Assembly: GCA_045545875.1 (NCBI GenBank)
Contig: JAZQBS010000022.1
Location: forward strand, 845-64,844
DNA from: Bacteroidales bacterium
Lineage (GTDB): Bacteria > Bacteroidota > Bacteroidia > Bacteroidales > UBA3663
Direction of reading: 5' to 3'
Length of the DNA stretch: 64,000 bases
Shown: in pieces, positions 1 to 64,000 of the stretch
How positions within the stretch are numbered: position 1 is the stretch's first letter
How the letters are laid out: the number at the start of each line of letters is the position of its first letter
Notes under the pieces: model-generated
Databases searched by the model: none
What the model saw: the letters and a program-made list of their open reading frames with translations, nothing else
Told to the model about the DNA's origin: nothing
Made by a program: the position numbers and the translations under genes

Positions 1-1
1 T

Positions 2-295
2 ATCATGAGTTTGTGGAAAGTAGATGATGATGCTACACAGTTATTAATGACCCAATTCTATAATAATTTAGCTTTAGGGAAGAACAAATATGACGCGCTC
101 CATCAAGCTCAAAATTTTTTGAGACAATATGAGGTTCTAGTAGAGTGCAATGATGATATACGACCTTCTATATCTGCTCATGCCAAAGAACAAAACCGAA
201 AAAAAACTGTAAAGAAAGAGAACAATAAAATGATAAGAAAATACAATGACCCTCAATACTGGGCTGCATTTATACTATTAGATGGTATTAACTGA
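2..295 (+). CDS. CHAT-domain (caspase-like, clan CD) protein, C-terminal ~97 aa only; the gene continues upstream of the window
   Basis: The ORF is open to the window edge. Its C-terminal signature is typical of CHAT proteins (SLWKVDD.AT..LM..FY..L...AL..AQ..L ... DPQYWAAFILLDG). Codon usage is AT-rich, unlike the rest of the window. Confidence 0.65.
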   Translation: MMSLWKVDDDATQLLMTQFYNNLALGKNKYDALHQAQNFLRQYEVLVECNDDIRPSISAHAKEQNRKKTVKKENNKMIRKYNDPQYWAAFILLDGIN

Positions 296-306
296 AATCA
301 TGAATT

Positions 307-1515
307 ATGAGACAAAATTATAAATATATAGGCATTTTCTTTGCTTGGATAAAACAGAAAAGATATGCGTTGTTCATTTCTTTGTTTAATGTTTTATTAT
401 TATCTATTTTTGCATATATATTAAATAATCAAACAGTTTTTACAGGCGAGGACTTGAATCAATTCGCTTGGATGGAATTACTAAAAAACAAGTTTGGAAT
501 TGGCAAGACAGTTGGGAAGGATGACGTGTTATTTGTGAATATTTCATACGATAAGCAACTAATTGATGTTTTTGATGAGTTCAGTATTCCTATTGGGAAT
601 ACAGACATTACTGACAGATCAAAATTACTATCATTATTACAAAGACTTCATTCTACCAATCAATATACTTATATCTTCCTTGACGTAAGATTTGAAAAGG
701 GGTTTGATGTGCCAGAAGTTGATTCTCTTCTCTATTCTGAAATTCTCAACATGAGGAATTTGGTTGTAGTTTCACACGTTGACGTAGAAATAGCAGATAG
801 TTCATTACTCAGCAAATCGGCCTATAACGATTTTGATGCTACGATTGTTTCTACAAATTTCGTAAGGTACAGTTATTCTTATAGAGAAATGATCTCAATG
901 CCATTGTATGCCTATAGAGATTTGAAAGGAATGTCCATCAATAAGCATGGAATCTTTTACTCATGCAATGGTGAATTATGCTACAATAGCCTTTTTTTGA
1001 ATTTCCCCATTGAGAAGTTCAACGAATTTGATGATAACAATCAGAAAATATATTATAATTTAGGTAGCGATTTACTTGACAATTATTCCGAGGAAGACTT
1101 AGGCATGCTGACAAATGGCAAGTATGTCGTCATTTGCGACATGGTAGAGGATTTGCATGATACCTATTCCGGCAAAAAACCTGGATCCGTCATCGCTTTT
1201 TACGCTTTTAAGGCCTTAATGGATAATAAGCATGTTGTCAACTACTGGGTATTATTACTTTTTGCATTTGTATATTTTATTATCTCGATGTTGCAATTTA
1301 GTCATCGTTCACTCATAGAGATGATACCATTTGTTCGTGACTCACATTCTGACCTCTTACATTTTGCCTTTTCGTTTGTAGAGTTTACAGTTATTCTTTC
1401 TTTCGTTGTTGTCGTTCTCAACTTAATATGGAACGTATCAACGAGTATTTTGCTACCATCAATATATTTTTCAATTCAAAAGAATATCATTAATTATAAA
1501 AGGATTATAGTATGA
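307..1515 (+). CDS. CHASE2-like membrane sensor module without a cytoplasmic output domain (hypothetical)
   Basis: 402-aa ORF starting 11 nt after the CHAT stop. One N-terminal TM helix (ALFISLFNVLLLSIFAYIL) and about 3 C-terminal TM helices flank a ~270-aa exposed domain. The start of that domain (DDVLFVNISYD..DRSKLLSLLQRL..YIFLDVRF) resembles the CHASE2 pattern. No kinase or cyclase domain follows. Confidence 0.45.
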   Translation: MRQNYKYIGIFFAWIKQKRYALFISLFNVLLLSIFAYILNNQTVFTGEDLNQFAWMELLKNKFGIGKTVGKDDVLFVNISYDKQLIDVFDEFSIPIGNTDITDRSKLLSLLQRLHSTNQYTYIFLDVRFEKGFDVPEVDSLLYSEILNMRNLVVVSHVDVEIADSSLLSKSAYNDFDATIVSTNFVRYSYSYREMISMPLYAYRDLKGMSINKHGIFYSCNGELCYNSLFLNFPIEKFNEFDDNNQKIYYNLGSDLLDNYSEEDLGMLTNGKYVVICDMVEDLHDTYSGKKPGSVIAFYAFKALMDNKHVVNYWVLLLFAFVYFIISMLQFSHRSLIEMIPFVRDSHSDLLHFAFSFVEFTVILSFVVVVLNLIWNVSTSILLPSIYFSIQKNIINYKRIIV

Positions 1516-2126
1516 GAAAAACGATTATTTCACTGTTCGCATTATTATATGTGGCAACCATATATGCCGAAGACTATAAAATTCTTCAGATGAATACACC
1601 ATCAGTGAAGATAGGAAGCCGTGAATGTGTAAAAGGTGATGTATTTTCCGATGATTCCATTATAGTTTGGGCAAAGGAGAAACAAGCTATAAAGGCTCAA
1701 AACTTGGCAACAAAAAAAATTCAATTGTTTACCGAACCCTCTTTTAGGGCTCATAGCAGTACAACTATCAAAGAATATTTCTTCAAGAAAAATCATATGT
1801 CATCACGTGGATGTCTAAGTCTGAGTGAATTGTCAGAACAGTTAAATAACACATTTTACTTATTTGATACAATACGCATTGAGTCGCCTATACCTATTGA
1901 TAGTACCAAATGTTATTATATGCACTATCATCATAATAATCACTTGATAGAAAAAGTTTTGCCATCGACAGGTGATGAATTTTTGATAGTTCGGTCAGAT
2001 TTGGAAATAGGAGATAGTACAATATACAATGATATAACTATTCAACTTTATTTCAGAAGTGATCAAGTGGAAGATGACTATTTATTGACGGACTCAATGA
2101 AGATTACATTAATTCCATTAGAGTAA
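1512..2126 (+). CDS. secreted hypothetical protein (204 aa)
   Basis: ATGA start/stop overlap with the upstream ORF. It has a clear signal peptide (MRKTIISLFALLYVATIYA/ED). No motif recognised. Confidence 0.55.
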   Translation: MRKTIISLFALLYVATIYAEDYKILQMNTPSVKIGSRECVKGDVFSDDSIIVWAKEKQAIKAQNLATKKIQLFTEPSFRAHSSTTIKEYFFKKNHMSSRGCLSLSELSEQLNNTFYLFDTIRIESPIPIDSTKCYYMHYHHNNHLIEKVLPSTGDEFLIVRSDLEIGDSTIYNDITIQLYFRSDQVEDDYLLTDSMKITLIPLE

Positions 2127-2385
2127 GTATTTGATTGTCGATAAGGTATTTACGAGATGCTTTCATTGGAGATGATTGAAGAGATAATTGATAATATCTT
2201 TCATATGACAACGGCATTCTTTGGGTAAAGCCACTTAGAATGCTTACTGAAGGATTTTCTTCGCTAACCCACCGAACTGTTTTGAGGGTCATCTGCACAT
2301 CTCTTTGGCGGTAATGCTTCAAATGACACAAGTGGAATTGTTTGAGTGCTATAATGCAAGCATTTGACAAACCCCAAATCGTCAT
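2104..2385 (-). pseudogene. orphan 93-aa ORF, possibly a degraded tyrosine-recombinase C-terminal remnant
   Basis: It lies exactly in the AT-rich/GC-rich transition. The pattern FHLCHLKHY...LKTVRWVSEENPSVSI...YERYY is loosely reminiscent of the HxLRH...LGH...Y box of integrases. A stop codon lies immediately upstream of the Met. Weak call. Confidence 0.2.
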
Positions 2386-2580
2386 TCAAAGGTTATGAAG
2401 CATTCTCCGAAAAGGATAGAGTTTTTCGGTGAAACTTGTACAAGTTTGGAGATATTTTCAGAGATTCGTTGTAGACGATCGGAGACGGGACATAATTAAT
2501 TCTGCAAAAATGAAAAGCTTATGCATTAATCTGAACAAGCCATAACCAGAGTTGAATCTAGGCGATACTTAATAAACAAT

Positions 2581-2606
2581 CCCCGACAGCCTTTCGGTTA
2601 TCGGGG
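2581..2606 (-). terminator. hairpin downstream of the small minus-strand ORF
   Basis: CCCCGA(14 nt)TCGGGG, followed on the minus strand by T-rich ATTGTTTATT. Confidence 0.35.
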
Positions 2607-2664
2607 ATTGCTTCATGACATGGGGATGTCAAGAACGGAAGGGAAGCTGCTTAATGGGCAAGCA

Positions 2665-2829
2665 TCATGCGGAGTGGCGGAAGACACCGATGTAGGGATT
2701 GGGGCTGATGACGAAGTCAGACTTGTCGGTGCTGCTCTTGTGGTTTTTTACTGCCTCGGCGATCTTATGGCCGACATAGAGACTTGCGGAGAAAAGGATC
2801 ACTGTAGTGAAGAATGCGATTGCGTACAT
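2665..2829 (-). CDS. small single-pass membrane protein, 54 aa (below the ORF-track cutoff)
   Basis: Hand translation: MYAIAFFTTVILFSASLYVGHKIAEAVKNHKSSTDKSDFVISPNPYIGVFRHSA. It has an ATG start, a TAnnTTTG box about 95 nt upstream, an AT-word leader and a downstream hairpin. The 81-aa plus-strand ORF 2608..2853 overlaps it on the opposite strand. Confidence 0.35.
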   Translation of the reverse strand: MYAIAFFTTVILFSASLYVGHKIAEAVKNHKSSTDKSDFVISPNPYIGVFRHSA

Positions 2830-2922
2830 AGTTGTATATTTTTTAATTGTTAATATTATTATTTTTTGTTTTTGTCTCGAAAATCAATTGTTAATTGTTC
2901 ATTGATTTTCATTTTGACACCG

Positions 2923-2930
2923 CAAAGGTA
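2923..2930 (-). promoter_or_regulatory. Bacteroidota -7 promoter box (TACCTTTG on the minus strand)
   Basis: Exact match to the TAnnTTTG consensus. It points at the small ORF 2829..2665. Confidence 0.4.
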
Positions 2931-3119
2931 GGCCCTTTTCTGCACGCCTGCAAGTTTTTCTCCATCTATTTGACGAGTATATGGCGACAGAGGAGCGAAT
3001 GCGCGACAGATGGGAAGAGACGGCTTAAATCTTGTCGCACAAGAACAAATTTTTTGCAAAAAGATGGCGTGATGATGAAGAAAAATGCAGAAAGGTTTGG
3101 AGATGTCGGGAAATAGTCC

Positions 3120-3127
3120 TATTTTTG
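3120..3127 (+). promoter_or_regulatory. Bacteroidota -7 promoter box (TATTTTTG)
   Basis: Exact TAnnTTTG match 138 nt upstream of the 3265 ATG. A T6 run at 3194-3199 lies in the leader. Confidence 0.35.
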
Positions 3128-3264
3128 CAGTGCAAAATTCACTTTCTGCTATGGAATGGTGATTTGGTGTAAAGAACCATCCGGGTCCCGAGTTTTTTGG
3201 TCACGAATTAGATAATTGAAGAATTGTTATTGTTAATAGATTAAAAAAGAAAGGAGAAAATGAA

Positions 3265-3801
3265 ATGATAGTAGTTCATGCGAATGACCCGACGACAAGG
3301 GTGCTGGGGCTGCTGTATGAGCAGCGGGAGGATGTGGTGACGCACATCACGGAGAAGGCGACGAATGGGGCGGTGCGACGTGCACTGAGGGCGGATGACA
3401 CGCTCATGATGCTGGGGCACGGGAACCGGTACGGGCTGTTTTCGAAGCCGAACGGCAAGGGGGTGTTCGAACGACGGCTGGTAGATCACCGGCACGTGAT
3501 GTTCCTGCGCGGAAAGACATGCATCGGCATCTGGTGTCATGCTGATGAGTTTGCGTACAAGTATAAATTGCATGGGCTGTTCTCGGGGATGATCATCTCG
3601 GAACTGCAGGAGGCGATCGACAACAAAATCCCGGCTACGAAGGAGGAGATTGATGCGGAGATGGAGAAGTTCACCCTCCGCCTAAAATACTGCATCGAGA
3701 ACTATCCGCTGGAAGAGGTGCCCCAGCGAATGCTAGATCTGGACGATACGAAGTCGGTGTTGACGAGGTTCAATTACGGGAATTTGGTGTATTATACTTA
3801 G
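3265..3801 (+). CDS. hypothetical protein, 178 aa, with a minimal HG...C pattern
   Basis: GC-rich host-like codon usage, an AGGAGA-like purine tract upstream and an ATG start. A hydrophobic strand precedes His-Gly (TLMMLGHG, H52) and another precedes Cys (CIGIWC, C91), 39 residues apart. Confidence 0.7.
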   Translation: MIVVHANDPTTRVLGLLYEQREDVVTHITEKATNGAVRRALRADDTLMMLGHGNRYGLFSKPNGKGVFERRLVDHRHVMFLRGKTCIGIWCHADEFAYKYKLHGLFSGMIISELQEAIDNKIPATKEEIDAEMEKFTLRLKYCIENYPLEEVPQRMLDLDDTKSVLTRFNYGNLVYYT

Positions 3802-3828
3802 GGATTTTAAGGGATATTTGGGGATACG

Positions 3829-3864
3829 AAAAAAAGGGGCCGCAGATATCACATCTGCGACCCC
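3829..3864. terminator. bidirectional intrinsic terminator between convergent genes
   Basis: 12-bp stem GGGGCCGCAGAT / ATCTGCGACCCC with one mismatch and a 5-nt loop. The A7 run on the plus side gives a U-tract for the minus-strand fructan operon transcript. Confidence 0.6.
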
Positions 3865-3910
3865 TACCATCTTTATAATTAATACACGTTATGAAACGTC
3901 GGGGAGTGTA

Positions 3911-4085
3911 GGGTTAAGAGGGGTTCTGAAGGGTTCGAGGGGTTCTGAAGGGTTCGAGGGGTTCGAATGGTTGCGATGACATCGCAACAAACTGAACGAG
4001 GGGGACCTTTCGAACTATTCGCTCTGAGCTCTGCTCGCGTGGAGCGAAGCGTAACAACCTTTCGAACCGTTCTGAACCACGAGGG
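3911..4085 (-). repeat. long imperfect inverted repeat of 10-nt GGTTCGA/GGTTCTGA words in the fructokinase 3' UTR
   Basis: The left arm is GGGTTAAGAG GGGTTCTGAA GGGTTCGAGG GGTTCTGAAG GGTTCGAGGG GTTCGAATGG. A perfect 19-nt palindrome GTTGCGATGACATCGCAAC sits at 3970-3988. The right arm carries complementary words (CCTTTCGAAC, CGTTCTGAACC). Confidence 0.8.
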
Positions 4086-4095
4086 GAGCGAGTCC

Positions 4096-4974
4096 TTAGG
4101 CTTCCAGAATCTCCTTGGGGAAGACTGGAGTGGCGCCCTCCTGGGTGCAGACGAAGGCGCTGGCCTTGACTGCAATGCGGTGGGCATCCTGGATGCTCTT
4201 GCCCTTGAGGTACTGAGCCACGAAGGTTGCGGTGAACGAATCGCCTGCACCTACGGTGTCGGCTACCTTTACCTTTGGAGTATCGACGTAGGAAGTCTCG
4301 TTCTCGGTGAAGACGTTCGAACCTACAGCGCCACAGGTGAGGATGACGGTCTGGAGAGTGTCGAACTTGCTGATGAGCTGACGGCAACGCTCCTCGGCTG
4401 AACCTGTGAGGTGGAAGAGTGCGCTGACAATCTCGATCTCCTCCTCGTTGAGCTTGAGGATGGTGGCACGCTTCAAGCTGGCTTCGATAACCTCGAGGCT
4501 ATAGAAGTGCTGACGAAGGTTGATGTCGTAGATGCGCTCGGTGTCGGGATCCATCGTGTCGAGGAACTTAAGGATGGTGGCACGGCTCACGGGGCTGCGC
4601 TGAGCAAGCGAACCGAAGCATACGGCACGTGTGCGCTTGGCAATAGATTCGAGCTCGTCGGTCCAGGGGATGTTGTCCCATGCTACGTTCTCGCAGATCT
4701 CGTATGCGGGAATGCCATCGCCACTGAGGGTTACCTGTACGGTGCCTGTGGGATAGGCTACGCGTGCAATGCGGTTGTCGAGCTTGATGCCCTTGATGAT
4801 TTCGAGAATCTCGTCACCCAGTGCATCCTGACCAACAGCAGAGATAACGATGCTGTGCCAGCCGAACTGACCCGAGTGATATGCAAAATTGGTTGGAGCG
4901 CCTCCAAACTTGCGGCCTTCGGGGAAACAATCCCAAAGTGCTTCGCCAATGCCTACGATTAAGTCTTTTTTCAT
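4096..4974 (-). CDS. PfkB-family carbohydrate kinase, fructokinase (BT1757-like)
   Basis: 292 aa. Motifs include N-terminal GEALWD..GGAP.N and DTVGAGDSF near the C-terminus. It is the last gene of the fructan locus. Confidence 0.85.
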   Translation of the reverse strand: MKKDLIVGIGEALWDCFPEGRKFGGAPTNFAYHSGQFGWHSIVISAVGQDALGDEILEIIKGIKLDNRIARVAYPTGTVQVTLSGDGIPAYEICENVAWDNIPWTDELESIAKRTRAVCFGSLAQRSPVSRATILKFLDTMDPDTERIYDINLRQHFYSLEVIEASLKRATILKLNEEEIEIVSALFHLTGSAEERCRQLISKFDTLQTVILTCGAVGSNVFTENETSYVDTPKVKVADTVGAGDSFTATFVAQYLKGKSIQDAHRIAVKASAFVCTQEGATPVFPKEILEA

Positions 4975-4982
4975 AATATTTA

Positions 4983-5113
4983 AGGGGGATAAAGGGGAGT
5001 AAAAAGGGAGTTAAAGGGACAAATGCATTTCTTGAACAGGACCTGCTTGGACAAGCGGTAGTAACGTCCCTTTTATAACTCTTTTACTACCCTATTACTA
5101 CTCTTTTACTACC
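4983..5113 (-). repeat. structured intergenic element (purine-word arm / loop / pyrimidine-word arm), copy 1
   Basis: Arms are at 4983-5020 and 5066-5113 with a 45-nt loop. The 24-nt core CAAGCGGTAGTAACGTCCCTTTTA at 5052-5075 is identical to 6408-6431. Confidence 0.8.
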
Positions 5114-5120
5114 AATATAT

Positions 5121-6278
5121 TTAATTCTTGATATTCTTGATATAGGTAAAGAGGTAGATGACGCCGACGGCCATGACTGCTACTGCACCGGCCTGACCCA
5201 TTGCATCGCTCATGAATCCCATAATGAGTGGGAAGATGGTGCCACCGAAGAGGCCCATGATCATTAGACCGCTGACTTCGTTCTGCTTCTCGGGAACAGA
5301 GAGGAGAGCCTCGGAGAATGCCATCGAGAAGACGTTGGAGTTGCCGTAGCCTACGAGGGCGATGGCGGTATAGAGCATCCACTTCTCAGTACCGAAGAAC
5401 ATACCGCACATCGAGAGAGCCATCAGGATGACGCTGATGATGAAGAACCAGCGGGTCTTCATGATGCGAAGGAAGAACGAACCGGTGAAGGCACCAATGG
5501 TACGGAAGATGAAGTAGAGCGAGGTGGCGAAGGCTGCATCGTTGAGGGTCATACCCAGACGCTCCATGAGGAGCTTGGGTGCTGTGGTGTTGGTACCTAC
5601 GTCGATGCCGACATGGCACATGATGGCAAAGAACGAAAGGAGCACGATGGGCTTCTTGAGCAGTGCCAGGCAGTCCATGAATGACGAAGACTTGCCGCCA
5701 CTAATCTCCTCGTAGATAGGAGTTGCCCAAAGCAGGGCGGTGGAGATGATGCCGACAACGAAGTAGATCAAGAAGAGCACACGCCAATCATAGCCGAAGG
5801 ATGGGATGACCTGGGTAGCGCCCCACATGGCGAGGTAAGGAGCCATGAACGAAGCGATGGCCTTGACGAACTGTCCGAAGGTCAGTGTGGATGCCAGGTT
5901 CTTGTCACCAATCACGAGCATAGCCAAGGGGTTAATACTGGTCTGCATCAGGGCGTTGCCGATGCCGAGGAGCGAGAAGGCCACGAGCATCACGGGGAAC
6001 GACTTGCCAAACAAGGGGATGAACAGCGAAATGACAGTGACAACAAGCGAAAGGAGCACGGTCTTCTTGCGGCCGATCTTGTTCATCAGCATACCTGTAG
6101 GAACACTGAAGATGAGGAACCAGAAGAACACGAGCGAAGGGAACACGTTGGCCACCGAGTCGGAGAGCTGGAGATCTTCCTTGACGTAGTTGGATGCGAT
6201 GCCGACCAGATCGACGAAGCCCATGCAGAAGAAGGCGAGCATCACAGGGATGATGGCAAGAGCAGAGGTCTTTTTCAT
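5121..6278 (-). CDS. MFS sugar:H+ symporter (FucP/GluP-type; BT1758-like fructose transporter)
   Basis: 385 aa with about 12 predicted hydrophobic helices. It lies between the fructokinase and GH32 genes. Confidence 0.8.
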   Translation of the reverse strand: MKKTSALAIIPVMLAFFCMGFVDLVGIASNYVKEDLQLSDSVANVFPSLVFFWFLIFSVPTGMLMNKIGRKKTVLLSLVVTVISLFIPLFGKSFPVMLVAFSLLGIGNALMQTSINPLAMLVIGDKNLASTLTFGQFVKAIASFMAPYLAMWGATQVIPSFGYDWRVLFLIYFVVGIISTALLWATPIYEEISGGKSSSFMDCLALLKKPIVLLSFFAIMCHVGIDVGTNTTAPKLLMERLGMTLNDAAFATSLYFIFRTIGAFTGSFFLRIMKTRWFFIISVILMALSMCGMFFGTEKWMLYTAIALVGYGNSNVFSMAFSEALLSVPEKQNEVSGLMIMGLFGGTIFPLIMGFMSDAMGQAGAVAVMAVGVIYLFTYIKNIKN

Positions 6279-6285
6279 TTTTTAT

Positions 6286-6469
6286 AAAGGAATTAAAGGG
6301 GAGTAAAAAGGGAGTTAAAGGGGAGTAAAAAAGGAGTTAAAGGGACAATGGTTCAATTAACAATTAACAATTAATAAATAATAATTGTTTGTTTGACCCA
6401 AACTCGTCAAGCGGTAGTAACGTCCCTTTTACTACCCTTTTATAACTTTTTTACTACCCTTTTACTACC
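6286..6469 (-). repeat. structured intergenic element, copy 2 (larger loop containing TTAACAATTAA words)
   Basis: The left arm at 6286-6346 is made of AAAGGGGAGTA/AAAAGGGAGTT words. The right arm at 6422-6469 is made of CCCTTTTACTA words. It shares the same 24-nt core as copy 1. Confidence 0.8.
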
Positions 6470-6478
6470 ATTAAAAGA

Positions 6479-8227
6479 TTAAAGTTCAACAGTGCAAACC
6501 TTCACGTTGGAAAGACCGTTGCCGGTGAGGGCGTTGTAAGGAGTCTTGGGGAAGACGAGGTTGGTCATCGAGGCACGACCGCCATCGACATACATCTCGA
6601 TGGAGCAGATGTCCATCCAAAGCTGCACGTGATAGGTGTTCTTCTTGCCGCAGATCTGCTCAACAGGAATCCATGTGCCGCTGTTGGTGCCCATAGCTGG
6701 CTTGGGATCGTAGGTCTCGGGAGCGAAAGCGTCGTTGGGGATGATGCCCGAACGCGAGCGGTCCATGATGAGACGGCCGGCCTTGCAAGCGAAGAAGACT
6801 TCCTCACCCTCGTTGTTGGTGAGCGAGAAGGTGCTGCCGTTCTTGACATCCATGTCGATGACGAGCTGAGCCTTGTTGTCACCAAGCTTGATGGTCTTGC
6901 CTTCGGTGGTGAACTCGGCGGGCTTCACCTGAGCGAGGATTTCATCGACGGGCTTCTGGCCTACGTAAACCTCCTTGCCCTGCTGGAAGGCGAAGAGCTG
7001 GCGAGGCATACCCATCTGCGAACGATACTGACGAGTGGGGAGGTCGTTGGCATACTGCCAGTTGCTCATCCACGGGATGCTGATGATGCGGCCCTTGGGC
7101 TCGTTGCTGAAGGTAACGGCTGCATAGTGGTCCTTGCCCCAGTCGAGCCACTTGACGGTCTCCTTCGGGTTGTCGCACTTGAACTCCTTGCCGTCGAAAG
7201 TGCCTACGAAATATTCGCTGGCAGAGCCACCGAACCAGCAGCCTGGGTTGACGTTGACGATCATCACATACTTCTTCAGGTTGGTACCCTCAACAGGGAG
7301 CTCGAAGAAGTCGGGGCACTCGAACATACGAGGCTTGGCACCGTAACCGTCGCCGAAAGCGCTGACATAGGTCCAGTCGTGGAGGTTGTCGGAGCAGAAG
7401 AACTGCATCTCGTTGTCGGCAGAAATGATGACATAGTATTTGCCATTGTACTCGAAGAGCTTGGGGTCGCGGAAGTCGTTGCGGCCGTCGGCAGCCACGA
7501 TGCGTGGGTTGTCGACGAACTTGGTGTAGGTGCGGCCACCATCAACACTCCATGCGCCTGACTGTACCTGAGCACGACCTGCAGAGGTGTAGTAGCTGTA
7601 GATGGTGTCACCCTTTACGATGCTCGAACCAGAGAAGATCTGACCGAGGGTGTCGCGTACGATGGCTGGTGGAAGTTCGGTCCAGTGCACCATGTCGGGG
7701 CTCACGGTGTGACCCCAGTGCATGTTGCCCCACTTGCTGCCGTAGGGGTTGTACTGGTAGAAGAGATGATACTCACCATCCTTGTAGGTCATACCGTTGG
7801 GGTCGTTCATCCAGCCATAGGCGGGGCTGAAGTGGTAGGCGGGACGATAGTATTCGCGGTTGGTGGTGTCGAATTCGTCGCTGAGCTCCAGACGGGAAAG
7901 AGCGAGGGCGCCAGCGGGGAGGTTCTTGATCTCGACGCAAGCCTTCTTGCCTGCGGGCAGCGCCATGGGGACATAGTAATCGATGGTATCGATGGCCAGA
8001 CGAACGTCCATCCAAACGTCGGCTTCATCGCCGGTGCTGACACGCACCAGGGCCTCGCCCTTATCCTCCTCGATAGGAAGGAGTATGTAGCGGGTAGGGT
8101 TGGTCACATCGACAACGGTCACGTCGCCTTGCTGAGAAACGGTAAACGAAGGGCCAGCGGGCTGGCTGTTGCAAGCTGCGAGCATCAGGCCTGCACTTGC
8201 TGCGATCAGAAGATGTTGAATTTTCAT
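6479..8227 (-). CDS. GH32 beta-fructofuranosidase / exo-fructanase lipoprotein (BT1759-like)
   Basis: Canonical GH32 motifs are present: WMNDPNG, FRDPKLF and MFECPDFF. The lipobox is MLAAC. I place the start at ATG 8227; the track start at 8233 is a GTG two codons upstream. Confidence 0.92.
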   Translation of the reverse strand: MKIQHLLIAASAGLMLAACNSQPAGPSFTVSQQGDVTVVDVTNPTRYILLPIEEDKGEALVRVSTGDEADVWMDVRLAIDTIDYYVPMALPAGKKACVEIKNLPAGALALSRLELSDEFDTTNREYYRPAYHFSPAYGWMNDPNGMTYKDGEYHLFYQYNPYGSKWGNMHWGHTVSPDMVHWTELPPAIVRDTLGQIFSGSSIVKGDTIYSYYTSAGRAQVQSGAWSVDGGRTYTKFVDNPRIVAADGRNDFRDPKLFEYNGKYYVIISADNEMQFFCSDNLHDWTYVSAFGDGYGAKPRMFECPDFFELPVEGTNLKKYVMIVNVNPGCWFGGSASEYFVGTFDGKEFKCDNPKETVKWLDWGKDHYAAVTFSNEPKGRIISIPWMSNWQYANDLPTRQYRSQMGMPRQLFAFQQGKEVYVGQKPVDEILAQVKPAEFTTEGKTIKLGDNKAQLVIDMDVKNGSTFSLTNNEGEEVFFACKAGRLIMDRSRSGIIPNDAFAPETYDPKPAMGTNSGTWIPVEQICGKKNTYHVQLWMDICSIEMYVDGGRASMTNLVFPKTPYNALTGNGLSNVKVCTVEL

Positions 8228-8281
8228 GTTCACGTATTAATTAAAGATGATTAATTTTTGAGGTCGTGGAGTTTTTCGCTG

Positions 8282-8289
8282 CAAAGATA
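8282..8289 (-). promoter_or_regulatory. -7 promoter box (TATCTTTG on the minus strand)
   Basis: Exact TAnnTTTG match about 55 nt upstream of the GH32 ATG. Confidence 0.45.
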
Positions 8290-8393
8290 GAGAATATTTG
8301 CGTGCGAACACAAAAGATATGTTGCAAAAAAGGAAAAATATGTTGCAAATGACAATTTGTTCACTATTTTATGTCAAAGATGCATCATTTGTC

Positions 8394-10703
8394 CTAAAAA
8401 ATCCGAACATCTCCACGATAAAGATGCAGCGAGTGATCATCTTCAATACGGAACTCCGCACCCATCAAACCTTTCGAACCTTTCGTATCCATCCTTACCT
8501 CCTCGATGCCTTGACCCGAACCCTGCGAAGGGTCGAGGTTCCAGGCATCGGCCGAAACGACCTGCGTGTTGCGCTCGGCGAAGAGCGCCACACCCGTAGC
8601 GTCGGCATCGTTGGCATAGATGCGGATCGAAGCGGCGTAGGTGTCGTTGACAAAGATGTCGAGGATGGAGCCGTCGAGGAATACGTGCAGCTTGACCTCC
8701 TGCCCTACCTCAATGGCTGTGGGCAGTGCGCTCTCATAGCGACCGCCGAAGCTGCCGCCGTCGTTGTTGATACGAGCCAGCGAGATGAGATCGACAGTGA
8801 GCGTGGAACCGCTCAGCGAGATGCGAGCCTGGCTGTTGCCGCTCTTCAGCACGTCGATGCCGAAGGCTGAGCCCGTAGCCTGGAAGGTGGCACACACTTC
8901 GACCTGACGACCGGAGACGGTCGAGATGGCTTCGGTGCCATTGAGCTGGAAGCCCTCCTTGTGGTAGGCACCTTCTTTCTTGCGCATGCCTGCGAGTCCG
9001 CTATAAGGTTTCTGCTGAAGCAGACCGTTGGCATCGAGGCTCCATTCGCGCGGCAGGCTGTAGCAATGTGCCCAACCGAGGTCGTAGTTGACCGACGAAG
9101 CCACCTTGTCGGGCACGATGCCGAGGGCGATGGTCTTGCCATCCTTCTGATAGATGGTGGGCGAAAGCAGGCCGTAGCCGTCCTTGGTCATGCCGCTGAG
9201 TTCGACGGTGCGGGGCCAGGTGCCTTCGATGGGCTGGAACTTTCCGTCGGCGTCAATCTTGCCGACCCAATAGAGTGTGCGCACGCCAAGGCCGGTGTTC
9301 TGTGGTGTGACGGTGAAGAGATAGCGGCCGTCGCCCATCGAGGTGACATTGGGCATCTCCCAGAATGTGCCGTGTGACGAGACATTGGTGCCCTGGAAGA
9401 AGAGCGTGCCGTCGTTGCTCCAATTGCCTGTACCCTCGTTGTACTTGTGCAGGGTGCAGCAGCCTATGCCTCCCTTGCTCGAACCTACGATGATGTAGGC
9501 ACCATGCTCGGTGCGGAAGAAGTAGGGATCGCGGAAGTCGTCGCTGAGACCGGCAGGGCGACCGTTGATGCGGGGATTGTTCGCAGCCTTGGTCCAGTCG
9601 ATGAGGGTGGCATCGGTGGGCGAAGCAAAGCTGATCATGGCCTTGCCGTAATCGACACCCGTATAGATGATGCCGGGATATTGTCCGAAGATCTTCTCAT
9701 CCTCGGCTACGCAGCCCGACCAGCAGCCCTTGATGTCGTAGTATTCGGCGGGGGCGATGGCGGTCTTGACTTCGGACCAGTTGTAGAGGTTTTCGCTCAC
9801 GATGTGACCCCAGTGCAGGCGACACATGTAGGGGCCATTGCCGTTCTTCTGGAAGAAGACGTGCCACTTCCCGTCAGAATATGTCATGCCATGGCTCTCG
9901 TTGGTCCAGGCGTGGCTGGGCATGCCATGGAACTTGGGACGATGGATCTCGTCGGCCCAATATTTGGCGGGATAAGAGAGTTGGGGAGCCTCGGCGGGCA
10001 GCTGGGATTTGTAGTTCGAATCCACTTCGTCGGCGCTCCACGTAGTATTATATATATTAATGTCATCTACGATTCCGTTGATGGTGTTGAGCAGGAACTT
10101 GTCCTGACGGACGTCGTTGATGTTCTTGCCCACGAGGAAGGCTGCCGTGCCGCAGGAGATCGTTGCATTGCGTGCCGTGGTGCCCGAAGCGACCTTCTGA
10201 CCGTTGAGGTAAAGCACGACACTGCCACGTCCGCTGGCAGGGATGGTAACGGTGGCGACGAGGTTGTTCCACTGGTATTTGGGCAGTGTACCCGTGCCAT
10301 TGACGACGATGACCGAATTGTTGACGTAACACTTGAACTGATAGTTGCCACGGTTGCTGACATCGAACGACATGCCTGTCTTGGCACTTTCGTTGATGTT
10401 TCCAGCAAGGCTGGTGTACTCCTCGCGGTCGATGTCGATATTCATCATGGGATAGGTCTCGAGCGCCGTCCAGAGGCTGAAGGTCACGTCGGACGTGCAG
10501 CTCGACAGGTCGGCTGACTGACTAAGGTACTGACTGTAGCCGTCGAAACGAACGGCTTTGCCCACCACGCCCTTGACGATGAGCGGGGTGCGGGCTCCGG
10601 TAACGTTGGTAGCATCATCCATCGGAATGGAAAGAACCTGGGCCTGGCCCACTGTGAGCAGGCCCAGGGAAGCTACGAAAAGGGTTGTTCCAAGCTTTTT
10701 CAT
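8394..10703 (-). CDS. LamG (concanavalin A-like) + divergent GH32 domain protein; sits in the position of the BT1760 endo-levanase
   Basis: 769 aa with a signal peptide but no lipobox. The N-terminal ~230 aa have LamG_3-like features (VRFDG...LYLNG...VGKN...IVDDINIYN). The GH32 core has RDP (FRDPYFF) and E(C)P-like (WEMPNV) motifs. The nucleophile box reads WTNESHG instead of WMNDPNG. Confidence 0.8.
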   Translation of the reverse strand: MKKLGTTLFVASLGLLTVGQAQVLSIPMDDATNVTGARTPLIVKGVVGKAVRFDGYSQYLSQSADLSSCTSDVTFSLWTALETYPMMNIDIDREEYTSLAGNINESAKTGMSFDVSNRGNYQFKCYVNNSVIVVNGTGTLPKYQWNNLVATVTIPASGRGSVVLYLNGQKVASGTTARNATISCGTAAFLVGKNINDVRQDKFLLNTINGIVDDINIYNTTWSADEVDSNYKSQLPAEAPQLSYPAKYWADEIHRPKFHGMPSHAWTNESHGMTYSDGKWHVFFQKNGNGPYMCRLHWGHIVSENLYNWSEVKTAIAPAEYYDIKGCWSGCVAEDEKIFGQYPGIIYTGVDYGKAMISFASPTDATLIDWTKAANNPRINGRPAGLSDDFRDPYFFRTEHGAYIIVGSSKGGIGCCTLHKYNEGTGNWSNDGTLFFQGTNVSSHGTFWEMPNVTSMGDGRYLFTVTPQNTGLGVRTLYWVGKIDADGKFQPIEGTWPRTVELSGMTKDGYGLLSPTIYQKDGKTIALGIVPDKVASSVNYDLGWAHCYSLPREWSLDANGLLQQKPYSGLAGMRKKEGAYHKEGFQLNGTEAISTVSGRQVEVCATFQATGSAFGIDVLKSGNSQARISLSGSTLTVDLISLARINNDGGSFGGRYESALPTAIEVGQEVKLHVFLDGSILDIFVNDTYAASIRIYANDADATGVALFAERNTQVVSADAWNLDPSQGSGQGIEEVRMDTKGSKGLMGAEFRIEDDHSLHLYRGDVRIF

Positions 10704-10763
10704 AATTATGATTTTGAGGAAAGGACTGCGGGGTCGCGACTCCCCGCAGTTTAATCTATAAAA

Positions 10764-12776
10764 TCACTCCATCAGATAGTCGATGGTGTTCTTGGTGAGG
10801 AGCTCGACGTTGTCCTGATACTGGTTGCCGCCAGCCTGGTTGAACTCGTAGGCCGAGAGACCGTTGCAGATGGCCTTGCCCAGGAATTCGTCGGTGGGAT
10901 TGAACTCGACGATACCGGCGCAGCAGTAGTCCTGCACGTGTCCCCAGGTAGCGAGGACGGTGGAAGCGGTGGCTTCCTGCCAGTTGGCAACCACGTTAGG
11001 AGTGCCGGGGAAGCCGAAGGCGTTGAGGTCCCACATACAGTTGTGGTCTTCGCGAACGCCAGGACCTTCGAGCGGGAAGTTGGGGAAGCCGTAACCATTG
11101 GGGTCGGTGAGCTTGATGCCAGCGAAGATCACGTGGTCACGATGGTCGTACTTGAGCTCCATGCCCGAGCCGATGACATTGTTGACGCACCATACGTCGC
11201 CGCCTTCACCACCTTCGCCACTGCTGAAGATGCCGGGAGCGAGGCGATCCTCGATGCGGGCGATACCGCTGATGACCTGGGTAGCGTGCTTCGAGAGGTA
11301 GAGGTTGCCACCATTGGCCAGGTAACGGCGGATGCCAGCCAAGCCTTCGGCATCGATAGGCAGGTTCTCATAGCCGATGCCCAGACCGATGCGGTCGATG
11401 TGGATCCAGAGTGCCTTGTAGATGGCGACGTCGAGGGTGGCGAGGTCGGCAGTGGTGACGAAGGCACCCTTGTCGTTGTCGATGTAGGTCTCCTTGAACC
11501 AGCGTGCAGCAGCTACCTCATCGTCGTCGGGCAGATTCTCGTAGCTGTCGGCAGTGAGGAGATAAGCGGCCTTGAACTTCGAGATGCCGCGGAGATAATC
11601 GAGGGCGTTGGCAGTGAGTCGCTCGGTGTTGCCCTGATAGATGTTGCCACCGTCGATGTTCTGCTTGAACTCGTAGGCCGAGAGGCCGTTGGCGATGATC
11701 TTGCCACCAAAGCCACTACCCTTCTTGAACTCTACGATGCCGGCGCAGCAGTAGTCCTGGACGTGTCCCCAAGTAGCGAGGACGGTCGAGTTGGTAGCTG
11801 CCTCCCAGTTGGCCACCACGTTGGGGTCGCCCGAGAATCCGTAGGCATTGAGGTCCCACATGCAGTTGTGGTCTTCGCGCAGGCCGGGGCCTTCGAGCGG
11901 GAAGTTGTAGAAGCCGTAGTTGTTGGGGTCGTCACCCTCGATGCCTGCAAAGAGGGCGTGGGTGCGATGGTTGTAGGAAACGGGCTGACCGGAACCGATG
12001 ACGGGGTTGACACACCAGATGTCGTTGCCTACGCCGCCTTCGCCATCACCGAAGATGCCGGGTGCGTACATGTCGTCGATGCGGGCAATGCCGTTGACGA
12101 GCTGGGTGGCGTGCTTGGTGAGATAAAGGTTACCACCATTGACTGCATAGTTATGGATGTCGCCAAGGATCTGGCTGTCGAAAGGCAGGTTCTCGTAGCC
12201 CTTGCCGATGCCCACGCGGTCGATGTGGATCCAAAGTGCGGTGAACACCTTGGGATCGAGCGAAGCAATCTGGTCGGTGGTGATGAAGGCACCGGTGCCC
12301 TGGAAGACGTAGTTCTGCTGGAACCACTCGGCGGCAGCCACTTCGTCGTCGTCGGGCAGCTGGCTGTAGTCGGCGGCAGTGAGCACGTAGCCCACCATCA
12401 TCGTGCCTGTAGAGGGCACTTCGGGAGCCTCGATGAAGATATCGACCGACTGGCCGAGCGACATGAGTCCGTCGGCCGTGGTATATTTGACCGTGAAGGT
12501 GAGGTTCTGGCCATAGGGGCAGAGCACGACGTAGCTGGTCTGGCTGGCATCGACGGTGGCCTCCACCTCGTTGTTGCGATAGATAACGTAAGAGGTAGCA
12601 CCGGGCACTGCATTCCAGGTGAGTGTCAGCTCGCGACGGTCGAGGGAGGAAGTGAGACCCGAGACGGTGGGCAGTCCCTCGTTGGCTGCACCTGGCAGTT
12701 CGACATCGCTACAGGAAGAGAAGAAGGCGACGCCGGAGATGAGTGCAGCAACAATATATTGATAAGTCGTTTTCAT
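10764..12776 (-). CDS. surface glycan-binding lipoprotein with an Fn3-like N-terminal domain and two tandem ~270-aa modules (possibly DUF4960-type; SGBP position of the PUL)
   Basis: The lipobox is FFSSC. Residues 129-403 and 404-673 (track numbering) are clearly homologous, roughly two thirds identical by eye. The likely start is ATG 12776; the track start at 12785 is a TTG inside an AT-word repeat. Confidence 0.7.
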   Translation of the reverse strand: MKTTYQYIVAALISGVAFFSSCSDVELPGAANEGLPTVSGLTSSLDRRELTLTWNAVPGATSYVIYRNNEVEATVDASQTSYVVLCPYGQNLTFTVKYTTADGLMSLGQSVDIFIEAPEVPSTGTMMVGYVLTAADYSQLPDDDEVAAAEWFQQNYVFQGTGAFITTDQIASLDPKVFTALWIHIDRVGIGKGYENLPFDSQILGDIHNYAVNGGNLYLTKHATQLVNGIARIDDMYAPGIFGDGEGGVGNDIWCVNPVIGSGQPVSYNHRTHALFAGIEGDDPNNYGFYNFPLEGPGLREDHNCMWDLNAYGFSGDPNVVANWEAATNSTVLATWGHVQDYCCAGIVEFKKGSGFGGKIIANGLSAYEFKQNIDGGNIYQGNTERLTANALDYLRGISKFKAAYLLTADSYENLPDDDEVAAARWFKETYIDNDKGAFVTTADLATLDVAIYKALWIHIDRIGLGIGYENLPIDAEGLAGIRRYLANGGNLYLSKHATQVISGIARIEDRLAPGIFSSGEGGEGGDVWCVNNVIGSGMELKYDHRDHVIFAGIKLTDPNGYGFPNFPLEGPGVREDHNCMWDLNAFGFPGTPNVVANWQEATASTVLATWGHVQDYCCAGIVEFNPTDEFLGKAICNGLSAYEFNQAGGNQYQDNVELLTKNTIDYLME

Positions 12777-12825
12777 AATTAACAATTAATAATTAACAAT
12801 TAACAATTAATTTTGGGGTTCCCTT

Positions 12826-14499
12826 TTATTGATAGAGACCGTTGCTGCGGTCAACCTCGGTCTGGGAGATTGGGAGGAAGATCTCGTCGTCGGACATCGA
12901 AGCATCGCTGTAATAGCCTTCGAAGTTGGCCTCATACTTGAAATAGGCATTCATCGTGGCCGAAACATTGCCCCAGCGGCAGAGGTCGAACCAGCGCTGA
13001 CCTTCCATAGCGAGTTCCAGACGACGCTCCATGCGGACAGCACGGCGTGCATAATCCTGGTTCCAACCGGCCGAAGAATACTCCTCGACGTAGTAGTCAG
13101 CCTTGTTGATATCGAGATCGACGGGCAGATAGGTGCCAGCCTGCTCGACGGTGCGGATGGCCTTGCGACGTACCTGGTTGATGAGGTCGCGGGCTTCGTT
13201 GAGGTCCTGACCGAGCTCGATGAGCGCTTCGGCACGAAGGAGGACGATGTCGGCGTAACGGATGAAGATGAAGTTGAGGGGCGAAGAGTAAGGATACTGC
13301 TTGAGACACATCGGATCGTCGGGGTCGATGCACCACTTCTTGCCGCTGTAACCACTATAGGTGTTGGCGTCGCGGATCCAGGCACTGCCGTAGATGTACT
13401 TGCCCGTACCATTGTCGCGCCAGGGGAAGCCGATGCGGCCGACGGTGTAGTCGAGACGTGGGTCGAGCGAACCGCTGTAGTCGGAAGTCACGTTCTCGGC
13501 GGGAGCATCGTCGTTGAGGTAAGGCAGACCGGTGTCGGGATTGGTGCGGAAGGCATCGACGAGGTTCTGCGAAGCGTGGAAGAAGTCGTCGCCACTGCCA
13601 TAGAGGTTGCCCTCGCTATAAGTGATATTGAGCAGGTTGCTCCAGTTGATGTGCGAATTGTTGTTCACATTGGAGCACTGCATGGCGAGGATGGATTCGC
13701 GGGTATTGTTGAACTCGATCTTCGACATGTCGCCATAGTTGTCGTAGAAGGCATACTGACCGCAGTCGATGACAGCCTTGGCATAGGTGGCCACGTCGTT
13801 CCAGTTGCGCTCGTAGGCGCTAACACGTGCCAGCATGGCAGCAGCACCGAATTTGTTCACACGTCCTACCGAAGTCTGACGATCGGGAAGAACCGAATAA
13901 GCCTCCTTGAGGTCATCGAGGATGAAGCCTATCATCTCGGCGCGGGTATAGCGGTCGTAGCGGATTTCGCTGGCGTTCTCGTCCTCGGTGAAATAAGGGA
14001 AGCGCTCGAAGATGCGATAGAGGTCGAAGTAGTAGTAGGCACGGAGGAACTTGAGTTCGCCGAGATACTGGGCCTTGACGGTCTCGCTGAGCGAAGTGGC
14101 ATTCTGCACCGAACGCATGGCGATGTGGACACGCGAGATGGCGTAGTAGTTGTTCTCCCACTTGAAGAGGCAGGTGGGGTTGGTGGCCGAGATGCTGGAA
14201 ATCTCGAGCAGGTGGATGTTGTTCTCCATCGAAGTGCCGCTACCGCCCTTCAGGGCATCGTCGGAACGGACGTCGAAGACCCAGTTGGTGGATGGGCCCG
14301 AGAAAGCCTCGTTGTTGCCGATGAAGTGAGCCTCCAGACCTGCGTAAGCTGCTGCCATCAGACCATCGACGGCATTCTCGTCCATCTGCTCATCGGTGAA
14401 CTGACCGTAGGGATAAGTCTCGAGCATATCATTGCAGCTGGCCATGAAGAAGGCGGCACCGCAGAGGAGACTTGTAGCAAAAATATTATAGAGTTTCAT
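12826..14499 (-). CDS. SusD/RagB-family nutrient-binding lipoprotein
   Basis: The lipobox is FMASC. Length, TPR-like composition and position immediately downstream of SusC fit the family. I place the start at ATG 14499; the track start is a TTG inside the AT-word repeat. Confidence 0.9.
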   Translation of the reverse strand: MKLYNIFATSLLCGAAFFMASCNDMLETYPYGQFTDEQMDENAVDGLMAAAYAGLEAHFIGNNEAFSGPSTNWVFDVRSDDALKGGSGTSMENNIHLLEISSISATNPTCLFKWENNYYAISRVHIAMRSVQNATSLSETVKAQYLGELKFLRAYYYFDLYRIFERFPYFTEDENASEIRYDRYTRAEMIGFILDDLKEAYSVLPDRQTSVGRVNKFGAAAMLARVSAYERNWNDVATYAKAVIDCGQYAFYDNYGDMSKIEFNNTRESILAMQCSNVNNNSHINWSNLLNITYSEGNLYGSGDDFFHASQNLVDAFRTNPDTGLPYLNDDAPAENVTSDYSGSLDPRLDYTVGRIGFPWRDNGTGKYIYGSAWIRDANTYSGYSGKKWCIDPDDPMCLKQYPYSSPLNFIFIRYADIVLLRAEALIELGQDLNEARDLINQVRRKAIRTVEQAGTYLPVDLDINKADYYVEEYSSAGWNQDYARRAVRMERRLELAMEGQRWFDLCRWGNVSATMNAYFKYEANFEGYYSDASMSDDEIFLPISQTEVDRSNGLYQ

Positions 14500-14594
14500 A
14501 TGATTTTCAATTAACAATTAATAATTAACAAATAACAATTAATAATTAACAATTAACAATTAATGATTATCAAGTAATAATTAATAATTGTTGG
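14500..14594. repeat. TTAACAATTAA-type AT-word tandem repeat filling the SusC-SusD spacer
   Basis: The sequence is TTAACAATTAATAATTAACAAATAACAATTAATAATTAACAATTAACAATTAATG...AATAATTAATAATTGTTGG. The words are self-complementary (AATT/TTAA cores) with a 10-11-nt period. Confidence 0.8.
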
Positions 14595-17500
14595 TTAGAA
14601 TGCTACGTTAAGACCGAAGGAGAGAGTACGCGAACGTGGATAGGCACCGTTGTCCTCGCGGCAGCCCCAGCCACCGAGATTGAGTTCGGGATCGAGACCG
14701 CTGTAATCGGTGATGGTGAAGATGTTCTCAAGCTGGGCAAAGAGGTTGAGGTTGGCCACCTTGATGCGGTTGCAGAACTTCGAAGGAATGTCGTAACCGA
14801 GCTTGATGTACTTCATCTTGAGGTAGGAACCATCTTCGACGAAGTAGGTTGACATGCGCTTTTCGTCATTGCTGTCGTTGTAGGTGAGGGCAGGGATGGT
14901 AGCGCCGGTGTTGTTGGGTGTCCAGGCATCGAGGATGGCTGTGCCACGGTTGGTATAGGTGTTGCCTGAGCTTACAAACTCGAGCTGACGCTTGTTCGAA
15001 TTGTAGATGTCGAAACCGAATTCGCCCGTAAAGAACATGCTGAGGGTAAGACCCTTCCATGAGAAGTCGAGGTTGAGACCTGCGGTGAAGTCGGGATTCG
15101 GATCACCGATGATGGCACGGTCCTCAGAGGTGATGACGCCGTCGCCATTGATGTCGCGGTACTTCAGACGACCGATGCCCTTACCACCCTGAATAGCGGA
15201 GTTGGAAACCTCTTCGGCATTCTGGAAGATGCCATCGACGATGTAGCCGTAGTAAACGCCCATGGGTTCGCCTTCGATGATGCGGATGTCCTCGCCATCG
15301 GAGTGCTTGCTATCGGAGATCTTCACCACCTTGTTGCGATAGGCCGAGAAGTTGGCCGAAGCACTCCAGCTGAAACCATTGGAATATTCGGGGGAACGAT
15401 AGTCGAGCTGGAACTCAAGACCGGTGTTCTCCATCTCGCCCTGGTTGAGGTAGATGACTGCATTTTCGCCGGCTACGGTAAGTACGGGAGGCTGATAGAG
15501 CATGTCGGTGGTCTTCTTGTAGTACCAGTCGGCGCTCAGGCCGAGGGCACCGTGGAAGAACTGCATGTCGAGACCGACGTTGGTCTGCGTGGTGGTCTCC
15601 CACTTGAGGTCCTTGTTGCCTGTATAGGATACCTTGATACCCGAAACGACGTTGGTGTTGGTACCATTGAGGTCGTAAGACGAGTTGCCTGGATCGTAAG
15701 CATAGAGGCTGTAGTAGGCAGTCGGGTCGCCGATGGCGCTCTGGTTACCGTTCTGTCCCCAACCGAAACGAATCTTCAGGTCGGTGAGGAAGTCATTCTC
15801 CTTCCAGAAAGCCTCAGCGGTGGGACGCCAGGCGAGGGTGAAGGCTGGGAAGATGCCCGAGTTGTTGTCCTTATGGAGACGCGAGGTGGCGTCACGACGT
15901 ACGGTGAAGCTGGCGAGATAGCGGTCAGCAAAGTTGTAGTCAGCCTTGAAGAAGTAGCTGAAGAGAGCCCATTCGGCCTTCGAGCCACCATTGGTCTGAT
16001 GACCGGTGCCTGCATCGAGCACCATGAAATACTTATCTTCGAAAGCATAGCCATCGCGGAAAGCCGACATGCCGTCGCTCTTGTAACCGATGGCCTCGAT
16101 ACCTGCCAGGCCAACGAGGTTGTGCTTGCCCCAATTGCCGACATAGGTAGCAGTGTTGGTCCAGGTCCAGGTGTCGCCCTGTCCGTAGGCACGGCTTACC
16201 GAAACGGAAGCATCGCCATCGGTGGCATGGATCTTGTGACCATAATTATTATTATTGTATTGTACGTGCTCGATACCGATATTCGACTTGAGGGTGAGTC
16301 CCTTGACGGGCTTCCACTCGGCGAAGGCATTGCCGAAGATACGCCAGCTCTCGCTGCGGTTGTCCTTGGCATTGTAGAGGCTCTGCATGGGGTTAGCATA
16401 ATCGGAGCCTGCTATCACCATCGGATCGGAGAAGAGTCCATTGCTCTGGTAGGTGGGGATGCCGGGGTGCTGGAGCATGGCCAGCGAAGCGATGCCACGG
16501 TCGCCTGCCGAAGCGTCGTAGTTCTGCATCCACTTGGCCACCATGAGGTTTTCGCCTACGGTGAACCACTTGCTTACGTTATAGGTGCTGTTGAGACGGC
16601 CGCTGAAGCGCTGATAGAAAGTCTCCTTCTGGATACCGTCCTGGTTGATGTAGTTGACCGAGAACATCATCGTGCCCTTCTCGCCACTGTTGCTGACGCT
16701 GGCGTTCATGTTGTGGGTCCAAGCGGTGCGGTAGATGACGTCCTGCCAGTTGTTGTTGCCCAGTTCGTAACCGCTGGCGCTGGTGCTGCGAAGCGTGCCA
16801 TTGCCGCTGCCGTCGAAGCTGTAGAGGTCGGTGTTGATGGCACCCAGTGCATTGTCGTTGGCCATGGCCTGGTAATAGACACCACCCCACTGCTGTGCAT
16901 TGAGCAGGTCGTACTTGCTGGCGATGGTCTGCATCGAAGCGCTGTAGCCGACATTGACCGACAGACGGTCGCCCTTGCCGCGCTTGGTGGTGATGATGAC
17001 TACGCCGTTGGCGGCACGTGAACCGTAGATAGAAGCCGAGGCTGCATCCTTGAGGACCTGGATGCTCTCGATGTCGGCGGGGTTGAGGGAGTTAAGGTTT
17101 TCGGTCGAAGCCACACCATCGATGACGTAGAGCGGGGAACTGTTGTTGATGGTACCCATACCACGTACACGGATGTTGGAACCGCCGCCACCAGGAGCTG
17201 CATCGGTGGTGATGCTTACGCCGGGGAGTCGGCCCTGCATGGAGTTGACCATCGAGGGACTACCTTCGGAGGTAGGTTTCTTCATGTCCATCACCGAGAT
17301 GGCGCCCGTGAGGTCGGCCTTGCGCTGCACGGTGTAGCCCACGACGACGAACTCCTCGAGCATCTCAGCATCTTCGCTGAGGACGATGTTCATCTGAGCT
17401 TCGGGCTTCAACTGCTGGCTTTGGAAGCCGATGTAAGAGATCGTGATGCTCTCGGTGTTCTGCGGCACTTCGAGCATGAAGTTGCCGTCGAAGTCTGTCA

Positions 17501-17660
17501 TTGTGCCAGTAGTGGTGTTACCGGTCACATAGACCGAGGCACCGATGATGGGTTCGCCGTCGGTCTTCGAAATGACGTTGCCACGGACAGTCATTGTCTG
17601 ACCGATGGCCAGCGCGGCGGTGCAGAGCACCATGACTGTAATCAAAAGGAATCGTTTCAT
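14595..17660 (-). CDS. SusC/RagA-family TonB-dependent transporter
   Basis: 1021 aa. It has an N-terminal carboxypeptidase-regulatory-like domain (TVRGNVISKTDGEPIIGASVYV), a TonB box/plug region (EEFVVVGYTVQRK) and a C-terminal aromatic residue. Confidence 0.95.
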   Translation of the reverse strand: MKRFLLITVMVLCTAALAIGQTMTVRGNVISKTDGEPIIGASVYVTGNTTTGTMTDFDGNFMLEVPQNTESITISYIGFQSQQLKPEAQMNIVLSEDAEMLEEFVVVGYTVQRKADLTGAISVMDMKKPTSEGSPSMVNSMQGRLPGVSITTDAAPGGGGSNIRVRGMGTINNSSPLYVIDGVASTENLNSLNPADIESIQVLKDAASASIYGSRAANGVVIITTKRGKGDRLSVNVGYSASMQTIASKYDLLNAQQWGGVYYQAMANDNALGAINTDLYSFDGSGNGTLRSTSASGYELGNNNWQDVIYRTAWTHNMNASVSNSGEKGTMMFSVNYINQDGIQKETFYQRFSGRLNSTYNVSKWFTVGENLMVAKWMQNYDASAGDRGIASLAMLQHPGIPTYQSNGLFSDPMVIAGSDYANPMQSLYNAKDNRSESWRIFGNAFAEWKPVKGLTLKSNIGIEHVQYNNNNYGHKIHATDGDASVSVSRAYGQGDTWTWTNTATYVGNWGKHNLVGLAGIEAIGYKSDGMSAFRDGYAFEDKYFMVLDAGTGHQTNGGSKAEWALFSYFFKADYNFADRYLASFTVRRDATSRLHKDNNSGIFPAFTLAWRPTAEAFWKENDFLTDLKIRFGWGQNGNQSAIGDPTAYYSLYAYDPGNSSYDLNGTNTNVVSGIKVSYTGNKDLKWETTTQTNVGLDMQFFHGALGLSADWYYKKTTDMLYQPPVLTVAGENAVIYLNQGEMENTGLEFQLDYRSPEYSNGFSWSASANFSAYRNKVVKISDSKHSDGEDIRIIEGEPMGVYYGYIVDGIFQNAEEVSNSAIQGGKGIGRLKYRDINGDGVITSEDRAIIGDPNPDFTAGLNLDFSWKGLTLSMFFTGEFGFDIYNSNKRQLEFVSSGNTYTNRGTAILDAWTPNNTGATIPALTYNDSNDEKRMSTYFVEDGSYLKMKYIKLGYDIPSKFCNRIKVANLNLFAQLENIFTITDYSGLDPELNLGGWGCREDNGAYPRSRTLSFGLNVAF

Positions 17661-17703
17661 TTGCGTTTGGTTTTAAAATTAAAGATGTATGAGGTTTTTT
17701 TGT

Positions 17704-17742
17704 AGGGTTCGAAAGGTTCGAAGGGTTCGAAGGGTTTGAAAG
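17704..17742 (-). repeat. GGTTCGAA word repeat inside the susC 5' leader
   Basis: AGGGTTCGAA AGGTTCGAAG GGTTCGAAGG GTTTGAAAGG lies between the -7 box (17758-17765) and the ATG (17660). Confidence 0.8.
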
Positions 17743-17757
17743 GATAATTTTGCGGTG

Positions 17758-17765
17758 CAAAGATA
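17758..17765 (-). promoter_or_regulatory. -7 promoter box (TATCTTTG on the minus strand) for the fructan susC operon
   Basis: Exact TAnnTTTG match 98 nt upstream of the susC ATG. Confidence 0.5.
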
Positions 17766-17803
17766 CGGGCATTTGAAAAAAGCAAATGAAACGAATGATG
17801 CAC

Positions 17804-17848
17804 AAAAAAGAATATTTGTTGCAGACGCGAAATCTACAACAAATATTC
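17804..17848 (-). terminator. intrinsic terminator of the HTCS gene
   Basis: A perfect 12-bp stem GAATATTTGTTG / CAACAAATATTC with a 15-nt loop, followed on the minus strand by T6. Confidence 0.7.
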
Positions 17849-17886
17849 TATCAAACGAACGATTTTTGTTATTCTTCTGTTATTTT

Positions 17887-20784
17887 CTAGTTATTTCCTG
17901 TTTTTCTCTTCACCAATTCGTTGGGCATTTCGCCGAAAAAGTCCTTATAGCACTTGGTGAAATAGCTTGGAGCGGTGAAACCTACGGAATAGGCCACCTG
18001 GGCAATGGTGTCGTCGCCCTGAGCCAACATCTGCTGTGCCCGCTTGAGTCGCATGTTGCGAATGAGTTCGACAGGCGAATAGTTGGTCAGCGCCTTGGTC
18101 TTGCGATAGAGTTGTGCACGGCTCATGCCCATCATGTCGCCCAACTGCTCCACACCGAAGTCCGAATCGCTGAAACTGCGCTCGATGATGTCCTTCATCT
18201 TGACAAGGAACTTGTCGTCGAGGGAGGAGGAGGGGGTTCTGAGGGGTTCTGAGGGGTTCGAAGAGTTCGAGGGGTTCGAAAGGTTGCTCCCGTTGGTCGC
18301 GGCCGGGCGAAGCGAGATGCCCGAAGAACCGAAGAAGTCGCGCACGCGGTTATGATTGTTGACCAGCGAACGGAGCTGGGCACGCAGCACGTCGGCATTG
18401 AAGGGCTTCGACATGTAGGCGTCGGCACCACCTTCGGCCAGACCCTTGACGCGCTGTTCGTCCATGGCATTGGCAGTGAGCATCAGGATGGGGATGTGGC
18501 AGGTGTTAACCTCCTGCTTGAGACGGCGACAACACTCGATGCCGTCCATCACAGGCATCATCATGTCGCAGACGATCACGTCGGGCACGGTTCGCATCGC
18601 CTTGCCCACACCCGTCAGTCCGTCGCCTGCCGTGATGACACGATAGTGTTCGCCCAGCAGCATCTGCATATACTGACGCAGGTCGGCATTGTCGTCGATG
18701 ACCAGCACCAGGGGCTTGGGTTCGCTCTCAATAACGTTCTCCCCTTCAAATGAATCGCCCAACTCGGTCTCGATGGTGGCTGCATCAATCTGCAGACTGC
18801 CTGCATCGACCGTTTCGTCCTCGGTCACGGGTACGCGTGGGATGGTGACCGTGAAGATCGTGCCTGTACCTTCGGTCTGGTTCTGCACTTCGATGGTGCC
18901 ACCATGCAGTTCGACGAAACTCTTTGCCACAGCGAGGCCGATGCCCGATCCTTCATGACGTGCCGAATCGACCTGATAGAAGTTTTCGAAGATGCGCTGG
19001 ATGTGCTCCACGTTGATGCCGGGACCGGTGTCAGAGACCCGCAAGATTATGCGGGGGTTTGAGGGGGTCGAAGGGTTCGAAAGGTTCGAGGGGGTTGAGG
19101 TTGAGAGGGAGAGGGTGATCTTTCCATTTTCGGGGGTGAACTTGAAGGCATTGCCCATGAGGTTGAAGAAGACGCGCTCGAGCTTAGGCACGTCTGCCAT
19201 AGTACGGTAGTCGCCATCGTCGGCAGAAAAGTCCAGTTTGATGTGCTTCTTGTAGGCGAGTCCCTTAAAGTAGCCGAAGCTGGTCTGACAAGCCTGGCGC
19301 AGATCGACAGGCTTCAGGTCGAGGTCGAGCTTTCCGCTCTCGAGTTTGCGGAAGTCGAGCAACTGGCCCACCAGTCGCTGCAGTACCTTGACGTTCTTCA
19401 ACGCCAGGTTCAGCAGTTGCGTCGCCTCAGGGTCCTTGCCTCCGGCACCGTCGAGCTCGCCGCGGTCGAGTTTCTGCTGTATCTGTTCCAAGGGTGCCGA
19501 AATGAGCGTCAACGGCGTGCGGAAGTCATGGCTCACGTTGGTGAAGAATGCAATCTTCGCCTTGGTGGCCTCCTCGACCTGCTGGCTCAGGCGCTTGAGC
19601 TGGATGTTCTGCTCGGCAAGCTGGTCACGCTGAGCCTTGAGCAATGCCTTCTGGCGGTTCAGGCTTTCGCCCAGACGACGTTTCTGCCGATAGCTGCTGT
19701 AATAGAACAGAAGGAACAGGAGCGCCATCGCCAGCAGTGCCAGCAGCGCGTACATCAGCGTGCGTTCGAGGTCGAGCTGCTGCCAGTAGGAATCGGCACG
19801 CGCCTGCAGCATCTTCACGGTCTCGATCTGGTGGTCCACTTCGCGATAGACGTTGTCGATGCTCTTGGCAGCACCCATGTCGATGAGCGACGTGGGCAGC
19901 ACCACATCGCGCTCGAAGGGCTCGCCGCGCAGGATCTTCATCGCCGTCTGCACAATCAGGTCACCGCCTGTGATGTAGGTGGCCGACACGTCGATCGTGC
20001 CGTTACGGATGGCTTCGATGCCATTGTCCGTGCCTGTCAGGCCATCCACGCCCATGATGAAGATCTTATGGTCGAGCCGGGCACTTTGCAGGGCACGGCT
20101 TGCCCCGATGGCCATCTGGTCGTTCTGTGCCAGTATCACCTTGATGTCGGGATGCTGCGCGAGCACCTTCTGCACCTCGGCTTCGCCCCTGTCGCGCTTC
20201 CATGCTCCCATGCATTGCACGAACTGATAACGGTCGCCCGTGTCGCCGAGCGATTCGACGAGGCCCTGATGACGCAATTCCTGGGGCGTCGAGCCTATCA
20301 GGCCCATCACCTCGAGCACCTTGCCGCCTTGGGGCAACACCCTTTGCAGGTACTCGCCCTGCAGCTTGCCCACCTCAAGGTTGTCGCCGCCCACGAAAGC
20401 CGTATATTTGTCGCCCGTCACCTTTCGGTCGGCCACAATCACGGGGATGCCTGCATCGAATGCCTTCGACACGGCGGGCGTGAGCGAGTCGGCACGGTTG
20501 GGCGAAACCACGAGCAGATCGACGCCCTGGGCGATGAAGTAGTCGATGTCGCGCGCCTGGCGCTCGTTGTCGTCGTCGGCCGAACGCACTTCGAGGGTGA
20601 CACCCGGGTAGAACAGCAGTTCGCGGTGCATCTCCTCGTTGAGTTTGGTGCGCCAGGCATCGTCGCTGCATTGCGACACGCCGATGCGGTAGTCGGCAGT
20701 GGTGGTTTCCCCGCACGACATGATGCACAGGGCAATGGTCAGCAGCGACAGAAATATAACAATAAGATAAAGATGTCGTTTCAT
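17887..20784 (-). CDS. hybrid two-component system regulator with a periplasmic sugar-binding (PBP type 1) sensor domain; BT1754-like fructose sensor
   Basis: 965 aa. It has an N-terminal PBP-like domain (YRIGVSQCSDDAWRTKLNEE...), a TM segment, an H-box (SHDFRTPLT), an HATPase (SDTGPGI), a receiver domain (LVLVIDDN...DMMMPVMDG) and a C-terminal AraC HTH. Two low-complexity S/N/P inserts are encoded by GGTTCGAA words. Confidence 0.9.
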   Translation of the reverse strand: MKRHLYLIVIFLSLLTIALCIMSCGETTTADYRIGVSQCSDDAWRTKLNEEMHRELLFYPGVTLEVRSADDDNERQARDIDYFIAQGVDLLVVSPNRADSLTPAVSKAFDAGIPVIVADRKVTGDKYTAFVGGDNLEVGKLQGEYLQRVLPQGGKVLEVMGLIGSTPQELRHQGLVESLGDTGDRYQFVQCMGAWKRDRGEAEVQKVLAQHPDIKVILAQNDQMAIGASRALQSARLDHKIFIMGVDGLTGTDNGIEAIRNGTIDVSATYITGGDLIVQTAMKILRGEPFERDVVLPTSLIDMGAAKSIDNVYREVDHQIETVKMLQARADSYWQQLDLERTLMYALLALLAMALLFLLFYYSSYRQKRRLGESLNRQKALLKAQRDQLAEQNIQLKRLSQQVEEATKAKIAFFTNVSHDFRTPLTLISAPLEQIQQKLDRGELDGAGGKDPEATQLLNLALKNVKVLQRLVGQLLDFRKLESGKLDLDLKPVDLRQACQTSFGYFKGLAYKKHIKLDFSADDGDYRTMADVPKLERVFFNLMGNAFKFTPENGKITLSLSTSTPSNLSNPSTPSNPRIILRVSDTGPGINVEHIQRIFENFYQVDSARHEGSGIGLAVAKSFVELHGGTIEVQNQTEGTGTIFTVTIPRVPVTEDETVDAGSLQIDAATIETELGDSFEGENVIESEPKPLVLVIDDNADLRQYMQMLLGEHYRVITAGDGLTGVGKAMRTVPDVIVCDMMMPVMDGIECCRRLKQEVNTCHIPILMLTANAMDEQRVKGLAEGGADAYMSKPFNADVLRAQLRSLVNNHNRVRDFFGSSGISLRPAATNGSNLSNPSNSSNPSEPLRTPSSSLDDKFLVKMKDIIERSFSDSDFGVEQLGDMMGMSRAQLYRKTKALTNYSPVELIRNMRLKRAQQMLAQGDDTIAQVAYSVGFTAPSYFTKCYKDFFGEMPNELVKRKTGNN

Positions 20785-20813
20785 GACGGTATTATTCTAC
20801 TATCTTTTGGTGG

Positions 20814-20821
20814 CAAAAATA
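20814..20821 (-). promoter_or_regulatory. -7 promoter box (TATTTTTG on the minus strand) for the HTCS gene
   Basis: Exact TAnnTTTG match 30 nt upstream of ATG 20784. Confidence 0.45.
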
Positions 20822-20947
20822 GCGAAAAATGCGTTTTTCTCCAAATTTTTCATCAGATTTATGCAAATTTTGATTCAAAAAATGCAACAAATGTTGAAAT
20901 CTCCCCACTTTGAACGAAAAATGCTATTCTGTTTCACCCGTTTCCCC

Positions 20948-20955
20948 TATCTTTG
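20948..20955 (+). promoter_or_regulatory. -7 promoter box (TATCTTTG) with no ORF directly behind it
   Basis: Exact TAnnTTTG match. A second exact box lies 140 nt further downstream, directly before the first ORF. Confidence 0.45.
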
Positions 20956-20958
20956 CAG

Positions 20959-21056
20959 CAGTTAAAGTGTTAGTAAAAAATATGTGTGTATATGTGTAAT
21001 TCGAGGCTGGCATCGTCCGTGAGGATGGTGCCAGCCTCGGTTATGCACGTTTTTTC
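20959..21056 (+). ncRNA. candidate small RNA or structured leader
   Basis: A promoter box sits at 20948-20955. The GC-rich hairpin CGAGGCTGGCA...TGCCAGCCTCG (21002-21039) has an 11-bp perfect stem. A T6 run follows at 21050-21055. No plausible ORF. Confidence 0.3.
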
Positions 21057-21089
21057 GAACAAAAATTTGGAGATTCCCGAAAAAGACCT

Positions 21090-21097
21090 TATCTTTG
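21090..21097 (+). promoter_or_regulatory. -7 promoter box (TATCTTTG)
   Basis: Exact match 23 nt upstream of ATG 21120. Confidence 0.45.
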
Positions 21098-21119
21098 CGC
21101 CATACAAACCCCCAAAACC

Positions 21120-21728
21120 ATGACCCTTCGAACCTCTCGATCCCTTCAAACCCTTCGAACCTCCCTGTCTTTGCTCGTCATGACGGCGCTTCTCTGCGCA
21201 TGTAGCAGCATCGAAGGCGACGAGGCACAGCAGCGCCAAGCCATGGCACAGCAGCGCCTTGCCCGTCTGCAGGAAGAAAGCCGGCTGGTCTTCGTCGAAT
21301 ACACCCTCCGCGAGATCTGCGGCAGCAAAGACCAGACCGTCTGGCGCATACTCGGCGACAAGGAAGTGCTCTACAGCCTTACCGCCCACGTCACGGCAGG
21401 CATCGAAACGAGCAGGATCCGCCCCGATGCGCTTGCCATTGCCCACGACAGCACCGTTGTGCTCACTCTACCCCACTGCGAGGTGTTCGACGTGAACATC
21501 CCCAACAGTGAGGTGCGCCACGTCTATGAACGCATCACCGGCATCTCGAGCGACCTTACGGCAGCCGAGCGTAATGCCGTGCTGGCCGAAGGCGAGAAAC
21601 AAGTAAAACTCACCATCCGGAAGCTCGGCATCATCCCACAGGCCGAAGCCAAGGCCGAAGTGTTCTTCCGTTCCATGTTGTCGCAGGCGGGCTACAATCC
21701 TGCCCGTTGTAGAATCGTATTCGAATAA
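21120..21728 (+). CDS. DUF4230-like lipoprotein (hypothetical)
   Basis: 202 aa with lipobox LLCAC. The central pattern ...LTAHVTAGIETSRIRPDALAIAHDSTVVLTLPHCEVF resembles the DUF4230 signature (x-AGxDL...LP.P). The first 17 codons are encoded by CCTTCGAAC words. Confidence 0.45.
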   Translation: MTLRTSRSLQTLRTSLSLLVMTALLCACSSIEGDEAQQRQAMAQQRLARLQEESRLVFVEYTLREICGSKDQTVWRILGDKEVLYSLTAHVTAGIETSRIRPDALAIAHDSTVVLTLPHCEVFDVNIPNSEVRHVYERITGISSDLTAAERNAVLAEGEKQVKLTIRKLGIIPQAEAKAEVFFRSMLSQAGYNPARCRIVFE

Positions 21729-21731
21729 GCC

Positions 21732-22352
21732 ATGAAGACAATCCTTAGAACTATAAGCTGGCTCCTCCTGGCAGCAGTCATCCTTTGGGGCATCCACTTG
21801 CTTCCTGGCGTCGAGACACCTTTCAGCCGACTGGGCCGACGCGTTTCGAAAGCCTTTGTGCCCCAGCAGACCATCTGGACCGACACCCCTATCGTCGAGA
21901 GCATCCGCTCGATGCAGCAGTTCGTCACCGCCTCCTACTACGAGGAACTGCCCATCGTAAGCACCAAGGACCGTCAGTGGCCCATCCCCGACGACGACCT
22001 TGTCATCATCTATAACGTCACCATCGAAGCAGGCTTCGACCTCAGTCGCCTCACCGAAGCCGACGTCACCCTCCAAGGCGACAGTGCCATCAGCGTGCGC
22101 CTGCCAGCCCCAGGCATCCTCACGCGCCGATGCAATCCTAGCGACAAGACTGTCTTCCACGACAGCAACAAGTGGAGCCAGGCCGATCTCGACCGAATGC
22201 ACCAGCAGGCGCTCGATCAGGTGGAACACCATGCCCTGCGCGACGGGCTGATGACCGATGCCATCGCCAACGGCTGCGGGTGCATAACCCGCCTGCTCTG
22301 CACGTTCGGCTTCGAGCAGAAGAACGTAAAAGTGTACGTTTCGACCCCCTGA
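21732..22352 (+). CDS. DUF4230-like membrane-anchored protein (paralogue of the preceding gene)
   Basis: 206 aa with an N-terminal TM helix. It contains the pattern IIYNVTIEAGFDLSRLTEADVTLQGDSAISVRLPAPGIL. Confidence 0.45.
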   Translation: MKTILRTISWLLLAAVILWGIHLLPGVETPFSRLGRRVSKAFVPQQTIWTDTPIVESIRSMQQFVTASYYEELPIVSTKDRQWPIPDDDLVIIYNVTIEAGFDLSRLTEADVTLQGDSAISVRLPAPGILTRRCNPSDKTVFHDSNKWSQADLDRMHQQALDQVEHHALRDGLMTDAIANGCGCITRLLCTFGFEQKNVKVYVSTP

Positions 22353-22353
22353 T

Positions 22354-22389
22354 TTGGACGCTGATGGCCCGTTGGACGCTCATTGCCCG
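22354..22389 (+). promoter_or_regulatory. two tandem 18-nt direct repeats (candidate AraC-type/HTCS operator)
   Basis: TTGGACGCTGATGGCCCG and TTGGACGCTCATTGCCCG match at 16/18 positions. Further TTGGAC/CGGAC half-matches occur at 22395 and 22414. The repeats lie 60-100 nt upstream of the susC -7 box. Confidence 0.3.
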
Positions 22390-22450
22390 ACAACGGACGC
22401 CTGTTTCCTTCGATTGGACTCCCGTGCTCACATCCCTTTCCCTTTCTCCC

Positions 22451-22458
22451 TATCTTTG
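22451..22458 (+). promoter_or_regulatory. -7 promoter box (TATCTTTG) of the second PUL
   Basis: Exact match 74 nt upstream of the susC ATG at 22532. Confidence 0.5.
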
Positions 22459-22531
22459 CAGCAGATTTTTCATCACTTGTTCATTCTTTGGAAAAAGAAT
22501 CTGATTATTTACACATTTAAAACTAATTGAA

Positions 22532-25500
22532 ATGAGAAGCAAAAATCTCTGCAAACGAATCGGCATGCTATTGTTAGCAGCTGTCGTCTCGCTGGTGACC
22601 TCAGCCCAAGTGTGGGCCCAGCAGACCATCACAGGTACCATTGTGGACCAGACCGGCGAACCCGTCATGGGTGCTACCGTGCTCGTGAAGGGTACCACCA
22701 ATGGTTCGACCACCGACCTCGATGGCCGTTATTCGATCAATAACGTCAGCCCTAACCAGGTGCTGGCAGTTTCGTTTATCGGCTACGCATCACAAGAAAT
22801 TCCCGTTGGCAACCGCACCGTCATCGACATCACGCTGCTCGAAGATTCCGAGCTGCTCGAGGACGTCGTGGTAGTAGGTTACGGTGTTCAGCGTAAATCG
22901 AACTTGACGGGCGCCATTTCCTCAGTCAAGTCGGGTGACATCGAAAACCGTACCGTCACCGATGCCAACCAGTCGCTGCAAGGTAAGACCGCTGGCGTAC
23001 AGTTGCTCAGCACATCGGGTACCCCTGGTAGCGAAAACGCCATCCGTGTGCGTGGTTTCTCGTCGAACACCACTTCCGACCCTCTCTATGTAGTCGATGG
23101 TGTACGTGTGAATTCGATTTCCAACCTCGACCCCTCCGACATCGAGTCGATGGAGGTTTTGAAGGATGCAGCCTCGTCGGCCATCTACGGTGCTGAAGCA
23201 GGCAACGGCGTGATCCTCATCACCACCAAGCGTGGTAACCGTTCGGAAGACGGCAAGATAACCTATTCCGCTCAGTTTGCTGCACAGAGCCTCGGCAAGA
23301 AAGCCAAGGTAATGAATGCCGAGCAGTACTTGGCATACAACCTCGATGCCGGCAACTTCGACAAGAGCCTCGCAGCGCAGTGGGACGGCAAGACCGACAT
23401 GAACTGGTGTGACGAAATGTTTGAGACCAGCTGGATGCAGCGACACAATGTCAACTTCCAGAAGGGCAATGACAAGGGCAACTTCTACGTTTCGTTCAAC
23501 TACACCGGCAATCAAGGCATCGTCACCGGTGACAAGGACAAATTCCAGCGCTTTGCAGGCAACGTGAACGCAGAGTTCGACGTGCGCAAATGGCTGCAGA
23601 TCTCCTCACAGAACACCATCTCCTACATCAGTCGCAACTCTTTGGCCGAAAACGACCCCTACGTATCGGTGCTCCGTGCTGCTCTCGCCCTCGATCCTCT
23701 CACCCCCAATACCTACAACGAAAGCAACCTGCCCGCCAATATGCGCGATCTGCTCGCCAACGGCCGCAAGCTGGTGGGTGATGGCGAAGGCAACTACTAC
23801 GGCATTTCCGTCTTCCAGATGGGCGACGACATCAACCCCAACATCCTCATCAATACTCGCGACCAACAGATGTGGGGCACCACCGTACAAGGTAACACCG
23901 CCCTCAACTTCAAGCCCATCAAGGGCCTCGTTATCACCTCGCGGCTCGGCTATCGCTTCGGCAACTTCACTAACCGTACCTTCCAAAGTGCCTACTATGC
24001 TACCGCTGCACGCAACGTGAGCGATCCGACCATCGACATGTCAACCCGTCAGCAAAAGTACTATCAGTGGGAGAACTTTGCAAACTATGCTCTCAGCTTA
24101 GGCCATAACGACATCAACGTGATGGTGGGTACTTCGTTCTCATCCGACCGCGCTGCCAATGTTCAGACGGGTGGTACCGGTCTGCAGGCCGACAAGCACA
24201 ACTATGCTTATCCAGACTATCTGGCCAATAGCGCTACCGGCCTTTTGCATGCAGGCAACGACCTTACTGTGAACAAGCTCTCGTACTTCGGTCGTGTAGG
24301 CTACAGCTATTTCAACCGCTATATGCTGCAGTTCACCATGCGTGCTGATGCCGCCGACCTCTCGGTGCTTCCCAAATCACAGCGCTGGGGTTATTTCCCC
24401 GCAGTCAGTGCAGGTTGGACCATCAGCCAGGAAGAGTGGTTCCCCAAGGAGCAGCAACTGCTCAGCAACCTGAAACTCCGCGCCAGCTGGGGCCAGAACG
24501 GTTCAATTGCAGGACTTCGCAACTTCGCTTATGCCAACGCCATCGGTTCGCAGACCGGTTTCTCCTACACTGCCGGCCAGCCTAACTGGAGCAATGCCTC
24601 GATGCCCAGCTCGACGGGCAATGAAAACCTGAAGTGGGAAACATCCGAGCAGCTCGACTTTGGTTTGGATGCCAGCCTCTTCAATGGCCGTCTCACCACA
24701 ACCATCGACTACTTCATAAAGAAGACCAAGGACCTTCTGGTCAGCAATACTATGCCAACCCTCACCATAGGCAACACCGTTTCGCCAGTTAATGCCGGTA
24801 ACGTTGAAAACAAGGGTTGGGAATTTGAACTAGGTTGGAAGGATAATATCGGCGACTTCAAATACAGCATCAATGCCAACCTCGCCACCCTCGAAAACGA
24901 AGTGACCTACCTCGACCACTCCATCGACCGCATCAATGGTGCTTCGTACAACAACAATACCGGCATCACCGCTTTCGAAGAGGGTTATCCCGTATGGTAC
25001 TTCCGTGGCTACAAGCTTGACCACATCAACCCCGACAATGGTAATCCGGTCTATGTGACCAAGGACGGCTCGCTCTCGGAGACCATCTCGTCGGATGACC
25101 TTCAGATGATTGGTTCGGCCATTCCCGACTTCACCTACGGCATCACGCTCAACATGAGCTACAAGAACTTTGACTTCACCATCTTCGGCCAGGGTTCGCA
25201 TGGCAACGATATCTATTCGGCACTGGTTAAGACCGACCGTCCTACCACCAACCGCCTGGCCACCTACTACGAGGATGCATGGACTACCCCTGGACAAAAT
25301 GCCAAATATGCACGCAGGGACTTCAAGGAGAACACCTATTGGAACAGCTCTGCTGTGATTTTTGACGGTTCCTATTTCAAGATCAAGCAGATTCAGCTTG
25401 GATATACGCTGCCCAAGAAGCTTCTGAAGAAGGCTTTGCTCAGCAACGTACGCGTCTATACTTCACTGGATGACTTCTTCCTCTTCACCAGCTATCCTGG

Positions 25501-25606
25501 TCTCGATCCTGAAGCATCGAGCGGCTCTACCACCTCACTTGGCGTTGACCTCGGAAGCTTCCCCAACTCCAAGAAAATCGTCTTCGGTCTGAATCTTACC
25601 TTCTAA
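22532..25606 (+). CDS. SusC/RagA-family TonB-dependent transporter
   Basis: 1024 aa. It contains TITGTIVDQTGEPVMGATVLVKG, a TonB box (EDVVVVGYGVQRK) and ends in ...LNLTF. Confidence 0.95.
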   Translation: MRSKNLCKRIGMLLLAAVVSLVTSAQVWAQQTITGTIVDQTGEPVMGATVLVKGTTNGSTTDLDGRYSINNVSPNQVLAVSFIGYASQEIPVGNRTVIDITLLEDSELLEDVVVVGYGVQRKSNLTGAISSVKSGDIENRTVTDANQSLQGKTAGVQLLSTSGTPGSENAIRVRGFSSNTTSDPLYVVDGVRVNSISNLDPSDIESMEVLKDAASSAIYGAEAGNGVILITTKRGNRSEDGKITYSAQFAAQSLGKKAKVMNAEQYLAYNLDAGNFDKSLAAQWDGKTDMNWCDEMFETSWMQRHNVNFQKGNDKGNFYVSFNYTGNQGIVTGDKDKFQRFAGNVNAEFDVRKWLQISSQNTISYISRNSLAENDPYVSVLRAALALDPLTPNTYNESNLPANMRDLLANGRKLVGDGEGNYYGISVFQMGDDINPNILINTRDQQMWGTTVQGNTALNFKPIKGLVITSRLGYRFGNFTNRTFQSAYYATAARNVSDPTIDMSTRQQKYYQWENFANYALSLGHNDINVMVGTSFSSDRAANVQTGGTGLQADKHNYAYPDYLANSATGLLHAGNDLTVNKLSYFGRVGYSYFNRYMLQFTMRADAADLSVLPKSQRWGYFPAVSAGWTISQEEWFPKEQQLLSNLKLRASWGQNGSIAGLRNFAYANAIGSQTGFSYTAGQPNWSNASMPSSTGNENLKWETSEQLDFGLDASLFNGRLTTTIDYFIKKTKDLLVSNTMPTLTIGNTVSPVNAGNVENKGWEFELGWKDNIGDFKYSINANLATLENEVTYLDHSIDRINGASYNNNTGITAFEEGYPVWYFRGYKLDHINPDNGNPVYVTKDGSLSETISSDDLQMIGSAIPDFTYGITLNMSYKNFDFTIFGQGSHGNDIYSALVKTDRPTTNRLATYYEDAWTTPGQNAKYARRDFKENTYWNSSAVIFDGSYFKIKQIQLGYTLPKKLLKKALLSNVRVYTSLDDFFLFTSYPGLDPEASSGSTTSLGVDLGSFPNSKKIVFGLNLTF

Positions 25607-25626
25607 TCTACACAATAAAAAATAAT

Positions 25627-27279
25627 ATGAAACGTTATATATTTATAGCAGCCCTTGCTGCAGGTGTACTGTCCTTCTCATCTTGTCAGGACGAGCTTGA
25701 CATCGAACAACATGGTGCCACTGCATCATCGTCATTCTACAGCAATGACACCGAGTGTATGGAGGGTCTCACTGCTCTCTATTCCATCTTCAACTCTATG
25801 CCATCAGTCGGCAACTGGTACACAGGCGAGCAGCACATCATCATGGTGCTCGGCGACGACTGCTACACTGGTGGAGGCAACCGTGGTAATGACGGACAGC
25901 TTGAGGAACTCAACGAGTTCCGCTATACAGCCGCCAACACCAAGATCTCGTCACTCTTCCAGCTCTATTACGGCACCATTTACCGTGCCAACCTGCTGAC
26001 CAGTAATGTACCGGGCGACACACCACTTCAGAAGCGCATCATTGCCGAAGCCAAGGTGCTTCGCGCTTTCACCTATCTGCGTCTGGTGAGCTACTTCGGC
26101 GAAGTACCGCTCGTGGTAGAGGAGATCACCGATGGCAGTTATGCCCGTCCATCTGCATCGATGGCTGAAATCTATGCACAGATCGAGCAGGACCTCACCG
26201 AGGCTATCGAGTCGGGCGCACTGCTCGAGAAAAAGAGCGTGGACGACAAGGTCGTAAACGTTACCAAGCAGACCGCACAGGGCCTTTTGGGCAAGGCATA
26301 TATCTATGAGAGCACCTTCCTGGGTGTCAACAAATATGCCGAAGCTCGCCGTGTCCTTGGCGAAGTCATCAATTCGGGCAAGTATGCCCTGGTGACCGAG
26401 GACTTTGACGACCAGTTCCACAAGGCTGGAGAGTTCAGCACCGAATCGATGTTTGAGAACAACCGCGTTCTCGATGCCAACAACCTCTGCTACATCTATT
26501 CCGTACAGCGCATGGGATGGCGTACCGAGATGTTCAACATCGATGAGTTGGATGCTGCCCAGAAATCGGGAGCCATCAACTGCTCACCCGAGTCATACGG
26601 TTTCTTCAACCCATCGCAGGAACTCTATGATGCATTCGTAGAGATGGAAGGCGAGGATGGCTGGCGTCTCAACGAGACCATGAAGACCTACAAGCAGCTC
26701 ACCCAAATCCCTCTCCGCATAGCTAACGGCAAGGCTATCTATGGCAATGCAGGCCTCTTCTGCACCAAGATGCCATCACGTGCCGAGGAACGTGTGGTGG
26801 TTCACAAGATTGCCCAGAACATCGTCTTCTTCCGCTATGCCGAAGTTCTCCTGTTGGCAGCCGAGGCAGAATTGCCAGCCAATGGCGGCAACCAGGCCCT
26901 CTGCGACAAGTATCTCAATGAGATCAAGACACGTGCCCGTGAGAAGGCCGACAAGATGCAAGGCAACTACACCCTTTCCGATGTGCAGAAGGAGCGCCGA
27001 CTGGAGCTCTGCTTCGAAGGCACACGTCATCCCGACGTTGTACGCTGGGGCATCGCTGCTCAGGTTTACCAGAACAAGGGTAAGATGATTCCTTCGATCC
27101 ATGGCATGTATGACAACTCCGACAATCAGAACGAGAAGAAGGAGAACGTCAACGGCTACAATATCAGCTATACCAATACCAATGGTCCAGGCTGGCAGGA
27201 CAAGTTCAAGTTCCTACCTATCCCACAAGCTGAGATCGACGTGAACAAGCAGATCGAGCAACATGCCGAGTGGAAATAA
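25627..27279 (+). CDS. SusD/RagB-family lipoprotein
   Basis: 550 aa with lipobox SFSSC. It lies directly downstream of SusC. Confidence 0.9.
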   Translation: MKRYIFIAALAAGVLSFSSCQDELDIEQHGATASSSFYSNDTECMEGLTALYSIFNSMPSVGNWYTGEQHIIMVLGDDCYTGGGNRGNDGQLEELNEFRYTAANTKISSLFQLYYGTIYRANLLTSNVPGDTPLQKRIIAEAKVLRAFTYLRLVSYFGEVPLVVEEITDGSYARPSASMAEIYAQIEQDLTEAIESGALLEKKSVDDKVVNVTKQTAQGLLGKAYIYESTFLGVNKYAEARRVLGEVINSGKYALVTEDFDDQFHKAGEFSTESMFENNRVLDANNLCYIYSVQRMGWRTEMFNIDELDAAQKSGAINCSPESYGFFNPSQELYDAFVEMEGEDGWRLNETMKTYKQLTQIPLRIANGKAIYGNAGLFCTKMPSRAEERVVVHKIAQNIVFFRYAEVLLLAAEAELPANGGNQALCDKYLNEIKTRAREKADKMQGNYTLSDVQKERRLELCFEGTRHPDVVRWGIAAQVYQNKGKMIPSIHGMYDNSDNQNEKKENVNGYNISYTNTNGPGWQDKFKFLPIPQAEIDVNKQIEQHAEWK

Positions 27280-27310
27280 AAATGCTGGAAACAATATAAA
27301 ACAATAATCC

Positions 27311-29326
27311 ATGAACAAGACCACCTTCCTAACCTCTGTCCTTCTTGGACTCCTTGCAACGAGCGCACAAGCCCGCGAGGTGCAGTCATTCAATGATAAT
27401 TGGCAGTACAAGAAGGGGACACTAATGACTTGGGGCGTCTATCCCGACATCATGATGCCACGCCCCGACACAGTTGTCAACCTTCCGCATACGTTCAATG
27501 CCAAGGACTTCATGTCGGATGCAGGATACTATCGCGGCAAGGGCTCCTATACCAAGGAGATTGAGGTGCCCGAGTCATGGCGCGGCAAACGTATCTTCGT
27601 GAAGTTCGAAGGTGCTGCCAGCGTTGCCAGCGTGATGGTCAATTTTGGCCACATCGCCGTACACAAGGGCGCCTACAATGCTTTTGCTGTAGAACTGACC
27701 GACTATCTGGATTACGGCAAGAAGAATTACGTTTCAGTAACCTGCGACAACACGCAGCAGTTCGATGTAGCTACCCAATCGGGTGACTTCAACATCCTGG
27801 GTGGCCTCTATCGTGACGTTTGGCTCGAATTGACCGATGATGTCTGCATCTCCCCGCTCTATTACGGCTCGGAAGGTGTGCTCATCCATCAGAAGGTCAA
27901 CGAGCAGCATGCCGAACTCAGCGCTGAGGTACATACGCTCTGCAAGGCTGACGGCTATAAAGGTTGTGAGATAGAGTTCAGCGTATTTGATGCCCAAGGC
28001 AATGCCGTGGCTTCGACCAAGACTGCCAATATCCAGAACGACCGTGCATGGCTCAACGTAAGCATCGATTGTCCACATCTTTGGAACGGCATGGCCGATC
28101 CCTACCTCTACAAGACTGTGACCATCCTGCGTCGTGACGGCAAGGAGATTGACCGCGTAGAGGATACCATCGGACTGCGCTACTTCTGGGTCGATAAGGA
28201 CAAGGGCTTCTTCCTCAATGGCAAGCATCTCAAGCTCCGTGGTGTAAGCCGCCATCAGGATTGGGCACAATATGCCTCAGCCCTCACCAACGAGCAGCAT
28301 GATGCTGACCTCGATATCATTCAGGAGATGGGTGTAAATTCCCTTCGTCTGGCTCATTATCCCCAAGCCCACCACATGTTCTACGAGGCAGACCGTCGCG
28401 GCATGCTCGTATGGGAGGAGATTCCTTTCGTGAGCAACTATGTCAAGGGACAGATGGACGAAAATCTGCGTTTCCAACTGCGCGAGATGATCATCCAGAA
28501 CTACAACCACCCCTCTATCTTCTGTTGGGGACTCTTCAACGAAGTGCCGGGCTATCATGATCCCATCACATCGGAACTCAACGACATTGCCCATGAACTC
28601 GACCCCATGCGTCTCACCACAGCAGCAACCTGCTTCGAAGGCTCATTCAACTTCATCACCGACCTGATGGGCTGGAACAAGTACTTCGGCTGGTACGAGG
28701 GACACATTGCCGACTTCGCCACCTTCTTCGATAATTGGCATGCCAAGTATCCCGACGTGAAGATCTGCATCAGCGAATATGGTGCAGGTGCAGCCTTCAG
28801 TCAGCATGTGAGCCAGTTCGTTGAAGAAAAGGATGTTCGTGCATCCGCCCGTGGACGCTGGCATCCCATGGAGAAGCAGACTGCCAGCCACCGCCAGCAT
28901 CTGCAGATGATCACCGAGCGTGATTACATCTGGGGCTCCTACGTCTGGAACATGTTTGACTTCGGTTCGGCCATGCGTCGTGAAGGCGACACCAACAACC
29001 TCAATGACAAGGGTCTCGTGAGCCACGACCGCACACGCCGCAAGGATGCATTCTATTGCTACAAGGCCAACTGGAACAAGCAGGAAGCTACCGTGCACCT
29101 TTGTTCGAAGGACTTCACCCAACGTCAGGAGGATGTCACCGACATCATCGTCTTCACCACTGCAACTTCTGCCAAACTCTTTGTCAATGGCAAGCAGATA
29201 GGCAGCTGCAAAACTGATGCTTACGCCACCTGCGAATGGAAGAACGTCAAGCTTCAGAAGGGCGTCAACCGGATTGAGGTTCGCACCGCTCAAGGTAACG
29301 ACAGTGCCGAGTGGACTGTTGAATAA
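27311..29326 (+). CDS. GH2-family glycoside hydrolase (beta-galactosidase/beta-glucuronidase-like)
   Basis: 671 aa with a signal peptide. It has a sugar-binding domain, a TIM-barrel motif (NSLRLAHYPQ), the acid/base motif WGLFNEV and the nucleophile motif ISEYGAG. Confidence 0.85.
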   Translation: MNKTTFLTSVLLGLLATSAQAREVQSFNDNWQYKKGTLMTWGVYPDIMMPRPDTVVNLPHTFNAKDFMSDAGYYRGKGSYTKEIEVPESWRGKRIFVKFEGAASVASVMVNFGHIAVHKGAYNAFAVELTDYLDYGKKNYVSVTCDNTQQFDVATQSGDFNILGGLYRDVWLELTDDVCISPLYYGSEGVLIHQKVNEQHAELSAEVHTLCKADGYKGCEIEFSVFDAQGNAVASTKTANIQNDRAWLNVSIDCPHLWNGMADPYLYKTVTILRRDGKEIDRVEDTIGLRYFWVDKDKGFFLNGKHLKLRGVSRHQDWAQYASALTNEQHDADLDIIQEMGVNSLRLAHYPQAHHMFYEADRRGMLVWEEIPFVSNYVKGQMDENLRFQLREMIIQNYNHPSIFCWGLFNEVPGYHDPITSELNDIAHELDPMRLTTAATCFEGSFNFITDLMGWNKYFGWYEGHIADFATFFDNWHAKYPDVKICISEYGAGAAFSQHVSQFVEEKDVRASARGRWHPMEKQTASHRQHLQMITERDYIWGSYVWNMFDFGSAMRREGDTNNLNDKGLVSHDRTRRKDAFYCYKANWNKQEATVHLCSKDFTQRQEDVTDIIVFTTATSAKLFVNGKQIGSCKTDAYATCEWKNVKLQKGVNRIEVRTAQGNDSAEWTVE

Positions 29327-29352
29327 AACCCGATTAGTTTTATATGTGTGTG

Positions 29353-29393
29353 GCCCGTCGGCATGAATATCATGTGCCGGCGGGCATTTTTTT
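29353..29393 (+). terminator. intrinsic terminator after the GH2 gene
   Basis: The stem GCCCGTCGGCA / TGCCGGCGGGC has one mismatch and is followed by ATTTTTTT. Confidence 0.7.
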
Positions 29394-29426
29394 GCCCGAT
29401 AATTTGCTTGTTTCACCAAAACATAT

Positions 29427-29434
29427 TATCTTTG
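29427..29434 (+). promoter_or_regulatory. -7 promoter box (TATCTTTG) only 4 nt upstream of the HTCS ATG
   Basis: Exact match. The geometry implies a leaderless or nearly leaderless mRNA, or use of the downstream Met22. Confidence 0.4.
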
Positions 29435-29438
29435 CCAC

Positions 29439-32400
29439 ATGAAAACACACATCTTCCGCAAAAGGCTTTCATCTGCCACACCCCGTTGGCTGCTCATTGG
29501 TATGGGCTGTCTTCTCGCCTTGTTGCTCATCACCGCTGCTACCCATTGGCTTTCGCCCCACGAAGGCATGCCTCAGCATGACTACATAAGGCTCAGCGAC
29601 CATCTGTCGAGCCAACAGGTCAAGGCATTTGCCGAAAGTCCCGACGGCTACATCATGATCGGCACCGAATATGGACTGAACCGTTTCGACGGACAGAACT
29701 ACATGCAGTACTTTTCGACCGCCGACAGCTGCTCTTTGCCCAACAACAACATTGTGGAGGTAAGTTACCTCACCCATCACCCCGACTGGTGCCTGGTGAC
29801 CACTTTTGTCGGCTCCTGCATACTCTTCCCCGACGGCACCACCTCACCGCTCAGCCCTGGGTACCATTCGCCCGTGGAGCTTTCGGACAGCCTCATCGTG
29901 GGCTTTTACGACAACCAGCTCATCCTCTTTGCCCTGCAGATGCCTTCACGCCGATACCAAACCATCCGCAGCATCAGTCTTGATGCCGTCATCGCACAGG
30001 TAATCCGCCAGTCGGACACAAGTTTCTGGGTAAGCAACGGTCGCGATTTCAAACTCTATGACCTGCAGTTCAACTACAAGGGGAAAACTTCGGAGGAAAT
30101 TGTGGTGCCTAACTTCTTCGCTCTCGACACGCTCCACACCCTTATCCTCACCAATGCCGGATTCCGCATCATGAACGCCGCAGACGGCTCGATCGTCAGT
30201 ACCCCACTGTGTGACTTCCTCGATTCCGAAATCCCAAAACCACACGACGTGCTCCGCGCCTTTCTTTCGAGTAATGTGCTTGCCATCCAGCAACGCGACG
30301 TAACAGGGTTGAAGCTCATTGACCTCGAACACATGACCGTCAGCCACTCCTCCTTCGAACCTATCGGCGCCACCGAAATTGGAGCCTTCCTTTGTGACAG
30401 CCACCGAAACCTTTGGTGCGGTTCGCGTAGTAGCGGCTACGTGACACATTTCGCCAACCGCACCACTTTCGTCGATGACGGAGAACTCTGCCACCACTTT
30501 GCCGGCAAGGACATTACCGCCATCGCACATCACCCCGACGGTCGGCTGTGGGTTTGCACCAGTCGTTCGAACATCACACTGTGCGACCTTGGCGGCAAGA
30601 TTTCTGAAATGGACATGAGCCAAGTAGGCGCCAACTACATCATGCACATCGCCAGCCGTGCCAACGGCAACCTCCTGCTTTCGGGCATCGGACACATCTA
30701 CGAATGCCGTGCCGATGGGTCAGACAACCTTCGGCTGCTGCATGACCTTTCGACCGACTACGAAATCTATGCTATCGCCGAAGACTCCCGCCGACGTATC
30801 TGGATAGGGACACAGTCGGGGTGCCGAATCATCGACCTCGACTCAGACACTTCGACCACCCTCGACAACAACCTGCGACAGGTCAACATCATCCACCAGC
30901 TCAGCGACGGGCGCATCCTAGCCGGCTCGTACAGTTCGGGTATCTCCATCATCGACCCCGACACCTTTGCTGAAACACATTACGACCTGCCCTGCGACAA
31001 GGAAGGCATGATCAGTTGCCGCGACGTGGCCGAGGACAGCGACGGCGCCATCTGGATAGCCACCATCGGCATGGGTGTGCTTCGCCTCGACCTCACCACT
31101 GGCGAAGTCCGTAACTTCCGCGCTCAGAACGCGTGCACCGACGTCTCGTGCATCGCTCTCGATGCTTCGACGGGCAACGTCTGGATAGGCACCCTCGACG
31201 GCCTTTCGTGCCTTGACCCCACGACAGGACGTTTCCACACCTATCACGAGAATGACGGCGTGCAGAGCAACGAGTTCTACGAGCGTTGTGCCACACGCTG
31301 CGATGCCCATACCCTCGTCTTCGGAGGCAAACAGGGCATCACCATCTTCGACCCTGCCGAGATTCATCCACAGGTGAGCCACAACCTGCTCGTTTCGAAC
31401 ATCGAGGTGAACGGGAACCTCATTCCGCCCAACATCCAACAAGGTGGCTACTTCCTCGCCCAACACGACAGTACAGTCTGCCTCACCCTCCCCCACGACT
31501 TCCATAATCTCATCATCCACCTCAGCACCCTCGACTTCGACAACCGCACAGGCAGTTCCATCTTCTACCGGATGGAAGGCGTGGACGAGGAGCGCATCTT
31601 CACGGCAAAACCAGTCGTAAGTTACCATTCGCTCGACCCGGGTTGCTATACCTTCGAGGCCTGGGCGCTCGACCAAAACGGGCAGACCGTCTGCCACATC
31701 GGGATGCCCATAGTCATCAGCCAGCCCTGGTGGCTCGCATGGTGGCTGCGGTGGCTGGTCTATCCGCTTTTCGGACTGCATGCCATCGCCTACATCGCTT
31801 TATTAACCACCAACTATCTGCGCAACAGGCGCCGCATCAAGCAATCGCTGCGCGAAAAGGCGGTTATCCAGCGCATGAGTGATGCCAACATGCGCTTCTT
31901 CACCAACATGGCGCATGAGTTCCGCACACCTTTGACGCTCATCTCGGGTGCCCTTGGCCTCATCGATGACCACCATCTGCCCGAGGGCGAACAGCATGCC
32001 CACCGCATCATCAGCAGCAATACGGGTCGTATGCTGCGCCTGGTGAACCAACTGCTCGACTTCAAGAAGCTGGAAGCCGATATGCTGAAACTCAACGTGC
32101 AACCCTATCGCGTGACGAATCTCATCGAATCGGTTGTCGAAATGTTCCAGAATGGATTCGAAGAGAAGCAGATTGAACTGGCTGTGGATACCCATTCGAT
32201 GGACGATCTCGTTTGGATTGACCCCGACAAATATGAGAAGGTGCTCTTCAACCTGCTTTCGAATGCACTCAAATATACTCCCACCTACGGCAAAGTCTCA
32301 CTCATGGTGAAACCCATCGACAGCCAGACCGCCGCCCGATTGGCTCCCCTACCCGATATTCCGACCGATTGCCGCTGGCTGCTCACACAGGTGAGCGACA

Positions 32401-33527
32401 CGGGCATCGGCATCCCCGACCAGTTGATGCCCTACATCTTCGAGCGATATTATCAGACGCCCGAGGGAGCAACCCATCAGAACGGTTCGGGCATCGGTCT
32501 TTACTTCTGCCGTGGTCTCGTGGAGTTGCATCACGGTGTAATCCGCGCCATCCACAACCCCGATGCCGACAGCGGAACGTCGCTCTATTTCCTACTACCT
32601 ATCGAGAAAACAGTTTATAGGCCTGACGAACTTAGCCAAGCCGTCGCTTTCGACCAAGCACCCAAGCCCAAAGAAACCGTTTCTGTGGTGACCGTAGATA
32701 CACCTTCGCCCGATGATGGCCGCCCGACTATCCTCGTGGTCGATGATGACACGGAGGTGTTGCGTTTCCTACGTCTCATCCTCCAACCTTCTTACCAAGT
32801 GGTTACCCAAAGTAGTGCCATCGAAGCCATTGCCTGGCTATCGGGAGCCACACCAGACCTCATCGTCAGCGATGTGATGATGGTAGGCATGGATGGCTAC
32901 GAATTTTGCAGCCGACTGAAGAAGGATATGACCTACTGCCATCTGCCCATCGTGCTGCTCACTGCCAAGGTTTCGATCGAGGAACGCATCCACGGCCTCA
33001 ACGTGGGAGCCGACGCCTATGTCACCAAGCCTTTCGACCCCGACTACCTGAAAGCACTGATCGGAAGCCTGCTCGACAACCGCGTCAGACTACGCCATCT
33101 GCTCACGTCGTCCACTTCGGTGCGCGACGTTCGGGTCGAGCCCTTGCAGGACGAGGGCGTCGAGGTCAATCCGGGAATCAAGGATGTCGCGGAAACTGCC
33201 ATCCTCGAGCAGGACTCCGTATTCATGACCAGACTTTACGCCTTCATGGAGGAACACATCTCCGATGCCGAACTCGACCTGCCCCAGCTGCTTGATGTGG
33301 TGGCGATGAGCCGATCGAAACTTTACTACAAGATGCAGAGTCTGGTGGGACAGTCGCCCAATGCCTTCTTCCGCACCTATCGCCTCAACCGTGCTGCCGA
33401 AATGATACGCGAGGGCAAGGAGAAGATTGCCTACATCGGCGAACTTACGGGCTTCAGCAGTTCGTCGCACTTTGCAGCCAGTTTCAAGAAGCAGTTTGGT
33501 GTCCTACCCAGCGAATACAAGGGATAA
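29439..33527 (+). CDS. hybrid two-component system regulator (beta-propeller/YYY sensor, HisKA, HATPase, receiver, AraC HTH)
   Basis: 1362 aa. The long periplasmic region has repeated propeller-like blades (...WIGT..GL..). It also has an H-box (AHEFRTPLT), SDTGIGIP, a receiver domain (ILVVDDD...DVMMVGMDG) and a C-terminal AraC HTH. Confidence 0.9.
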   Translation: MKTHIFRKRLSSATPRWLLIGMGCLLALLLITAATHWLSPHEGMPQHDYIRLSDHLSSQQVKAFAESPDGYIMIGTEYGLNRFDGQNYMQYFSTADSCSLPNNNIVEVSYLTHHPDWCLVTTFVGSCILFPDGTTSPLSPGYHSPVELSDSLIVGFYDNQLILFALQMPSRRYQTIRSISLDAVIAQVIRQSDTSFWVSNGRDFKLYDLQFNYKGKTSEEIVVPNFFALDTLHTLILTNAGFRIMNAADGSIVSTPLCDFLDSEIPKPHDVLRAFLSSNVLAIQQRDVTGLKLIDLEHMTVSHSSFEPIGATEIGAFLCDSHRNLWCGSRSSGYVTHFANRTTFVDDGELCHHFAGKDITAIAHHPDGRLWVCTSRSNITLCDLGGKISEMDMSQVGANYIMHIASRANGNLLLSGIGHIYECRADGSDNLRLLHDLSTDYEIYAIAEDSRRRIWIGTQSGCRIIDLDSDTSTTLDNNLRQVNIIHQLSDGRILAGSYSSGISIIDPDTFAETHYDLPCDKEGMISCRDVAEDSDGAIWIATIGMGVLRLDLTTGEVRNFRAQNACTDVSCIALDASTGNVWIGTLDGLSCLDPTTGRFHTYHENDGVQSNEFYERCATRCDAHTLVFGGKQGITIFDPAEIHPQVSHNLLVSNIEVNGNLIPPNIQQGGYFLAQHDSTVCLTLPHDFHNLIIHLSTLDFDNRTGSSIFYRMEGVDEERIFTAKPVVSYHSLDPGCYTFEAWALDQNGQTVCHIGMPIVISQPWWLAWWLRWLVYPLFGLHAIAYIALLTTNYLRNRRRIKQSLREKAVIQRMSDANMRFFTNMAHEFRTPLTLISGALGLIDDHHLPEGEQHAHRIISSNTGRMLRLVNQLLDFKKLEADMLKLNVQPYRVTNLIESVVEMFQNGFEEKQIELAVDTHSMDDLVWIDPDKYEKVLFNLLSNALKYTPTYGKVSLMVKPIDSQTAARLAPLPDIPTDCRWLLTQVSDTGIGIPDQLMPYIFERYYQTPEGATHQNGSGIGLYFCRGLVELHHGVIRAIHNPDADSGTSLYFLLPIEKTVYRPDELSQAVAFDQAPKPKETVSVVTVDTPSPDDGRPTILVVDDDTEVLRFLRLILQPSYQVVTQSSAIEAIAWLSGATPDLIVSDVMMVGMDGYEFCSRLKKDMTYCHLPIVLLTAKVSIEERIHGLNVGADAYVTKPFDPDYLKALIGSLLDNRVRLRHLLTSSTSVRDVRVEPLQDEGVEVNPGIKDVAETAILEQDSVFMTRLYAFMEEHISDAELDLPQLLDVVAMSRSKLYYKMQSLVGQSPNAFFRTYRLNRAAEMIREGKEKIAYIGELTGFSSSSHFAASFKKQFGVLPSEYKG

Positions 33528-33529
33528 GG

Positions 33530-33568
33530 AAAAAGCAGACAGGCGCGGCCTCACGGTCACGCCTGTCT
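33530..33568 (-). terminator. intrinsic terminator whose U-tract is on the minus strand
   Basis: The 9-bp stem AGACAGGCG / CGCCTGTCT has a 14-nt loop. On the minus strand it is followed by GCTTTTTCC. On the plus strand (HTCS 3' end) no T-run follows. Confidence 0.6.
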
Positions 33569-33656
33569 TCGTAGTAAACATTAATTTTGCTTATCTATTA
33601 GGAACCATACCTTGTAGTAAAAATGAGATTCTGTGGCCATAATAGCCTAACAACTG
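33530..33656 (-). ncRNA. candidate ~120-nt small transcript (orphan promoter plus terminator)
   Basis: A minus-strand TATATTTG box sits at 33660-33667 and the terminator at 33568-33530. No annotated minus-strand gene lies in between. Only a 19-codon ORF (MATESHFYYKVWFLIDKQN) is present. Confidence 0.3.
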
Positions 33657-33659
33657 CTG

Positions 33660-33667
33660 CAAATATA
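33660..33667 (-). promoter_or_regulatory. -7 promoter box (TATATTTG on the minus strand), orphan
   Basis: Exact TAnnTTTG match, in the same TTTGCAGCAG context as the plus-strand boxes at 20948 and 22451. Confidence 0.4.
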
Positions 33668-33865
33668 AGCGTTCTTTTTCGTTTTTCCAAATTTTAATCC
33701 ACTTCATCCACGAAATTCGACAAAAAAGCCAATTATCTGCCCTTTTTTACATCCATAGATGCCAATTTCTCCAACTTCGCCTGCCAAAATTTGCCAAAAC
33801 ATTCTTTTTTCGACAGAAGGTGGAAGAATCTTTGCAAAATACTTGCATATTCTTGCAGAATTGGT

Positions 33866-33873
33866 TAAATTTG
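33866..33873 (+). promoter_or_regulatory. -7 promoter box (TAAATTTG) for the hut operon
   Basis: Exact TAnnTTTG match 61 nt upstream of the ftcD ATG at 33934. Confidence 0.4.
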
Positions 33874-33933
33874 CCGTGCTATTCGAATCCCGAAACCGTT
33901 AACCCATCACCCATAACCATTTATTCTCCCAAG

Positions 33934-35630
33934 ATGGAAAACCGCATCATCGAATGTGTCCCCAACTTCAGTGAGGGACGCGACATGAACATCATCCGTG
34001 CCATTCGCGCCGAAATCGAGGGCTGCGAAGGCGTCAAGCTACTCGACGTAGATCCCGGCGAGGCTACCAATCGCACCGTTGTTACCTTTGTCGGTTCGCC
34101 CGAAGCCGTTTGCGAAGCGGCATTTCGCGCTGTTGCCCTTGCCGGCCGTCTCATCGACATGCGACATCATCATGGTGCCCATCCACGCATGGGTGCCACC
34201 GACGTACTGCCCCTTATTCCCGTAGCGGGCATCACGCTTGAGGAATGTGCTGCCCTGGCGCGCACCCTGGCACGCCGCATCGCCGACGAACTGCGCATTC
34301 CTACCTATTGTTACGAAGCTGCTGCCCTTCGTCCCGAACGCAAGAACCTGGCCGTGTGCCGTGCAGGCGAATACGAGTCACTGGCCGACAAACTTGCCTC
34401 GCCCGACACAGCTCCCGACTACGGAGCACGGCCTTTCGATGCCGACGTTGCCCGCACAGGTTGCACCGTTGTGGGGGCGCGCGACTTCCTCATTGCCGTC
34501 AACTTCAACCTCAACACCACTTCTACCCGCCGCGCCAATGCCATCGCCTTCGACGTACGCGAGAAAGGCCGTCCTCAGCGCGAGGGAGGCACTCTTACCG
34601 GCAAGCCGCTCAAGGATGCCGATGGCAATCCGCTCATGACGCCTGGTACGCTCAAGGGAACCAAGGCTTCGGCTGGTACATCGACGAATATGGCATTGCA
34701 CAGGTTTCGATGAACATCACCGATATCAACGTCACCCCGCTTCACGTTGCCTTCGACGAAGTATGTCGCTGCGCGGGCCTCCGCGGTCTGCGCGTCACAG
34801 GCACCGAAATCGTCGGGCTTATTCCCAAACGCACGCTCATCGAGGCAGGCCGCTACTTCCTTGCCAAACAACAACGTTCGACAGGTATTCCCGAGGACGA
34901 CATCATACGCATTGCCATCCGTTCGATGGGTCTCGACGACCTCAAGCCCTTCAACCCGCGCGAGAAGGTCATCGAATTCCTGCTCGAAGACGACCAGAAG
35001 GCCAAACGTCTTGTCAATCTCACGGTCAAAGGCTTTGCCGAAGAGACTTCACGCGAATCACCCGCACCAGGCGGCGGTTCCATCTCTGCCTATATGGGCG
35101 CTCTTGGCGCTGCGCTCGGCACCATGGTAGCCAACCTTTCGAGCCACAAGCGAGGTTGGGACGAACATTGGCGCGAATTCAGCGAATGGGCCGATCAGGG
35201 ACAAAAGATCATGACAGAACTGCTCGTCCTGGTCGACAAGGACACCGATGCCTTCAACGGCCTGATGAGCGCCTTCGGTATGCCACGTGGCAATGACGAA
35301 GAGAAACGCCTTCGCTCGGAGGCAATCCAGCGAGCCACACTCTTTGCCACACAAGTACCTCTCGAAACCATGAAGACGGCTTTCCGTGGCTTCGGCATCT
35401 GTCGTGCAATGGCTTTGACCGGCAACCCAGCCAGCGCTTCGGATGCTGGCGTGGGGGCTCTCGCCATCCGTGCTGCTGTACGTGGCGCTTGCCTCAACGT
35501 CAAGATCAATGCCGCTTCGCTCAAGGATCGCCCCACCGCCGAGCGTCTTGTATTTGAAGCCAACGACATCGCCCTCAAGGCTGACCTCGAAGAAAAAGAA
35601 ATCACCCGCATAGTCGAAGAAAAGATTTAA
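33934..35630 (+). pseudogene. ftcD: glutamate formimidoyltransferase-cyclodeaminase (bifunctional FtcD) interrupted by a -1 frameshift near 34668
   Basis: Frame A reads MENRIIECVPNFSEGRD...GTLKGTKA, then nonsense and a stop at 34711-34713. Frame B, offset by one nt, continues (F)GWYIDEYGIAQVSMNITD..., then the cyclodeaminase domain (SPAPGGGS...). Frame B upstream of 34668 is Arg-rich nonsense. The join reconstructs the conserved K-A-x-G-W-Y. Confidence 0.8.
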
Positions 35631-35634
35631 CCTT

Positions 35635-37641
35635 ATGACCCTCCAAGAATTCCAAGCCGACATCCGAGCCGGCATCCCCGACTACCTGCCCGAACCGCAG
35701 GCATATGATCCTGATATCAACCATGCACCACGTCGCAAGGACATTCTGACTCCCGAACAGAAGCGTCTTGCCTTGCGCAATGCCTTGCGATATTTCCCCA
35801 AGAAGTTCCACGCTGTACTTGCACCCGAGTTTGCGGAAGAACTCCGCACCTATGGCCGTATTTACATGTACCGCTACCGTCCCCGTTACGAGATGAAGGC
35901 ACGCCCCATCGGCGACTATCCGCATCGAAGCCAGCAGGCAGCTGCCATCATGCTGATGATCCAGAACAACCTCGATCCTCGCGTTGCCCAGCATCCTCAC
36001 GAACTCATCACTTACGGAGGCAACGGCTCGGTCTTCATGAACTGGGCACAGTATCGCCTCGTGATGAAATACCTCAGCGAGATGACCGACCATCAGACCC
36101 TTGTTATGTACTCGGGACATCCCCTTGGACTTTTCCCCTCACACCCTGGTGCTCCACGCGTCGTTGTCACCAACGGAATGGTGATTCCCAACTATTCAAA
36201 ACCCGATGATTGGGAACGCGACAACGCACTCGGCGTAAGCCAATACGGACAGATGACCGCAGGTTCCTATATGTATATAGGTCCGCAAGGCATCGTGCAT
36301 GGTACCACCATCACTGTGCTCAACGCTGCCCGACGTGTCATGCAAGGCCGCAAGGACTGCATTCCGCTCTTCGTCAGTTCAGGTCTTGGCGGCATGAGTG
36401 GTGCCCAGCCCAAAGCCGGCAACATCGCAGGCGTGGTGAGCGTCATCGCCGAAATCAATCCCAAGGCGGCAGAGAAACGATACGAACAAGGATGGGTCGA
36501 TGAGCTGCATACCAATCTCGACGAACTCATCCCCGCTGTGCGCAAAGCCGTAGCCGAAAGGCGCACCGTCTCAATGGCCTATGTCGGCAACGTCGTTGAC
36601 CTTTGGGAACGTCTTGCCGACGAGGATATCGAGGTGAACCTCGGTTCCGACCAGACTTCGCTCCACAACCCGTGGGCAGGTGGCTACTATCCCGTGGGAC
36701 TCACTTTCGAAGAAAGCAAGCGCATGATGGCCGACGATCCCGCCCGCTTCAAGCAATGTGTCGAGGCTTCGTTGCGTCGACAGGTGGCTGCCATCAATCG
36801 GCTTACGGCCCGCGGTATGTACTTCTTTGACTACGGCAACGCATTCCTCCTCCAGTCCAGCCGTGCAGGAGCCGACATTATGCTGCCCGATGGCCGTTTC
36901 CGCTATCCTTCCTACGTGCAGGACATCATGGGCCCCATGTTCTTCGACTATGGCTTTGGACCATTCCGCTGGGTATGCACCTCATGTGACCCGCATGACC
37001 TTGAGGTCACCGACCGACTTGCGACCGAAGTGCTCGAAGACGAGCGTCGTCATGCCCCCGCTGACATCGCAAACCAGCTCGACGACAACATCCACTGGAT
37101 ACGCGAAGCAGGTCGCAACCACCTCGTCGTGGGTTCACAGGCACGCATCCTTTATGCCGACTGCGAAGGCCGCACACGCATTGCCTTGGCCTTCAACGAT
37201 GCCGTACGTCGCGGCGAACTGCATGCGCCCGTCGTACTGGGTCGTGATCATCACGACGTTTCAGGCACCGATTCGCCTTTCCGCGAGACATCCAACATCT
37301 ACGACGGCTCGCAGTTCTGTGCCGACATGGCCATACAGAACGTCATCGGTGACAGTTTCCGCGGAGCCACCTGGGTCAGCATCCACAATGGCGGCGGAGT
37401 AGGCTGGGGCGAAGTCATCAACGGTGGCTTCGGTATGGTGGTCGATGGCTCAGATCAAGCCGATCGCAACATTCGCGAGATGCTCTTCTGGGACGTCAAC
37501 AACGGCATCACCCGGCGCGCATGGGCTCGCAACCAAGGCTCCATCGACGCTATCCGTCGCGAGATGGATCGCACCCCCGACCTCCAAGTTACCCTCCCCA
37601 ATTTTGTCGATGACGATATCATCGATTCGGTTTCCTTCTAG
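35635..37641 (+). CDS. hutU: urocanate hydratase (long, ~670-aa type)
   Basis: 668 aa. Urocanase features are visible throughout (...GGMSGAQPKA..., ...HAPVVLGRDHHDVSGTDSP...). It lies next to hutH and hutI. Confidence 0.92.
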   Translation: MTLQEFQADIRAGIPDYLPEPQAYDPDINHAPRRKDILTPEQKRLALRNALRYFPKKFHAVLAPEFAEELRTYGRIYMYRYRPRYEMKARPIGDYPHRSQQAAAIMLMIQNNLDPRVAQHPHELITYGGNGSVFMNWAQYRLVMKYLSEMTDHQTLVMYSGHPLGLFPSHPGAPRVVVTNGMVIPNYSKPDDWERDNALGVSQYGQMTAGSYMYIGPQGIVHGTTITVLNAARRVMQGRKDCIPLFVSSGLGGMSGAQPKAGNIAGVVSVIAEINPKAAEKRYEQGWVDELHTNLDELIPAVRKAVAERRTVSMAYVGNVVDLWERLADEDIEVNLGSDQTSLHNPWAGGYYPVGLTFEESKRMMADDPARFKQCVEASLRRQVAAINRLTARGMYFFDYGNAFLLQSSRAGADIMLPDGRFRYPSYVQDIMGPMFFDYGFGPFRWVCTSCDPHDLEVTDRLATEVLEDERRHAPADIANQLDDNIHWIREAGRNHLVVGSQARILYADCEGRTRIALAFNDAVRRGELHAPVVLGRDHHDVSGTDSPFRETSNIYDGSQFCADMAIQNVIGDSFRGATWVSIHNGGGVGWGEVINGGFGMVVDGSDQADRNIREMLFWDVNNGITRRAWARNQGSIDAIRREMDRTPDLQVTLPNFVDDDIIDSVSF

Positions 37642-37672
37642 AATATCTAGATTATCTAGACAATCTAGAAAA
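37637..37672. repeat. TCTAGAnnn nonamer repeat (4 copies) spanning the hutU stop and the hutU-hutH spacer
   Basis: The copies are TCTAGAATA TCTAGATTA TCTAGACAA TCTAGAAAA. The hutU TAG stop lies within the first copy. Confidence 0.8.
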
Positions 37673-37692
37673 AGAAAAAACAGAAAATACCT

Positions 37693-39207
37693 ATGGCACT
37701 CAAAATACATGAAATAAGTGCAGGCCATCTGACACTGAACAAAGTCTCCGAAATCATTCGTTTAGGTTACAAACTCCAATTGGGCGAAGATTCCCGCCAG
37801 AAGATCTTGCGCTGCCGCGAATACCTCGACCAGAAGATTGCCGATACAAAAGACCCTATTTATGGTGTCACTACCGGCTTCGGTTCGCTCTGCAACATCA
37901 ACATCGACAAGGATCAGCTCTCACAACTGCAGATCAACCTCATGATGAGCCACGCCTGCGGTTGCGGCGAACGTGTGCCCAACGACATCGTGAAGCTGAT
38001 GATCCTGCTCAAGATTCAATCGCTCAGTTATGGCTATTCGGGCGTGCAACTTCACACTGTCGAACGCCTCATCGACTTCTTCAACGACGACATCTTCCCC
38101 ATCGTCTATATGCAGGGCTCGGTTGGTTCCTCGGGTGACCTTGTTCCCCTCGCTCACCTCTGCCTCCCCCTCGTCGGTCTCGGCGAAGTGGAGTATCAAG
38201 GCCGTCGTATGAGCGGAAAAGAACTGCTCAAACTCAAGGACTGGGAACCCATCAAGCTGGACTCGAAGGAAGGATTGGCTCTGCTTAACGGCACACAGAA
38301 CATGGCAGCCTTCTGCTGCTGGTCGATCATCCACGCCACACAACTCAGCAACTGGGCCGACTACATCGGAGCCCTCTCGCTCGATGCCTACGATGGACGT
38401 ATTGAGCCCTTCCATCATGCCGTCCATGCTGTGCGTCCGCACAAGGGACAGATGGACACCGCCGAAAACATCAGCCAAATTCTCGAAGGGAGCGAACTCA
38501 TCAAGCAGCCCAAGAAGCATGTGCAGGACCCCTATTCCTTCCGTTGCATTCCACAGGTACATGGCGCCGTGAAGGACACCGTTCGCTACGTCCAGACGGT
38601 CACCGACATCGAAATCAACGCCACTACCGACAATCCCACCGTCTGTCCTGACGACGACCTCATCATCTCGGCTGGCAATTTCCACGGTGAACCCATTGCC
38701 CTTCCTATGGACTTCCTCGCTATTGCCATGTCGGAACTCTCCAACATCTCCGAGCGACGCATCGACAAGCTCGTCTCAGGCACACGTGGTCTGCCCAGTT
38801 TCCTCGTTGCTTATCCAGGTGTCAACAGCGGCTTTATGATCACGCAGTACGCTGCCGCCTCCATCGTCAGCCAAAGCAAGTCGCTCTGCATGCCTTGTTC
38901 GGTCGATAGCATTCCCACCTGCCAGGGACAAGAGGATCACGTCAGCATGGGAGCCAATGCCGGCACGAAACTCTATCAAGTGGTGCTCAACACCGAACGT
39001 GTGCTCGCCATCGAGCTCTTTAATGCCTGTCAGGCGCTCGACTTCCGTCGTCCGCTCAAGACTTCCCCCATCCTCGAGAACCTCTACAACGAGTATCGTC
39101 AGGTCGTTCCGTTCATCGACACCGACACTGTGATGTATCCCTACATTGCCAAGTCAGTTGAGTTCTTACGCAACTCGAAGATCGAGAACCTCTACAAGGC
39201 TTTATAA
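37693..39207 (+). CDS. hutH: histidine ammonia-lyase
   Basis: 504 aa with an MIO-region motif GSVGSSGDLVPLAHL. The tripeptide is Ser-Ser-Gly rather than the usual Ala-Ser-Gly. The remainder looks typical of HAL/PAL. Confidence 0.9.
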   Translation: MALKIHEISAGHLTLNKVSEIIRLGYKLQLGEDSRQKILRCREYLDQKIADTKDPIYGVTTGFGSLCNINIDKDQLSQLQINLMMSHACGCGERVPNDIVKLMILLKIQSLSYGYSGVQLHTVERLIDFFNDDIFPIVYMQGSVGSSGDLVPLAHLCLPLVGLGEVEYQGRRMSGKELLKLKDWEPIKLDSKEGLALLNGTQNMAAFCCWSIIHATQLSNWADYIGALSLDAYDGRIEPFHHAVHAVRPHKGQMDTAENISQILEGSELIKQPKKHVQDPYSFRCIPQVHGAVKDTVRYVQTVTDIEINATTDNPTVCPDDDLIISAGNFHGEPIALPMDFLAIAMSELSNISERRIDKLVSGTRGLPSFLVAYPGVNSGFMITQYAAASIVSQSKSLCMPCSVDSIPTCQGQEDHVSMGANAGTKLYQVVLNTERVLAIELFNACQALDFRRPLKTSPILENLYNEYRQVVPFIDTDTVMYPYIAKSVEFLRNSKIENLYKAL

Positions 39208-39224
39208 AGCCAATATTTCCTCCC

Positions 39225-40445
39225 ATGTCTATCCTCATAAAAAACATCGCCCACCTCTTCGGCATACTCCCCGTTGACGTCGATCGTCTCCAAGGCAAGG
39301 AGATGGCTCTCGTCGAAACTATCGATGATGCTTGGCTCTCTATCGAAGGAGGACGCATCATCGACTTCGGTCCCATGTCATCGATACCCGAAACAAAGCA
39401 CTTCGAGGTCATCGATGCCGAAGGTGGCTCGGTGATGCCATGCTTCTGCGACCCGCACACCCATTTGGTCTATGCAGGCAGCCGTGAACAGGAATTTGTC
39501 GATAAGATACAGGGTTTGAGTTATGCCGAAATAGCACGACGCGGTGGAGGCATCCTCAATTCGGTCGATCTCCTGCATCGGCTCACCGAACAGGAGCTCT
39601 ACGAGCAGGCCATGCACCGAATGGAAGAGATTGAGGCAAAGGGAACCGGTTGTATCGAAATCAAAAGCGGTTATGGGCTCTCCACTGAGGACGAACTCAA
39701 AATACTGCGCGTCATTCGTCGCATCAGCCAAACTTCGCTTGTCAAGGTAGTCTCCACCTTCCTCGGAGCACATGCCGTAAGCCGTGCCTACAATGGCAGG
39801 CAGAGCGATTACGTGCGTCTTGTCATCGATGAAATGATTCCCGCAGTAGGAAACGAAGGCTTAGCCGACTACATCGACGTCTTCTGCGACGAGGGCTTCT
39901 TCACACCCGAAGAGACTGCCCGCATCCTGGAGGCTGGTGCTCGCTATGGTATGCGTCCCAAGATTCACGCCGACGAACTGGCGGCATCGGGCGGTGTGCG
40001 TGTCGCCGTGGACCATCAAGCCCTTTCGGTCGATCACCTCGAAAGCATGCCCGACGAAGAAATCGATCTCCTGCTTGGCACGGCCACTATGCCCACATGT
40101 CTTCCAGGAACCTCATTCTTCCTGAATATGCTTTACGCTCCCGCACGCCGCATGATAGATCGTGGCCTCGGCATCGCCCTAGCCTCCGACTATAATCCTG
40201 GCTCCACGCCTTCGGGCGATATGAAGTTCGTCATGTCATTGGGTTGCATCAAACTGCGTCTTCTCCCCGAAGAAGCATTCAATGCCGTCACCATCAATGC
40301 AGCCTACGCCATGGGGCTAAGCCAAGATTACGGCAGTATCACCATTGGCAAAAAAGCACACCTTATCCTCACCCATCCTATCCCTTCACTCGCATTTATT
40401 CCCTACTCCTACACCACTCCAATCATCCGAAAGGTGCTGTTATAA
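39225..40445 (+). CDS. hutI: imidazolonepropionase
   Basis: 406 aa. It has the amidohydrolase metal motif CDPHTHLVYAGSR and ...HADEL.... Confidence 0.9.
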   Translation: MSILIKNIAHLFGILPVDVDRLQGKEMALVETIDDAWLSIEGGRIIDFGPMSSIPETKHFEVIDAEGGSVMPCFCDPHTHLVYAGSREQEFVDKIQGLSYAEIARRGGGILNSVDLLHRLTEQELYEQAMHRMEEIEAKGTGCIEIKSGYGLSTEDELKILRVIRRISQTSLVKVVSTFLGAHAVSRAYNGRQSDYVRLVIDEMIPAVGNEGLADYIDVFCDEGFFTPEETARILEAGARYGMRPKIHADELAASGGVRVAVDHQALSVDHLESMPDEEIDLLLGTATMPTCLPGTSFFLNMLYAPARRMIDRGLGIALASDYNPGSTPSGDMKFVMSLGCIKLRLLPEEAFNAVTINAAYAMGLSQDYGSITIGKKAHLILTHPIPSLAFIPYSYTTPIIRKVLL

Positions 40446-40451
40446 CAAGTA

Positions 40452-41183
40452 TTACAACAGACGTGCGTTGATGTGATCGAGAAGTGCCTGTTTGTAACTG
40501 TCGCCGATGGGAATCTGAACTTCTCCAAAAATGATGCGCTGGCGGGTGATGTCGGTGACACGGCGCAAGTTGACAATGTAGGAACGATGAACACGCATGA
40601 AGTGGTCGGAAGGAAGAATCTCCTCTATGCGTTTCATCGAGAGCAAAGGCATGAAAGGCCGGTCTTGGCCATCAACAAAAATACGCACATATTCGCCCAT
40701 GCTTTCGACATAGCGAATGTCATCGATGACGATGCGAACGATGCGATAGTCGTTCTTGACGTAGAAGTAGCCGTCTTGTTCAATAGCAGAAGTGGGTTGG
40801 GGCACGAAGCCATAGGCCGATGTCTCGCTCTCGATGCGTTGGCGCGCCCTTTCTGCGGCTGCTTCGAGGTCTTGCAGCCCGAAGGGTTTGAGCAGGTAAT
40901 CGACTGCCTTGACTTTGTAGCCATCGACAGCATAGTGGCTATATGCTGTGGTGAAGATGACTTTTGGCGGTTCATCGAGACTGCGCACAAAATCGAGACC
41001 ATTGAGGTCGGGCATATTGATATCCACAAACATCAGGTCAACCTGTGTCTGCCGGAGCACCTTGAGTGCCTCGGCAGCGTCTCGGCATCGGCCTACGAGC
41101 TCGAGGTAAGGCACTTTGTTGATGTAAGACGAAATCTGGGCGAGCGCCAATGGCTCGTCATCTATAGCGATACAGCGAATCAT
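40452..41183 (-). CDS. LytTR-family response regulator
   Basis: It has a receiver domain (MIRCIAIDDEPLAL...DINMPDLNG) and a LytTR domain (FMRVHRSYIVNLRRV). I place the start at ATG 41183; the track ORF carries a 31-codon upstream extension. Confidence 0.88.
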   Translation of the reverse strand: MIRCIAIDDEPLALAQISSYINKVPYLELVGRCRDAAEALKVLRQTQVDLMFVDINMPDLNGLDFVRSLDEPPKVIFTTAYSHYAVDGYKVKAVDYLLKPFGLQDLEAAAERARQRIESETSAYGFVPQPTSAIEQDGYFYVKNDYRIVRIVIDDIRYVESMGEYVRIFVDGQDRPFMPLLSMKRIEEILPSDHFMRVHRSYIVNLRRVTDITRQRIIFGEVQIPIGDSYKQALLDHINARLL

Positions 41184-41224
41184 GAGATAAGAGAGTTTAG
41201 ATGAGTTATGAAGAGTCCCCCTGC

Positions 41225-42451
41225 TTAGGAGGATTGCTTGTCGGGAGATAAAATGTATTGGAGACAGGGAATCCACAGGTCAACGGTGAACACCTGATTG
41301 TCGGGGACAATATTAAGAGTGTAGTTGTCCGAATAAATAAGTTGAAGACGCTTCTTGACGTTTTCGAGTCCCACTCCGCCCTTCTGTGCCTGCATGCTCG
41401 TAGTGCTGTAATTGCTGTTGACACAATGGAAGTGGATTTGCTTATCCTCAATGGCTACCTTGATGTCAATGTACGATGGTTCACGATGCGAGATGCCATG
41501 CTTGAAAGCATTTTCGATGAACGTGAGCAGAATCAGTGGAGGTATGCCGGCTTCAAGGCCTGGGGCTATAGAGTCGGGCTCCTCGATGGTGAGGGTAACC
41601 GATTCGTCAAATCGCAACTTCATCAGTTCCAGGAAATGGTGCACAAAGGTGAGTTCGCGGCGTAGAGGAACAGTAGATTGGTTGCTCTCGTAGAGAATAT
41701 ATCGCATGAGGTGTGACAACTCGATGATAGCCCGTTTGGCAAGTTCGCCGTCAATATCGACGAGGGCGTGGATATTGTTGAGCGTATTCATAAAGAAATG
41801 AGGATTGATCTGATACTTCAGATAATCCAACTCGGACTGAAGATGCAATGCCTGTTGCTCCTTATAAAGAAGTATTTCCCGATGTGCACGGAAGAAGACA
41901 GCGATTGCCAGACTGGAACCCATCATAAGCAAGGCCATCAACAACCTTGGGAAAAAGGGACCTCGGAAGTAGGGCCTGGGGCCAAGGCGTTGACCCACGC
42001 GCTGATCATCAAGAGGACGAATGTCAGTCGAAGGCGTCGGTATCCCATCATAACGAAGACTATCGGCGTCCCCCATCGCCTCACGTTGGTTCATGCGTTG
42101 CTCCACGCGCTGCCTGTGCCTAGGGATCCTTCTGGGCAGTAAATATTCTGATGTCAAGGTAATGACAAAGGCTGTAACAAACGAGACAAGGAAAAACGTG
42201 ACGAGTCGTCCCTTAAAAAAGAACCTAGGTTCATAAATTAATTTACCAAGCAGGAAAATCACCAAAAAGGGCAGGTACCTGACATAACCGAACAACAATT
42301 CGCGACAATCGAAATGATCTGTGAGGTCCGTCAAATAGTCATAAACTTCCGAAAAAAGAGGTACCAGCAGGATGAAGATCCAGATGGCAAAATAGAACCA
42401 CGTCTCAGACGATACCTTGTGTATCAGTTTGCTCGATGTTTCAGTTGACAT
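41225..42451 (-). CDS. LytS/YehU-type sensor histidine kinase (His_kinase + HATPase)
   Basis: It has several N-terminal TM helices, the motif LDYLKYQINPHFFMNTLNNI and GVGLENVKKRLQLIY. The track start at 42487 is a TTG; I prefer ATG 42451. Confidence 0.85.
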   Translation of the reverse strand: MSTETSSKLIHKVSSETWFYFAIWIFILLVPLFSEVYDYLTDLTDHFDCRELLFGYVRYLPFLVIFLLGKLIYEPRFFFKGRLVTFFLVSFVTAFVITLTSEYLLPRRIPRHRQRVEQRMNQREAMGDADSLRYDGIPTPSTDIRPLDDQRVGQRLGPRPYFRGPFFPRLLMALLMMGSSLAIAVFFRAHREILLYKEQQALHLQSELDYLKYQINPHFFMNTLNNIHALVDIDGELAKRAIIELSHLMRYILYESNQSTVPLRRELTFVHHFLELMKLRFDESVTLTIEEPDSIAPGLEAGIPPLILLTFIENAFKHGISHREPSYIDIKVAIEDKQIHFHCVNSNYSTTSMQAQKGGVGLENVKKRLQLIYSDNYTLNIVPDNQVFTVDLWIPCLQYILSPDKQSS

Positions 42452-42483
42452 ATCGAAAGTCTTGACAAAAGGAAATGTTTTGT

Positions 42484-43281
42484 TCAACGTAGACGTGTAC
42501 CCTCTGCTGGAAGGTCGAGGGCATCAGTTCGGGTGATGACAACTTCATGCACCCCGGCACGAATGGCACCGAAAGCATTTTCAAGCTTTGGCAACATGCC
42601 GCCTGAAACGACTCCTTGCTCAACGAGGACAGGGAATTCCTCCTGGGTGATGCAAGGAATCACCGAATCATCGTCGTCGGCATCACGCAGCACGCCTCGT
42701 TTCTCGAAACAATAGACGAGCGTGACCTCGAAATTGCGGGCCAAAGCCTTGGCGACTTCAGCCGCGATAGTGTCGGCATTGGTGTTGAGCAGGGTGCCTT
42801 GAGTGTCGTGCCCGATAGGACACATCACTGGCACCACGCCCTTGGCAATCAGGTCGGCCAGCAAATCGGCATTCACTCGGTCGATATCGCCCACAAAGCC
42901 GAAATCGACCATCTGTGTGCTGCCATCGTCCATACGCACCTGCTTGGGAGGACGTCGATGACTGCTGATGACGTTCATGTCAGCACCCGTCAGACCCAAT
43001 GCATTGATGCCGCGAGCCTGCAATTGTGCCACGATGTTCTTGTTGACCAGGCCTGCATAGACCATAGTGACCACGCGAAGTGTGTCAGCATCGGTGACAC
43101 GACGCCCTGCCACCATCTGTTGCGGCAAGCCTAGACGTTCAGCGATGCGGGTAGCACTGCGTCCACCGCCATGCACGAGCACCTTATGGCCCTCGATGCT
43201 TGCAAACTTGTCGAGGAGAGAGCTGAGGGAATCGGCGTCCTCGACAATAGCGCCGCCCACCTTAACGAGAGTAACTTTCAT
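42484..43281 (-). CDS. argB: acetylglutamate kinase
   Basis: 265 aa. It has the amino-acid kinase fold motifs VKVGGAIV...LVHGGG...NTNADT. Confidence 0.88.
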   Translation of the reverse strand: MKVTLVKVGGAIVEDADSLSSLLDKFASIEGHKVLVHGGGRSATRIAERLGLPQQMVAGRRVTDADTLRVVTMVYAGLVNKNIVAQLQARGINALGLTGADMNVISSHRRPPKQVRMDDGSTQMVDFGFVGDIDRVNADLLADLIAKGVVPVMCPIGHDTQGTLLNTNADTIAAEVAKALARNFEVTLVYCFEKRGVLRDADDDDSVIPCITQEEFPVLVEQGVVSGGMLPKLENAFGAIRAGVHEVVITRTDALDLPAEGTRLR

Positions 43282-43343
43282 AACCTTTCAAACCCTTCTT
43301 AACCTTTCAGAACCTTTCTTAACCCTTCAGAACCTTCCCTCTA
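43282..43343. repeat. pyrimidine-strand CCTTTCAGAACC word repeat filling the manC-argB spacer
   Basis: The sequence is AACCTTTCAAACCCTTCTTAACCTTTCAGAACCTTTCTTAACCCTTCAGAACCTTCCC. Only one arm is present, with no partner arm nearby. Confidence 0.75.
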
Positions 43344-44450
43344 GTGCCAATCCTTGATGTGCTGTTCCTGGTCGAGACGGCAGACGAGCAAGGTACCATT
43401 GTGTTCGGCCACAATAAAATCCTTCAGGCCCTGAATCACCACCTGCTTGCCTTGAGGCATACGCACCATGCACCCCTCGCTATCGAGCAATTTGACACCA
43501 TCTCCAATCACGGCATTGCGGTCATCATCCTGAGGTGTCAACGTGTGGAGGCTTCCCCATGTGCCCAGGTCACTCCATCCGAATTCGGCAGGCATCACAT
43601 AGGCTATCTGGGTCTTTTCCATCACGGCATAGTCGATCGAGATCTTTGGACAAGATGCATAAAGCTGATCCACCATAGCCTGTTCGCGCACCGAGAAGAA
43701 TGTAGGAGCCAGACGATCCATGATGGAGCTGATTTCGGGCTGGTACTTTCGAAGTTCAGACACGATTGTGCTGGCCTGCCAGAGGAACATACCCGAGTTC
43801 CAGGTGAAGTTGCCCGATTCGAGGTACTGCTCAGCGGTCTTGAGATCAGGCTTCTCGCGGAAACTTGCCACCTTGTAGATGGGACTCATCAGCGCTGCCA
43901 TCGCAGAAGCGCGACGACCTTTCTTGCCTCCGACAGTATTCTGCACCTCGAGGGTCGCATCCTCCTGCTTCTCACCCTGTTCGATGTAGCCGTAGCCCGT
44001 CTCAGGACGAGTAGGCTGCATACCCAGCGTGAGGATGCGCTCTCCACCCTCCACGAAGTCGATGCCCTGGGCAATGACACGACGGAACTCTCCCACATTG
44101 GTAACAATATGGTCCGAAGCGGCCACAACGATAGTTGCCTCGGCATCTTCGGCCAGAATCTTCCAGCTCACATAGGCTACGCAGGGAGCCGTGTTGCGCA
44201 TACAGGGTTCCAGCAGGATGTGCTGCGGATTGATGCCCTTCAACTGGTCGGCCACGAGCTGCGAGAAGTTCTTCGAAGTGACGACCCAGACATGCTGTAT
44301 ATCAATCAAGCCCTTGAAACGATCGTAGGTCTGCTGTATCATAGTGCGCCCCGTCCCCATGATGTCAAGGAACTGCTTGGGACACTGTGGCGTCGACATA
44401 GGCCAGAAGCGGCTGCCGATGCCACCAGCCATAATAACTAAATGTATCAT
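43341..44450 (-). CDS. manC: mannose-1-phosphate guanylyltransferase
   Basis: 369 aa. It has the N-terminal nucleotidyltransferase motif VIMAGGIGSRFWP.S....PKQFL. Confidence 0.85.
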   Translation of the reverse strand: MIHLVIMAGGIGSRFWPMSTPQCPKQFLDIMGTGRTMIQQTYDRFKGLIDIQHVWVVTSKNFSQLVADQLKGINPQHILLEPCMRNTAPCVAYVSWKILAEDAEATIVVAASDHIVTNVGEFRRVIAQGIDFVEGGERILTLGMQPTRPETGYGYIEQGEKQEDATLEVQNTVGGKKGRRASAMAALMSPIYKVASFREKPDLKTAEQYLESGNFTWNSGMFLWQASTIVSELRKYQPEISSIMDRLAPTFFSVREQAMVDQLYASCPKISIDYAVMEKTQIAYVMPAEFGWSDLGTWGSLHTLTPQDDDRNAVIGDGVKLLDSEGCMVRMPQGKQVVIQGLKDFIVAEHNGTLLVCRLDQEQHIKDWH

Positions 44451-44474
44451 ATCGAATTAACAATTAACAATTAG

Positions 44475-44523
44475 CCATGGGCCATGAACCATGAACCCTT
44501 AACCATGAATCATGAACCATGGG
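44475..44523. repeat. CCATGAA heptamer repeat (7 copies) in the manC 5' leader
   Basis: The copies are CCATGGG CCATGAA CCATGAA CCCTTAA CCATGAA TCATGAA CCATGGG. The same words occur at 61773-61862. Confidence 0.85.
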
Positions 44524-44533
44524 GTTTGCGCGG

Positions 44534-44541
44534 CAAAGATA
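44534..44541 (-). promoter_or_regulatory. -7 promoter box (TATCTTTG on the minus strand) for manC-argB
   Basis: Exact match 84 nt upstream of ATG 44450. The leader consists of heptamer and AT-word repeats. Confidence 0.45.
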
Positions 44542-44616
44542 GGAAGTTTTTGGGAAATAGGCAAATTTTGGGACAATTATTTAAATTAACAATTAATAAT
44601 TAACAATTAACAATGG

Positions 44617-44661
44617 GAGAAAAGACTGCCGACCAGGGCAAGGAACCCCTGGTCGGCAGTC
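44617..44661 (-). terminator. intrinsic terminator after SusD of the third PUL
   Basis: A perfect 15-bp stem GACTGCCGACCAGGG / CCCTGGTCGGCAGTC with an 8-nt loop, followed on the minus strand by CTTTTCTCCC. Confidence 0.8.
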
Positions 44662-44705
44662 ATAGAGATTATAGATATTCCGGTATCAAGACCCTTCTTC
44701 AAGCC

Positions 44706-46337
44706 TTACTTGTACTCAGGATTCTGTACGTACAGACCATCCTTGATGTTGATCTGGTCCTGCGGGATGGCATAACGATAGTACTTGCTGCTAATGTTAG
44801 CGATGGCGGTCTGCGCATAGTCGGTAGTGTAGTACTTCTGGAGCATAGCCTTATAGTCCTCGATCTGACCGTTGCGTACCATGTCATGCCAGCGGATGCC
44901 CTCCTGGGTGAACTCCAGGCGACGCTCGCGGGTCACGACGCCTGCCCAGTCGGCCTGAGCCTCAGCCGCAGTAACGGCATCGGTGGCACGCTCACGGATG
45001 AGGTTGAGCAGGTGGAGCGTATAGTCGCTATAACCAGCCACCTCGCAGTACATCAGCATCACATCCTCCAGTCGGATGATGGGGAAGTTGATCTCGTCCT
45101 TGTAGTAGTCGTTGTAGGTCAAGGTGAGGGCCTCGTAGCCGTAAGCCTCGCGCTTGGGTGTGGTCTCGAGGAACTTGGTGTAGAAGGGTTCGCCCGAATA
45201 ACCCGTGCCTGAAGTGGCGTTCACGAGGTCATTGCCGTTGAGGTAGCAGACTGTCCAGTCGGCACGCTTGTCCTTGTTGTGGTTGCCTTCCGAGCCGAAG
45301 CTCGAAGTTCCGTCGTGTCCGTACATCTCGAGGATGTCGGCAGCCACATAGAGCTTGTTGCCGAAGATGCGGACGGGATAGAAGGCATCGCAGCGCACCT
45401 CGGGCTGCATCTCGAAGATGGCGGTGTTACCCAGGGTTTTGGCAGCATCGGTGGCATACTGGAGTTCCCAGATGAAGTATTTGTTGTCGTTCTCGTGGAG
45501 GAACATACCAGCCCACTCTTTGGCATCAGCAGCCCAATAGCGGGTTGGGGTACCGGTGGTGTTGCCCTCACCAATGCCGGCATAGGCAAGCACTTCGGCG
45601 AACTTACCCTTGGCAAGCTGCTTGTAGCTGTCGCCACCGTTCACGTCGGGATGGGTAGCCATAGTGAGATATACACGGCCCAGCATAGCCTTGGCAGCAA
45701 TCTGGGTGGGCTTGCCTGCCACGGCATTACCGCGGAAGTCAGTAGGCGCGTTGTTGAGCAGAGACTCAGCCTGCTCCAGGTCGCTGATGATCTGCTTGTA
45801 CACCTCGGTAGGAGCACTCTGACCCAAGGTCAATGCCTCATTGAGACTCAATGTGTGATCGAAAACGGGGATGTTGCCAAAGAAGCGGACGAGGTCGAAG
45901 TAGCAGTAGGCACGGATGAAGTAAGCCTCACCGAGCATCTGGTTCTTGATAGCCTCGCTGGTGAATCCCGTGATGTCGGGCACCTTCTCGAGGAAGGTGT
46001 TGGCATGGGCGATGGCCTCATAATAGTCGGTCCAGGCGCCGTTCAGCTCGTCGAGAGCCGTGATGTTGTGGTCGTGTACGCAGAGGGTGGACCAGGTGCG
46101 CTCGGTGTCCCATTCGCCATAGGTCTCGTCCGACGGAATGTCGGCCAGGTAATAGGTGTGATAGGCCATGGGCACCAAGTCGTGATAGATGCCGTTGAGA
46201 CCCTGTTCGGCCTGGTAGGGCGAGCCCCAGAAGGAGTCGGTGGTCAACGTGTTCGACGGAGCCACGTCAAGGTAATCCTCACAAGCAGTCAGGCCAAGGA
46301 CTGCCGCAAGTGGCAAAGCCAGCAAATATTTCTTCAT
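44706..46337 (-). CDS. SusD/RagB-family lipoprotein
   Basis: 543 aa with lipobox GLTAC. It lies downstream of SusC. Confidence 0.9.
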   Translation of the reverse strand: MKKYLLALPLAAVLGLTACEDYLDVAPSNTLTTDSFWGSPYQAEQGLNGIYHDLVPMAYHTYYLADIPSDETYGEWDTERTWSTLCVHDHNITALDELNGAWTDYYEAIAHANTFLEKVPDITGFTSEAIKNQMLGEAYFIRAYCYFDLVRFFGNIPVFDHTLSLNEALTLGQSAPTEVYKQIISDLEQAESLLNNAPTDFRGNAVAGKPTQIAAKAMLGRVYLTMATHPDVNGGDSYKQLAKGKFAEVLAYAGIGEGNTTGTPTRYWAADAKEWAGMFLHENDNKYFIWELQYATDAAKTLGNTAIFEMQPEVRCDAFYPVRIFGNKLYVAADILEMYGHDGTSSFGSEGNHNKDKRADWTVCYLNGNDLVNATSGTGYSGEPFYTKFLETTPKREAYGYEALTLTYNDYYKDEINFPIIRLEDVMLMYCEVAGYSDYTLHLLNLIRERATDAVTAAEAQADWAGVVTRERRLEFTQEGIRWHDMVRNGQIEDYKAMLQKYYTTDYAQTAIANISSKYYRYAIPQDQINIKDGLYVQNPEYK

Positions 46338-46350
46338 AATTATATTATTT

Positions 46351-46437
46351 GTTCTGAATGGTTCTGAGCGGTTCTGAATGGTTCAAGGGTCAAAGTAGCC
46401 TTTCAAACCTTTTGAACTTTCAGAACCTTTCTTAACC
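46351..46437 (-). repeat. GGTTCTGAA-word inverted repeat filling the SusC-SusD spacer
   Basis: The left arm is GTTCTGAATG GTTCTGAGCG GTTCTGAATG GTTCAAGGGT. The right arm is CCTTTCAAACC TTTTGAAC TTTCAGAACC TTTCTTAACC. Confidence 0.8.
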
Positions 46438-46445
46438 TTATTATT

Positions 46446-49400
46446 TTAGAATGTCACGTTAAGACCAATGGAATATACACGTGCGCTTGGATAGGCGCCG
46501 TAGTCGTAGTTACCCCTGATGCCGTTGGTAGAGCTGGTGCTGGAGTTCGACGACTCGACAGAGAAGTAGTCGTATCCGTCCCACGAGAAGACATTCTCGA
46601 TCGAAGCGTAGATACGCAGGTTCTGGAGATGAAGCTTCGATGCAGGAGCATTCCAGCCAAGAGTGATGTTCTTGATCTTCACAAAGTCCGAGCTGTAAAG
46701 CCAGTCGGTGGTGTAGTAGGTCGTCGAATTGGTGCCGCCCACGAGCAGAGGAGTCTTGCCGTCCCAACTGTAGGTGCTCTTCATCTGGTTGTCGAGATAT
46801 TCCTCCTCGTAGAAGGCGTTCACCCAGCGCTTCATCACGTTGCCGGCAGGGCCCATGCCCGTGCGGTCGATGGCACGGCCAAGGAGGCCGTAGATCTTGC
46901 CGCCTGCCTGGCCTGTGATGAGCATCGAGAGGTCGAAGTTCTTGTACTTGAACGTATTGGTAAGACCCCAGGTCATCTTGGGCGAAGGTGAGCCACAGAT
47001 CTGGCGGTCATCGCTCGTGATCTTGCCGTCACCATCATAATCCTCGAAGATGTAGTCACCGATAATCTGGTTGCTGAGATGTGGATACTTGTCGAAGTCC
47101 TCCTGCGAAGTGAACACGCCGATGGTCTTGTAGAGATAGAAGGCATTGATAGGCTCGCCCTCCTTGAGAATCTGCGTCGAAGAGAAACCGGTATATACCG
47201 ACTGGCCTTCGGCAAGTTCGGTCACCTCGTTGCTATTGAAGCCGAGGTTGAGCACGGTGTTCCACTGGAAGTCACGGGTGCGGACGTTCGTCGAGTTGAT
47301 CTCCACCTCAAGACCTCTGTTCGAAATACTTCCGATGTTGTCCCAGGCCTTCGAGTAACCCATGACGGCTGGCACTTGTACCTGATAGAGCAAGTCGGTG
47401 GTCTTCTTCTGATAATAATCGAGCGAAAGGTTGATGCGATTGTCAAGGAAGCCCATATCGACAGCCACGTTCCACGAGTTAGTCTTCTCCCAACCGAGGT
47501 CGGGATTGGCACCGGCGGTAGCAGCATAACCCGAGCTGGAGACACCTGCCCACGAATAGTTGGCTACGCCAAGGGTGGCAAGGGCTGCAGTCGAAGCGAT
47601 GGAGTTGTTACCATTCATACCCCAGCTGGCACGCACCTTGAGGTTGTTCATCACAGCACCCTGTGGCCAGAAGGCCTCGTTGCTGATACGCCATGCACCG
47701 CTGACAGCGGGGAACCAGCCCCACTTGGCGTTCTTGCCGAAGAGCGACGAACCATCGCGACGGAGAGATGCTGTCAAGAGGTAGCGGCTGTCATAGTCAT
47801 ACTGTGCACGACCAAAGAACGACACGAGACGAGTCGTGGTGGAAATGTCGGCAGTAGCCGTATTAATAGTAGTAGCAGTCGAAGTGTTGAAGGTCTCAAG
47901 CGCATTATTGGGGAAGCCGGTTGCCTTAAGGGTGGTGGTCCAACCACGCTGTTCCTCGTCACCCCAACCGAGCATGCCCTGGATGTCGTGCTTGCCGAAT
48001 TCGCCGTGGTAATTCAACAGTGCCTCGATGGCGAACTTGTTGTTGCGGGCATCGGTACGGGTGTTCACCGAGTTGGAACCTTCGGGGTTGGTCTTCCAGG
48101 TCGAGGAATTAACAACATCAGAAGGAACGAAATTGCGCTGCTCATAGTCATAGAAGTTCCACGAACCCGTCACACTGGCAGTGAAGCCATGGGTGAGGTC
48201 AAACTTCATATATGCAGAACTGAGAATGCGGACCACATCCTTGTTGTTATCGGTCTGGTTCATCTTCTCGACTGGAGAAACGGTAGAGTTGGCCCAGGTG
48301 TAGATAGGATATGGATTAGAACCTGAAGCAAGGCCTCCCACCGACTCAACAACGGGCACCATCGAAAGGGCATGGTGGGTCTCGGCGTCCTTGTTGTCGA
48401 CACCGCCACCCAAGCTCTGCCAAGAGATGGTTGGAGCGACCGAGATACCGTACTTGAACCACTTGTTGACTTCCGAATCTACATTGGCACGGAGGGTGAG
48501 ACGCTTGTAGCCAGTGTTGACGGCAATACCTTCCTGGTCGTTCCAGCCGGCACTAATGCGATAGCTGGTGTTATCGACACCACCGCTCACGGCGAGCTCA
48601 TAGCTCTGGCTGGGAGCGATACGGAAGAACTCGTCCTGCCAATCGACATACATCAGATCAGTGGTGAGATCACTGGAAGTATAGGAACTTGCATAGGCTT
48701 GAGCATCAGAAGCCGACAATCCCTTGCCTCCATTGGCCCAACGGGGATCGTACATATACTGGTTGCTGAACTTGCCGCCATTCATAGCCAGACGAGTTGC
48801 ATAGTCGTCATTGGCGGTTGCACCCTGGCTTCCGAACTTCTGAACATAACTGCGATTGAGGGCATACTTCTTCATCCAAATCCACTCTTCGGCGGAAGCA
48901 AGGTCAATCTTGCGCTCCATCTGCTGCCAGCCCCATGTGCCGTGGAACTCCACGCGAGCCTTGCCGCTCTTGCCATGCTTGGTAGTGATGAGCACTACGC
49001 CGTTGGCGCCACGCGAACCATAGATGGCCGACGAGGAGGCGTCCTTGAGGACTTCGATACTTTCGATGTCGTTGGGGTTGATGGAGTTGATGTTGTCGGT
49101 AGCCACACCATCGACCACGTACAACGGGTCGGAATTGGCGTGGATTGAAGCGGCGCCACGTACACGGATCTGTGTGTCCTGGCCAGGCTGACCAGAGGTC
49201 GAACGAATCTCGACACCTGCCATCTGTCCCTGCAGGGCGGTAGCGACATCCGTGATGGGGCGGTCACCGAGTTTCTCGCTGTTCACCTTGGCTACCGAAC
49301 CAGTGAGGGAGCCCTTCTTAGCTGTACCGTAACCGATGGCCACGACTTCCTCGAGCATCTCGGCATCTTCGGCAAGCTTGATCTGGAAATTACTGCGGCT

Positions 49401-49676
49401 ACCTACAGAAATCTCCTGTGTGGTATAGCCGATAAAGGAAACAACAAGCACCGACTTGTCTGCTACGTTGGCGATGGAGAAATTGCCATCGAGGTCGGTA
49501 GTAGCACCATTCGTCGTGCCTTTGATAACAACATTGACGCCAGGGAGAGGCTCTCCGAGTTCGTCAAGCACAGTTCCTGTCACTGTCTTCTGCGCAAAAG
49601 CGGCAGTTGACAGACAGAACATCACAAAGAGCATAGTGGCCAAGCGTGACCACATTTGACAAACTTTGAATTTCAT
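46446..49676 (-). CDS. SusC/RagA-family TonB-dependent transporter
   Basis: 1076 aa. It contains TVTGTVLDELGEPLPGVNVVIKG, a TonB box (EEVVAIGYGTAKK) and ends in ...GLNVTF. Confidence 0.95.
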   Translation of the reverse strand: MKFKVCQMWSRLATMLFVMFCLSTAAFAQKTVTGTVLDELGEPLPGVNVVIKGTTNGATTDLDGNFSIANVADKSVLVVSFIGYTTQEISVGSRSNFQIKLAEDAEMLEEVVAIGYGTAKKGSLTGSVAKVNSEKLGDRPITDVATALQGQMAGVEIRSTSGQPGQDTQIRVRGAASIHANSDPLYVVDGVATDNINSINPNDIESIEVLKDASSSAIYGSRGANGVVLITTKHGKSGKARVEFHGTWGWQQMERKIDLASAEEWIWMKKYALNRSYVQKFGSQGATANDDYATRLAMNGGKFSNQYMYDPRWANGGKGLSASDAQAYASSYTSSDLTTDLMYVDWQDEFFRIAPSQSYELAVSGGVDNTSYRISAGWNDQEGIAVNTGYKRLTLRANVDSEVNKWFKYGISVAPTISWQSLGGGVDNKDAETHHALSMVPVVESVGGLASGSNPYPIYTWANSTVSPVEKMNQTDNNKDVVRILSSAYMKFDLTHGFTASVTGSWNFYDYEQRNFVPSDVVNSSTWKTNPEGSNSVNTRTDARNNKFAIEALLNYHGEFGKHDIQGMLGWGDEEQRGWTTTLKATGFPNNALETFNTSTATTINTATADISTTTRLVSFFGRAQYDYDSRYLLTASLRRDGSSLFGKNAKWGWFPAVSGAWRISNEAFWPQGAVMNNLKVRASWGMNGNNSIASTAALATLGVANYSWAGVSSSGYAATAGANPDLGWEKTNSWNVAVDMGFLDNRINLSLDYYQKKTTDLLYQVQVPAVMGYSKAWDNIGSISNRGLEVEINSTNVRTRDFQWNTVLNLGFNSNEVTELAEGQSVYTGFSSTQILKEGEPINAFYLYKTIGVFTSQEDFDKYPHLSNQIIGDYIFEDYDGDGKITSDDRQICGSPSPKMTWGLTNTFKYKNFDLSMLITGQAGGKIYGLLGRAIDRTGMGPAGNVMKRWVNAFYEEEYLDNQMKSTYSWDGKTPLLVGGTNSTTYYTTDWLYSSDFVKIKNITLGWNAPASKLHLQNLRIYASIENVFSWDGYDYFSVESSNSSTSSTNGIRGNYDYGAYPSARVYSIGLNVTF

Positions 49677-49802
49677 CAGAATTGTGTGTTAAGTTAATAA
49701 TTATATGTGTAAAGATATGTATGTGACAGTTAGTAACAGATTCCGTTATGTATGTGTACCAGACAACCACGTATCGATAAAAAAATGCATGATTGTCTGG
49801 CG

Positions 49803-49810
49803 CAAAGTTA
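49803..49810 (-). promoter_or_regulatory. -7 promoter box (TAACTTTG on the minus strand)
   Basis: Exact TAnnTTTG match about 125 nt upstream of the susC ATG at 49676. Confidence 0.4.
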
Positions 49811-49888
49811 ATGAAAAAATCAATAAGGCAGCAAATTTTAGTTCAAAAAAATAAAAATTTGATGATTATTTGTACAAAAATGCCCAAA

Positions 49889-52800
49889 TTATTGTACAAT
49901 TTTCATAGGTGTAAGCGTCACAGGACCTAACAATCCGGAGGTTTGTGGCTCCCAATCGATAGCGCTGAAGACGCCATCCTTTCGGTTCTCAGGACGTCGC
50001 GGACTCATGTTGATGTTGTAGAATATCTGCCAATGCACACCCTTACGTTCCAAGTCAGCAATACGGTTGCCCATACTGTTCGCCACACGGACGGTGAGCA
50101 CGTCATTGCCGCGGAAGTAGTTATTGGGGATGATGAGGCAGTTGGTTCCTTCTGCGACCTCCGAAGCTGAAGATCCTGCAGGGAGCACCGTGCCCACATA
50201 ATGGCCATTGAGATAAACCGAAGCATTGTTGCATACATTGCCGAGGGACAACTGCACGGCGCGACCTGACCGATCGACATTAGGCAGGGTAATGGAGTAT
50301 TCTGCCGTGCCCGAAAAAGCCTTGCAATCGGGGTCATCGAAGTCTGTCCAAGAACCGAGGCTGGAGATTGTACGAGAAGCAGGCAGTACGGGGCCTCCCT
50401 CGACAAAGGTGAGTTGCCAAGGATCCGTGATGATTTGGGCTGTATTAGGCATAGGAGCATAGAAACTATAACTCGGCGCACCCAGATAGCGCTGATCATG
50501 CAGATGGACAATAAGCGCCTCACCTTGGGCAAGTTGAAGATACAGGTTGTTGGAAAGAGCCGTTCGCTTTACATCCACTTTGCCAAAGGCTGCCGTCATC
50601 GGATTGTAGATGGCGGCATAGTCGTGCAAACGTGCGGGTTTGAGATTGATAGTGCCCGCATAGTCACTACCACCGCGATTTGCGATGTAATACACTTCAC
50701 TGCCATCGTCGAGAATGCGGCGATGACAAAGCAGATGCTGGGCATACAGGCTTGTCTCTGGGCGAGCACCTTCGATAGTTAACTTCGACACATTTGCCAG
50801 CACCTCTACCCTATCGGCATATTTTTGAGCCAAAGCCTGCACCTCAGCATTTCGTTGGGCAAAATCCTTGAAGCCTGCCACATCGTCGGGCAACTGGCGT
50901 TCGAAGATCACCTTTGCTCCCGATTCGGCAAGACGATAAAGTTGAACAATGGTCTCGTAGGGCAATTGATGGGAATAGGGGACGAGAATAGCCTTGTAGG
51001 AAGTCAGAGTTTTCGGAGTACTCGGATTATTCAGAGTATTCGGATACAGGTTGCCCTCTTTGTCAACTTGAAGTTGAAGAATCTGCCTGTCGCTCACCAT
51101 GTCCCAGCAGAAGCCCAACCGGTCGAGCTGCTCGATGCAACGACGCGTGTTGCTCTCCTGCATCTCACGGTCAAGGCCAGCATAATGACGCAAGGGACGT
51201 CGTTCGTCGTAGGCGGCCTGGAGGTCGGTGATGTTGTAATAGACCAATACGTCGGTATCGGCACGACCCTGCTGCAACCAAGACTGTGTGCGTGTAACGT
51301 ATTCGTTCAAATGGCGGAAATCGCCCCACCAAGGATTGTTCGGTTCAAAATGAGCAGCAGCATAGAACATCCATCCCGGCCATTCTGCCCTCACGGGTGA
51401 GAAACAAGTGCCGTGATAGAAGATATGATTGACACCACCGAGGAAGAAAAGGTCGATAGCCTGCTTGGCATCGCCCAAAGTGCCGAGGAAGTGCTCGTTG
51501 AGCCAAGTGCAACTCTCACTGCTGATGAGTCGCTTGCCTGTGAGATGTGCTGCCGATGGTGCCGCCTTGATACTGATGAGGTCACGTCCTTCGATTTCGG
51601 GCACGTCGGCAACGGCATAAAGGTCCAGGATGTTGGCTGGTGAACCATGCGCCTGATTGCGTATTCCCTTACCGCGCTCCTTAGCCCACTGACTCCACGT
51701 CATGGTATATTTCTCGAGGATGAGGGCCTCGATGACCTGACGGAAATCGTAGGTCACACGGTTGTTCATCTCGGGTGTATCTTGTCCCAAAAGGGCAGGC
51801 AGATGCTGACGCAAGTCATAACCCATTCGCTGCTCAAACTCGTCGAACATCTTTGCTGTCCAGTCGCTCATACCACGAGCATCGTCCACCTCGTACGAAT
51901 CGTTGAAGTAGTAGCGCAGATAACTGATGTCACGTCCACGGAAGGCTTCGTCGAATTTCGAAAGGAAGGTCAGGCATGCTTCGCTTGAGAAATGATCCAT
52001 CACGTCACCCTCACCTCCTGGGCCGGCACGCTCCACAAGTTTGCCGTGGTCGCCGAGGAAAAGTGCAGTAAGGATCCAATCGCTTTGTGACGAAGAATCG
52101 TTAGCTGTCGTATTAGCAACAGCAGGTGCTGTCCAATCAAGTGTTCCATCGGTCTGGACTTGTGAAGTAAGGTCGATGACTTGTCCATCGGGACCATTGG
52201 CCGTAAGGATGATGAGCGGCAAATCTTTTTCGAAGCGCAGCTGTTCGAGCCCCCACTGCTGGAGCTGCTTGTTCTTGTATAAAGGTGACTGTACCTCCTT
52301 GATGTCGGGAACATTGTAACCCCTGATCATCGGTTCCTGACGGCAAACGACTTTTTCTGTAAAACGCTCACCAGCTTTCACGTGCCACACCCGTGGCACC
52401 TTGGTCTTGCAAGCCAAATCGTCAAAGATCCACGGGCCACCAAAGGGCCATCCAGAAGCATTGGCCAAGTCAATGCCAAGGTCACGGCGCTTGGCCTCAT
52501 CGAGCGTATAACAAAAGAGATCGACCCACTCGGGCGAAAGAAACTCCTTGTAGCGTTCCTCCTCCCCTTGCACACCATAAATATCGGTCACTTCGAGGCC
52601 ACCCAATCCAGCCTCTGCATATTGTTGAAGGGCGACGCGAACGTCGGTCGTATCGTAGGCTGCACCCAGCCACCACCATCGCGTCCAGGGTTTGGTTTGA
52701 TTCGTCACTTCGGGCCACTGCATACGAGGAGCCACAATGTACGTCACATTCTGTTCCACGAGTCCCGACTTGAACGCCGCACGATTGAGCGAAGTGTCGG

Positions 52801-54058
52801 GAGAGGTGACGGTAAGATTGCTGAAGGTAAAGTCCGTCAGATCATATTCTTCGGGCATAGCAACGACATTGGTGAAACGATTGGCTTCGAGCGTGCAATT
52901 GCGGAAGGTGATATGATCGGCGTAGGAACGAGGCATCTCGGTGCGTCCCTTCAGGTCGAAGAACTGACGCCATGAAGCCACACGAAGCACGTCGCGCGTG
53001 TATCCGTTGACATTCTCGTAGGTGATATACTGGTAGTGTTGCGGCGTGTCGGGTCGCATCTTGAGCTGGAGCAGGTGGCTCGAACCATCGACAGTGCAGT
53101 TACGCACCAGCAGATTTCGGGCTCCGAGGCACTCGCTGCCGCAGGTGATGCTGCTGTTCCACGAGGTTTCCTCGACGAGAATGTTCTCGCAGGGACCATT
53201 GGCTTCGAGTTCGGGTGCATCGGGATATTTGCCACCCTTGAGGCAGATGGCATCGTCGTTCACGGTGATGCTACATCCCTTGATGAGCACGTTACATGTG
53301 GCATCGAGGTCGATACCGTCGGTACTGGCCGAAGCGATGGGATGATTAGGGCTGAAATAACGAACGTTCAGAATCTTGACGTGGTCGCACTTGTAGAAGT
53401 GACTGGTCCAGAAAGGTGAGTTCTGCAAGGTAACGCCCGAGATGGTGATGTTTTTGGAGAATTCAGCATAAAGGAGGCGCGGACGCTGCTCGTCCTTGTT
53501 CGTACACTTGGGGTTCCACTGGCGGCGCAGGCGGAAGTTGCGCCAATAGGTCGAACCGTTGCCATCCACCGTGCCCTCGCCGCAGAGCGTAAAGCCATCG
53601 GTGCTCTCCACGTTGATCAGGGCGGGGAAGTACTTGCACCATTCGCCCTCGATGCGTGTCATCTGGATGGGGAAGTCGTAGATGTCCTCGCTGCCCAAAA
53701 GTACGGCTCCACGCGAAAGGTAGAGGTTCACACCCTGCCGAAAATGAAGCGCACCACTCTTGTAAATTCCTTCGGGCACTACAATCACACCTCCCCCATC
53801 GGCTGCCGCGCGGTCGATGAGCTGCTGTATGGCCTCGGTCTGCACCTGATAGGGCGAACTGATGATGCCATAGTCGTCCAGTCGGTAAGTCGTGCCGAGA
53901 TCCGACAGAACAGGAGCCGTCGCATCGAGGAACCACGGTTCGATGACCGTCCCATCGGGGAAACGCTGCTGCGTGCCCTTCTTGGTTATCGTGACGGGGG
54001 CAGCAAGAAGTGAACACGAAACAAGAAGGACAAGCAAAGAGGAAAGTGTGCGTTGCAT
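49889..54058 (-). CDS. 1389-aa two-module glycoside hydrolase: N-terminal right-handed beta-helix (GH28-like), C-terminal GH106-like (alpha-L-rhamnosidase-type) with a jelly-roll tail
   Basis: It has a signal peptide. Beta-helix motifs are NSPFWTSHF...STDGIDLD...VNDDAICLKGG. From about nt 52700 downward the sequence KPWTRWWWLGAAYD...AEAGLGGLEVTDIYG is typical of the N-terminus of GH106-type enzymes as I recall them. The C-terminal part has a ...FSGTAEYS...VYLNGHYVG galactose-binding-like motif. Confidence 0.6.
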   Translation of the reverse strand: MQRTLSSLLVLLVSCSLLAAPVTITKKGTQQRFPDGTVIEPWFLDATAPVLSDLGTTYRLDDYGIISSPYQVQTEAIQQLIDRAAADGGGVIVVPEGIYKSGALHFRQGVNLYLSRGAVLLGSEDIYDFPIQMTRIEGEWCKYFPALINVESTDGFTLCGEGTVDGNGSTYWRNFRLRRQWNPKCTNKDEQRPRLLYAEFSKNITISGVTLQNSPFWTSHFYKCDHVKILNVRYFSPNHPIASASTDGIDLDATCNVLIKGCSITVNDDAICLKGGKYPDAPELEANGPCENILVEETSWNSSITCGSECLGARNLLVRNCTVDGSSHLLQLKMRPDTPQHYQYITYENVNGYTRDVLRVASWRQFFDLKGRTEMPRSYADHITFRNCTLEANRFTNVVAMPEEYDLTDFTFSNLTVTSPDTSLNRAAFKSGLVEQNVTYIVAPRMQWPEVTNQTKPWTRWWWLGAAYDTTDVRVALQQYAEAGLGGLEVTDIYGVQGEEERYKEFLSPEWVDLFCYTLDEAKRRDLGIDLANASGWPFGGPWIFDDLACKTKVPRVWHVKAGERFTEKVVCRQEPMIRGYNVPDIKEVQSPLYKNKQLQQWGLEQLRFEKDLPLIILTANGPDGQVIDLTSQVQTDGTLDWTAPAVANTTANDSSSQSDWILTALFLGDHGKLVERAGPGGEGDVMDHFSSEACLTFLSKFDEAFRGRDISYLRYYFNDSYEVDDARGMSDWTAKMFDEFEQRMGYDLRQHLPALLGQDTPEMNNRVTYDFRQVIEALILEKYTMTWSQWAKERGKGIRNQAHGSPANILDLYAVADVPEIEGRDLISIKAAPSAAHLTGKRLISSESCTWLNEHFLGTLGDAKQAIDLFFLGGVNHIFYHGTCFSPVRAEWPGWMFYAAAHFEPNNPWWGDFRHLNEYVTRTQSWLQQGRADTDVLVYYNITDLQAAYDERRPLRHYAGLDREMQESNTRRCIEQLDRLGFCWDMVSDRQILQLQVDKEGNLYPNTLNNPSTPKTLTSYKAILVPYSHQLPYETIVQLYRLAESGAKVIFERQLPDDVAGFKDFAQRNAEVQALAQKYADRVEVLANVSKLTIEGARPETSLYAQHLLCHRRILDDGSEVYYIANRGGSDYAGTINLKPARLHDYAAIYNPMTAAFGKVDVKRTALSNNLYLQLAQGEALIVHLHDQRYLGAPSYSFYAPMPNTAQIITDPWQLTFVEGGPVLPASRTISSLGSWTDFDDPDCKAFSGTAEYSITLPNVDRSGRAVQLSLGNVCNNASVYLNGHYVGTVLPAGSSASEVAEGTNCLIIPNNYFRGNDVLTVRVANSMGNRIADLERKGVHWQIFYNINMSPRRPENRKDGVFSAIDWEPQTSGLLGPVTLTPMKIVQ

Positions 54059-54070
54059 AAGATGATGAAT

Positions 54071-55537
54071 TTAGTGTGTGATGCCTTTCGGCGTATTCTC
54101 ACGTCCGAAGTCGAAGAGCTCCGACTCTGTGTGGCAACTGTCGATGATGGCGGTGAGCTCAGCAGCGATGTCGGGATGCTCAGCGGCTACGTTGTGGTCC
54201 TCATGGATGTCGTTGCTAAGGTCATAGAGTTCGAAGACGGGCTGGTCGGTGCCCACCTGGAGGCGCACACCCTTCCATTGGCCACGGCGCACGGCCTGCT
54301 TGCCGTTCTGCTCGTGGAACTCCCAATAGAGGCTCTCGTGACTCTGCTGGCCTTCCTGGCCCAAGAGCGTCGGAACGAACGAAATGCCATCGGTCAGGAG
54401 CGGCTTCTCGTAACCTGCCAATTGGGCGAAAGTGGGAAGCATGTCCCAGAAGGCGATGATGTGGTCGCAATCGGTTCCAGCAGCCTTGATATGGCCGGGC
54501 CAGCGGATCAGGAAGGGCATACGGATGCCTCCTTCATAGAGATCGCGCTTGATGCCGCGATAGGGGCCGTAGCTGTCGAAATAGTCTGGATTGGCTCCAC
54601 CTTCGCGATGCGGGCCATTGTCGGAGGTGAAGATGAGCACGGTATTGTCGGCGATACCCAGCGAATCGAGCAGCTGCATCACATCGCCCACATAGCGGTC
54701 GAAGCGCGTCACCATCGAAGCAAACGATGCCAATGGTCGCGCCGTGGCTCCGTAGGCGCCACGACGATTCGGGTCTTTGGGGGCATAAGGCACCTCATCG
54801 GCTTCGGGAATCAGGCGGCAATACATGTCATAGATGCTGTCGTGCGGCAGAATCAATTCGGCATGGGGCAGCGTATAGCTGAGGAAGGTGAAGAACGGCT
54901 GGTCGGCATGCTGGCGAATGAACTTGAGTGCCTGCTGATGGATGGTGTCGGCCGAATAGGTGACTTCGCGCTGCTCGTAGTTTTGCGGCAAGTCAACGCG
55001 TGCTTCATTGTTCCACAGATGGTCGGGATAATAGTCGTGAGCCAATGTCTGGCAATTGTAGCCGAAGAACTGGTCGAAGCCCACCTTTGTGGGATCGGAC
55101 ACCGAGCCGGGATAACCCAAGCCCCACTTGCCGAAACATCCGGTGGCATAGCCCTGCTCCTTCAGCATCGTTGCCATGGTGAATGTACCTTCGGGCATTG
55201 CCACCTGTCCTTCGGGATCCACGCCCTTGTTGCCACGAACGAAGGCATGACCCGTATGCAGTCCGGTCATCAGCGAGCATCTCGAAGGAGCCGACACAGC
55301 AGTTCCGGCATATGCCTGCGTGAAGCGCAAGCCTTGCTCCTGCAGTCGGTTGAGATTGGGTGTCTGAATCAGTTTCTGGCCATAGGGCTGGATGTCGCCG
55401 ATGCCGAGGTCGTCGGCAAGGATATAGATGATGTTGGGATGAGCAGGAGTTTCGTCCTTGGGCTTCTGGCTGCTGCAACTGGTGAGCGAAGCGACGGCGC
55501 CCATGAGGCAGCCGCCGGCGGAGAGGAGGTATTTCAT
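54071..55537 (-). CDS. S1-family sulfatase, Ser-type (formylglycine from Ser)
   Basis: 488 aa with lipobox LTSC. The active-site box VSAPSRCSLMTG has Ser in the C/S-x-P-x-R position. It also contains ADDLG and GKWG(L). Confidence 0.85.
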   Translation of the reverse strand: MKYLLSAGGCLMGAVASLTSCSSQKPKDETPAHPNIIYILADDLGIGDIQPYGQKLIQTPNLNRLQEQGLRFTQAYAGTAVSAPSRCSLMTGLHTGHAFVRGNKGVDPEGQVAMPEGTFTMATMLKEQGYATGCFGKWGLGYPGSVSDPTKVGFDQFFGYNCQTLAHDYYPDHLWNNEARVDLPQNYEQREVTYSADTIHQQALKFIRQHADQPFFTFLSYTLPHAELILPHDSIYDMYCRLIPEADEVPYAPKDPNRRGAYGATARPLASFASMVTRFDRYVGDVMQLLDSLGIADNTVLIFTSDNGPHREGGANPDYFDSYGPYRGIKRDLYEGGIRMPFLIRWPGHIKAAGTDCDHIIAFWDMLPTFAQLAGYEKPLLTDGISFVPTLLGQEGQQSHESLYWEFHEQNGKQAVRRGQWKGVRLQVGTDQPVFELYDLSNDIHEDHNVAAEHPDIAAELTAIIDSCHTESELFDFGRENTPKGITH

Positions 55538-55543
55538 TTTATT

Positions 55544-55730
55544 AGGGATATTAAGAGATATTTGGAGAAATTAAGGGATATTTGGGGATATTAAGGGATA
55601 TTTAGGGACGTTACTTTCGCCAGTAGAGAATGAGGTCAAGAAAACAATTGTTAATTGTTAATTATTAATTGTTATTTGAACCATCGTCCCTAAAAATCCC
55701 TTACAGTCCCTTAGAAACCCTTACATTCCC
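55544..55730 (-). repeat. structured intergenic element (AGGGATATTT-word arm / loop with AT words / complementary CCCTTAnnnn-word arm)
   Basis: The left arm is at 55544-55610 and the right arm at 55685-55730. GGGACGTTACTTTCGCC at 55605-55621 is the reverse complement of the GCGnnAGTAACGTCCC core seen at 5055-5070 and 6411-6426. Confidence 0.8.
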
Positions 55731-57359
55731 TTATTTCAGCAATCGATCATATCCGAGCGAGCGCATGCCTTGAGCAACGCTCTTGGCATTCTGCTGTGCA
55801 CCCGTCAGGCTGGTGTGGGTGTGGTCGTGGTTGTAGTAGGCCTTGGCGGCTTCCTGACCGATGCTATCGAGATAGTCGGCAGTGATGTTGTGTACGTCGA
55901 TGAAGGGCACACCAGTGGCTTCGACCACTTCACGATACCACTTGCCGTAGGTGTCATTGCGACGCTCGATCTTGCCACCAGGCCACTCGTTGCGTGGGGT
56001 AAGGCTAAGCAGAATTGGAGTAGCACCCTTCTCGCGCGCGTCCTGGATCATCTTCTTCAAATACCAGCCGAAGCTATAGACGGCCTCGTATTCGCCCGTG
56101 GCTTCGAGCTTGAAGACCTTGGTCGAATCGGTGCCCAAGGCGATTTCGCCACGTGCCTTGCCCTTTTCGATGTCGCCCACATCGTTGTGGCCAAACTGCA
56201 GGAAGACGATGTCGCCCGGCTGCAGCGAGTTATAGACCTTCTCCCAGCGACGCTCGTTGAGATAGGTGCGGCACGAACGGCCTGCCATGGCTTCGTTCTG
56301 GAAGATGACGGTAGCGGTGTCGAAGACGGTGTATGCCTGGCTGCCCCAGCCCCACATGCCGTTGGGATCGTTGTCGGAGTTCTTGCAGGTGGAGTCGCCG
56401 CAGAGCCAAACGACGGTCTTGCCCGGTGTGCGGTTCACATCGACGTGGATGGGCGTAAGGTCCTTGAGATACTCCTTAAGCGGACAGTTCTCGCACTGCT
56501 GGATAGCAAGCGCTGCGCTGTAGGCGTTGTTCTCAGCACCGAAGCGCGAGGTGTGGATCTTATCGACATAGTAGAACATGTACTCGGTCTTCCAATGTCC
56601 GAACTTCTCGAGACGCAAAGCACTTACGCCTTCGAGGTCAATCCACGGCACGTTCATCTCTTCGGCCACCGCCTTTCCCCACGGGGTGAACGTGTTCCAC
56701 TTGCGGGTGATGGTGGTCTCGTTGTCCCAAGAGTTGCGGGGCGTCAACGAAGCAATGAGCGGATAAGCGCCCTTGGCACGCACGTCGTTGATGAACATGC
56801 GCATATACTGTCCGTAGCTATAGACGGTCTCGACACGTCCGTTCCAGTCCTTCGAGCGACAGTCATGGAGCGTCACCGTGACGCAGGTATCGGGGTCGAT
56901 GCCGGCGATGCTGTTGCGTGCGGTCCAGGTGTCGAGGGGACCATTGTCATTGTGACCCAGTTCGATGAGCACATAGTCGCCAGCCTGCACGCCCTTGAGT
57001 ACATCGGGCCAAAGCTGGTTGTAGAACGTGCGGCTCGACGTTCCGCCGAGGGCATGGTTCTCGACGGTGATGCGCTCTTCGTCGAAATACTGATAGGCGA
57101 AGGCACCCCAACCCCATTGGCCGTTGTTACCATTGCCCTTGGTGCCGGTGCGCATCGTGCTGTTTCCGACGAGGAAGAGCACAGGATTGTTGCCCTTGCG
57201 GCTGGAGCCAGGAACGGGACGTGCATATTTCGAATCGGCATCCTCCGACTGCTTGTAGTTATCGACAGTGGTATCGTTGATGCCGTTGGCATCCTTCACT
57301 TGGGCTCCACCAACAAAGGCAGCGGAGAAAAGGGCTAGAGTGATGAGGGTTCTTTTCAT
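55731..57359 (-). CDS. tandem double SGNH/CE12-type esterase (rhamnogalacturonan acetylesterase-like)
   Basis: 542 aa. Two repeats each have block I (LVGNSTM / LCGDSTC), block III (GHND) and block V (D..H). A signal peptide is present. Confidence 0.8.
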   Translation of the reverse strand: MKRTLITLALFSAAFVGGAQVKDANGINDTTVDNYKQSEDADSKYARPVPGSSRKGNNPVLFLVGNSTMRTGTKGNGNNGQWGWGAFAYQYFDEERITVENHALGGTSSRTFYNQLWPDVLKGVQAGDYVLIELGHNDNGPLDTWTARNSIAGIDPDTCVTVTLHDCRSKDWNGRVETVYSYGQYMRMFINDVRAKGAYPLIASLTPRNSWDNETTITRKWNTFTPWGKAVAEEMNVPWIDLEGVSALRLEKFGHWKTEYMFYYVDKIHTSRFGAENNAYSAALAIQQCENCPLKEYLKDLTPIHVDVNRTPGKTVVWLCGDSTCKNSDNDPNGMWGWGSQAYTVFDTATVIFQNEAMAGRSCRTYLNERRWEKVYNSLQPGDIVFLQFGHNDVGDIEKGKARGEIALGTDSTKVFKLEATGEYEAVYSFGWYLKKMIQDAREKGATPILLSLTPRNEWPGGKIERRNDTYGKWYREVVEATGVPFIDVHNITADYLDSIGQEAAKAYYNHDHTHTSLTGAQQNAKSVAQGMRSLGYDRLLK

Positions 57360-57384
57360 AGAAGTGTGTGCTTGGTTATTTTTT

Positions 57385-57438
57385 TCTAGATTTTCTAGAA
57401 GCTCTAGATTTTCCAGATTATCTAGAGGTTCTAGAGAT
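57385..57438. repeat. TCTAGAnnn nonamer repeat (6 copies) in the spacer between the two esterase genes
   Basis: The copies are TCTAGATTT TCTAGAAGC TCTAGATTT TCCAGATTA TCTAGAGGT TCTAGAGAT. Confidence 0.8.
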
Positions 57439-57444
57439 TATCAT

Positions 57445-58701
57445 TTAGTTTCCGTCAGGCTTGGTCATATCCACAAAGGGGCAGTTGTTCCAATGGAAGG
57501 TTTCGATCGCATCGGGATGGGACGGATCGAACTGGCTGAATTCGGGCAGCACAAACGCGCCGATGGGCATTTCGGATTGTGCGAGAGCGGCGGCAACCAT
57601 CTTGGCAATCTCGTAGGCGCCATAGGGGTTGAAATGCGTATTGTCGGCAAGAGCCTTTTCCTGGCCAGGCCATGTGCCGGCAGGATAGTGCACGAAGGCA
57701 CGTTTCGAGTCCTCCTCTCCCATTGCTTCGTAGAACTTACCGGTCATAGCCTGCAAGTCGATGCAGAGAAGTCCTTCGCGCTCAGCGATGGCACGGATGG
57801 CGGCAGGATAGTCCTTGTGGGTGTTCTGGTTCACACCATTCTTGAAACTGCGGCGCATGGTGGGTGTGCAGAGGATGAGGGTGGCCCCCTTCTGTCGGCA
57901 CTGGTCGAGAATCATCTTCACCTGATGACTGAAGGCGTAGTAGGCACCATTGCCGGGGCGGTCGTCGGTCTTCTGGTCGTTGTGGCCGAATTCGAGTATC
58001 ACGTAGTCTCCTTCGCGAAGGAGGCTATGAACCTTGGCCCAACGGTTCTGGCCAATCAGGGTGGCTACGGCCAATCCGCTTTCGGCATAATTGGCCACGG
58101 CAAGACCTTCGTTGAGGAAACGTGGGATCATCTGTCCCCAGCTTGCCCAGGGTTCGTTGCTCTGATCGACCACAGTGCTGTTGCCCAGGAGATATAGGGT
58201 GGAAATCTGTTCATCGCGCTCGATGGAGATGCTTTGGATAGCAGGGGCATCGCCATTGATTTCGAAGGTGAGCTTGCGGTCCCAATGCAGTTTGCCTCCC
58301 TCATCGGGCTTCAGTTTCACCTTATCGGCCTTGCCTTTGGCATCGGTGAAGAGCGAATCGCGCTTGTTGACCACGAAGGTGCGCGTCACCAGTTCTCCCT
58401 TTTTAGTGGCAAGATTTTCGACAAAGAGGCGACGGCTCTCACAACGGATGGTTGTAATAGCAGCACGCTTCTTGCTGCCGATGGTGACGGTGACACGATA
58501 GTTGCCATCGGGTACATTGACACTGAAGAAGAAGGGGGCTGTGGAGCGGCCATCCCACGAGGTGCCCAGGTCATAGCCGTAGCCTGTGACATCGGTATAG
58601 GCTGCCACCTTGGGGAAAGAAACAGATAAACTAGTAAATTCCTCTGCTTGGAGCGAAAAGCCGCAGAGTAAAAGGACGAAAAGCGAAAAATAATGTTTCA
58701 T
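57445..58701 (-). CDS. CE12-type SGNH esterase with an N-terminal beta-sandwich domain (rhamnogalacturonan acetylesterase-like)
   Basis: 418 aa with a signal peptide. Motifs are LLGNSTV, EFGHNDQK and ADNTHFNPYGA. Confidence 0.8.
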   Translation of the reverse strand: MKHYFSLFVLLLCGFSLQAEEFTSLSVSFPKVAAYTDVTGYGYDLGTSWDGRSTAPFFFSVNVPDGNYRVTVTIGSKKRAAITTIRCESRRLFVENLATKKGELVTRTFVVNKRDSLFTDAKGKADKVKLKPDEGGKLHWDRKLTFEINGDAPAIQSISIERDEQISTLYLLGNSTVVDQSNEPWASWGQMIPRFLNEGLAVANYAESGLAVATLIGQNRWAKVHSLLREGDYVILEFGHNDQKTDDRPGNGAYYAFSHQVKMILDQCRQKGATLILCTPTMRRSFKNGVNQNTHKDYPAAIRAIAEREGLLCIDLQAMTGKFYEAMGEEDSKRAFVHYPAGTWPGQEKALADNTHFNPYGAYEIAKMVAAALAQSEMPIGAFVLPEFSQFDPSHPDAIETFHWNNCPFVDMTKPDGN

Positions 58702-58721
58702 TGGTGCTAAGAATTATGGTG

Positions 58722-58729
58722 CAAAGATA
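58722..58729 (-). promoter_or_regulatory. -7 promoter box (TATCTTTG on the minus strand) for the esterase/sulfatase/GH operon
   Basis: Exact match 21 nt upstream of ATG 58701. Confidence 0.45.
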
Positions 58730-58854
58730 ATAAATCTAACCAAGAAAAACAAAAAACGGGCTAAAAAGTTGGACAATTTATGTATATTTTATCCGTTTTT
58801 TGATTTTTCTTATCCAAAATAAAAATAAAATTTGGCGTTTTGGGTGGAAAATCC

Positions 58855-58862
58855 TATCTTTG
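58855..58862 (+). promoter_or_regulatory. -7 promoter box (TATCTTTG)
   Basis: Exact match 66 nt upstream of ATG 58928. Confidence 0.45.
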
Positions 58863-58927
58863 CGCCGTTAAAATCAAATATTGAAAAATCATTATCAGTC
58901 ATACACAAACTTCAAACTCTAAGGCTT

Positions 58928-59839
58928 ATGAAACAATTTCTACTTACTTCTGCATTGGCCCTTGGCGCTGCCATCGCCTTTGCCGAGACCGAGACTCCTC
59001 TCACCCTCGTAGAGGGACACACCCTCCTCATCTCCGAAATCGACGGACTGGGCGCAGCTGACACGGACATCGTGCGCTTCTACATCGTCAACAATTCAGC
59101 CGACAGCCGCGATACTTGGGGAATCGGTGGTTTTGCCAATTCCGACAACTGGACTCCTATCGTGCAGTGGACAGGCATGCCTGGCAGCAGCTGGACTTAT
59201 GAGTACACCGTAGCTGCCATCAAGGAAGTCGCCGGCACCACTCCAGGAGAGTATCATGACGTGGGGATCACCATCAACATCTACAACGATTGTGCAGTCG
59301 ATCATGTGACCCTCGTAGGCGACATCGCTCCACAAACCGAAAAGACCCTTTGGGAAGGCGAATACACCTTCGACGAGAGTTGGAGCGGTTCAGTCAGCAT
59401 CGGCAAGATTGACGTGAAGGCAGGCGACAAGCTCCTCATCACTGCCGAGCCCGTGGAGGCTGTAAGTTGGGAATGGGGCGGACAGTTATTCGTCAAGTCT
59501 CTCGCCGACGGCTGGGGTGCTATTGCTCCCACCATCAACGTCAATGCTGCTGACACTTATACGGTAGCCATCACCGACACCGATATCACAGTTGAGCCTT
59601 ACAAACTCGATCCCTACACTTCGAACATGGTGGCAGAACTCACCAACTATGGTCTCGTCCTTCAGGGAATCGACGCCAAGGTAACCAAGGTGGTGCTCGT
59701 GACCAGTGGCGAAACTTCCATCAGCGAAGTGAAGGCTGCTCCTGTTGCCAATAGCGCTATCTACAACATCGCTGGCCAGAAGCTCAACGCAGCCAAGGGA
59801 CTCTGCGTTGTGAACGGCAAACTTATTCTGGTGAAATAA
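58928..59839 (+). CDS. secreted protein with a T9SS C-terminal sorting domain (function unknown)
   Basis: 303 aa from ATG 58928; the track start is a TTG. The signal peptide is MKQFLLTSALALGAAIAFA. The C-terminus ...SAIYNIAGQKLNAAKGLCVVNGKLILVK matches the type-A Por/T9SS tail pattern. Confidence 0.75.
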   Translation: MKQFLLTSALALGAAIAFAETETPLTLVEGHTLLISEIDGLGAADTDIVRFYIVNNSADSRDTWGIGGFANSDNWTPIVQWTGMPGSSWTYEYTVAAIKEVAGTTPGEYHDVGITINIYNDCAVDHVTLVGDIAPQTEKTLWEGEYTFDESWSGSVSIGKIDVKAGDKLLITAEPVEAVSWEWGGQLFVKSLADGWGAIAPTINVNAADTYTVAITDTDITVEPYKLDPYTSNMVAELTNYGLVLQGIDAKVTKVVLVTSGETSISEVKAAPVANSAIYNIAGQKLNAAKGLCVVNGKLILVK

Positions 59840-59875
59840 GCAATTTACGACGACTTTTTCGTCTTCGACAACTCT

Positions 59876-59913
59876 CCCTCGGTACTAAAAACAGGTATCG
59901 AGGGATATTTTTT
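59876..59913 (+). terminator. intrinsic terminator of the T9SS-cargo gene
   Basis: The stem CCCTCGGTAC / GTATCGAGGG has one mismatch and a 9-nt loop, and is followed by ATATTTTTT. Confidence 0.65.
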
Positions 59914-59920
59914 GTCGCAA

Positions 59921-60280
59921 GCACTCTGTCGGCCGTCAGAGTGTTATTTCTAAATGCGGAAGCATTATGTCGGCCGTTAGAGTGCTATTTCCGAGCGAAG
60001 AGAGTATTCTGTCGGCCGTCAGAGTGTTATTTCCGAGCGAAGAGAGCATTATGTCGGACGTCAAAGTGTTATTTCCGAGCAGAGAAAGCACTCTGTCGGC
60101 CGTTAGAGTGTTATTTCCGAGAGTAGGAAGTACTCTGTCGGCCGTCAGAGTGTTATTTCCGAGCGAAGAAAGCATTCTGTCGGCCGTCAGAGTGTTATTT
60201 CCAAGCGAAGGAAGTACTCTGTCGGCCGTCAGAGTGTTATTTCCGAGCGAACAAAGTACTCTGTCGGCCGTCAGAGTGTG
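59921..60280. repeat. tandem array of a 42-nt unit (8 full + 1 partial copy), each with a ~20-22-nt imperfect palindrome
   Basis: Unit boundaries fall at 59921, 59962, 60004, 60046, 60088, 60130, 60172, 60214 and 60256. The consensus is G[CT]A[CT]TCTGTCGGCCGTCAGAGTGTTATTTCCGAGCGAAGAAA, with palindrome ACTCTG-T-CGGCCG-T-CAGAGT. The last copy runs into TGTTTTTC. Confidence 0.95.
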
Positions 60281-60477
60281 TTTTTCAAAAAAAAGACTGT
60301 GTGCCCTTTATATATAGTGAGTCTTTAAATCTTTATTTTTTTCTTTATCTTTAATAAGAACCGAGCGCGCGTATGAGGCGAGTGTACAGGTACGCATATG
60401 AGGCGCGCTCGCGTCATACACACGAGCCCGCGCGAAGAAAATTCAACAAAACTATACGTTTGTTGATCAAGAATCAT

Positions 60478-60508
60478 AAAAAAAGAACCCCACTTACAAG
60501 TGTAAATG
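60478..60508 (-). terminator. terminator-like hairpin plus U-tract downstream of tRNA-Leu
   Basis: The minus strand reads CCAUUUA CACUUG UAAGUGG, a 7-bp stem that includes one G-U pair, followed by GGUUCUUUUUUU. Confidence 0.45.
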
Positions 60509-60525
60509 GAGTTCGTTACAAGGAA

Positions 60526-60607
60526 GTACGGGTAGTGGGACTCGAACCCACACGCCTCGCGACACCAGATCCTAAGTCTGGCCTGTCTACCAATTTCAGC
60601 ATACCCG
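60526..60607 (-). tRNA. tRNA-Leu(UAG): tRNA-Leu, anticodon UAG, 82 nt with a long variable arm; CCA not encoded
   Basis: Folded by hand. Acceptor stem GCGGGTA/TACCCGT with a G1-U72 pair. D-loop AAAUUGGUAGA. Anticodon stem CCAGA/UCUGG with loop CUUAGGA. Variable arm about 14 nt. T-arm GTGGG TTCGAGT CCCAC. Discriminator A. Confidence 0.9.
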
Positions 60608-60625
60608 CCTATCGAATTTGCGGGC

Positions 60626-60633
60626 GCAAAGAT
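60626..60633 (-). promoter_or_regulatory. -7 promoter box (TATCTTTG on the minus strand) for tRNA-Leu
   Basis: Exact match 18 nt upstream of the mature tRNA 5' end. Confidence 0.5.
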
Positions 60634-60671
60634 ACAACAAAAATTTGGAACTTCCAAATATTTTCGAAAAA

Positions 60672-61796
60672 TTATTCACTTTTGGTCGTATCTCGCAGTG
60701 CTCGAGTATTCCGTATGATATATTGGCGTGCCGCTTCGATGATGTCATCGCGATGATTCTGGTATGCCGACACACTATCCATATCGACTTTGAGACCAGG
60801 AGATGGATCGATGCCCGACTCGGTGCTGTTTCCATCAGGATCGGTCATTGGGCACGCTGAGAAACGAATAGACCAGCCATTGGGCAAGACACTTTCGAAA
60901 GGCAGGCCCGAGCCGCCTCCTGTACGATCGCCGCAAATCTTAATCATCTTGGGGAAAAGAATACCGAGCGTATCGGGTGTCATCGTTCCATCGAGGGCAC
61001 GCATAAGCTGCACGAAGTTGTTGGCAGCGCTGAAACAATGGCGATTGGTCAGAATCACCACTGGACGTACCGAAGCATCCCACATCATCCGATCGTCGGC
61101 AGGTTCGATATAGAGAGGTTCTGCCTTGGAAAAGTCGTTGTGACCACGTCCAGTCTTATGACGGATGTAACCACTCAGCGTCTTCTCGGTGGCAAAACGC
61201 TCGGCCAACGTGACAGCATTGGACAGCGAGCCACCTCCATTGTTGCGAATATCGAGTATCAATCCATTGGCATTGCGGATGAGAGCAAGGATATAGTCGA
61301 GGTTCGTTGCACCGATGGCACTGTTGAACGAACTGTAACGAACATAAGCCACCGAGTCGCGACGATACATCACATACTGCATACCTGCCGTGTACCAGTA
61401 ATTCGTGCCAAGATAATATTCACGAATCAGGTTGTCGTCGTAGTTGGTGGGATAATCCTCATACCACGACCAATAGCGAGCAATATTGAAAGGAGTATAG
61501 ACGTTTATGTGGCCGTCGCGCAACGTGTCAACCATCTCGTCGAGCACATTGAAAAGCTCGAACTGTGTCTTGATGGAATCTTTGAAAAGAGGAGCATATT
61601 TGCGATGAACACCCTCCCAATCGACACCCTTCTCATCGAAGAAGCAATAATGCTCATCAAGTGTCTGCCAGAAGGCTTCGAAGTTGCCACGCAAACTATC
61701 GTCCTGCTCCAACTGGTCATCGTCGAGACAAGCGGTGAAGAGGCAGCCTGCCGACAACAAGCAACAAAGAGCTGTGAACCATGAACCCTTAACCAT
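60672..61796 (-). CDS. S41-family C-terminal processing (tail-specific) peptidase, lipoprotein
   Basis: It has the S41 motif LILDIRNNGGGS and the lipoprotein signal MVKGSWFTALCCLLSAGCLFTAC. I prefer the fourth in-frame ATG (61796). The three upstream ATGs (61862, 61838, 61817) lie inside the heptamer repeat. Confidence 0.8.
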   Translation of the reverse strand: MVKGSWFTALCCLLSAGCLFTACLDDDQLEQDDSLRGNFEAFWQTLDEHYCFFDEKGVDWEGVHRKYAPLFKDSIKTQFELFNVLDEMVDTLRDGHINVYTPFNIARYWSWYEDYPTNYDDNLIREYYLGTNYWYTAGMQYVMYRRDSVAYVRYSSFNSAIGATNLDYILALIRNANGLILDIRNNGGGSLSNAVTLAERFATEKTLSGYIRHKTGRGHNDFSKAEPLYIEPADDRMMWDASVRPVVILTNRHCFSAANNFVQLMRALDGTMTPDTLGILFPKMIKICGDRTGGGSGLPFESVLPNGWSIRFSACPMTDPDGNSTESGIDPSPGLKVDMDSVSAYQNHRDDIIEAARQYIIRNTRALRDTTKSE

Positions 61797-61862
61797 GAAC
61801 CGTGAACCACGAATCATAAACCATGAACCCTTAACCATGAACCGTGAACCATTAATATGCAT
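61773..61862. repeat. CCATGAA heptamer repeat (~12 copies) overlapping the 5' end of the S41 peptidase gene and the 3' end of the upstream gene
   Basis: The sequence is TGTGAAC CATGAAC CCTTAAC CATGAAC CGTGAAC CACGAAT CATAAAC CATGAAC CCTTAAC CATGAAC CGTGAAC CATTAAT. If translated it gives the 7-aa repeat GSRFMVK/GSWFMIR. Confidence 0.85.
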
Positions 61863-62775
61863 CGTAGGGCGAACGTTTTAGAAGACTTGCCTTGCGGCGA
61901 CTGAATGGCAGGTACTGATAAACCCAGCCGATAACGAACTCAAAACTGCTGTAGCGCGTGGTGATATCATTGATGTCCATCGTCTCGATGTGATACGAGC
62001 CGCCCAGACGCAAGATGGAATCGAAACTGCGGAACCACGGGATAATAGCCAACGGGAAATCGACTGCCAGTTGCACGTCAACATCCTGCTGGTTATGAAG
62101 CGAAGTAAAATGGAGGATGTTGCCCGACGTATTGAGATAGAACGTCTCGTAATAACTGGCCCCATATTCCGGGCAGAAGCCCATACCAAGCAGTGGAGCA
62201 TGCGCCTGTAGCATTACCTTCATACCTTGTGCCCATGGCGTCTGGAACTTGTAGCTAACGGCGCCAGCAGCTCCCAGATTGGTGGTGATTCGAGCCGTGG
62301 CAGGATTATTGGACGATCCCATCTTCAAGTTGTAGTCAAAGCCGAGATCAACGCCAGCATAAGGACCCAGGTAGAAAGACCAGGGGGAACCGAAGGACTC
62401 CGAAGGGTTCGAGTGGTTCGAAAAGTTTGAAAGGTTCGAAAGGCTTTCGGACCAGCGATGCAGAACGCCATAGCGATAACGCAGACGACCTGTCCACGCC
62501 TCACTATTGTGTCCATGGTCTTCGCCTGTCGAGAACATGATGTCGGCCTGCTGCCAAGAAGTCCAAACCGGATTGCGATGCATACGCCAACGTTGCCCTT
62601 CAAGGCTGATGGAACTTCCAGTATAAAGAAGTGGGGTCAGATAGGTGTCGCGCATCTTCCCCTGGCCGATGCGCAGGGAAAGGATATTGGTAACGGGTCG
62701 TGGCAACTCATCCTGTGCCCAAACAGACACAGGAATGAACAATAACGCCCACACCAGGAGGAGGAATCTTTTCAT
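61852..62775 (-). CDS. hypothetical outer-membrane-like protein (signal peptide, beta-rich, C-terminal aromatic residue)
   Basis: 307 aa with signal peptide MKRFLLLVWALLFIPVSVWA. Alternating hydrophobic patterns suggest beta strands. It contains an in-frame GGTTCGAA-word insert encoding SLSNLSNFSNHSNPSESF. Confidence 0.55.
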   Translation of the reverse strand: MKRFLLLVWALLFIPVSVWAQDELPRPVTNILSLRIGQGKMRDTYLTPLLYTGSSISLEGQRWRMHRNPVWTSWQQADIMFSTGEDHGHNSEAWTGRLRYRYGVLHRWSESLSNLSNFSNHSNPSESFGSPWSFYLGPYAGVDLGFDYNLKMGSSNNPATARITTNLGAAGAVSYKFQTPWAQGMKVMLQAHAPLLGMGFCPEYGASYYETFYLNTSGNILHFTSLHNQQDVDVQLAVDFPLAIIPWFRSFDSILRLGGSYHIETMDINDITTRYSSFEFVIGWVYQYLPFSRRKASLLKRSPYDAY

Positions 62776-62781
62776 CGGTTT

Positions 62782-64000
62782 TCAGAACAATGTTTCAGTA
62801 TCATTAGGAGTTTCCTCTTCCTGTTCTTCCTCTCCTTCCTCAACCTCCGGGACATCGACGACTTCCGGCACTCTGGTTGGCTGGATTTCCTCGATGCTTG
62901 CCACCTTGTAAGGCGTAATCTTCTTGCCCTTGGTATTGATGCTGCGGATTGGTATAAACTCGTCAGCATCGACCTCGATGGCAGGACGGAACTGGTCGGG
63001 CTTGCCAAACGTGATGCGGAAACGCGGATAAGGTGTGTCGATGACAAGGGGTTGCGGCTTTGGAGCCTCAGCCGTCTGCGACTCAGTTACTACCGATTCG
63101 TTCTCCTCACTTTCAGTGACTTCGGGAACATAAAGCAGACCTGTGGCCAACTTGAAGCGCTTCACGTCACCCAGCATATTCTGCTTGCTCGCACGTGCAT
63201 CGAGCAGCGAACGCTTCAGGTTGTAGCATTTCATCTCCTTGTCCCAAAGGATGAAGGTCCAAACCTTCTGCGGATCATATTTCTCGACACGGAGCACGTT
63301 CGACTCAAAATGTACGGTCTCTTCGAAAGTGGAGATGTAGTAATCCCAGTTGTCAAGGATGACGAGTACTCGGTCGTCGCCAAGGAATTCGCCAAGATAC
63401 TGTCCCTGCTTGTTGTAATTGATACGTTGCACATCGGGATCCCACCATACGGGTCGTCCACCGAGCGTAGAACCTCCCTTCGAAACAAGTTGAATCTTCT
63501 GCACATCGGCCTTGGTGAGCAGGTTGCCCTTCACACCACGACCCTTAATGGGCGTCTCCGCAAAGTCACGTTCGAAGTTGACAACCTTCGAATTGCGAAG
63601 TTTCGACTTGATGAACACCTTGATGACTTCGGCCTCACCATTCTGGTTGGCGCTGAAATAGGCAATGCGCGAACCCTCCTTGCCCTGCGTGATATCATAG
63701 ACCTTGTCGCGCATCACCGAAGTGATGGCAAAGCGCTTGATCATATGCGGGCCTCCCTTGCCGTCGCGATAGACGACATTATAGATGGTGCGATTGTCGT
63801 TCTTGCGATAGACGTTGAGATAAAGCACGTCCTTGCCGACATAAACCTTCTGATCGACCTTCATCACTTTGTACTGTCCGGTCTTGTAGATGACAAGGAC
63901 TTCGTCGATCTCCGAGCAGTTGCAGACAAATTCCGATTCGGACTGCTTGAGGCCTGTGCCGATGAATCCTTCGGTCTTGTTGAACCAAAGTTTCATATTC
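62782..64000 (-). CDS. parC: type IIA topoisomerase A subunit (ParC/GyrA-like), C-terminal domain and acidic tail; the gene continues beyond the window
   Basis: The ORF is open to the window edge. Repeated beta-pinwheel-like blades (...KGRGVKG..., ...GGRPVWW...) and an acidic C-terminal tail are typical of Bacteroidota ParC-like proteins. No GyrA box was seen in the visible part. Confidence 0.6.
   Translation of the reverse strand, partial: NMKLWFNKTEGFIGTGLKQSESEFVCNCSEIDEVLVIYKTGQYKVMKVDQKVYVGKDVLYLNVYRKNDNRTIYNVVYRDGKGGPHMIKRFAITSVMRDKVYDITQGKEGSRIAYFSANQNGEAEVIKVFIKSKLRNSKVVNFERDFAETPIKGRGVKGNLLTKADVQKIQLVSKGGSTLGGRPVWWDPDVQRINYNKQGQYLGEFLGDDRVLVILDNWDYYISTFEETVHFESNVLRVEKYDPQKVWTFILWDKEMKCYNLKRSLLDARASKQNMLGDVKRFKLATGLLYVPEVTESEENESVVTESQTAEAPKPQPLVIDTPYPRFRITFGKPDQFRPAIEVDADEFIPIRSINTKGKKITPYKVASIEEIQPTRVPEVVDVPEVEEGEEEQEEETPNDTETLF

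Follow-up and report, generated by a model that had tools for sequence, protein, structure and literature searches.

CHASE2 is among the commonest extracytoplasmic sensor domains of bacteria, and to our knowledge its ligand and its structure are both still unknown. Bacterial caspase-like proteases are mostly regarded as cytoplasmic effectors of death or defence. The craspase of type III-E CRISPR systems combines Cas7-11 with a TPR-CHAT protease, Csx29. On the extracytoplasmic side, DdvA of Myxococcus xanthus is a periplasmic TPR-CHAT protein that serves transmembrane signalling (PMC11506125). Surveys have also noted fusions of caspase and CHASE2 domains, namely the metacaspase-CHASE2 of Trichodesmium erythraeum (PMC2853523, PMC3501461) and EACC2-caspase-CHASE2 (PMC8195603). 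The Burkholderia “BiofilmReg” operon encodes a CHASE2 histidine kinase together with a signal-peptide LysM-FecR protein (PMC5192318), and genomic island 15 of Psychroflexus torquis carries metacaspase genes, a stand-alone CHASE2-family protein and secreted proteins (PMC3914696).

The window described here, which is the whole stretch of DNA that was analysed (64,000 nucleotides), starts 844 nt into contig C22, one of the 227 contigs of a MAG. At its left end a compact three-gene unit appears to tie a CHASE2-type domain to an exported caspase-like protease and a specific secreted partner, as its operon structure, translational coupling and natural fusions indicate. The features of this end are as follows.

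1 to 295, plus strand: 3' end of a gene for a predicted TPR-CHAT-type caspase-like protease (ORF1; Pfam CHAT match); upstream, the gene runs through the remaining 844 nt of the contig and past its end
307 to 1515, plus strand: ORF2, 402 aa, divergent CHASE2-family membrane protein by remote homology and 1 + 3 TM topology
1512 to 2126, plus strand: ORF3, 204 aa, predicted exported two-domain beta-rich protein (33 homologues, AF2); ATGA overlap with ORF2
2127 to 2570, no strand: AT-rich to intermediate non-coding tail of the putatively acquired segment, transition zone, G+C 0.32-0.39
2571 to 3170, no strand: strain-specific host-type spacer outside the module, with diverged copies in the same genome and absent from conspecific contigs
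3171 to 3264, plus strand: point where conspecific synteny resumes (blastn alignments to L012-L018 start at 3171-3177)
3265 to 3801, plus strand: 178-aa gene, the first in common with conspecifics, flank and not module (619 homologues, no family)

ORF1 (2-295, open at its 5' end) had been read in the initial annotation as the C-terminus of a CHAT protein. The 97 aa inside the window match Pfam CHAT (PF12770) at 1.9e-15 (57.6 bits, with a cut-off of 24 bits), and the match grows to 1.8e-51 (175.7 bits, profile positions 8-286 of 289) over the 378 aa present on the contig (L001:3-1139). When the protein is aligned with four relatives, the catalytic His (IATHGF) and Cys (LSACQTGLG) are invariant; both are encoded on the contig shortly before the window begins. 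This confirms the initial reading: the gene encodes a CHAT domain with an intact His/Cys dyad. Extension upstream recovered the complete CHAT domain; the rest of the gene and the island border lie beyond the contig end, so that what can be seen of the island is its 3' part, as had been supposed. Relatives of ORF1, which are 37-58% identical to its product in the CHAT domain, are TPR-CHAT proteins of 851-1586 aa with N-terminal signal peptides, and the closest full-length ones carry TPR arrays (for example TPR_12 at 5.4e-102 in L002). Signal peptides, called by inspection and hydropathy, were found on all full-length protease partners examined in related loci. The protein encoded here, whose N-terminus is missing, would by analogy with these relatives have a signal peptide and a TPR part as well.

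ORF2 follows ORF1 after an 11-nt gap. ORF2 itself has no Pfam match (CHASE2 included, at E <= 1) and none in NCBIfam, PADLOC or PHROGs. Its relatives are more informative: PF05226 (CHASE2) is matched by 11 of 24 close relatives (best 8.3e-6) and by 28 of 75 diverse ones (best 7.1e-11), and is the sole family to recur. One relative, L055:1045-2274, clears the Pfam gathering score for CHASE2 (32.6 versus 26.3 bits), and the ORF2 family aligns with it over the full length with an hhalign probability of 100% and E 3e-65. The earlier description of ORF2 as CHASE2-like without an output domain was confirmed in this way, as a family membership recognised by remote homology and not by a direct match. 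The AF2 model (mean pLDDT 81.1) places helices at 19-41, 313-331, 349-375 and 382-401, with an alpha/beta domain of about 270 aa between the first and the second; this agrees with the 1 + 3 arrangement around an exposed domain that had been proposed. The N-terminus and the C-tail are rich in K/R, and the alpha/beta domain is predicted to face the periplasm. The same topology, in which a single TM helix precedes an extracytoplasmic domain of about 250-300 aa and three more follow it, has been described for CHASE2 (PMC3501461, PMC5192318). ORF2 ends about 10 residues past the fourth helix, without a kinase, cyclase, GGDEF/EAL or other cytoplasmic output domain, and most of the 150 best representatives of its family are 380-440 aa long. 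The family comprises 888 clusters at 50% identity, all unnamed, and searches by sequence and by fold returned no relatives of ORF2 in PDB.

ORF3 overlaps ORF2 by ATGA, which couples their translation; both this overlap and the 11-nt gap are as first described. The protein begins with a signal-type helix, followed by ..IYA|ED. Its AF2 model has a mean pLDDT of 83.8, with a disordered linker at 95-101, and conservation across its 33 homologues is much stronger in the N-domain (residues 20-75) than in the C-domain. No Pfam match was found in 27 members and 5 distant or fused ones, no significant PDB match by sequence or fold, and no PADLOC or PHROGs match to ORF3, in keeping with the original view of a signal-peptide protein with no recognisable motif. 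A FecR-like identity (PF04773) was rejected, with no match at E <= 1 in ORF3 and 32 members and only weak Ig-like hits in the fold search (E > 3e-3); a regex search of the genome for FecR anti-sigma proteins found none. Nor did ORF3 match DUF928 or another named family. A conserved Ser-x-Arg in the linker was considered as a universal cleavage site and is weakened by a change of Arg to His in a cluster of 603-aa fusions. ORF3 is homologous to the small proteins of trios with a C14-type protease (hhalign 95.5%, 1.6e-8), and we propose that it is a periplasmic adaptor or substrate.

The suggestion that the three genes belong together is well supported by their strict co-conservation. Among 51 related loci, an ORF3-like gene adjoins the ORF2-like gene on its 3' side in all 43 that have room for it, and 31 of 32 show linkage to a caspase-fold protease, which is a CHAT protein or, in distant versions, a Peptidase_C14. 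The trio members are the only genes common to six different contexts, and the permuted order ORF2-ORF3-CHAT also occurs. Distant versions (34% identity) keep the same layout, with a signal-peptide Peptidase_C14+PEGA protein as the protease. Natural fusions, with ORF2-like and ORF3-like parts joined in several clusters, connect the parts directly: a 603-aa protein joins ORF2 and ORF3 (19 members, including NCBI MAGs), further fusions of these two reach about 655 aa, and an 899-aa protein, P0270, consists of ORF2, a fifth TM helix, the ORF3 N-domain, a C14 caspase and Sel1 repeats. Because of the extra helix, ORF3 and the caspase of the fusions come to lie in the periplasm. No sigma gene was found next to CHAT-type trios in the related loci, and no cas genes in any of them. 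The distribution is sporadic: a single-sequence scan of reference genomes found nothing, a profile/pattern scan of them found four loci, and no second copy of the trio is present in this genome.

The best reading, which we consider reasonably likely, is that the trio works in the cell envelope by regulated proteolysis in the periplasm. The module is placed outside the cytoplasm, unlike known CHAT death effectors, because every full-length protease partner examined has a signal peptide at its start; together with the fused forms, in which the caspase is periplasmic, this points to an envelope system and makes the analogy with programmed death weaker than had been implied. Each element of the first reading is borne out, with the refinement that the likeness to cytoplasmic death effectors is weakened. 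The components would be an exported TPR-CHAT caspase-like cysteine protease, a CHASE2-family inner-membrane protein with a periplasmic alpha/beta domain and no cytoplasmic output, and a small exported protein whose family has no name. The conserved N-domain of ORF3 may dock onto the periplasmic CHASE2-like domain, and the ORF2/ORF3 pair may tether or gate the TPR-CHAT protease at the inner membrane. The TPR array (elsewhere Sel1 or PEGA domains) would choose the protein ligand or substrate. Candidate substrates are ORF3, other envelope proteins and incoming foreign proteins. The output would be regulated proteolysis in the periplasm and no cytoplasmic second messenger. Without a cytoplasmic output, the pay-off of “sensing” lacks an explanation, which counts against this mechanism.

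The composition of the trio sets it apart from its host. In 300-nt windows, G+C is 0.27-0.37 at 1-2400 and 0.43-0.47 at 2401-2850, dips to 0.38-0.40 in the intergenic 2851-3300 and is at least 0.50 from about 3150; the remainder of the window lies at 0.48-0.585 (2-kb windows), and the genome as a whole at 0.514. Only 17 of 3365 genomic 2-kb windows fall below 0.38, and 3 of those 17 are this AT-rich patch. GC3 is 0.27 in the CHAT gene, 0.34 in ORF2 and 0.29 in ORF3, compared with a mean of 0.62 (sd 0.087) over 1910 long genome ORFs, 0.2% of which are below 0.30. The shift that the initial annotation had estimated from spot counts thus persists in sliding windows and in codon usage. The trio is also absent from seven conspecific contigs, which share pfkB-MFS-GH32 flanks that are 97-98% identical and carry other genes to the left of about 3171; this presence/absence polymorphism had been put forward as a check. 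Exact-sequence look-ups of the flanking genes returned none on record, and homologues at 87-89% identity were used to find these contigs. Since the composition shift is real and the patch is absent from conspecific strains, the label “foreign” is justified. Window 1-2126 with its missing upstream part is best explained as the 3' end of a probably horizontally acquired AT-rich cassette, which occupies a strain-variable hotspot of a rumen Prevotellaceae genome. The hotspot adjoins a fructan-utilisation gene set. Searches of the other MAG contigs by tblastn, with full-length relatives and their island neighbours, did not find the rest of the CHAT gene or island. Contig C111 also begins at low G+C and has no match to any island query.

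A competing explanation, which we regard as possible and rather doubtful, is that the trio is an anti-phage or inter-bacterial conflict system, in which the periplasmic CHASE2-like/ORF3 pair detects an invader-derived protein or envelope damage, and CHAT responds by destroying that protein or by setting off an abortive reaction from the envelope. It is compatible with the mechanism of periplasmic proteolysis. The composition of the patch is AT-rich and of a laterally moving kind, and the same hotspot carries alternative cargo of conflict-like appearance, namely Peptidase_C10+LRR, C39_2/RyR, ADP-ribosylglycohydrolase and PP2C genes. Within longer Prevotellaceae contigs (L002, L005, L010) the trio is equally AT-rich and flanked by DNA of 50-62% G+C, and in L005/L010 it adjoins an AbiGi-domain gene and trypsin-like proteases. 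CHAT and caspase proteases operate in known defence systems; DdvA, itself a periplasmic TPR-CHAT protein, controls a CBASS-CRISPR island (PMC11506125). In PADLOC-DB 2.0 the CHAT fragment has only weak matches (HEC-01A 5.2e-4, BovA 9.7e-3), of which that to HEC-01A speaks for a conflict role. Against such a role, ORF2 and ORF3 have no match there or in PHROGs, a search of viral contigs found no copy, a toxic effector is not apparent, and the trio of L008/L009 sits at host-like G+C among rsfS, ftsH and cdsA.

Those core-gene copies would fit better with a housekeeping device for maturation or turnover in the envelope (processing of surface or secreted proteins, or a receptor that signals through its transmembrane bundle to an unlinked partner), its location in a variable region then being incidental. 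Every part is an envelope protein, the neighbours in related islands are mostly signal-peptide proteins without known function, and canonical CHASE2 receptors with secreted partners serve ordinary signalling, as in the Burkholderia operon. We nevertheless consider this explanation improbable. The trio is single-copy, sporadic (four matches in the reference genomes scanned, none in conspecific strains) and dispensable in close relatives, and no conserved substrate gene is linked beyond ORF3.

At the right-hand junction, the tail at 2127-2570 holds a single ORF (antisense, 93 aa, 2104-2385) without relatives and without a Pfam or PHROGs match; the tail has no tRNA, no Rfam match and no similarity to related islands. 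An integrase or transposase remnant was sought at 2104-2600 by six-frame translation, and nothing was recognisable; the antisense ORF has no family. More broadly, window 1-8000 gave no tRNA or Rfam match, and no recombinase-like ORF was found on the visible side of the island, whose left border lies off the contig. The spacer that follows has a hairpin at 2581-2606 that resembles a terminator, a 54-aa ORF on the minus strand (2665-2829) and short dispersed repeats; diverged copies of its stretches 2574-2645 and 2707-3020 occur on contigs C224, C104, C190, C193 and C28 of the same genome. Where synteny resumes, a conserved element of about 55 nt (3176-3230) precedes each variable-region cassette gene in relatives; further copies of it occur in L012, L015 and L016 and at other places in the genome. 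At the nucleotide level the 178-aa gene beyond it shares 84-87% identity with its counterparts in L012-L018, compared with 97-98% for the neighbouring pfkB, MFS and GH32 genes. The assembly breaks at this place because the locus is variable among conspecific strains. That the AT-rich end is an assembly or binning artefact, with DNA of another organism joined to the contig and hence no foreign patch in this genome, is very improbable. In favour of an artefact, the MAG has 227 contigs and 2.1% estimated contamination, and the patch occupies the end of a contig, the remainder of the CHAT gene being missing from the MAG. Continuity across the junction depends on the assembly and on other Prevotellaceae contigs in which the arrangement recurs. 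Against an artefact, the same AT-rich trio lies inside the longer contigs L002, L005 and L010, the junction repeats are 77-91% identical to their other copies and thus too diverged for a de Bruijn misjoin, and the junction falls in a locus that varies among conspecific strains.

Returning to regulated proteolysis in the periplasm, we tentatively suggest, as a possibility on the weaker side, that the trio belongs to a class of “outside-only” caspase systems that is widespread and has not been described, in which CHASE2 and an ORF3-family adaptor control an exported CHAT or C14 protease. If so, sensing and proteolytic response would both be periplasmic, and CHASE2 in general may receive proteins or proteolytic fragments presented by ORF3-like partners, which would address the long-open question of its ligand. 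The trio supplies concrete candidates for CHASE2-binding partners and is predicted to be the second example of a periplasmic TPR-CHAT protein after DdvA.

The described systems each share some of these properties. As in craspase, a TPR-CHAT protease is proposed to be inactive until a partner complex senses a signal; craspase, however, is cytoplasmic, RNA-guided and cas-linked, none of which applies in the window or in related loci. P. torquis island 15 likewise combines, in a member of Bacteroidota and on a laterally acquired island, caspase-fold proteases with CHASE2-family and signal-peptide proteins, a likeness that rests on annotations, the island having been described at that level; it differs in its 35 kb, its WD40-metacaspases and its LytTR regulator. 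In BiofilmReg, too, the gene of a CHASE2 membrane protein adjoins that of a small exported protein, the presumed partner of the periplasmic domain. Receptors of this type have PAS/HisKA/HATPase outputs, a response regulator and a FecR-domain partner, whereas ORF2 has no output, ORF3 has no FecR signal and the set includes a protease. DdvA shares with the trio a TPR-CHAT part with a His/Cys dyad on the periplasmic side, held at the inner membrane (as predicted for the trio), and an extracytoplasmic protein signal that is proposed to lead to a proteolytic event. In DdvA the same single polypeptide also carries a cytoplasmic zinc-binding anti-sigma domain, for which there is a cognate ECF sigma factor; in full-length ORF1 relatives, a cleavable-type signal peptide is followed directly by TPRs, with no anti-sigma part of the DdvA type. 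The trio instead has a separate signal-peptide protease, a 4-TM CHASE2-like partner without a cytoplasmic domain and an obligatory third secreted protein, with no linked sigma factor in this clade. The caspase-CHASE2 fusions, finally, couple a caspase-fold protease to a CHASE2 with 1 + 3 TM helices, as the trio does. These fusions have an N-terminal caspase, predicted to lie in the cytoplasm, and an external CHASE2 sensor, whereas in the trio and in P0270 the protease would lie on the same external side as the CHASE2-like domain, with the ORF3-like domain of P0270 placed between the two.

Three plus-strand genes occupy the AT-rich left end of the window, which spans positions 845-64844 of contig C22 in a metagenome-assembled genome (MAG) of 3.70 Mb (227 contigs, completeness 82.8%, contamination 2.1%). 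The features of this end are as follows.

2-295, plus strand: 3' end of a CHAT protease gene (ORF1)
307-1515, plus strand: gene for a CHASE2-like membrane protein (ORF2)
1512-2126, plus strand: gene for a protein with a signal peptide (ORF3)
2581-2606: terminator-like hairpin
2665-2829, minus strand: ORF of 54 aa
3176-3230: element of ~55 nt
3265-3801, plus strand: gene for a 178-aa protein

The three ORFs, the 11-nt gap and the ATGA overlap all match the initial annotation, which had placed them in an AT-rich foreign patch, and the shift in composition was borne out by G+C in 300-nt and 2-kb windows and by the GC3 of the ORFs. In 300-nt windows, G+C is 0.27-0.37 over positions 1-2400, climbs over 2400-2850, drops again in the intergenic 2850-3300 and is at least 0.50 from ~3150. 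Every 2-kb window past 4 kb lies at 0.48-0.585, and the whole-genome mean is 0.514. G+C falls below 0.38 in 17 of the genome's 3365 2-kb windows, three of which are the trio patch. GC3 is 0.27 for ORF1, 0.34 for ORF2 and 0.29 for ORF3; for the genome's long ORFs (n=1910) it is 0.62 +/- 0.087, with 0.2% of them under 0.30. As had also been noted, the cassette is visible at its 3' end only: the CHAT frame stays open through all 844 contig nt upstream of the window and then runs off the contig end, beyond which the left border lies. No other pieces of the CHAT gene were found in the MAG by tblastn with full-length relatives as queries.

We collected 51 related loci, some of them near-duplicates, by exact-protein look-ups and from four reference MAGs and 41 metagenome contigs; they originate from MAGs of rumen and gut Prevotella, Prevotellaceae and Bacteroidales. 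An ORF3-like gene lies directly 3' of the ORF2-like gene in every one of the 43 loci that leave 500 nt or more for it, and of the 32 loci that extend 1300 nt or more upstream, 31 have a caspase-fold protease; the sole locus lacking it stops short of where the gene order of L009, a Prevotella locus, would put the protease. Both CHAT-ORF2-ORF3 and ORF2-ORF3-CHAT orders were seen, and across six different genomic contexts the trio genes are the only ones in common. The same layout recurs in distant versions (L055-L057), where the CHASE2 gene overlaps the next gene, for a small protein of 223-227 aa, and a protease follows, in this case a signal-peptide Peptidase_C14+PEGA protein. The small proteins of these C14-type trios are homologous to ORF3 (hhalign probability 95.5%, E 1.6e-8; 87.8%, E 3.3e-6). 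In L056, two full-length sigma-70 paralogues (285 aa, with regions 1.2, 2, 3 and 4) are encoded in tandem at 4764-6617, directly upstream of the trio.

ORF2 itself has no match in Pfam, NCBIfam, PADLOC or PHROGs, and no solved relative was found by sequence or fold search. CHASE2 was matched by 11 of 24 close homologues (best 8.3e-6) and, at E <= 0.01, by 28 of 75 family representatives with 26-45% identity (best 7.1e-11); no other family recurred among the 75. The relative at L055:1045-2274, which is 34% identical to ORF2, exceeds the Pfam CHASE2 threshold (32.6 vs 26.3 bits) and aligns end to end with the ORF2 family in hhalign (probability 100%, E 3e-65). When searched against 1.84 billion representatives, the ORF2 profile retrieved 888 clusters at E <= 1e-3, 445 of them at E <= 1e-30; these are mostly stand-alone proteins of 380-440 aa, and all members bearing any name are called "hypothetical protein". 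The AlphaFold2 model (mean pLDDT 81.1) has helices 19-41, 313-331, 349-375 and 382-401 flanking an alpha/beta domain. The K/R-rich ends place both termini on the cytoplasmic side and the domain on the periplasmic side, a predicted topology identical to that published for CHASE2 (PMC3501461, PMC5192318), and ORF2 has no cytoplasmic output domain. Among the 75 diverse members, the polar residues D82, T102, R104, D126, D139, H284 and T286 are near-invariant and D282 is invariant. All eight follow predicted beta-strands in the model, as residues lining the pocket of a Rossmann-like domain would, and may form a single ligand-binding or catalytic site.

ORF3, with 33 homologues, begins with a signal peptide, after which come an N-domain (20-75) that is strongly conserved, a linker (95-101) modelled as disordered (pLDDT <50) and a C-domain that varies among members. 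No Pfam family, FecR and DUF928 included, recurred in 27 members and five distant or fused ones, and no significant fold match was found in the PDB. Ser97 and Arg99 of the linker (window 1794-1814) are invariant in the Prevotella clade.

Several clusters provide natural fusions, in which an ORF2-like protein is joined to a full ORF3-like domain via an additional hydrophobic helix, the counterpart of the signal peptide of ORF3. The 603-aa cluster (19 members on many contigs, including NCBI Bacteroidaceae MAGs) matches ORF3 with an hhalign probability of 99.4% (E 2.8e-21), and there are four further clusters of ~655 aa. In a cluster of seven 899-aa proteins, the ORF3 N-domain and linker are matched (hhalign 98.5%, E 3.4e-15) and are followed without a gap by a caspase domain of the C14 type (1.9e-32) and then by Sel1 repeats. 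The fusions have five helices, which puts ORF3 and the caspase in the same compartment as the CHASE2-like domain. The linker is the exact point at which P0270, an 899-aa fusion, switches from the ORF3-N-like domain to the caspase domain; because the invariant Ser-x-Arg coincides with this point, the linker could be a putative processing site, although this idea stays speculative, since the Arg is replaced by His in the 603-aa cluster.

The protease partners point independently to the same compartment. The 378 residues of ORF1 on the contig hold the whole CHAT domain (Pfam 175.7 bits, E 1.8e-51, profile 8-286 of 289), and alignment with relatives shows that the catalytic His (IATHGF) and Cys (LSACQTGLG) are conserved. 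Relatives that are full-length have the TPR-CHAT architecture and range from 851 to 1586 aa. A classical N-terminal signal peptide is predicted in all full-length protease partners examined (L002, L005, L008, L009 and L010), and likewise in the C14 proteases of L055 and L056. Together with the topology of the fusions, these signal peptides lead us to read the module as extracytoplasmic; the window's own CHAT protein, whose N-terminus is missing, is presumably so too.

The patch sits in a strain-variable hotspot to the left of the 178-aa gene, beside GH32-MFS-pfkB fructan genes, as seen from conspecific contigs that lack the trio and carry other cargo at the same place. Seven such contigs (L012-L018) were reached via homologues of the 178-aa gene; their pfkB, MFS and GH32 genes share 97-98% nucleotide identity with window 4083-7000, their alignments to the window start at 3171-3177, and the trio is absent from all seven. 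Left of the junction they carry a 400-aa WG-repeat protein, ADP-ribosylglycohydrolase, Peptidase_C10+LRR_5, Peptidase_C39_2/RyR, PP2C and Peptidase_C92. Related trios in L002, L005 and L010 are similarly AT-rich within contigs of 50-62% G+C, and the AT-rich end of our contig is unlikely to be a chimeric join. The trio of two Prevotella lineages (L008, L009) has a G+C close to that of the host and is surrounded by rsfS, ftsH and cdsA. No tRNA, RNA family or recombinase was found on the visible side of the island.

The stretch 2571-3170 is strain-specific and composed of host-type short repeats. Within it, the hairpin, the 54-aa ORF and its upstream region (2574-3020) recur in diverged form (76-91% identity) elsewhere in this genome, on contigs C224, C104, C190, C193 and C28, which suggests a small family of dispersed genes or repeats. 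The ~55-nt element (CCATCCGGGTCCCGAG...ATCACGAATTAGAGAATTGGAGAAT) marks the exact point at which synteny resumes. In relatives it lies 5' of each variable-region cassette gene (L012:1117-1170, 2923-3014; L015:3146, 4483, 6271; L016:7790); elsewhere in the window's own genome (contigs C68, C122, C143 and C158) its second half recurs. The element could serve as a common promoter or leader, or could mark a recombination junction. The 178-aa protein has 619 homologues and belongs to no family; its gene is 84-87% nucleotide-identical to the L012-L018 copies, as against 97-98% for neighbouring genes, and has therefore evolved faster or been exchanged with the variable region. In L005 (1-5419) and L010 (1650-5368), the AT-rich block also holds, ahead of the trio, an AbiGi-domain gene together with genes for two trypsin-like proteins, of which one has MORN repeats, and for a separate TPR protein of 590 aa.

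Translational coupling, invariant linkage, fusions and predicted co-localisation make a membrane-tethered periplasmic protease device the best-supported reading. The CHASE2-like protein and ORF3 would form a receptor/adaptor pair that recruits or gates the exported TPR-CHAT protease, and the output would be proteolysis within the envelope; contact between the parts, the substrate and the trigger are inferred. Judging by its genomic context, the module may plausibly serve in conflict or defence. The initial proposal of a candidate signalling or defence module is supported overall, with its location corrected to extracytoplasmic by the signal peptides and fusions.

A literature search found no published description of the three-gene module. 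Surveys report caspase-CHASE2 fusions in which the caspase is predicted to be cytoplasmic (PMC2853523, PMC3501461, PMC8195603), metacaspases accompany a stand-alone CHASE2 protein and secreted proteins on an island of Psychroflexus torquis (Bacteroidota; PMC3914696), and Burkholderia has CHASE2 kinases with a secreted LysM-FecR partner (PMC5192318). The trio, fairly widespread, uncharacterised and partly visible here, is a variant of caspase-CHASE2 associations and of periplasmic TPR-CHAT, and the closest characterised system to it is DdvA of Myxococcus xanthus, a periplasmic TPR-CHAT protein (PMC11506125).

Follow-up and report, generated by a model that had tools for sequence, protein, structure and literature searches.

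The spacer between the GDSL esterase and sulfatase genes, hereafter E3, is one copy of a dispersed, multi-copy family of mosaic foldback repeats in ruminant-gut Prevotellaceae, a family that has apparently gone undescribed so far. Three family copies and one remnant lie in the window, that is, in the whole 64-kb stretch of the genome analysed here. The reading I favour, with a probability of about 0.5, is that E3 is a mosaic foldback repeat whose arm complementarity comes from templated recombinational maintenance together with slippage. The family behaves more like fast-evolving repeat DNA than like a finely tuned RNA switch, and I think that E3 itself is most likely a tolerated or mildly modulating spacer.

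E3 fills 193 nt (55538–55730) between the GDSL esterase gene (55731–57359, minus strand) and the sulfatase gene (54071–55537, minus strand; Pfam Sulfatase, E 1e-54). Its left edge is the base adjoining the sulfatase ATG (55535–55537), and the esterase stop codon TAA (55731–55733) sits inside its final word. Its parts are the following.

55538..55733, minus strand: whole element E3 (subfamily S1), the entire intercistronic gap from sulfatase ATG to esterase stop
55542..55610, plus strand: arm A, seven 10-nt words of the GGGATATTw type with a 20-nt super-period
55605..55621, minus strand: conserved core end GGCGAAAGTAACGTCCC, common to E1 (5060) and E2 (6416)
55611..55684, minus strand: core or loop, 74 nt, the long form of the family core
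55646..55678, plus strand: heptamer array within the core, AATTGTT x4.7 (AATTAAC on the minus strand)
55685..55733, plus strand: arm B, CGTCCC followed by CCCTTAnnnn words

An earlier reading made from the sequence alone (the sequence-only reading) had proposed a purine-word arm, a loop with words of another type and a pyrimidine-word arm, and this anatomy is borne out by both repeat searches. Tandem Repeats Finder reports period 10 at 55540–55608 (7.0 copies, 76% matches, 85% for the 20-nt super-period), period 7 (AATTGTT) at 55646–55678 (4.7 copies) and period 10 at 55687–55733 (4.7 copies), while the top inverted repeat pairs 55567–55610 with 55685–55728 (44 nt, 75% complementary, 74 nt between). 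On the mRNA, which corresponds to the minus strand, arm B is the 5' arm, (TAAGGGnnnn)x4 followed by GGGACG; its five GGG tracts with 7-nt loops form a G4 motif, and its TAA every 10 nt gives stops in all three frames. Arm A closes with the half-stem GGGACG (55605–55610) and becomes on the mRNA the 3' pyrimidine arm CGTCCC(TAAATATCCC)n, which ends about 4–6 nt upstream of the sulfatase ATG. The core between them reads, on the minus strand, ATGGTTC, then AATTAAC-type heptamers, then TTGACCTCATTCTC...GGCGAAAGTAA. The same heptamer also makes up stand-alone spacers at 12777–12810 and 14508–14589. The two arms are unequal, the sulfatase-start side having two more words than its partner, and they share a recurrent mismatch of about one per word. 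The proposal that each locus carries matching words on its two arms thus holds in that the arms match each other, but the complementarity is just about 75% and the word counts differ.

The core ties E3 to two further elements of the window. AGTAACGTCCC has three matches in the 64 kb, at 5060 and 6416 on the plus strand and at 55605 on the minus strand, against an expectation of 0.57; 0 of 100 shuffles reach three. Because of these strands the core of E3 is inverted with respect to E1 and E2, as had been proposed for the elements at 5.0 and 6.4 kb. The other elements of the window are these.

3802..3826, plus strand: remnant half arm of an S1 element (GGATTTTAAGGGATATTTGGGGATA)
3905..4085, plus strand: a distinct foldback of word arrays (GGGGTTCTGAA / CCTTTCGAACC); its core is its own and includes the hairpin TTGCGATGACATCGCAA
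4982..5112, plus strand: E1 (subfamily S3, short core), between the MFS transporter and fructokinase genes
6285..6469, plus strand: E2 (subfamily S3, words GGGAGTAAAAA / CTTTTACTACC, long core)
46351..46439, plus strand: small word-array foldback (GGTTCTGAAT / CTTTCAGAAC), filling the SusC–SusD spacer

The neighbours of E2, in a fructan PUL, are a GH32 gene and the gene for the MFS transporter, and its core is antisense to transcription. Two contigs of other assemblies overlap the left part of the window, L036 (Prevotellaceae RUG465 MAG, rumen) and L082 (Bacteroidales MAG, sheep omasum). A complete E3-like element stands at positions 722–899 of L082, at the ortholog of the remnant site 3802–3826; the foldback at 3905–4085 is absent from the orthologous site of L082, and no clear target-site duplication is seen there. 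A short reading frame of 8 codons within the core of E2 and E3 (ATGGTTCAA...) was considered and rejected, as it is not conserved elsewhere and contig L127 has no ATG at this place.

Beyond the window, a scan of the genome collection with the 14-base core GCGNNAGTAACGTCCC yielded L036 and L082 as its useful results; nearly all of its matches fell by chance in unrelated phyla. In metagenomes, a search with a 24-nt core motif gave 79 stretches. The same closing stem and core ends are found in at least 17 distinct full elements, at about nine or more loci, and copies with homologous arms and core stand at no fewer than nine loci with unrelated flanks. The family core is about 40–100 nt long and is closed by GGGACG/CGTCCC (GGACG/CGTCC being common to all); its ends, ACGwwwGTTC ... 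AAGGTAwCGTCC, are conserved, and an (AATTAAC)n expansion is optional. It is flanked by arms that are inverted tandem stacks of 9–11-nt words, such that on either strand the 5' arm is built of GGGA+N6 and the 3' arm of N6+TCCC. Some full-length copies carry extra outer inverted modules, for example CTCAAGTTTCGCATTT. The arm words define the following groups.

S1 (includes E3): words GGGATTCTAA / TAAATATCCC
S2: words GGGAGTTAAC / GTTAACTCCC
S3 (E1, E2): words GGGAGTAAAAA / CTTTTACTACC
S4: words AGGAGTACA / TGTACTCCT
S5–S7: foldbacks with GGTTCGAA-like words and other cores

S1 to S4 have a homologous core and different arm words. The GGGATATT / CCCTTAGAAT words of E3 recur at several unrelated loci of other genomes. 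The earlier statement that arm words differ between loci is accordingly correct between subfamilies, but the words are specific to the subfamily and not to the locus.

The sequence-only reading knew of no described element class with these properties, and none was matched here. A viral contig scan and BLAST against phage and plasmid records gave no match to the family, and no description of these sequences came up in the literature, whether searched by repeat string or for intergenic repeats of Prevotella and Bacteroides. Across the window, the sole Rfam family reaching its gathering threshold was a tRNA; the hits below threshold, all at E of at least 0.12, were to generic models of long hairpins, namely miRNA precursors and two Listeria sRNAs. 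CRISPR, integron attC and retron readings were set aside: the period is too short, spacers are lacking, the genes are ordinary operon genes, and no reverse transcriptase or integrase was seen among those scanned with Pfam. When joined flanks lacking the element were looked for, no clean empty site emerged, just the deletion derivative at 3802–3826 and length variants. Neither a target-site duplication nor an associated transposase or recombinase was found, which counts against the foldback-repeat model.

How fast such an element changes is seen at the esterase–sulfatase locus itself. An exact look-up of the window's sulfatase protein returned no record, and orthologous contigs with the same gene order were reached via sulfatase homologues of 91–99% amino-acid identity. 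The neighbouring esterase–esterase spacer, made of TCTAGA words, is conserved among these contigs, whereas the esterase–sulfatase spacer is not: flanking 600-nt gene segments are 88–95% identical at the nucleotide level, and the spacers at the E3 locus are 54–64% identical or not alignable. Contigs L205 (99% amino-acid identity) and L212–215 (93%) have an allele of 138 nt, in which the same arms enclose a short core without heptamers; L121/L122 and L208–211 (97–98%) have 103–104 nt of unrelated 8-nt words in its place, and L123–125 (91%) an 84-nt spacer with a different hairpin. Two further contigs, L206 and L207, break inside the element. Between the 193- and 138-nt alleles the number of words changes in one arm alone. 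Their closing pair shows a compensatory change, GGGACG/CGTCCC versus GGGACA/TGTCCC, which counts against a model of templating only; the other arm substitutions are uncompensated.

The arms and cores of S1 show exchange at the DNA level. The S1 arms are not simple complements of each other but consist of X words (GGGATTCTAA) on one side and the complement of Y words (GGGATATTTA) on the other. The form X-core(forward)-Y' is found in E3, L205, L212, L131, L166 and L135b, and the form Y-core(forward)-X' in L082, L129, L154, L172 and L181; since both exist, the core has been inverted relative to homologous asymmetric arms. At locus C, one orthologous site with identical flanks, three cores occur (in L129/L178, in L187 and in L200), that of L200 being reversed. 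L187 and L192, which are different loci of one metagenome, have cores identical at 83 of 83 nt, whereas L129, the ortholog of L187 with flanks 95–98% identical, differs at 10 of the 83 core positions. Likewise, the E2 core is long in the window and in L036, and L082 has a short, E1-type core with the arms of E2. Arm lengths are unequal and vary between alleles, word numbers changing independently in the two arms.

Ectopic conversion or recombination through the arms swaps and inverts cores, in a form of concerted evolution, and the same recombination, together with slippage, probably keeps the arms of a subfamily complementary while their words drift. Templated maintenance of this kind would need no selection on the RNA fold. 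The sequence-only reading had offered selection on a hairpin and templated generation of one side by side; the core swaps and inversions fit templating better, and selection on an RNA hairpin is left unsupported. Some observations sit less easily with templated maintenance. X and Y words stay different in all S1 copies, so that arm-to-arm homogenisation is not frequent, unless the mismatches are selected. In 29 of 32 unique pairs of complementary arrays the G-rich arm is the first of the two, a bias for which the templating model does not account; one may speculate that a C-rich arm transcribed second would never expose single-stranded RNA for Rho loading. Finally, of the 20 foldbacks surveyed, 13 are flanked by co-directional genes, which could reflect function rather than tolerance.

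The setting of E3 is an ordinary polysaccharide-utilisation operon. Along the minus strand, two esterase genes are followed by those for the sulfatase and the GH106/GH28 glycoside hydrolase, and then by SusC and SusD; the genes scanned with Pfam within about 10 kb of E3 encode esterases, the sulfatase, GH106/GH28, SusC, SusD, an S41 peptidase, a DUF3316 protein and one product without a hit, and no recombinase is among them. TAnnTTTG, the Bacteroidota -7 motif, occurs correctly oriented in promoter-like spacers at 8289, 17765, 22451, 29427, 44541, 49810, 58729 and 58855. It occurs on neither strand of 55538–55730, nor in the E1 and E2 spacers, nor in the other tandem-word spacers except as TAATTTTG at 12808, on the non-gene strand. 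No sigma-70 promoter pattern was found in E3, and a scan of 55300–55950 found no intrinsic terminator (GC-rich stem plus T run). Having no promoter or terminator motif of its own, E3 is therefore probably co-transcribed as an intercistronic spacer in one PUL operon. The closest promoter motif upstream is TATCTTTG at 58729 on the minus strand, and the transcription unit in which E3 lies probably starts at about that position. Nor is E3 an isolated oddity, because about 11 promoter-less spacers of the window (30 nt or longer) consist of tandem words, with periods of 7, 9, 10 or 11.

The main alternative is a selected intercistronic RNA hairpin whose arms pair in the mRNA for processing, stability or translational coupling. 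I regard it as a serious rival, though less likely than templated maintenance. Its first argument is folding, which was compared with 200 dinucleotide shuffles on both strands, with RNA and DNA parameters. The RNA of the sense strand folds at -58.7 kcal/mol (z -5.1) and that of the antisense strand at -66.6 kcal/mol (z -6.4); with DNA parameters z is -5.3 and -6.5 on the two strands. By this prediction, E3 RNA could fold into an imperfect stem some 45 bp long, with the esterase stop and the sulfatase start at its base. Nine of the 13 co-directional foldbacks (nine of the 20 surveyed) have both ends within 20 nt of the stop and start codons, and the stops in all three frames of the 5' arm, like the promoter-less spacers of tandem words, would also suit a hairpin that acts in the mRNA.

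Its second argument is covariation. In a matrix of complementarity between 5' and 3' arms the diagonal is strongest in 6 of 7 rows, with values of 23.3, 18.8, 17.6 and 14.0 for S1 to S4, as against 4.8–14.8 across subfamilies. In an in-register alignment of 22 elements from four related subfamilies, tested with 500 shuffles, 74.4% of cells are paired and the covariation score is 0.295, whereas the shuffles give 66.5% and 0.174 (0/500 for both measures); slid registers give at most 54% pairing and a score of at most 0.194. The arm-level covariation suspected from three loci of the window is thereby given statistical support. A positive test is also what selection on pairing predicts, and to that extent it counts against templating, as does the compensatory closing pair between the E3 alleles. 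However, the alignment rows form four related groups, so that independent covariation events are few, and the test cannot separate selection from the shared ancestry of the subfamilies.

Other features argue against selection on the RNA fold. Most copies leave roughly one position of each word unpaired (columns 8/73, 18/63 and 28/53), a mismatch that is conserved across copies, and word numbers are unequal between arms. Of 13 co-directional copies, 10 fold less strongly on the sense strand than on the antisense strand; this trend is the reverse of what RNA-level selection would give, but it is not significant, and the copies are not independent. The orientation of the core relative to transcription is mixed, sense at five loci and antisense at four. 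Copies also stand between convergent genes and beside a terminator hairpin, and close strains do without the element at the E3 locus.

A wider variant is that a foldback with arms self-templated by inversion or gene conversion and with exchangeable, orientation-free cores is a modular intercistronic PUL regulator in Bacteroidota, which lack Shine-Dalgarno sequences. It would tune gene ratios in the operons, either through a hairpin/G4 switch or by bringing stop and start codons together, and the tandem-word spacers would belong to the same system; I consider this unlikely. Quite unlikely, too, is a putative protein-binding or bending site at the DNA level, of a BIME-like kind, in which GGG/CCC clamps and A/T blocks phased every 10–11 bp, with super-periods of 20–22 bp, would attract or be wrapped around a nucleoid protein, gyrase or recombinase. 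The periods of 10 and 11 nt are consistent with such a site, as are the super-periods of 20, 21 and 22 nt, to which the heptamers contribute as 3x7. The orientation independence of the core fits double-stranded DNA, and subfamilies that differ in arm words keep the same core ends and closing stem. However, those arm words are wholly different between subfamilies, which leaves no common recognition sequence beyond GGGA/TCCC, and arrays with periods of 8 and 9 nt exist as well.

Two switch models have very little probability. In the first, a programmed invertible, inverton-like switch, a recombinase would flip the core and change downstream expression. The core is indeed found in both orientations relative to the asymmetric arms, with opposite orientations at one orthologous locus (L129 versus L200) in different samples, and the two contig breaks inside the element might be read in the same way. 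But the core has no TAnnTTTG on either strand, the opposite-orientation alleles have cores of different types, as replacement through ectopic conversion would produce, no orientation polymorphism is seen within a sample, and the Pfam-scanned genes within 10 kb of E3 include no recombinase. In the second, the G-rich arm, transcribed first either way, would form a candidate G-quadruplex competing with the hairpin. Candidate motifs were found in E3 by a (G3+N1-8)x4 scan at 55575 (plus strand) and at 55730 and 55720 (minus strand); all canonical motifs of the 64 kb, among them that in the sense 5' arm of E3, fall within word arrays, and the arm order in the unique pairs noted above is as this model would have it. 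Against it, S4, S6 and S7 have GG runs only, and the sense strands of E1 and E2 are without the motif. That the elements are unrelated low-complexity slippage products is hardly credible: tandem 7–11-nt words are common in the spacers of the window and word counts vary between alleles, but the non-repetitive core and closing stem common to loci and samples already contradict it, as do the identical 83-nt cores at two different loci.

Prevotellaceae are among the main fibre degraders of the rumen, and their PUL operons are the functional units of this degradation; the design of the family is unusual, its setting in PUL operons is relevant, and an RNA-hairpin function is possible. A subset of the tandem-word spacers are foldbacks, and these differ between strains whose flanking gene segments are 88–95% identical. 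If they affected mRNA processing or translation, they would provide fast-evolving, strain-specific operon tuning in a phylum without Shine-Dalgarno-based initiation. Even if selfish or neutral, the family would offer a tractable case of arm complementarity kept by concerted evolution of inverted tandem arrays, would mark recombination hot spots, and would be a likely cause of metagenome assembly breaks.

The family belongs to a known kind, that of intergenic palindromic or mosaic repeats. In an inverton, inverted repeats flank a promoter segment (TAnnTTTG -7 motif) that is inverted by a site-specific recombinase. Such invertible promoters are known from Bacteroidales (PMC7641763). The segment of the E3 family likewise occurs in both orientations in a Bacteroidales host, albeit in different samples and with differing core types, but it has no promoter motif, its arms are long arrays of tandem words, and no recombinase was found nearby.

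REP and BIME sequences of Proteobacteria are intergenic, often in operons or at gene 3' ends, palindromic, multicopy, mosaic, strain-variable and co-transcribed. They reach high copy numbers within a genome and are associated with a RAYT (REP-associated tyrosine transposase). The family resembles them in its intergenic and operon position, its palindromes, its copy number, its mosaic modules and its variability between strains. REPs measure 20–40 bp, with a stem of 8–9 bp, a loop of 4–5 nt and a terminal GTAG or CGTC tag (PMC3733652). E3 has CGTC as well, but at the inner arm boundary only, and with arms of 47–69 nt and a loop of 74 nt it lies outside that size definition; no sequence similarity to REPs was seen.

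The Correia/NEMIS MITEs of Neisseria are small, non-coding, multicopy intergenic elements with inverted repeats that fold when co-transcribed. Terminal inverted repeats and multiple unrelated loci are found in the present family too, but no target-site duplication, empty site or partner transposase was observed, and in contrast to typical MITEs it is the core that is conserved and the arms that vary from one subfamily to the next. The BrickBuilt MITE of Porphyromonas gingivalis has a central tandem 23-nt repeat and small inverted-repeat ends (PMC4596501). It shares with the E3 family a Bacteroidota host and a tandem repeat, in an inverse layout, since in the E3 family the repeats are in the arms.

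BOX elements of Streptococcus pneumoniae are modular intergenic repeats whose tandem internal modules, of about 45–60 nt, vary in number; they have stable predicted folds and are co-transcribed. The modularity is alike, whereas BOX has no two complementary word stacks and differs in sequence and host. The Foldback (FB) elements of Drosophila are eukaryotic and kilobase-sized, with inverted arms of tandem sub-repeats, variable arms and loop, and a proneness to recombination. The likeness is one of architecture only and not of homology, and in design Foldback is the closest to the E3 family.

Foldback repeats of the E3 type, in which two inverted arms of tandem short words surround a core, evidently break short-read assemblies: in two independent assemblies of the locus of E3 (the S1 subfamily element filling the esterase-sulfatase spacer, window 55538-55733), the contigs L206 and L207 end inside the element, one of them within the arm and the other within the core. 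At the same spacer, two related stretches carry instead an unrelated array of 8-nt words, ATTTCGGn / ATTCCGGn / TAACGGnA (L121 9897-10000; L208 1398-1500). The sulfatase start is displaced by three codons in both, which indicates that the spacer replacement takes in the first codons of the gene. An element of the family also lies at a rearrangement breakpoint, since the one at L154 14323-14477 shares the element itself and the right flank with three alleles of one orthologous locus (L129, L178 and L187), whereas its left flank is different.

Certain modules are common to different types of spacer. The hairpin module TTGCGATGnCATCGCAACAAACTGAAC, at window 3968-3996 in the core of the foldback 3905-4085, occurs again at L123 5917-6000, within the unrelated esterase-sulfatase spacer allele of L123-125. 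Full-length S1 and S2 elements may in addition bear the outer modules CTCAAGTTTCGCATTTGCTCAACTTGATG and AACTTTCGCAAATACGAAAGTTGATG, a further inverted pair external to the word arms that is absent from E3 and is present in the following elements:

L127 5834-6065, with extra outer modules
L166 3600-3840, with extra outer modules
L135 8340-8560, with extra outer modules
L170 1987, with extra outer modules

Two other spacers of the window consist of 9-nt words around TCTAGA:

37637-37670, TCTAGA-word spacer
57382-57435, TCTAGA-word spacer

This hexamer is found 9 times in the 6.8 kb of intergenic sequence of the window, as against 0 in the 57 kb that are coding. The spacer at 57.4 kb is kept even where the nucleotide identity of strains is as low as about 80%, whereas E3 is not so kept.

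A 9.2-kb segment of the window (8559-17801), which holds the GH32, DUF4960, SusD and SusC genes of a fructan PUL, is missing from the rumen Prevotellaceae RUG465 contig L036, where window position 8558 directly abuts 17802; a TAnnTTTG promoter motif lies near each end of the segment (8289 and 17765). Stand-alone (AATTAAC)n arrays with a 21-nt super-period were located at four positions:

12777-12810, (AATTAAC)n array
14508-14589, (AATTAAC)n array
44455-44473, (AATTAAC)n array
44584-44614, (AATTAAC)n array

Two of these four immediately precede start codons, those of a DUF4960-domain gene and of a SusD-like gene, and at some metagenome loci (L179, L193, L204) both arms of a foldback are heptamer arrays of this type. 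Another heptamer array with a 21-nt super-period, (TGAACCA)x11, sits where the DUF3316 gene meets that of the S41 peptidase (61775-61852); because every unit contains an ATG on the - strand, ORF callers run the peptidase into it.

A 42-nt tandem array (59919-60279; 8.6 copies, 85% matches), each unit of which contains the hairpin CACTCTG-TCGGCCGT-CAGAGTG, is flanked by a gene without Pfam match (58928-59839) and a tRNA (60527-60608, - strand). It recurs in L121 (5294-5711) and has no match in Rfam.

Word arrays are also found within a gene:

17887-20784, - strand, hybrid two-component sensor gene

Its two in-frame arrays of the 9-nt word GGGGTTCGA (18233-18279 and 19054-19093), a word also used by intergenic foldbacks, code for segments rich in S, N and P (SNLSNPSNSSNPSEP...); one such segment lies between the receiver domain and the HTH domain. 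These in-gene arrays recall palindromic elements inserted in genes.

What the first reader, a model, noticed from the sequence alone, without database searches (positions are those of the whole stretch)
59921..60280. 42-nt tandem array of phased palindromes between a T9SS-cargo gene and tRNA-Leu
There are eight full units and one partial unit: the first is 41 nt, the next seven are 42 nt. Each unit carries the imperfect palindrome ACTCTG-T-CGGCCG-T-CAGAGT followed by a conserved 20-nt tail (GTTATTTCCGAGCGAAGAAA). The upstream gene has its own terminator (59876-59913), so the array is probably not part of that mRNA. The last palindrome is followed by a T-run. A 42-bp period equals four helical turns, so all palindromes face the same side of the helix. 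This resembles iterons or cooperative operator arrays for a dimeric DNA-binding protein. Differences between copies in the palindrome arms (for example CATTATG versus TTAGAGTG) are not compensatory, which argues against a conserved RNA hairpin and for a DNA-level role. The position next to a tRNA gene is also typical for integration hot spots.
Basis: partly seen in the sequence, partly recalled or inferred. Interest (0 to 1): 0.6.

Follow-up and report, generated by a model that had tools for sequence, protein, structure and literature searches.

The report
Orphaned 42-bp phased palindrome array
The 42-base repeat is real but is not a private control site: it is one of about fifty such palindrome arrays in this uncultured ruminant-gut bacterium. 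Complete copies of the family sit directly behind the gene of a small MarA-like DNA-binding protein, so this copy is most likely a leftover docking platform for that protein.

Summary
In detail: nine palindromes lie 41 then 7x42 nt apart at 59919-60279. The array is not unique. Its core occurs about 200 times in the genome. About 58 arrays at 52 loci share a 41-42-nt period but fall into at least seven palindrome families. They are enriched between convergent genes.

The main result is a gene-array link. A small stand-alone AraC/MarA-type HTH gene has 12 copies here and up to 15 in relatives. A 41-43-nt palindromic array follows its stop codon in 43 of 49 distinct loci, even where the unit sequence is unrelated. 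HTH clades match palindrome families perfectly.

The window copy has no HTH gene. Its 3' flank (about 60319-60458) is homologous to the gene that precedes one HTH subtype, and linker type and orientation also match that subtype. It is therefore a decayed module lying between two convergent terminators. Two related species have an empty site.

The best reading is a phased, sopC-like binding platform for the cognate HTH, but binding is untested. The rivals are a selfish minisatellite and an RNA hairpin array.

The scan had already noted this family on other genomes (e1-4832704, e1-3568385).

The parts
58832..59839 (+). Upstream gene (335-aa ORF). It is not part of the element. The 'T9SS cargo' label is unverified.
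   Evidence: ORF list. No Pfam or NCBIfam family matched. It is conserved at 79-94% nt identity in 8 related species.
59875..59913 (+). Intrinsic terminator of the upstream gene. It marks the left boundary of the insertion.
   Evidence: 12-bp stem plus TATTTTTTGT. It is kept in both the filled and the empty orthologous sites.
59919..60279 (.). Family-A array: nine imperfect palindromes at 41/42-nt spacing, all in the same orientation, with the T.T-mismatch strand on +.
   Evidence: The linker type GTTATTTCCGAG is shared with the arrays behind the C146-type HTH genes.
60256..60290 (+). Last palindrome plus T-run (terminator-like). It is not conserved in orthologues.
60319..60458 (-). Remnant of the gene that precedes C146-type HTH genes (a Lin1244_N-like protein). 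It corresponds to that gene's low-complexity GC-rich repeat plus AT-rich stretch. The approximately 760 nt in between, which would hold the HTH gene, are missing.
   Evidence: An nhmmer profile of six orthologous tails was searched against the whole genome plus module loci. The only non-self hits were L091 1.8e-7, L092 9.4e-7, L090 6.5e-6, L108 6e-5 and G000 C146:1349-1215 7.2e-5, all in the consistent strand. The upstream gene gives a weak PF14297 hit. The tail is single-copy by BLAST.
60485..60514 (-). Terminator of tRNA-Leu. It marks the right boundary of the inserted block.
   Evidence: It is present back to back with the gene's terminator in the empty sites of G021 and G015.
60526..60608 (-). 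tRNA-Leu (anticodon TAG). It is a neighbour, not part of the element.

Best explanation
The array is the surviving DNA component of a recurrent two-part module. The module consists of a small stand-alone AraC/MarA-type HTH gene followed, within 0-64 nt of its stop codon, by about nine 42-bp units. Each unit holds a family-specific imperfect palindrome and a short linker that is itself weakly palindromic.

Shown: the window copy belongs to palindrome family A. It carries the linker subtype and the orientation of the 'C146-type' module. It still has a piece of that module's upstream gene on its far side. It lacks the HTH gene, so it is an orphaned, decayed module lying between two convergent terminators.

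Inferred: the arrays are phased multi-site docking platforms for the cognate HTH protein, built like the F-plasmid centromere sopC (12 x 43 bp, one inverted repeat per unit, next to sopB). Two dyads 21 bp apart and a period of four helical turns would put all sites on one face of the DNA. Orphan arrays such as this one would be bound in trans by the A-type HTH paralogues encoded elsewhere in the genome (seven copies, two of them incomplete). There they could act as a protein sink or a road-block/insulator at gene ends, or they may simply be relics. The arrays change length by whole units and are homogenised within each array.
For: Family membership. The core gives 197 hits against 3 for the control. 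About 58 arrays lie at 52 loci, and 42 nt is the dominant long period in the genome. All units within an array share one orientation.

Gene-array link. Twelve small HTH genes in this genome score E<=3e-13 against the family profile, while generic AraC proteins score >=8.5e-11. Eleven of the twelve have an array or array units just downstream, and one has it 51 nt upstream. Across 49 distinct loci from 22 genomes and other metagenomes, 43 have their best downstream autocorrelation at 41-43 or 83-85 nt. This includes homologues of 25-40% identity whose units share no sequence with family A.

Co-diversification. Palindrome-family labels need the minimum of 4 changes on the HTH tree, whereas shuffles average 12.2 and none of 200 was as low.

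The protein is a DNA binder. A profile search of the PDB hits AraC-type DNA-binding domains: 6swi at 3.7e-13, AdpA, SoxS, MarA and RamA.

Decayed-module reading. This rests on the tail homology, the shared linker subtype and the orientation. The T.T strand is antisense to the HTH gene in all 7 A-type modules and antisense to the remnant in the window.

DNA-level rather than hairpin-level constraint. A1 and T20 are invariant and T5, G6, C8, G9, C12 and G13 are at least 95% conserved, while pairs 2/19, 3/18 and 4/17 are 30-47% unpaired without compensation. There is no orientation rule relative to flanking genes: 7 sense against 13 antisense.

Narrow size. HTH-linked arrays in the array-rich clade have 7.4-9.9 units.
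Against: Co-diversification and adjacency are also what simple co-inheritance of a gene with its 3' flank would give, and the loci are related, so the statistics overstate the case. MarA/SoxS-type domains normally bind asymmetric sites as monomers, whereas these sites are palindromes. About 40 of 52 loci have no HTH gene or remnant within 900 nt. Composite C-spacer-A arrays have spread without any HTH gene, so the arrays can propagate on their own like selfish repeats. Between orthologues the array diverges faster (core 8-9%, linker 11-16%) than its unique tail (4-5%), so this copy shows no sign of purifying selection. Array lengths may be biased by short-read assembly, since many arrays lie at contig ends.
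Confidence: 0.5

Rival explanations
1. The arrays are a selfish or neutral dispersed palindromic minisatellite, comparable to REP/BIME or MIRU elements. They seed in harmless gaps at gene 3' ends, grow and shrink by slippage or unequal exchange, and are homogenised within each array. The HTH gene is merely a frequent neighbour because the arrays arose in its 3' flank and are duplicated together with it.
For: The distribution is lineage-restricted and patchy: 46-195 hits in 8 of 36 genomes of the genus and 0-3 in the others, and the exact 20-mer occurs in only about 9 ruminant MAGs out of 185,579 species. Convergent gaps are enriched, 16 of 33 against 15% genome-wide, P 5e-6. Empty sites exist in G021 and G015. 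Length differences between orthologues are multiples of 42. Divergence is faster than in the flanks. Composite C-spacer-A units are copied to 5 loci without any gene. Orientation is random.
Against: No RAYT/Y1 transposase was found in six array-bearing genomes, and there are no terminal inverted repeats or target duplications. This reading does not explain why the 41-43-nt period and the position right after the stop codon are kept across HTH homologues of 25-40% identity whose units are unrelated. It also does not explain the narrow size of 8-10 units. Arrays are stable at orthologous sites: 23 of 24 mapped sites are occupied.
Confidence: 0.27
2. The array works as RNA. It is transcribed as the 3' UTR of the HTH gene, or of whatever gene lies upstream, and forms a chain of hairpins. 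The hairpins would terminate transcription, protect the mRNA from 3' exonucleases or yield small RNAs, as REP/BIME elements do in E. coli.
For: In complete modules the array starts 0-64 nt after the stop codon with no room for a separate terminator, so it is probably co-transcribed. Both strands fold far better than shuffles: + strand -174.6 kcal/mol, z -13.2, and - strand -132.8 kcal/mol, z -9.6. Every family keeps dyad symmetry despite different sequences.
Against: There is no compensatory change within 188 family-A units. In the 7 HTH-linked A arrays the wobble-compatible mismatches lie on the strand antisense to the HTH gene (G.T 89 against A.C 25), so the sense RNA has the weaker hairpins. 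Orientation relative to upstream genes is random for orphan arrays. The window copy lies behind a strong terminator. No Rfam family matched. A strictly kept period is not needed for independent hairpins.
Confidence: 0.15
3. This is the first reader's local reading: the array is an operator or iteron array serving this locus, or an integration hot spot tied to tRNA-Leu.
For: The array lies next to a tRNA gene, and the site is empty in two related species.
Against: About 50 other loci carry such arrays and only 2 have a tRNA within 600 nt. There is no integrase, no att-like duplication of the tRNA 3' end and no cargo genes. The inserted block is only about 575 nt. In G013 and G031 the same array plus tail abuts a different gene. 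The array sits between two terminators, away from any promoter.
Confidence: 0.03

Closest known systems
sopC centromere of plasmid F with SopB (ParB family)
   Same: sopC is 12 direct repeats of 43 bp, each with one 16-bp inverted repeat, bound by the protein it serves (PMC3177203 abstract). From my own knowledge, sopC lies just downstream of sopB. The period is about four helical turns and the copy number is about 10.
   Different: Here the neighbouring protein is a monomer-type AraC/MarA domain, not a ParB. No ParA-type ATPase gene was noticed among the neighbours I read, and I ran no dedicated search for one. The modules are chromosomal, multi-copy (up to 15 per genome) and accompanied by about 40 orphan arrays. 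Several palindrome families coexist and even alternate within one array.
REP elements and BIME clusters; GTAG/CGTC-tagged REPs (Di Nocera et al. 2013, PMC3733652)
   Same: Both are short imperfect palindromes in high copy, extragenic, preferentially between convergent and tandem genes, lineage-specific, with several families per genome.
   Different: REPs occur mostly as head-to-head dimers. Head-to-tail arrangements are absent or negligible and clusters are irregular. Here the units are exclusively head-to-tail at a fixed 41-42-nt period. No RAYT was found and there is no terminal GTAG/CGTC tag.
MIRU-type dispersed minisatellites of Mycobacterium tuberculosis (from my own knowledge, not checked in a paper here)
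   Same: A family of 40-100-bp units forms tandem arrays at dozens of intergenic loci, with copy number varying between strains.
   Different: MIRUs are oriented with transcription and are not palindromic. Here orientation is random, the units are palindromes and there is a linked DNA-binding protein gene.
BrickBuilt minisatellite/MITE of Porphyromonas gingivalis (Klein et al. 2015, PMC4596501)
   Same: It is a Bacteroidales intergenic tandem-repeat element present at about 19 loci, always intergenic.
   Different: BrickBuilt has 23-nt bricks with leader and tail subunits and inverted-repeat ends. Here the units are 42 nt with no common leader or tail (the tail is unique) and no terminal inverted repeats.
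MarA/SoxS/Rob/RamA stand-alone AraC-type activators and their marbox sites
   Same: The linked protein is of the same size and fold class (profile hits to 1bl0, 7w5w and 7bef).
   Different: Marboxes are single asymmetric 20-bp sites in promoters. Here the presumed sites are palindromic, repeated about 9 times at a fixed period, and placed after the gene rather than in a promoter.
Type III toxin-antitoxin antitoxin arrays (ToxI, 36-nt repeats)
   Same: Both are tandem arrays of about 36-45-nt units adjacent to a small gene.
   Different: In ToxIN the array precedes the toxin gene and is processed by it. Here the array follows an HTH gene, no endoribonuclease gene is present, and there are dozens of orphan arrays.

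Membership tests
HTH-linked 42-bp palindrome arrays (family seen in this scan; no published name found) | Head-to-tail units of 41-43 nt, each with one imperfect palindrome | tested here: met
HTH-linked 42-bp palindrome arrays (family seen in this scan; no published name found) | Unit sequence belongs to a palindrome family that also occurs directly behind a small AraC/MarA-type HTH gene | tested here: met
   Family A lies behind 7 HTH copies in this genome. The linker subtype equals that of the C146 and G013 L092 arrays.
HTH-linked 42-bp palindrome arrays (family seen in this scan; no published name found) | HTH gene immediately adjacent to this particular array | tested here: not met
   No HTH ORF or remnant lies within 900 nt. 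Only a remnant of the module's upstream gene is present, so this is an orphan or decayed copy.
HTH-linked 42-bp palindrome arrays (family seen in this scan; no published name found) | The HTH protein binds the palindromes | not testable with these tools
   Needs EMSA, DAP-seq or ChIP-seq
REP / REPIN-RAYT system | RAYT (Y1 transposase, PF01797) in the genome, flanked by the repeats | tested here: not met
   No match in G000 or in 5 array-rich relatives of 84-93% completeness; the controls were positive.
REP / REPIN-RAYT system | Inverted (head-to-head) doublets and a terminal GTAG or CGTC tag | tested here: not met
   All units within an array are in one orientation. The definition was taken from PMC3733652.
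Plasmid-type centromere (sopC/parS/parC) | Tandem phased repeats with an inverted repeat next to the gene of the binding protein | tested here: inconclusive
   The architecture is met in complete modules, but the protein is not a ParB, ParR or TubR type.
Plasmid-type centromere (sopC/parS/parC) | Partner NTPase (ParA/ParM/TubZ) and an extrachromosomal or mobile replicon | not tested
   The neighbours whose family I checked are Amidase_2 and weakly Lin1244_N-like; others read by eye look like an AraC protein, an acyltransferase and a GH3 enzyme. Two distant loci have no NTPase among the called genes. No dedicated ParA search was run.
MITE (e.g. BrickBuilt) | Terminal inverted repeats, common leader/tail and target-site duplication | tested here: not met
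   The tail is unique in the genome. The empty-site comparison shows no duplication.
CRISPR array | Repeats separated by unique spacers of 26-72 nt, with cas genes | tested here: not met
   The linkers are 16-22 nt and similar to each other. There are about 50 loci.
Type III TA antitoxin array | Array directly upstream of an endoribonuclease toxin gene | tested here: not met
   There is no consistent gene downstream of the arrays: 3 tandem and 4 convergent contexts.
Protein-coding 14-residue repeat | Frame kept and consistent coding strand | tested here: not met
   41-nt arrays are common. Orientation is random. The arrays lie after stop codons and terminators.

The most novel reading that the evidence does not exclude
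A lineage of uncultured ruminant-gut Bacteroidales has evolved a chromosome-wide system that has not been described. A radiating family of MarA-like HTH proteins each recognises its own palindrome family. The sites are built into arrays of fixed period (42 bp) and near-fixed length (about 9 units), both next to the gene and at dozens of trans sites at gene ends. There the nucleoprotein complexes would act as transcriptional road-blocks or insulators, or as chromosome-organising or segregation-like landmarks. Mixed arrays (A+B, D+E) would recruit two different proteins in alternation.
Probability: 0.3. Interest if true: 0.8.

Novelty: new variant of a known kind. Interest (0 to 1): 0.6.

Why it matters
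If the HTH proteins do bind their arrays, this would be a natural set of orthogonal protein/DNA-site pairs. There are at least seven palindrome families, each with a cognate small regulator. The architecture resembles a plasmid centromere but is spread over a chromosome, in a group of abundant rumen bacteria that cannot yet be cultured. It would also explain a large share of assembly breaks in these MAGs, since many contigs end inside arrays. If the proteins do not bind, the arrays are still a new, strictly periodic kind of dispersed palindromic minisatellite that lacks the transposase usually invoked for REP-like repeats. For this particular window the practical message is that the array is a relic of a larger module and not a regulator of the neighbouring gene or tRNA.

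Tried and rejected
- **Rfam scan of 58500-62000 at E<=5.** It returned only tRNA-Leu and meaningless sub-threshold microRNA-precursor hits, which reflect long hairpins.
- **RAYT/IS200-type transposase search.** None was found in six genomes.
- **Wobble asymmetry (G.T against A.C) as a test for an RNA-level strand.** The overall count was 314:190, but per contig it was 17 against 12, and units within an array are copies of each other. No robust inference was possible.
- **Orientation relative to flanking genes.** No rule emerged.
- **Tail as part of a repeated composite element.** Rejected, because it is single-copy by BLAST. Only a profile search revealed its relation to the module's upstream gene.
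- **BLAST of module sequences against the whole genome to find more decayed modules.** The output was swamped by unrelated micro-repeats and gave no further cases.
- **HMM search for HTH remnants within 900 nt of all arrays.** None was found beyond the 12 known copies.
- **Recurrent flanking gene families.** Apart from the HTH family, only unrelated paralogue pairs turned up.
- **Literature searches** for Prevotella/Bacteroidetes REP, BIME, 42-bp repeats and AraC-linked repeats. Nothing describes this family.
- **Coding, CRISPR, type III TA and MITE readings.** All rejected; see the membership tests.

Full report
**1. The observation**

The sequence at 59919-60279 is a clean tandem array. TRF reports period 42, 8.6 copies, 85% matches and score 498. 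Nine palindrome cores are spaced 41, 42, 42, 42, 42, 42, 42 and 42 nt. Each unit is ACTCTG-T-CGGCCG-T-CAGAGT followed by GTTATTTCCGAGCGAAGAAAGC.

The upstream ORF (58832-59839) ends with a strong intrinsic terminator at 59875-59913. tRNA-Leu (60526-60608, minus strand) has its own terminator at 60514-60485. The array and a 245-nt 'tail' therefore lie between two convergent terminators.

The 'T9SS cargo' label could not be confirmed with Pfam or NCBIfam. Rfam gives nothing but the tRNA.

**2. The array is not unique**

The 18-nt core with up to 3 mismatches occurs 197 times in the window's own genome, a 3.7-Mb, 227-contig MAG that is 82.8% complete. The reversed control occurs 3 times. The hits cluster in 37 loci.

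TRF on the whole genome shows that 42 is by far the commonest long period, followed by its multiples 84 and 126. After merging there are about 58 arrays at 52 loci, 19.7 kb in all. Many lie at contig ends, so this is an undercount.

Palindrome centres are 42 nt apart in 136 cases, 41 nt in 27 cases and never 43 nt in this genome.

The arrays fall into at least seven families with quite different palindromes:
- A: ACTCTGTCGGCCGTCAGAGT
- B: ACCATTCTTGGCCAAGATTGGT
- C: ATGTCC..ACGAACGT..GGACAT
- D: GCATACAGATTT..AAATCTGTATGC
- E: GTCCAATT..AATTGGAC
- F
- H

All share a scaffold TCGGA-GCAY-[palindrome]-RTGC-TCCGA. The linker is thus itself a small palindrome, and every unit has two dyads about 21 nt apart. 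Some arrays alternate two families at an 84-nt period.

**3. Where the arrays sit and how they evolve**

Gene context was judged with a crude ORF caller.
- Of 33 loci with genes on both sides, 16 lie between convergent genes, 12 between tandem genes and 5 between divergent genes.
- Genome-wide the shares are 15%, 69% and 16%. The binomial P for the convergent excess is 5e-6.
- Only 2 of 52 loci have a tRNA within 600 nt.

Family A is abundant (46-195 hits) in 8 of 36 other species-level genomes of the genus and absent (0-3 hits) from the rest and from 24 other families of the order. The exact 20-mer occurs in only about nine ruminant MAGs (sheep, buffalo, yak, reindeer, cattle) among 185,579 species.

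Among close relatives, 23 of 24 arrays whose flanks could be mapped have an array at the orthologous site of this genome. Lengths differ by multiples of about 42 nt.

The window's own site compares as follows.
- The gap from the stop codon to the tRNA is 683 nt here, 684 nt in G024, 724 nt in G030 and 726 nt in G010.
- It is only 133 nt in G021 and G015, where the two terminators stand back to back. These are empty sites.
- G025 and G031 have an array at the same junction, with the same palindrome but a different linker.

Between orthologues the core differs by 8-9%, the linker by 11-16% and the unique tail by 4-5%. The array therefore turns over faster than its flanks.

**4. Hairpin or sequence?**

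In 188 family-A units, A1 and T20 are invariant and T5, G6, C8, G9, C12 and G13 are at least 95% conserved. A T.T mismatch is kept in 78% of units.

Stem pairs 2/19, 3/18 and 4/17 are unpaired in 30-47% of units without compensation. At pair 3/18 the counts are TA 128, TG 29, CA 27 and CG 0. Only the outer pair 0/21 covaries.

Units within an array all point the same way. Arrays, however, have no fixed orientation relative to the nearest gene whose 3' end faces them: 7 are sense and 13 antisense.

Both strands fold much better than shuffles, as any chain of palindromes must.

No RAYT/Y1 transposase is present in six array-bearing genomes. The strict head-to-tail arrangement is the opposite of the head-to-head dimers typical of REPs (PMC3733652).

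**5. The gene-array link**

An all-against-all comparison of the proteins flanking the arrays revealed one recurrent family, a protein of about 140 aa. It gives a weak HTH_18/AraC match in Pfam. A profile search of the PDB clearly hits AraC-type DNA-binding domains, including AdpA, SoxS, MarA and RamA. It is a stand-alone two-HTH domain of MarA size.

A family HMM finds 12 small members in this genome with E<=3e-13, while generic AraC proteins score 8.5e-11 or worse. Eleven have an array or array units 0-140 nt downstream of the stop codon, and one has the array 51 nt upstream.

The family has up to 15 copies per genome. It occurs in 22 of 39 genomes of this genus. It was not found in about 250 genomes sampled across the rest of the order.

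Across 49 distinct loci, including four members from other metagenomes, 43 have their best autocorrelation in the 400 nt after the stop codon at 41-43 or 83-85 nt. Thirty of these have at least 50% identity at that lag. This holds for homologues of 25-40% identity in genomes that have no family-A repeats at all, whose units are unrelated in sequence.

The palindrome family of the linked array maps onto the HTH tree with the minimum possible number of changes: 4, against a shuffle mean of 12.2, with none of 200 shuffles as low. All A-linked proteins form one clade.

These loci are relatives of one another, so the statistics show clustering and not independent events.

**6. What the window copy is**

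No HTH gene or remnant lies within 900 nt of the window array. The tail to its right is nevertheless informative.

A profile of the six orthologous tails was searched against the whole genome and six module loci. Besides itself it hits only one thing: an internal segment of the gene that precedes the 'C146-type' HTH genes. E-values range from 1.8e-7 to 7.2e-5 in five loci, including G000 C146:1349-1215, and all hits lie on the strand expected. That gene is weakly Lin1244_N-like. The matched segment is its low-complexity GC-rich repeat plus an AT-rich stretch.

Three independent features agree:
- The window array has the linker subtype GTTATTTCCGAG, the same as the arrays behind the C146-type HTH genes.
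- Its T.T strand is antisense to the remnant, as it is antisense to the HTH gene in all seven A-type modules.
- The remnant lies on the side where the gene should be.

The simplest reading is a module [upstream gene - HTH - array] that lost about 760 nt, including the HTH gene.

**7. Mechanism**

Shown:
- membership of the family;
- the gene-array module;
- its conservation of period without conservation of sequence;
- the decayed state of this copy;
- unit-wise length change;
- enrichment at convergent gene ends.

Inferred: the arrays are phased docking platforms for the cognate HTH. The closest architectural precedent is sopC of plasmid F, which has 12 x 43 bp with one inverted repeat per unit bound by SopB (PMC3177203).

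Against this reading:
- There are no binding data.
- MarA-type domains usually read asymmetric sites.
- About 40 arrays have no gene nearby.
- Composite C-spacer-A arrays with homologous spacers have spread to five loci on their own.

A selfish-minisatellite reading and an RNA (3' UTR hairpin) reading therefore remain open. One point against the RNA reading is that, in the HTH-linked A arrays, the wobble-compatible mismatches lie on the strand antisense to the gene (89 against 25). This asymmetry is itself unexplained.

**8. Comparison and novelty**

The element is not a REP/RAYT system, not a MITE like BrickBuilt (23-nt bricks with leader and tail), not a CRISPR array and not a type III antitoxin array. 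It resembles centromere or iteron arrays in build and REP/MIRU families in dispersal.

I found no paper describing it.

Earlier notes of this scan on other genomes (e1-4832704, e1-3568385) describe the same family and the same gene link. I reached the link independently before reading them, and I tested it here on different DNA.

New in this report:
- the inventory of families within one genome;
- the shared scaffold;
- the co-diversification tree;
- the empty site;
- the demonstration that an orphan array can be a decayed module.

**Limits**

Gene calls were made with a crude ORF caller. The genome is an 83%-complete short-read MAG.

Noticed in passing
window 60319-60458 (minus strand sense); G000 C146:1215-1349; L091, L092, L108: The low-complexity middle of the Lin1244_N-like gene upstream of C146-type HTH genes holds 24-nt GC-rich tandem repeats (CGCGTCATCAGACGCGCATACAGA) followed by an AT-rich stretch. 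This layout recalls replication origins embedded in phage replisome-organiser genes. The window tail is a remnant of this segment.
   Followed up: partly
G000 contigs C13, C46, C72, C89, C193: A family-C array and a family-A array lie 88-136 nt apart in the same relative order at five loci. Their spacers are homologous (C13~C89 74% over 94 nt, E 3e-14). This composite array pair has been copied around the genome without any HTH gene.
   Followed up: partly
G000 C12:37180-37630, C151, C153, C186, C93, C123:38-199: Mixed arrays alternate two palindrome families (A+B or D+E) at an exact 84-nt period.
   Followed up: no
window, e.g. 3918-3972, 6285-6469, 14508-14589, 18233-18285, 55540-55733, 61775-61855: There are many 7-11-nt micro-repeat arrays, such as (GGGTTCGAA)n and (AATTAAC)n, and inverted pairs such as (AAAGGGAGTA)n ... 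(CCCTTTTACTA)n, in intergenic gaps. Earlier notes of the scan treat them as fast-turnover repeats.
   Followed up: no
7 HTH-linked family-A arrays in G000 (C81, C106, C146, C181, C42, C211, C160): G.T-type mismatches outnumber A.C-type by 89 to 25 on the strand antisense to the HTH gene. The cause is unknown: it could be mutation bias, antisense transcription or amplification of founder units.
   Followed up: partly
L116 / L117 (metagenome contigs with HTH homologue P0066): A reverse-transcriptase gene (Pfam RVT_1, 401 aa) sits on the opposite strand exactly where the array would be expected behind the HTH gene.
   Followed up: no
G000 C123:43700-44565; G029 L151: In two HTH subtypes the 42-nt array lies upstream of the gene, next to its promoter region, instead of downstream.
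   Followed up: partly
G000 C66:18434-18844: This is the only other array locus next to a tRNA, and that tRNA is also a tRNA-Leu on the minus strand, 178 nt away.
   Followed up: no
G000 C81, C106, C211 and L116: The most A-like HTH genes are preceded by an Amidase_2 (N-acetylmuramoyl-L-alanine amidase) gene. Other neighbours are Lin1244_N-like or AraC genes, so the module sits at the end of phage- or mobile-element-like gene clusters.
   Followed up: partly
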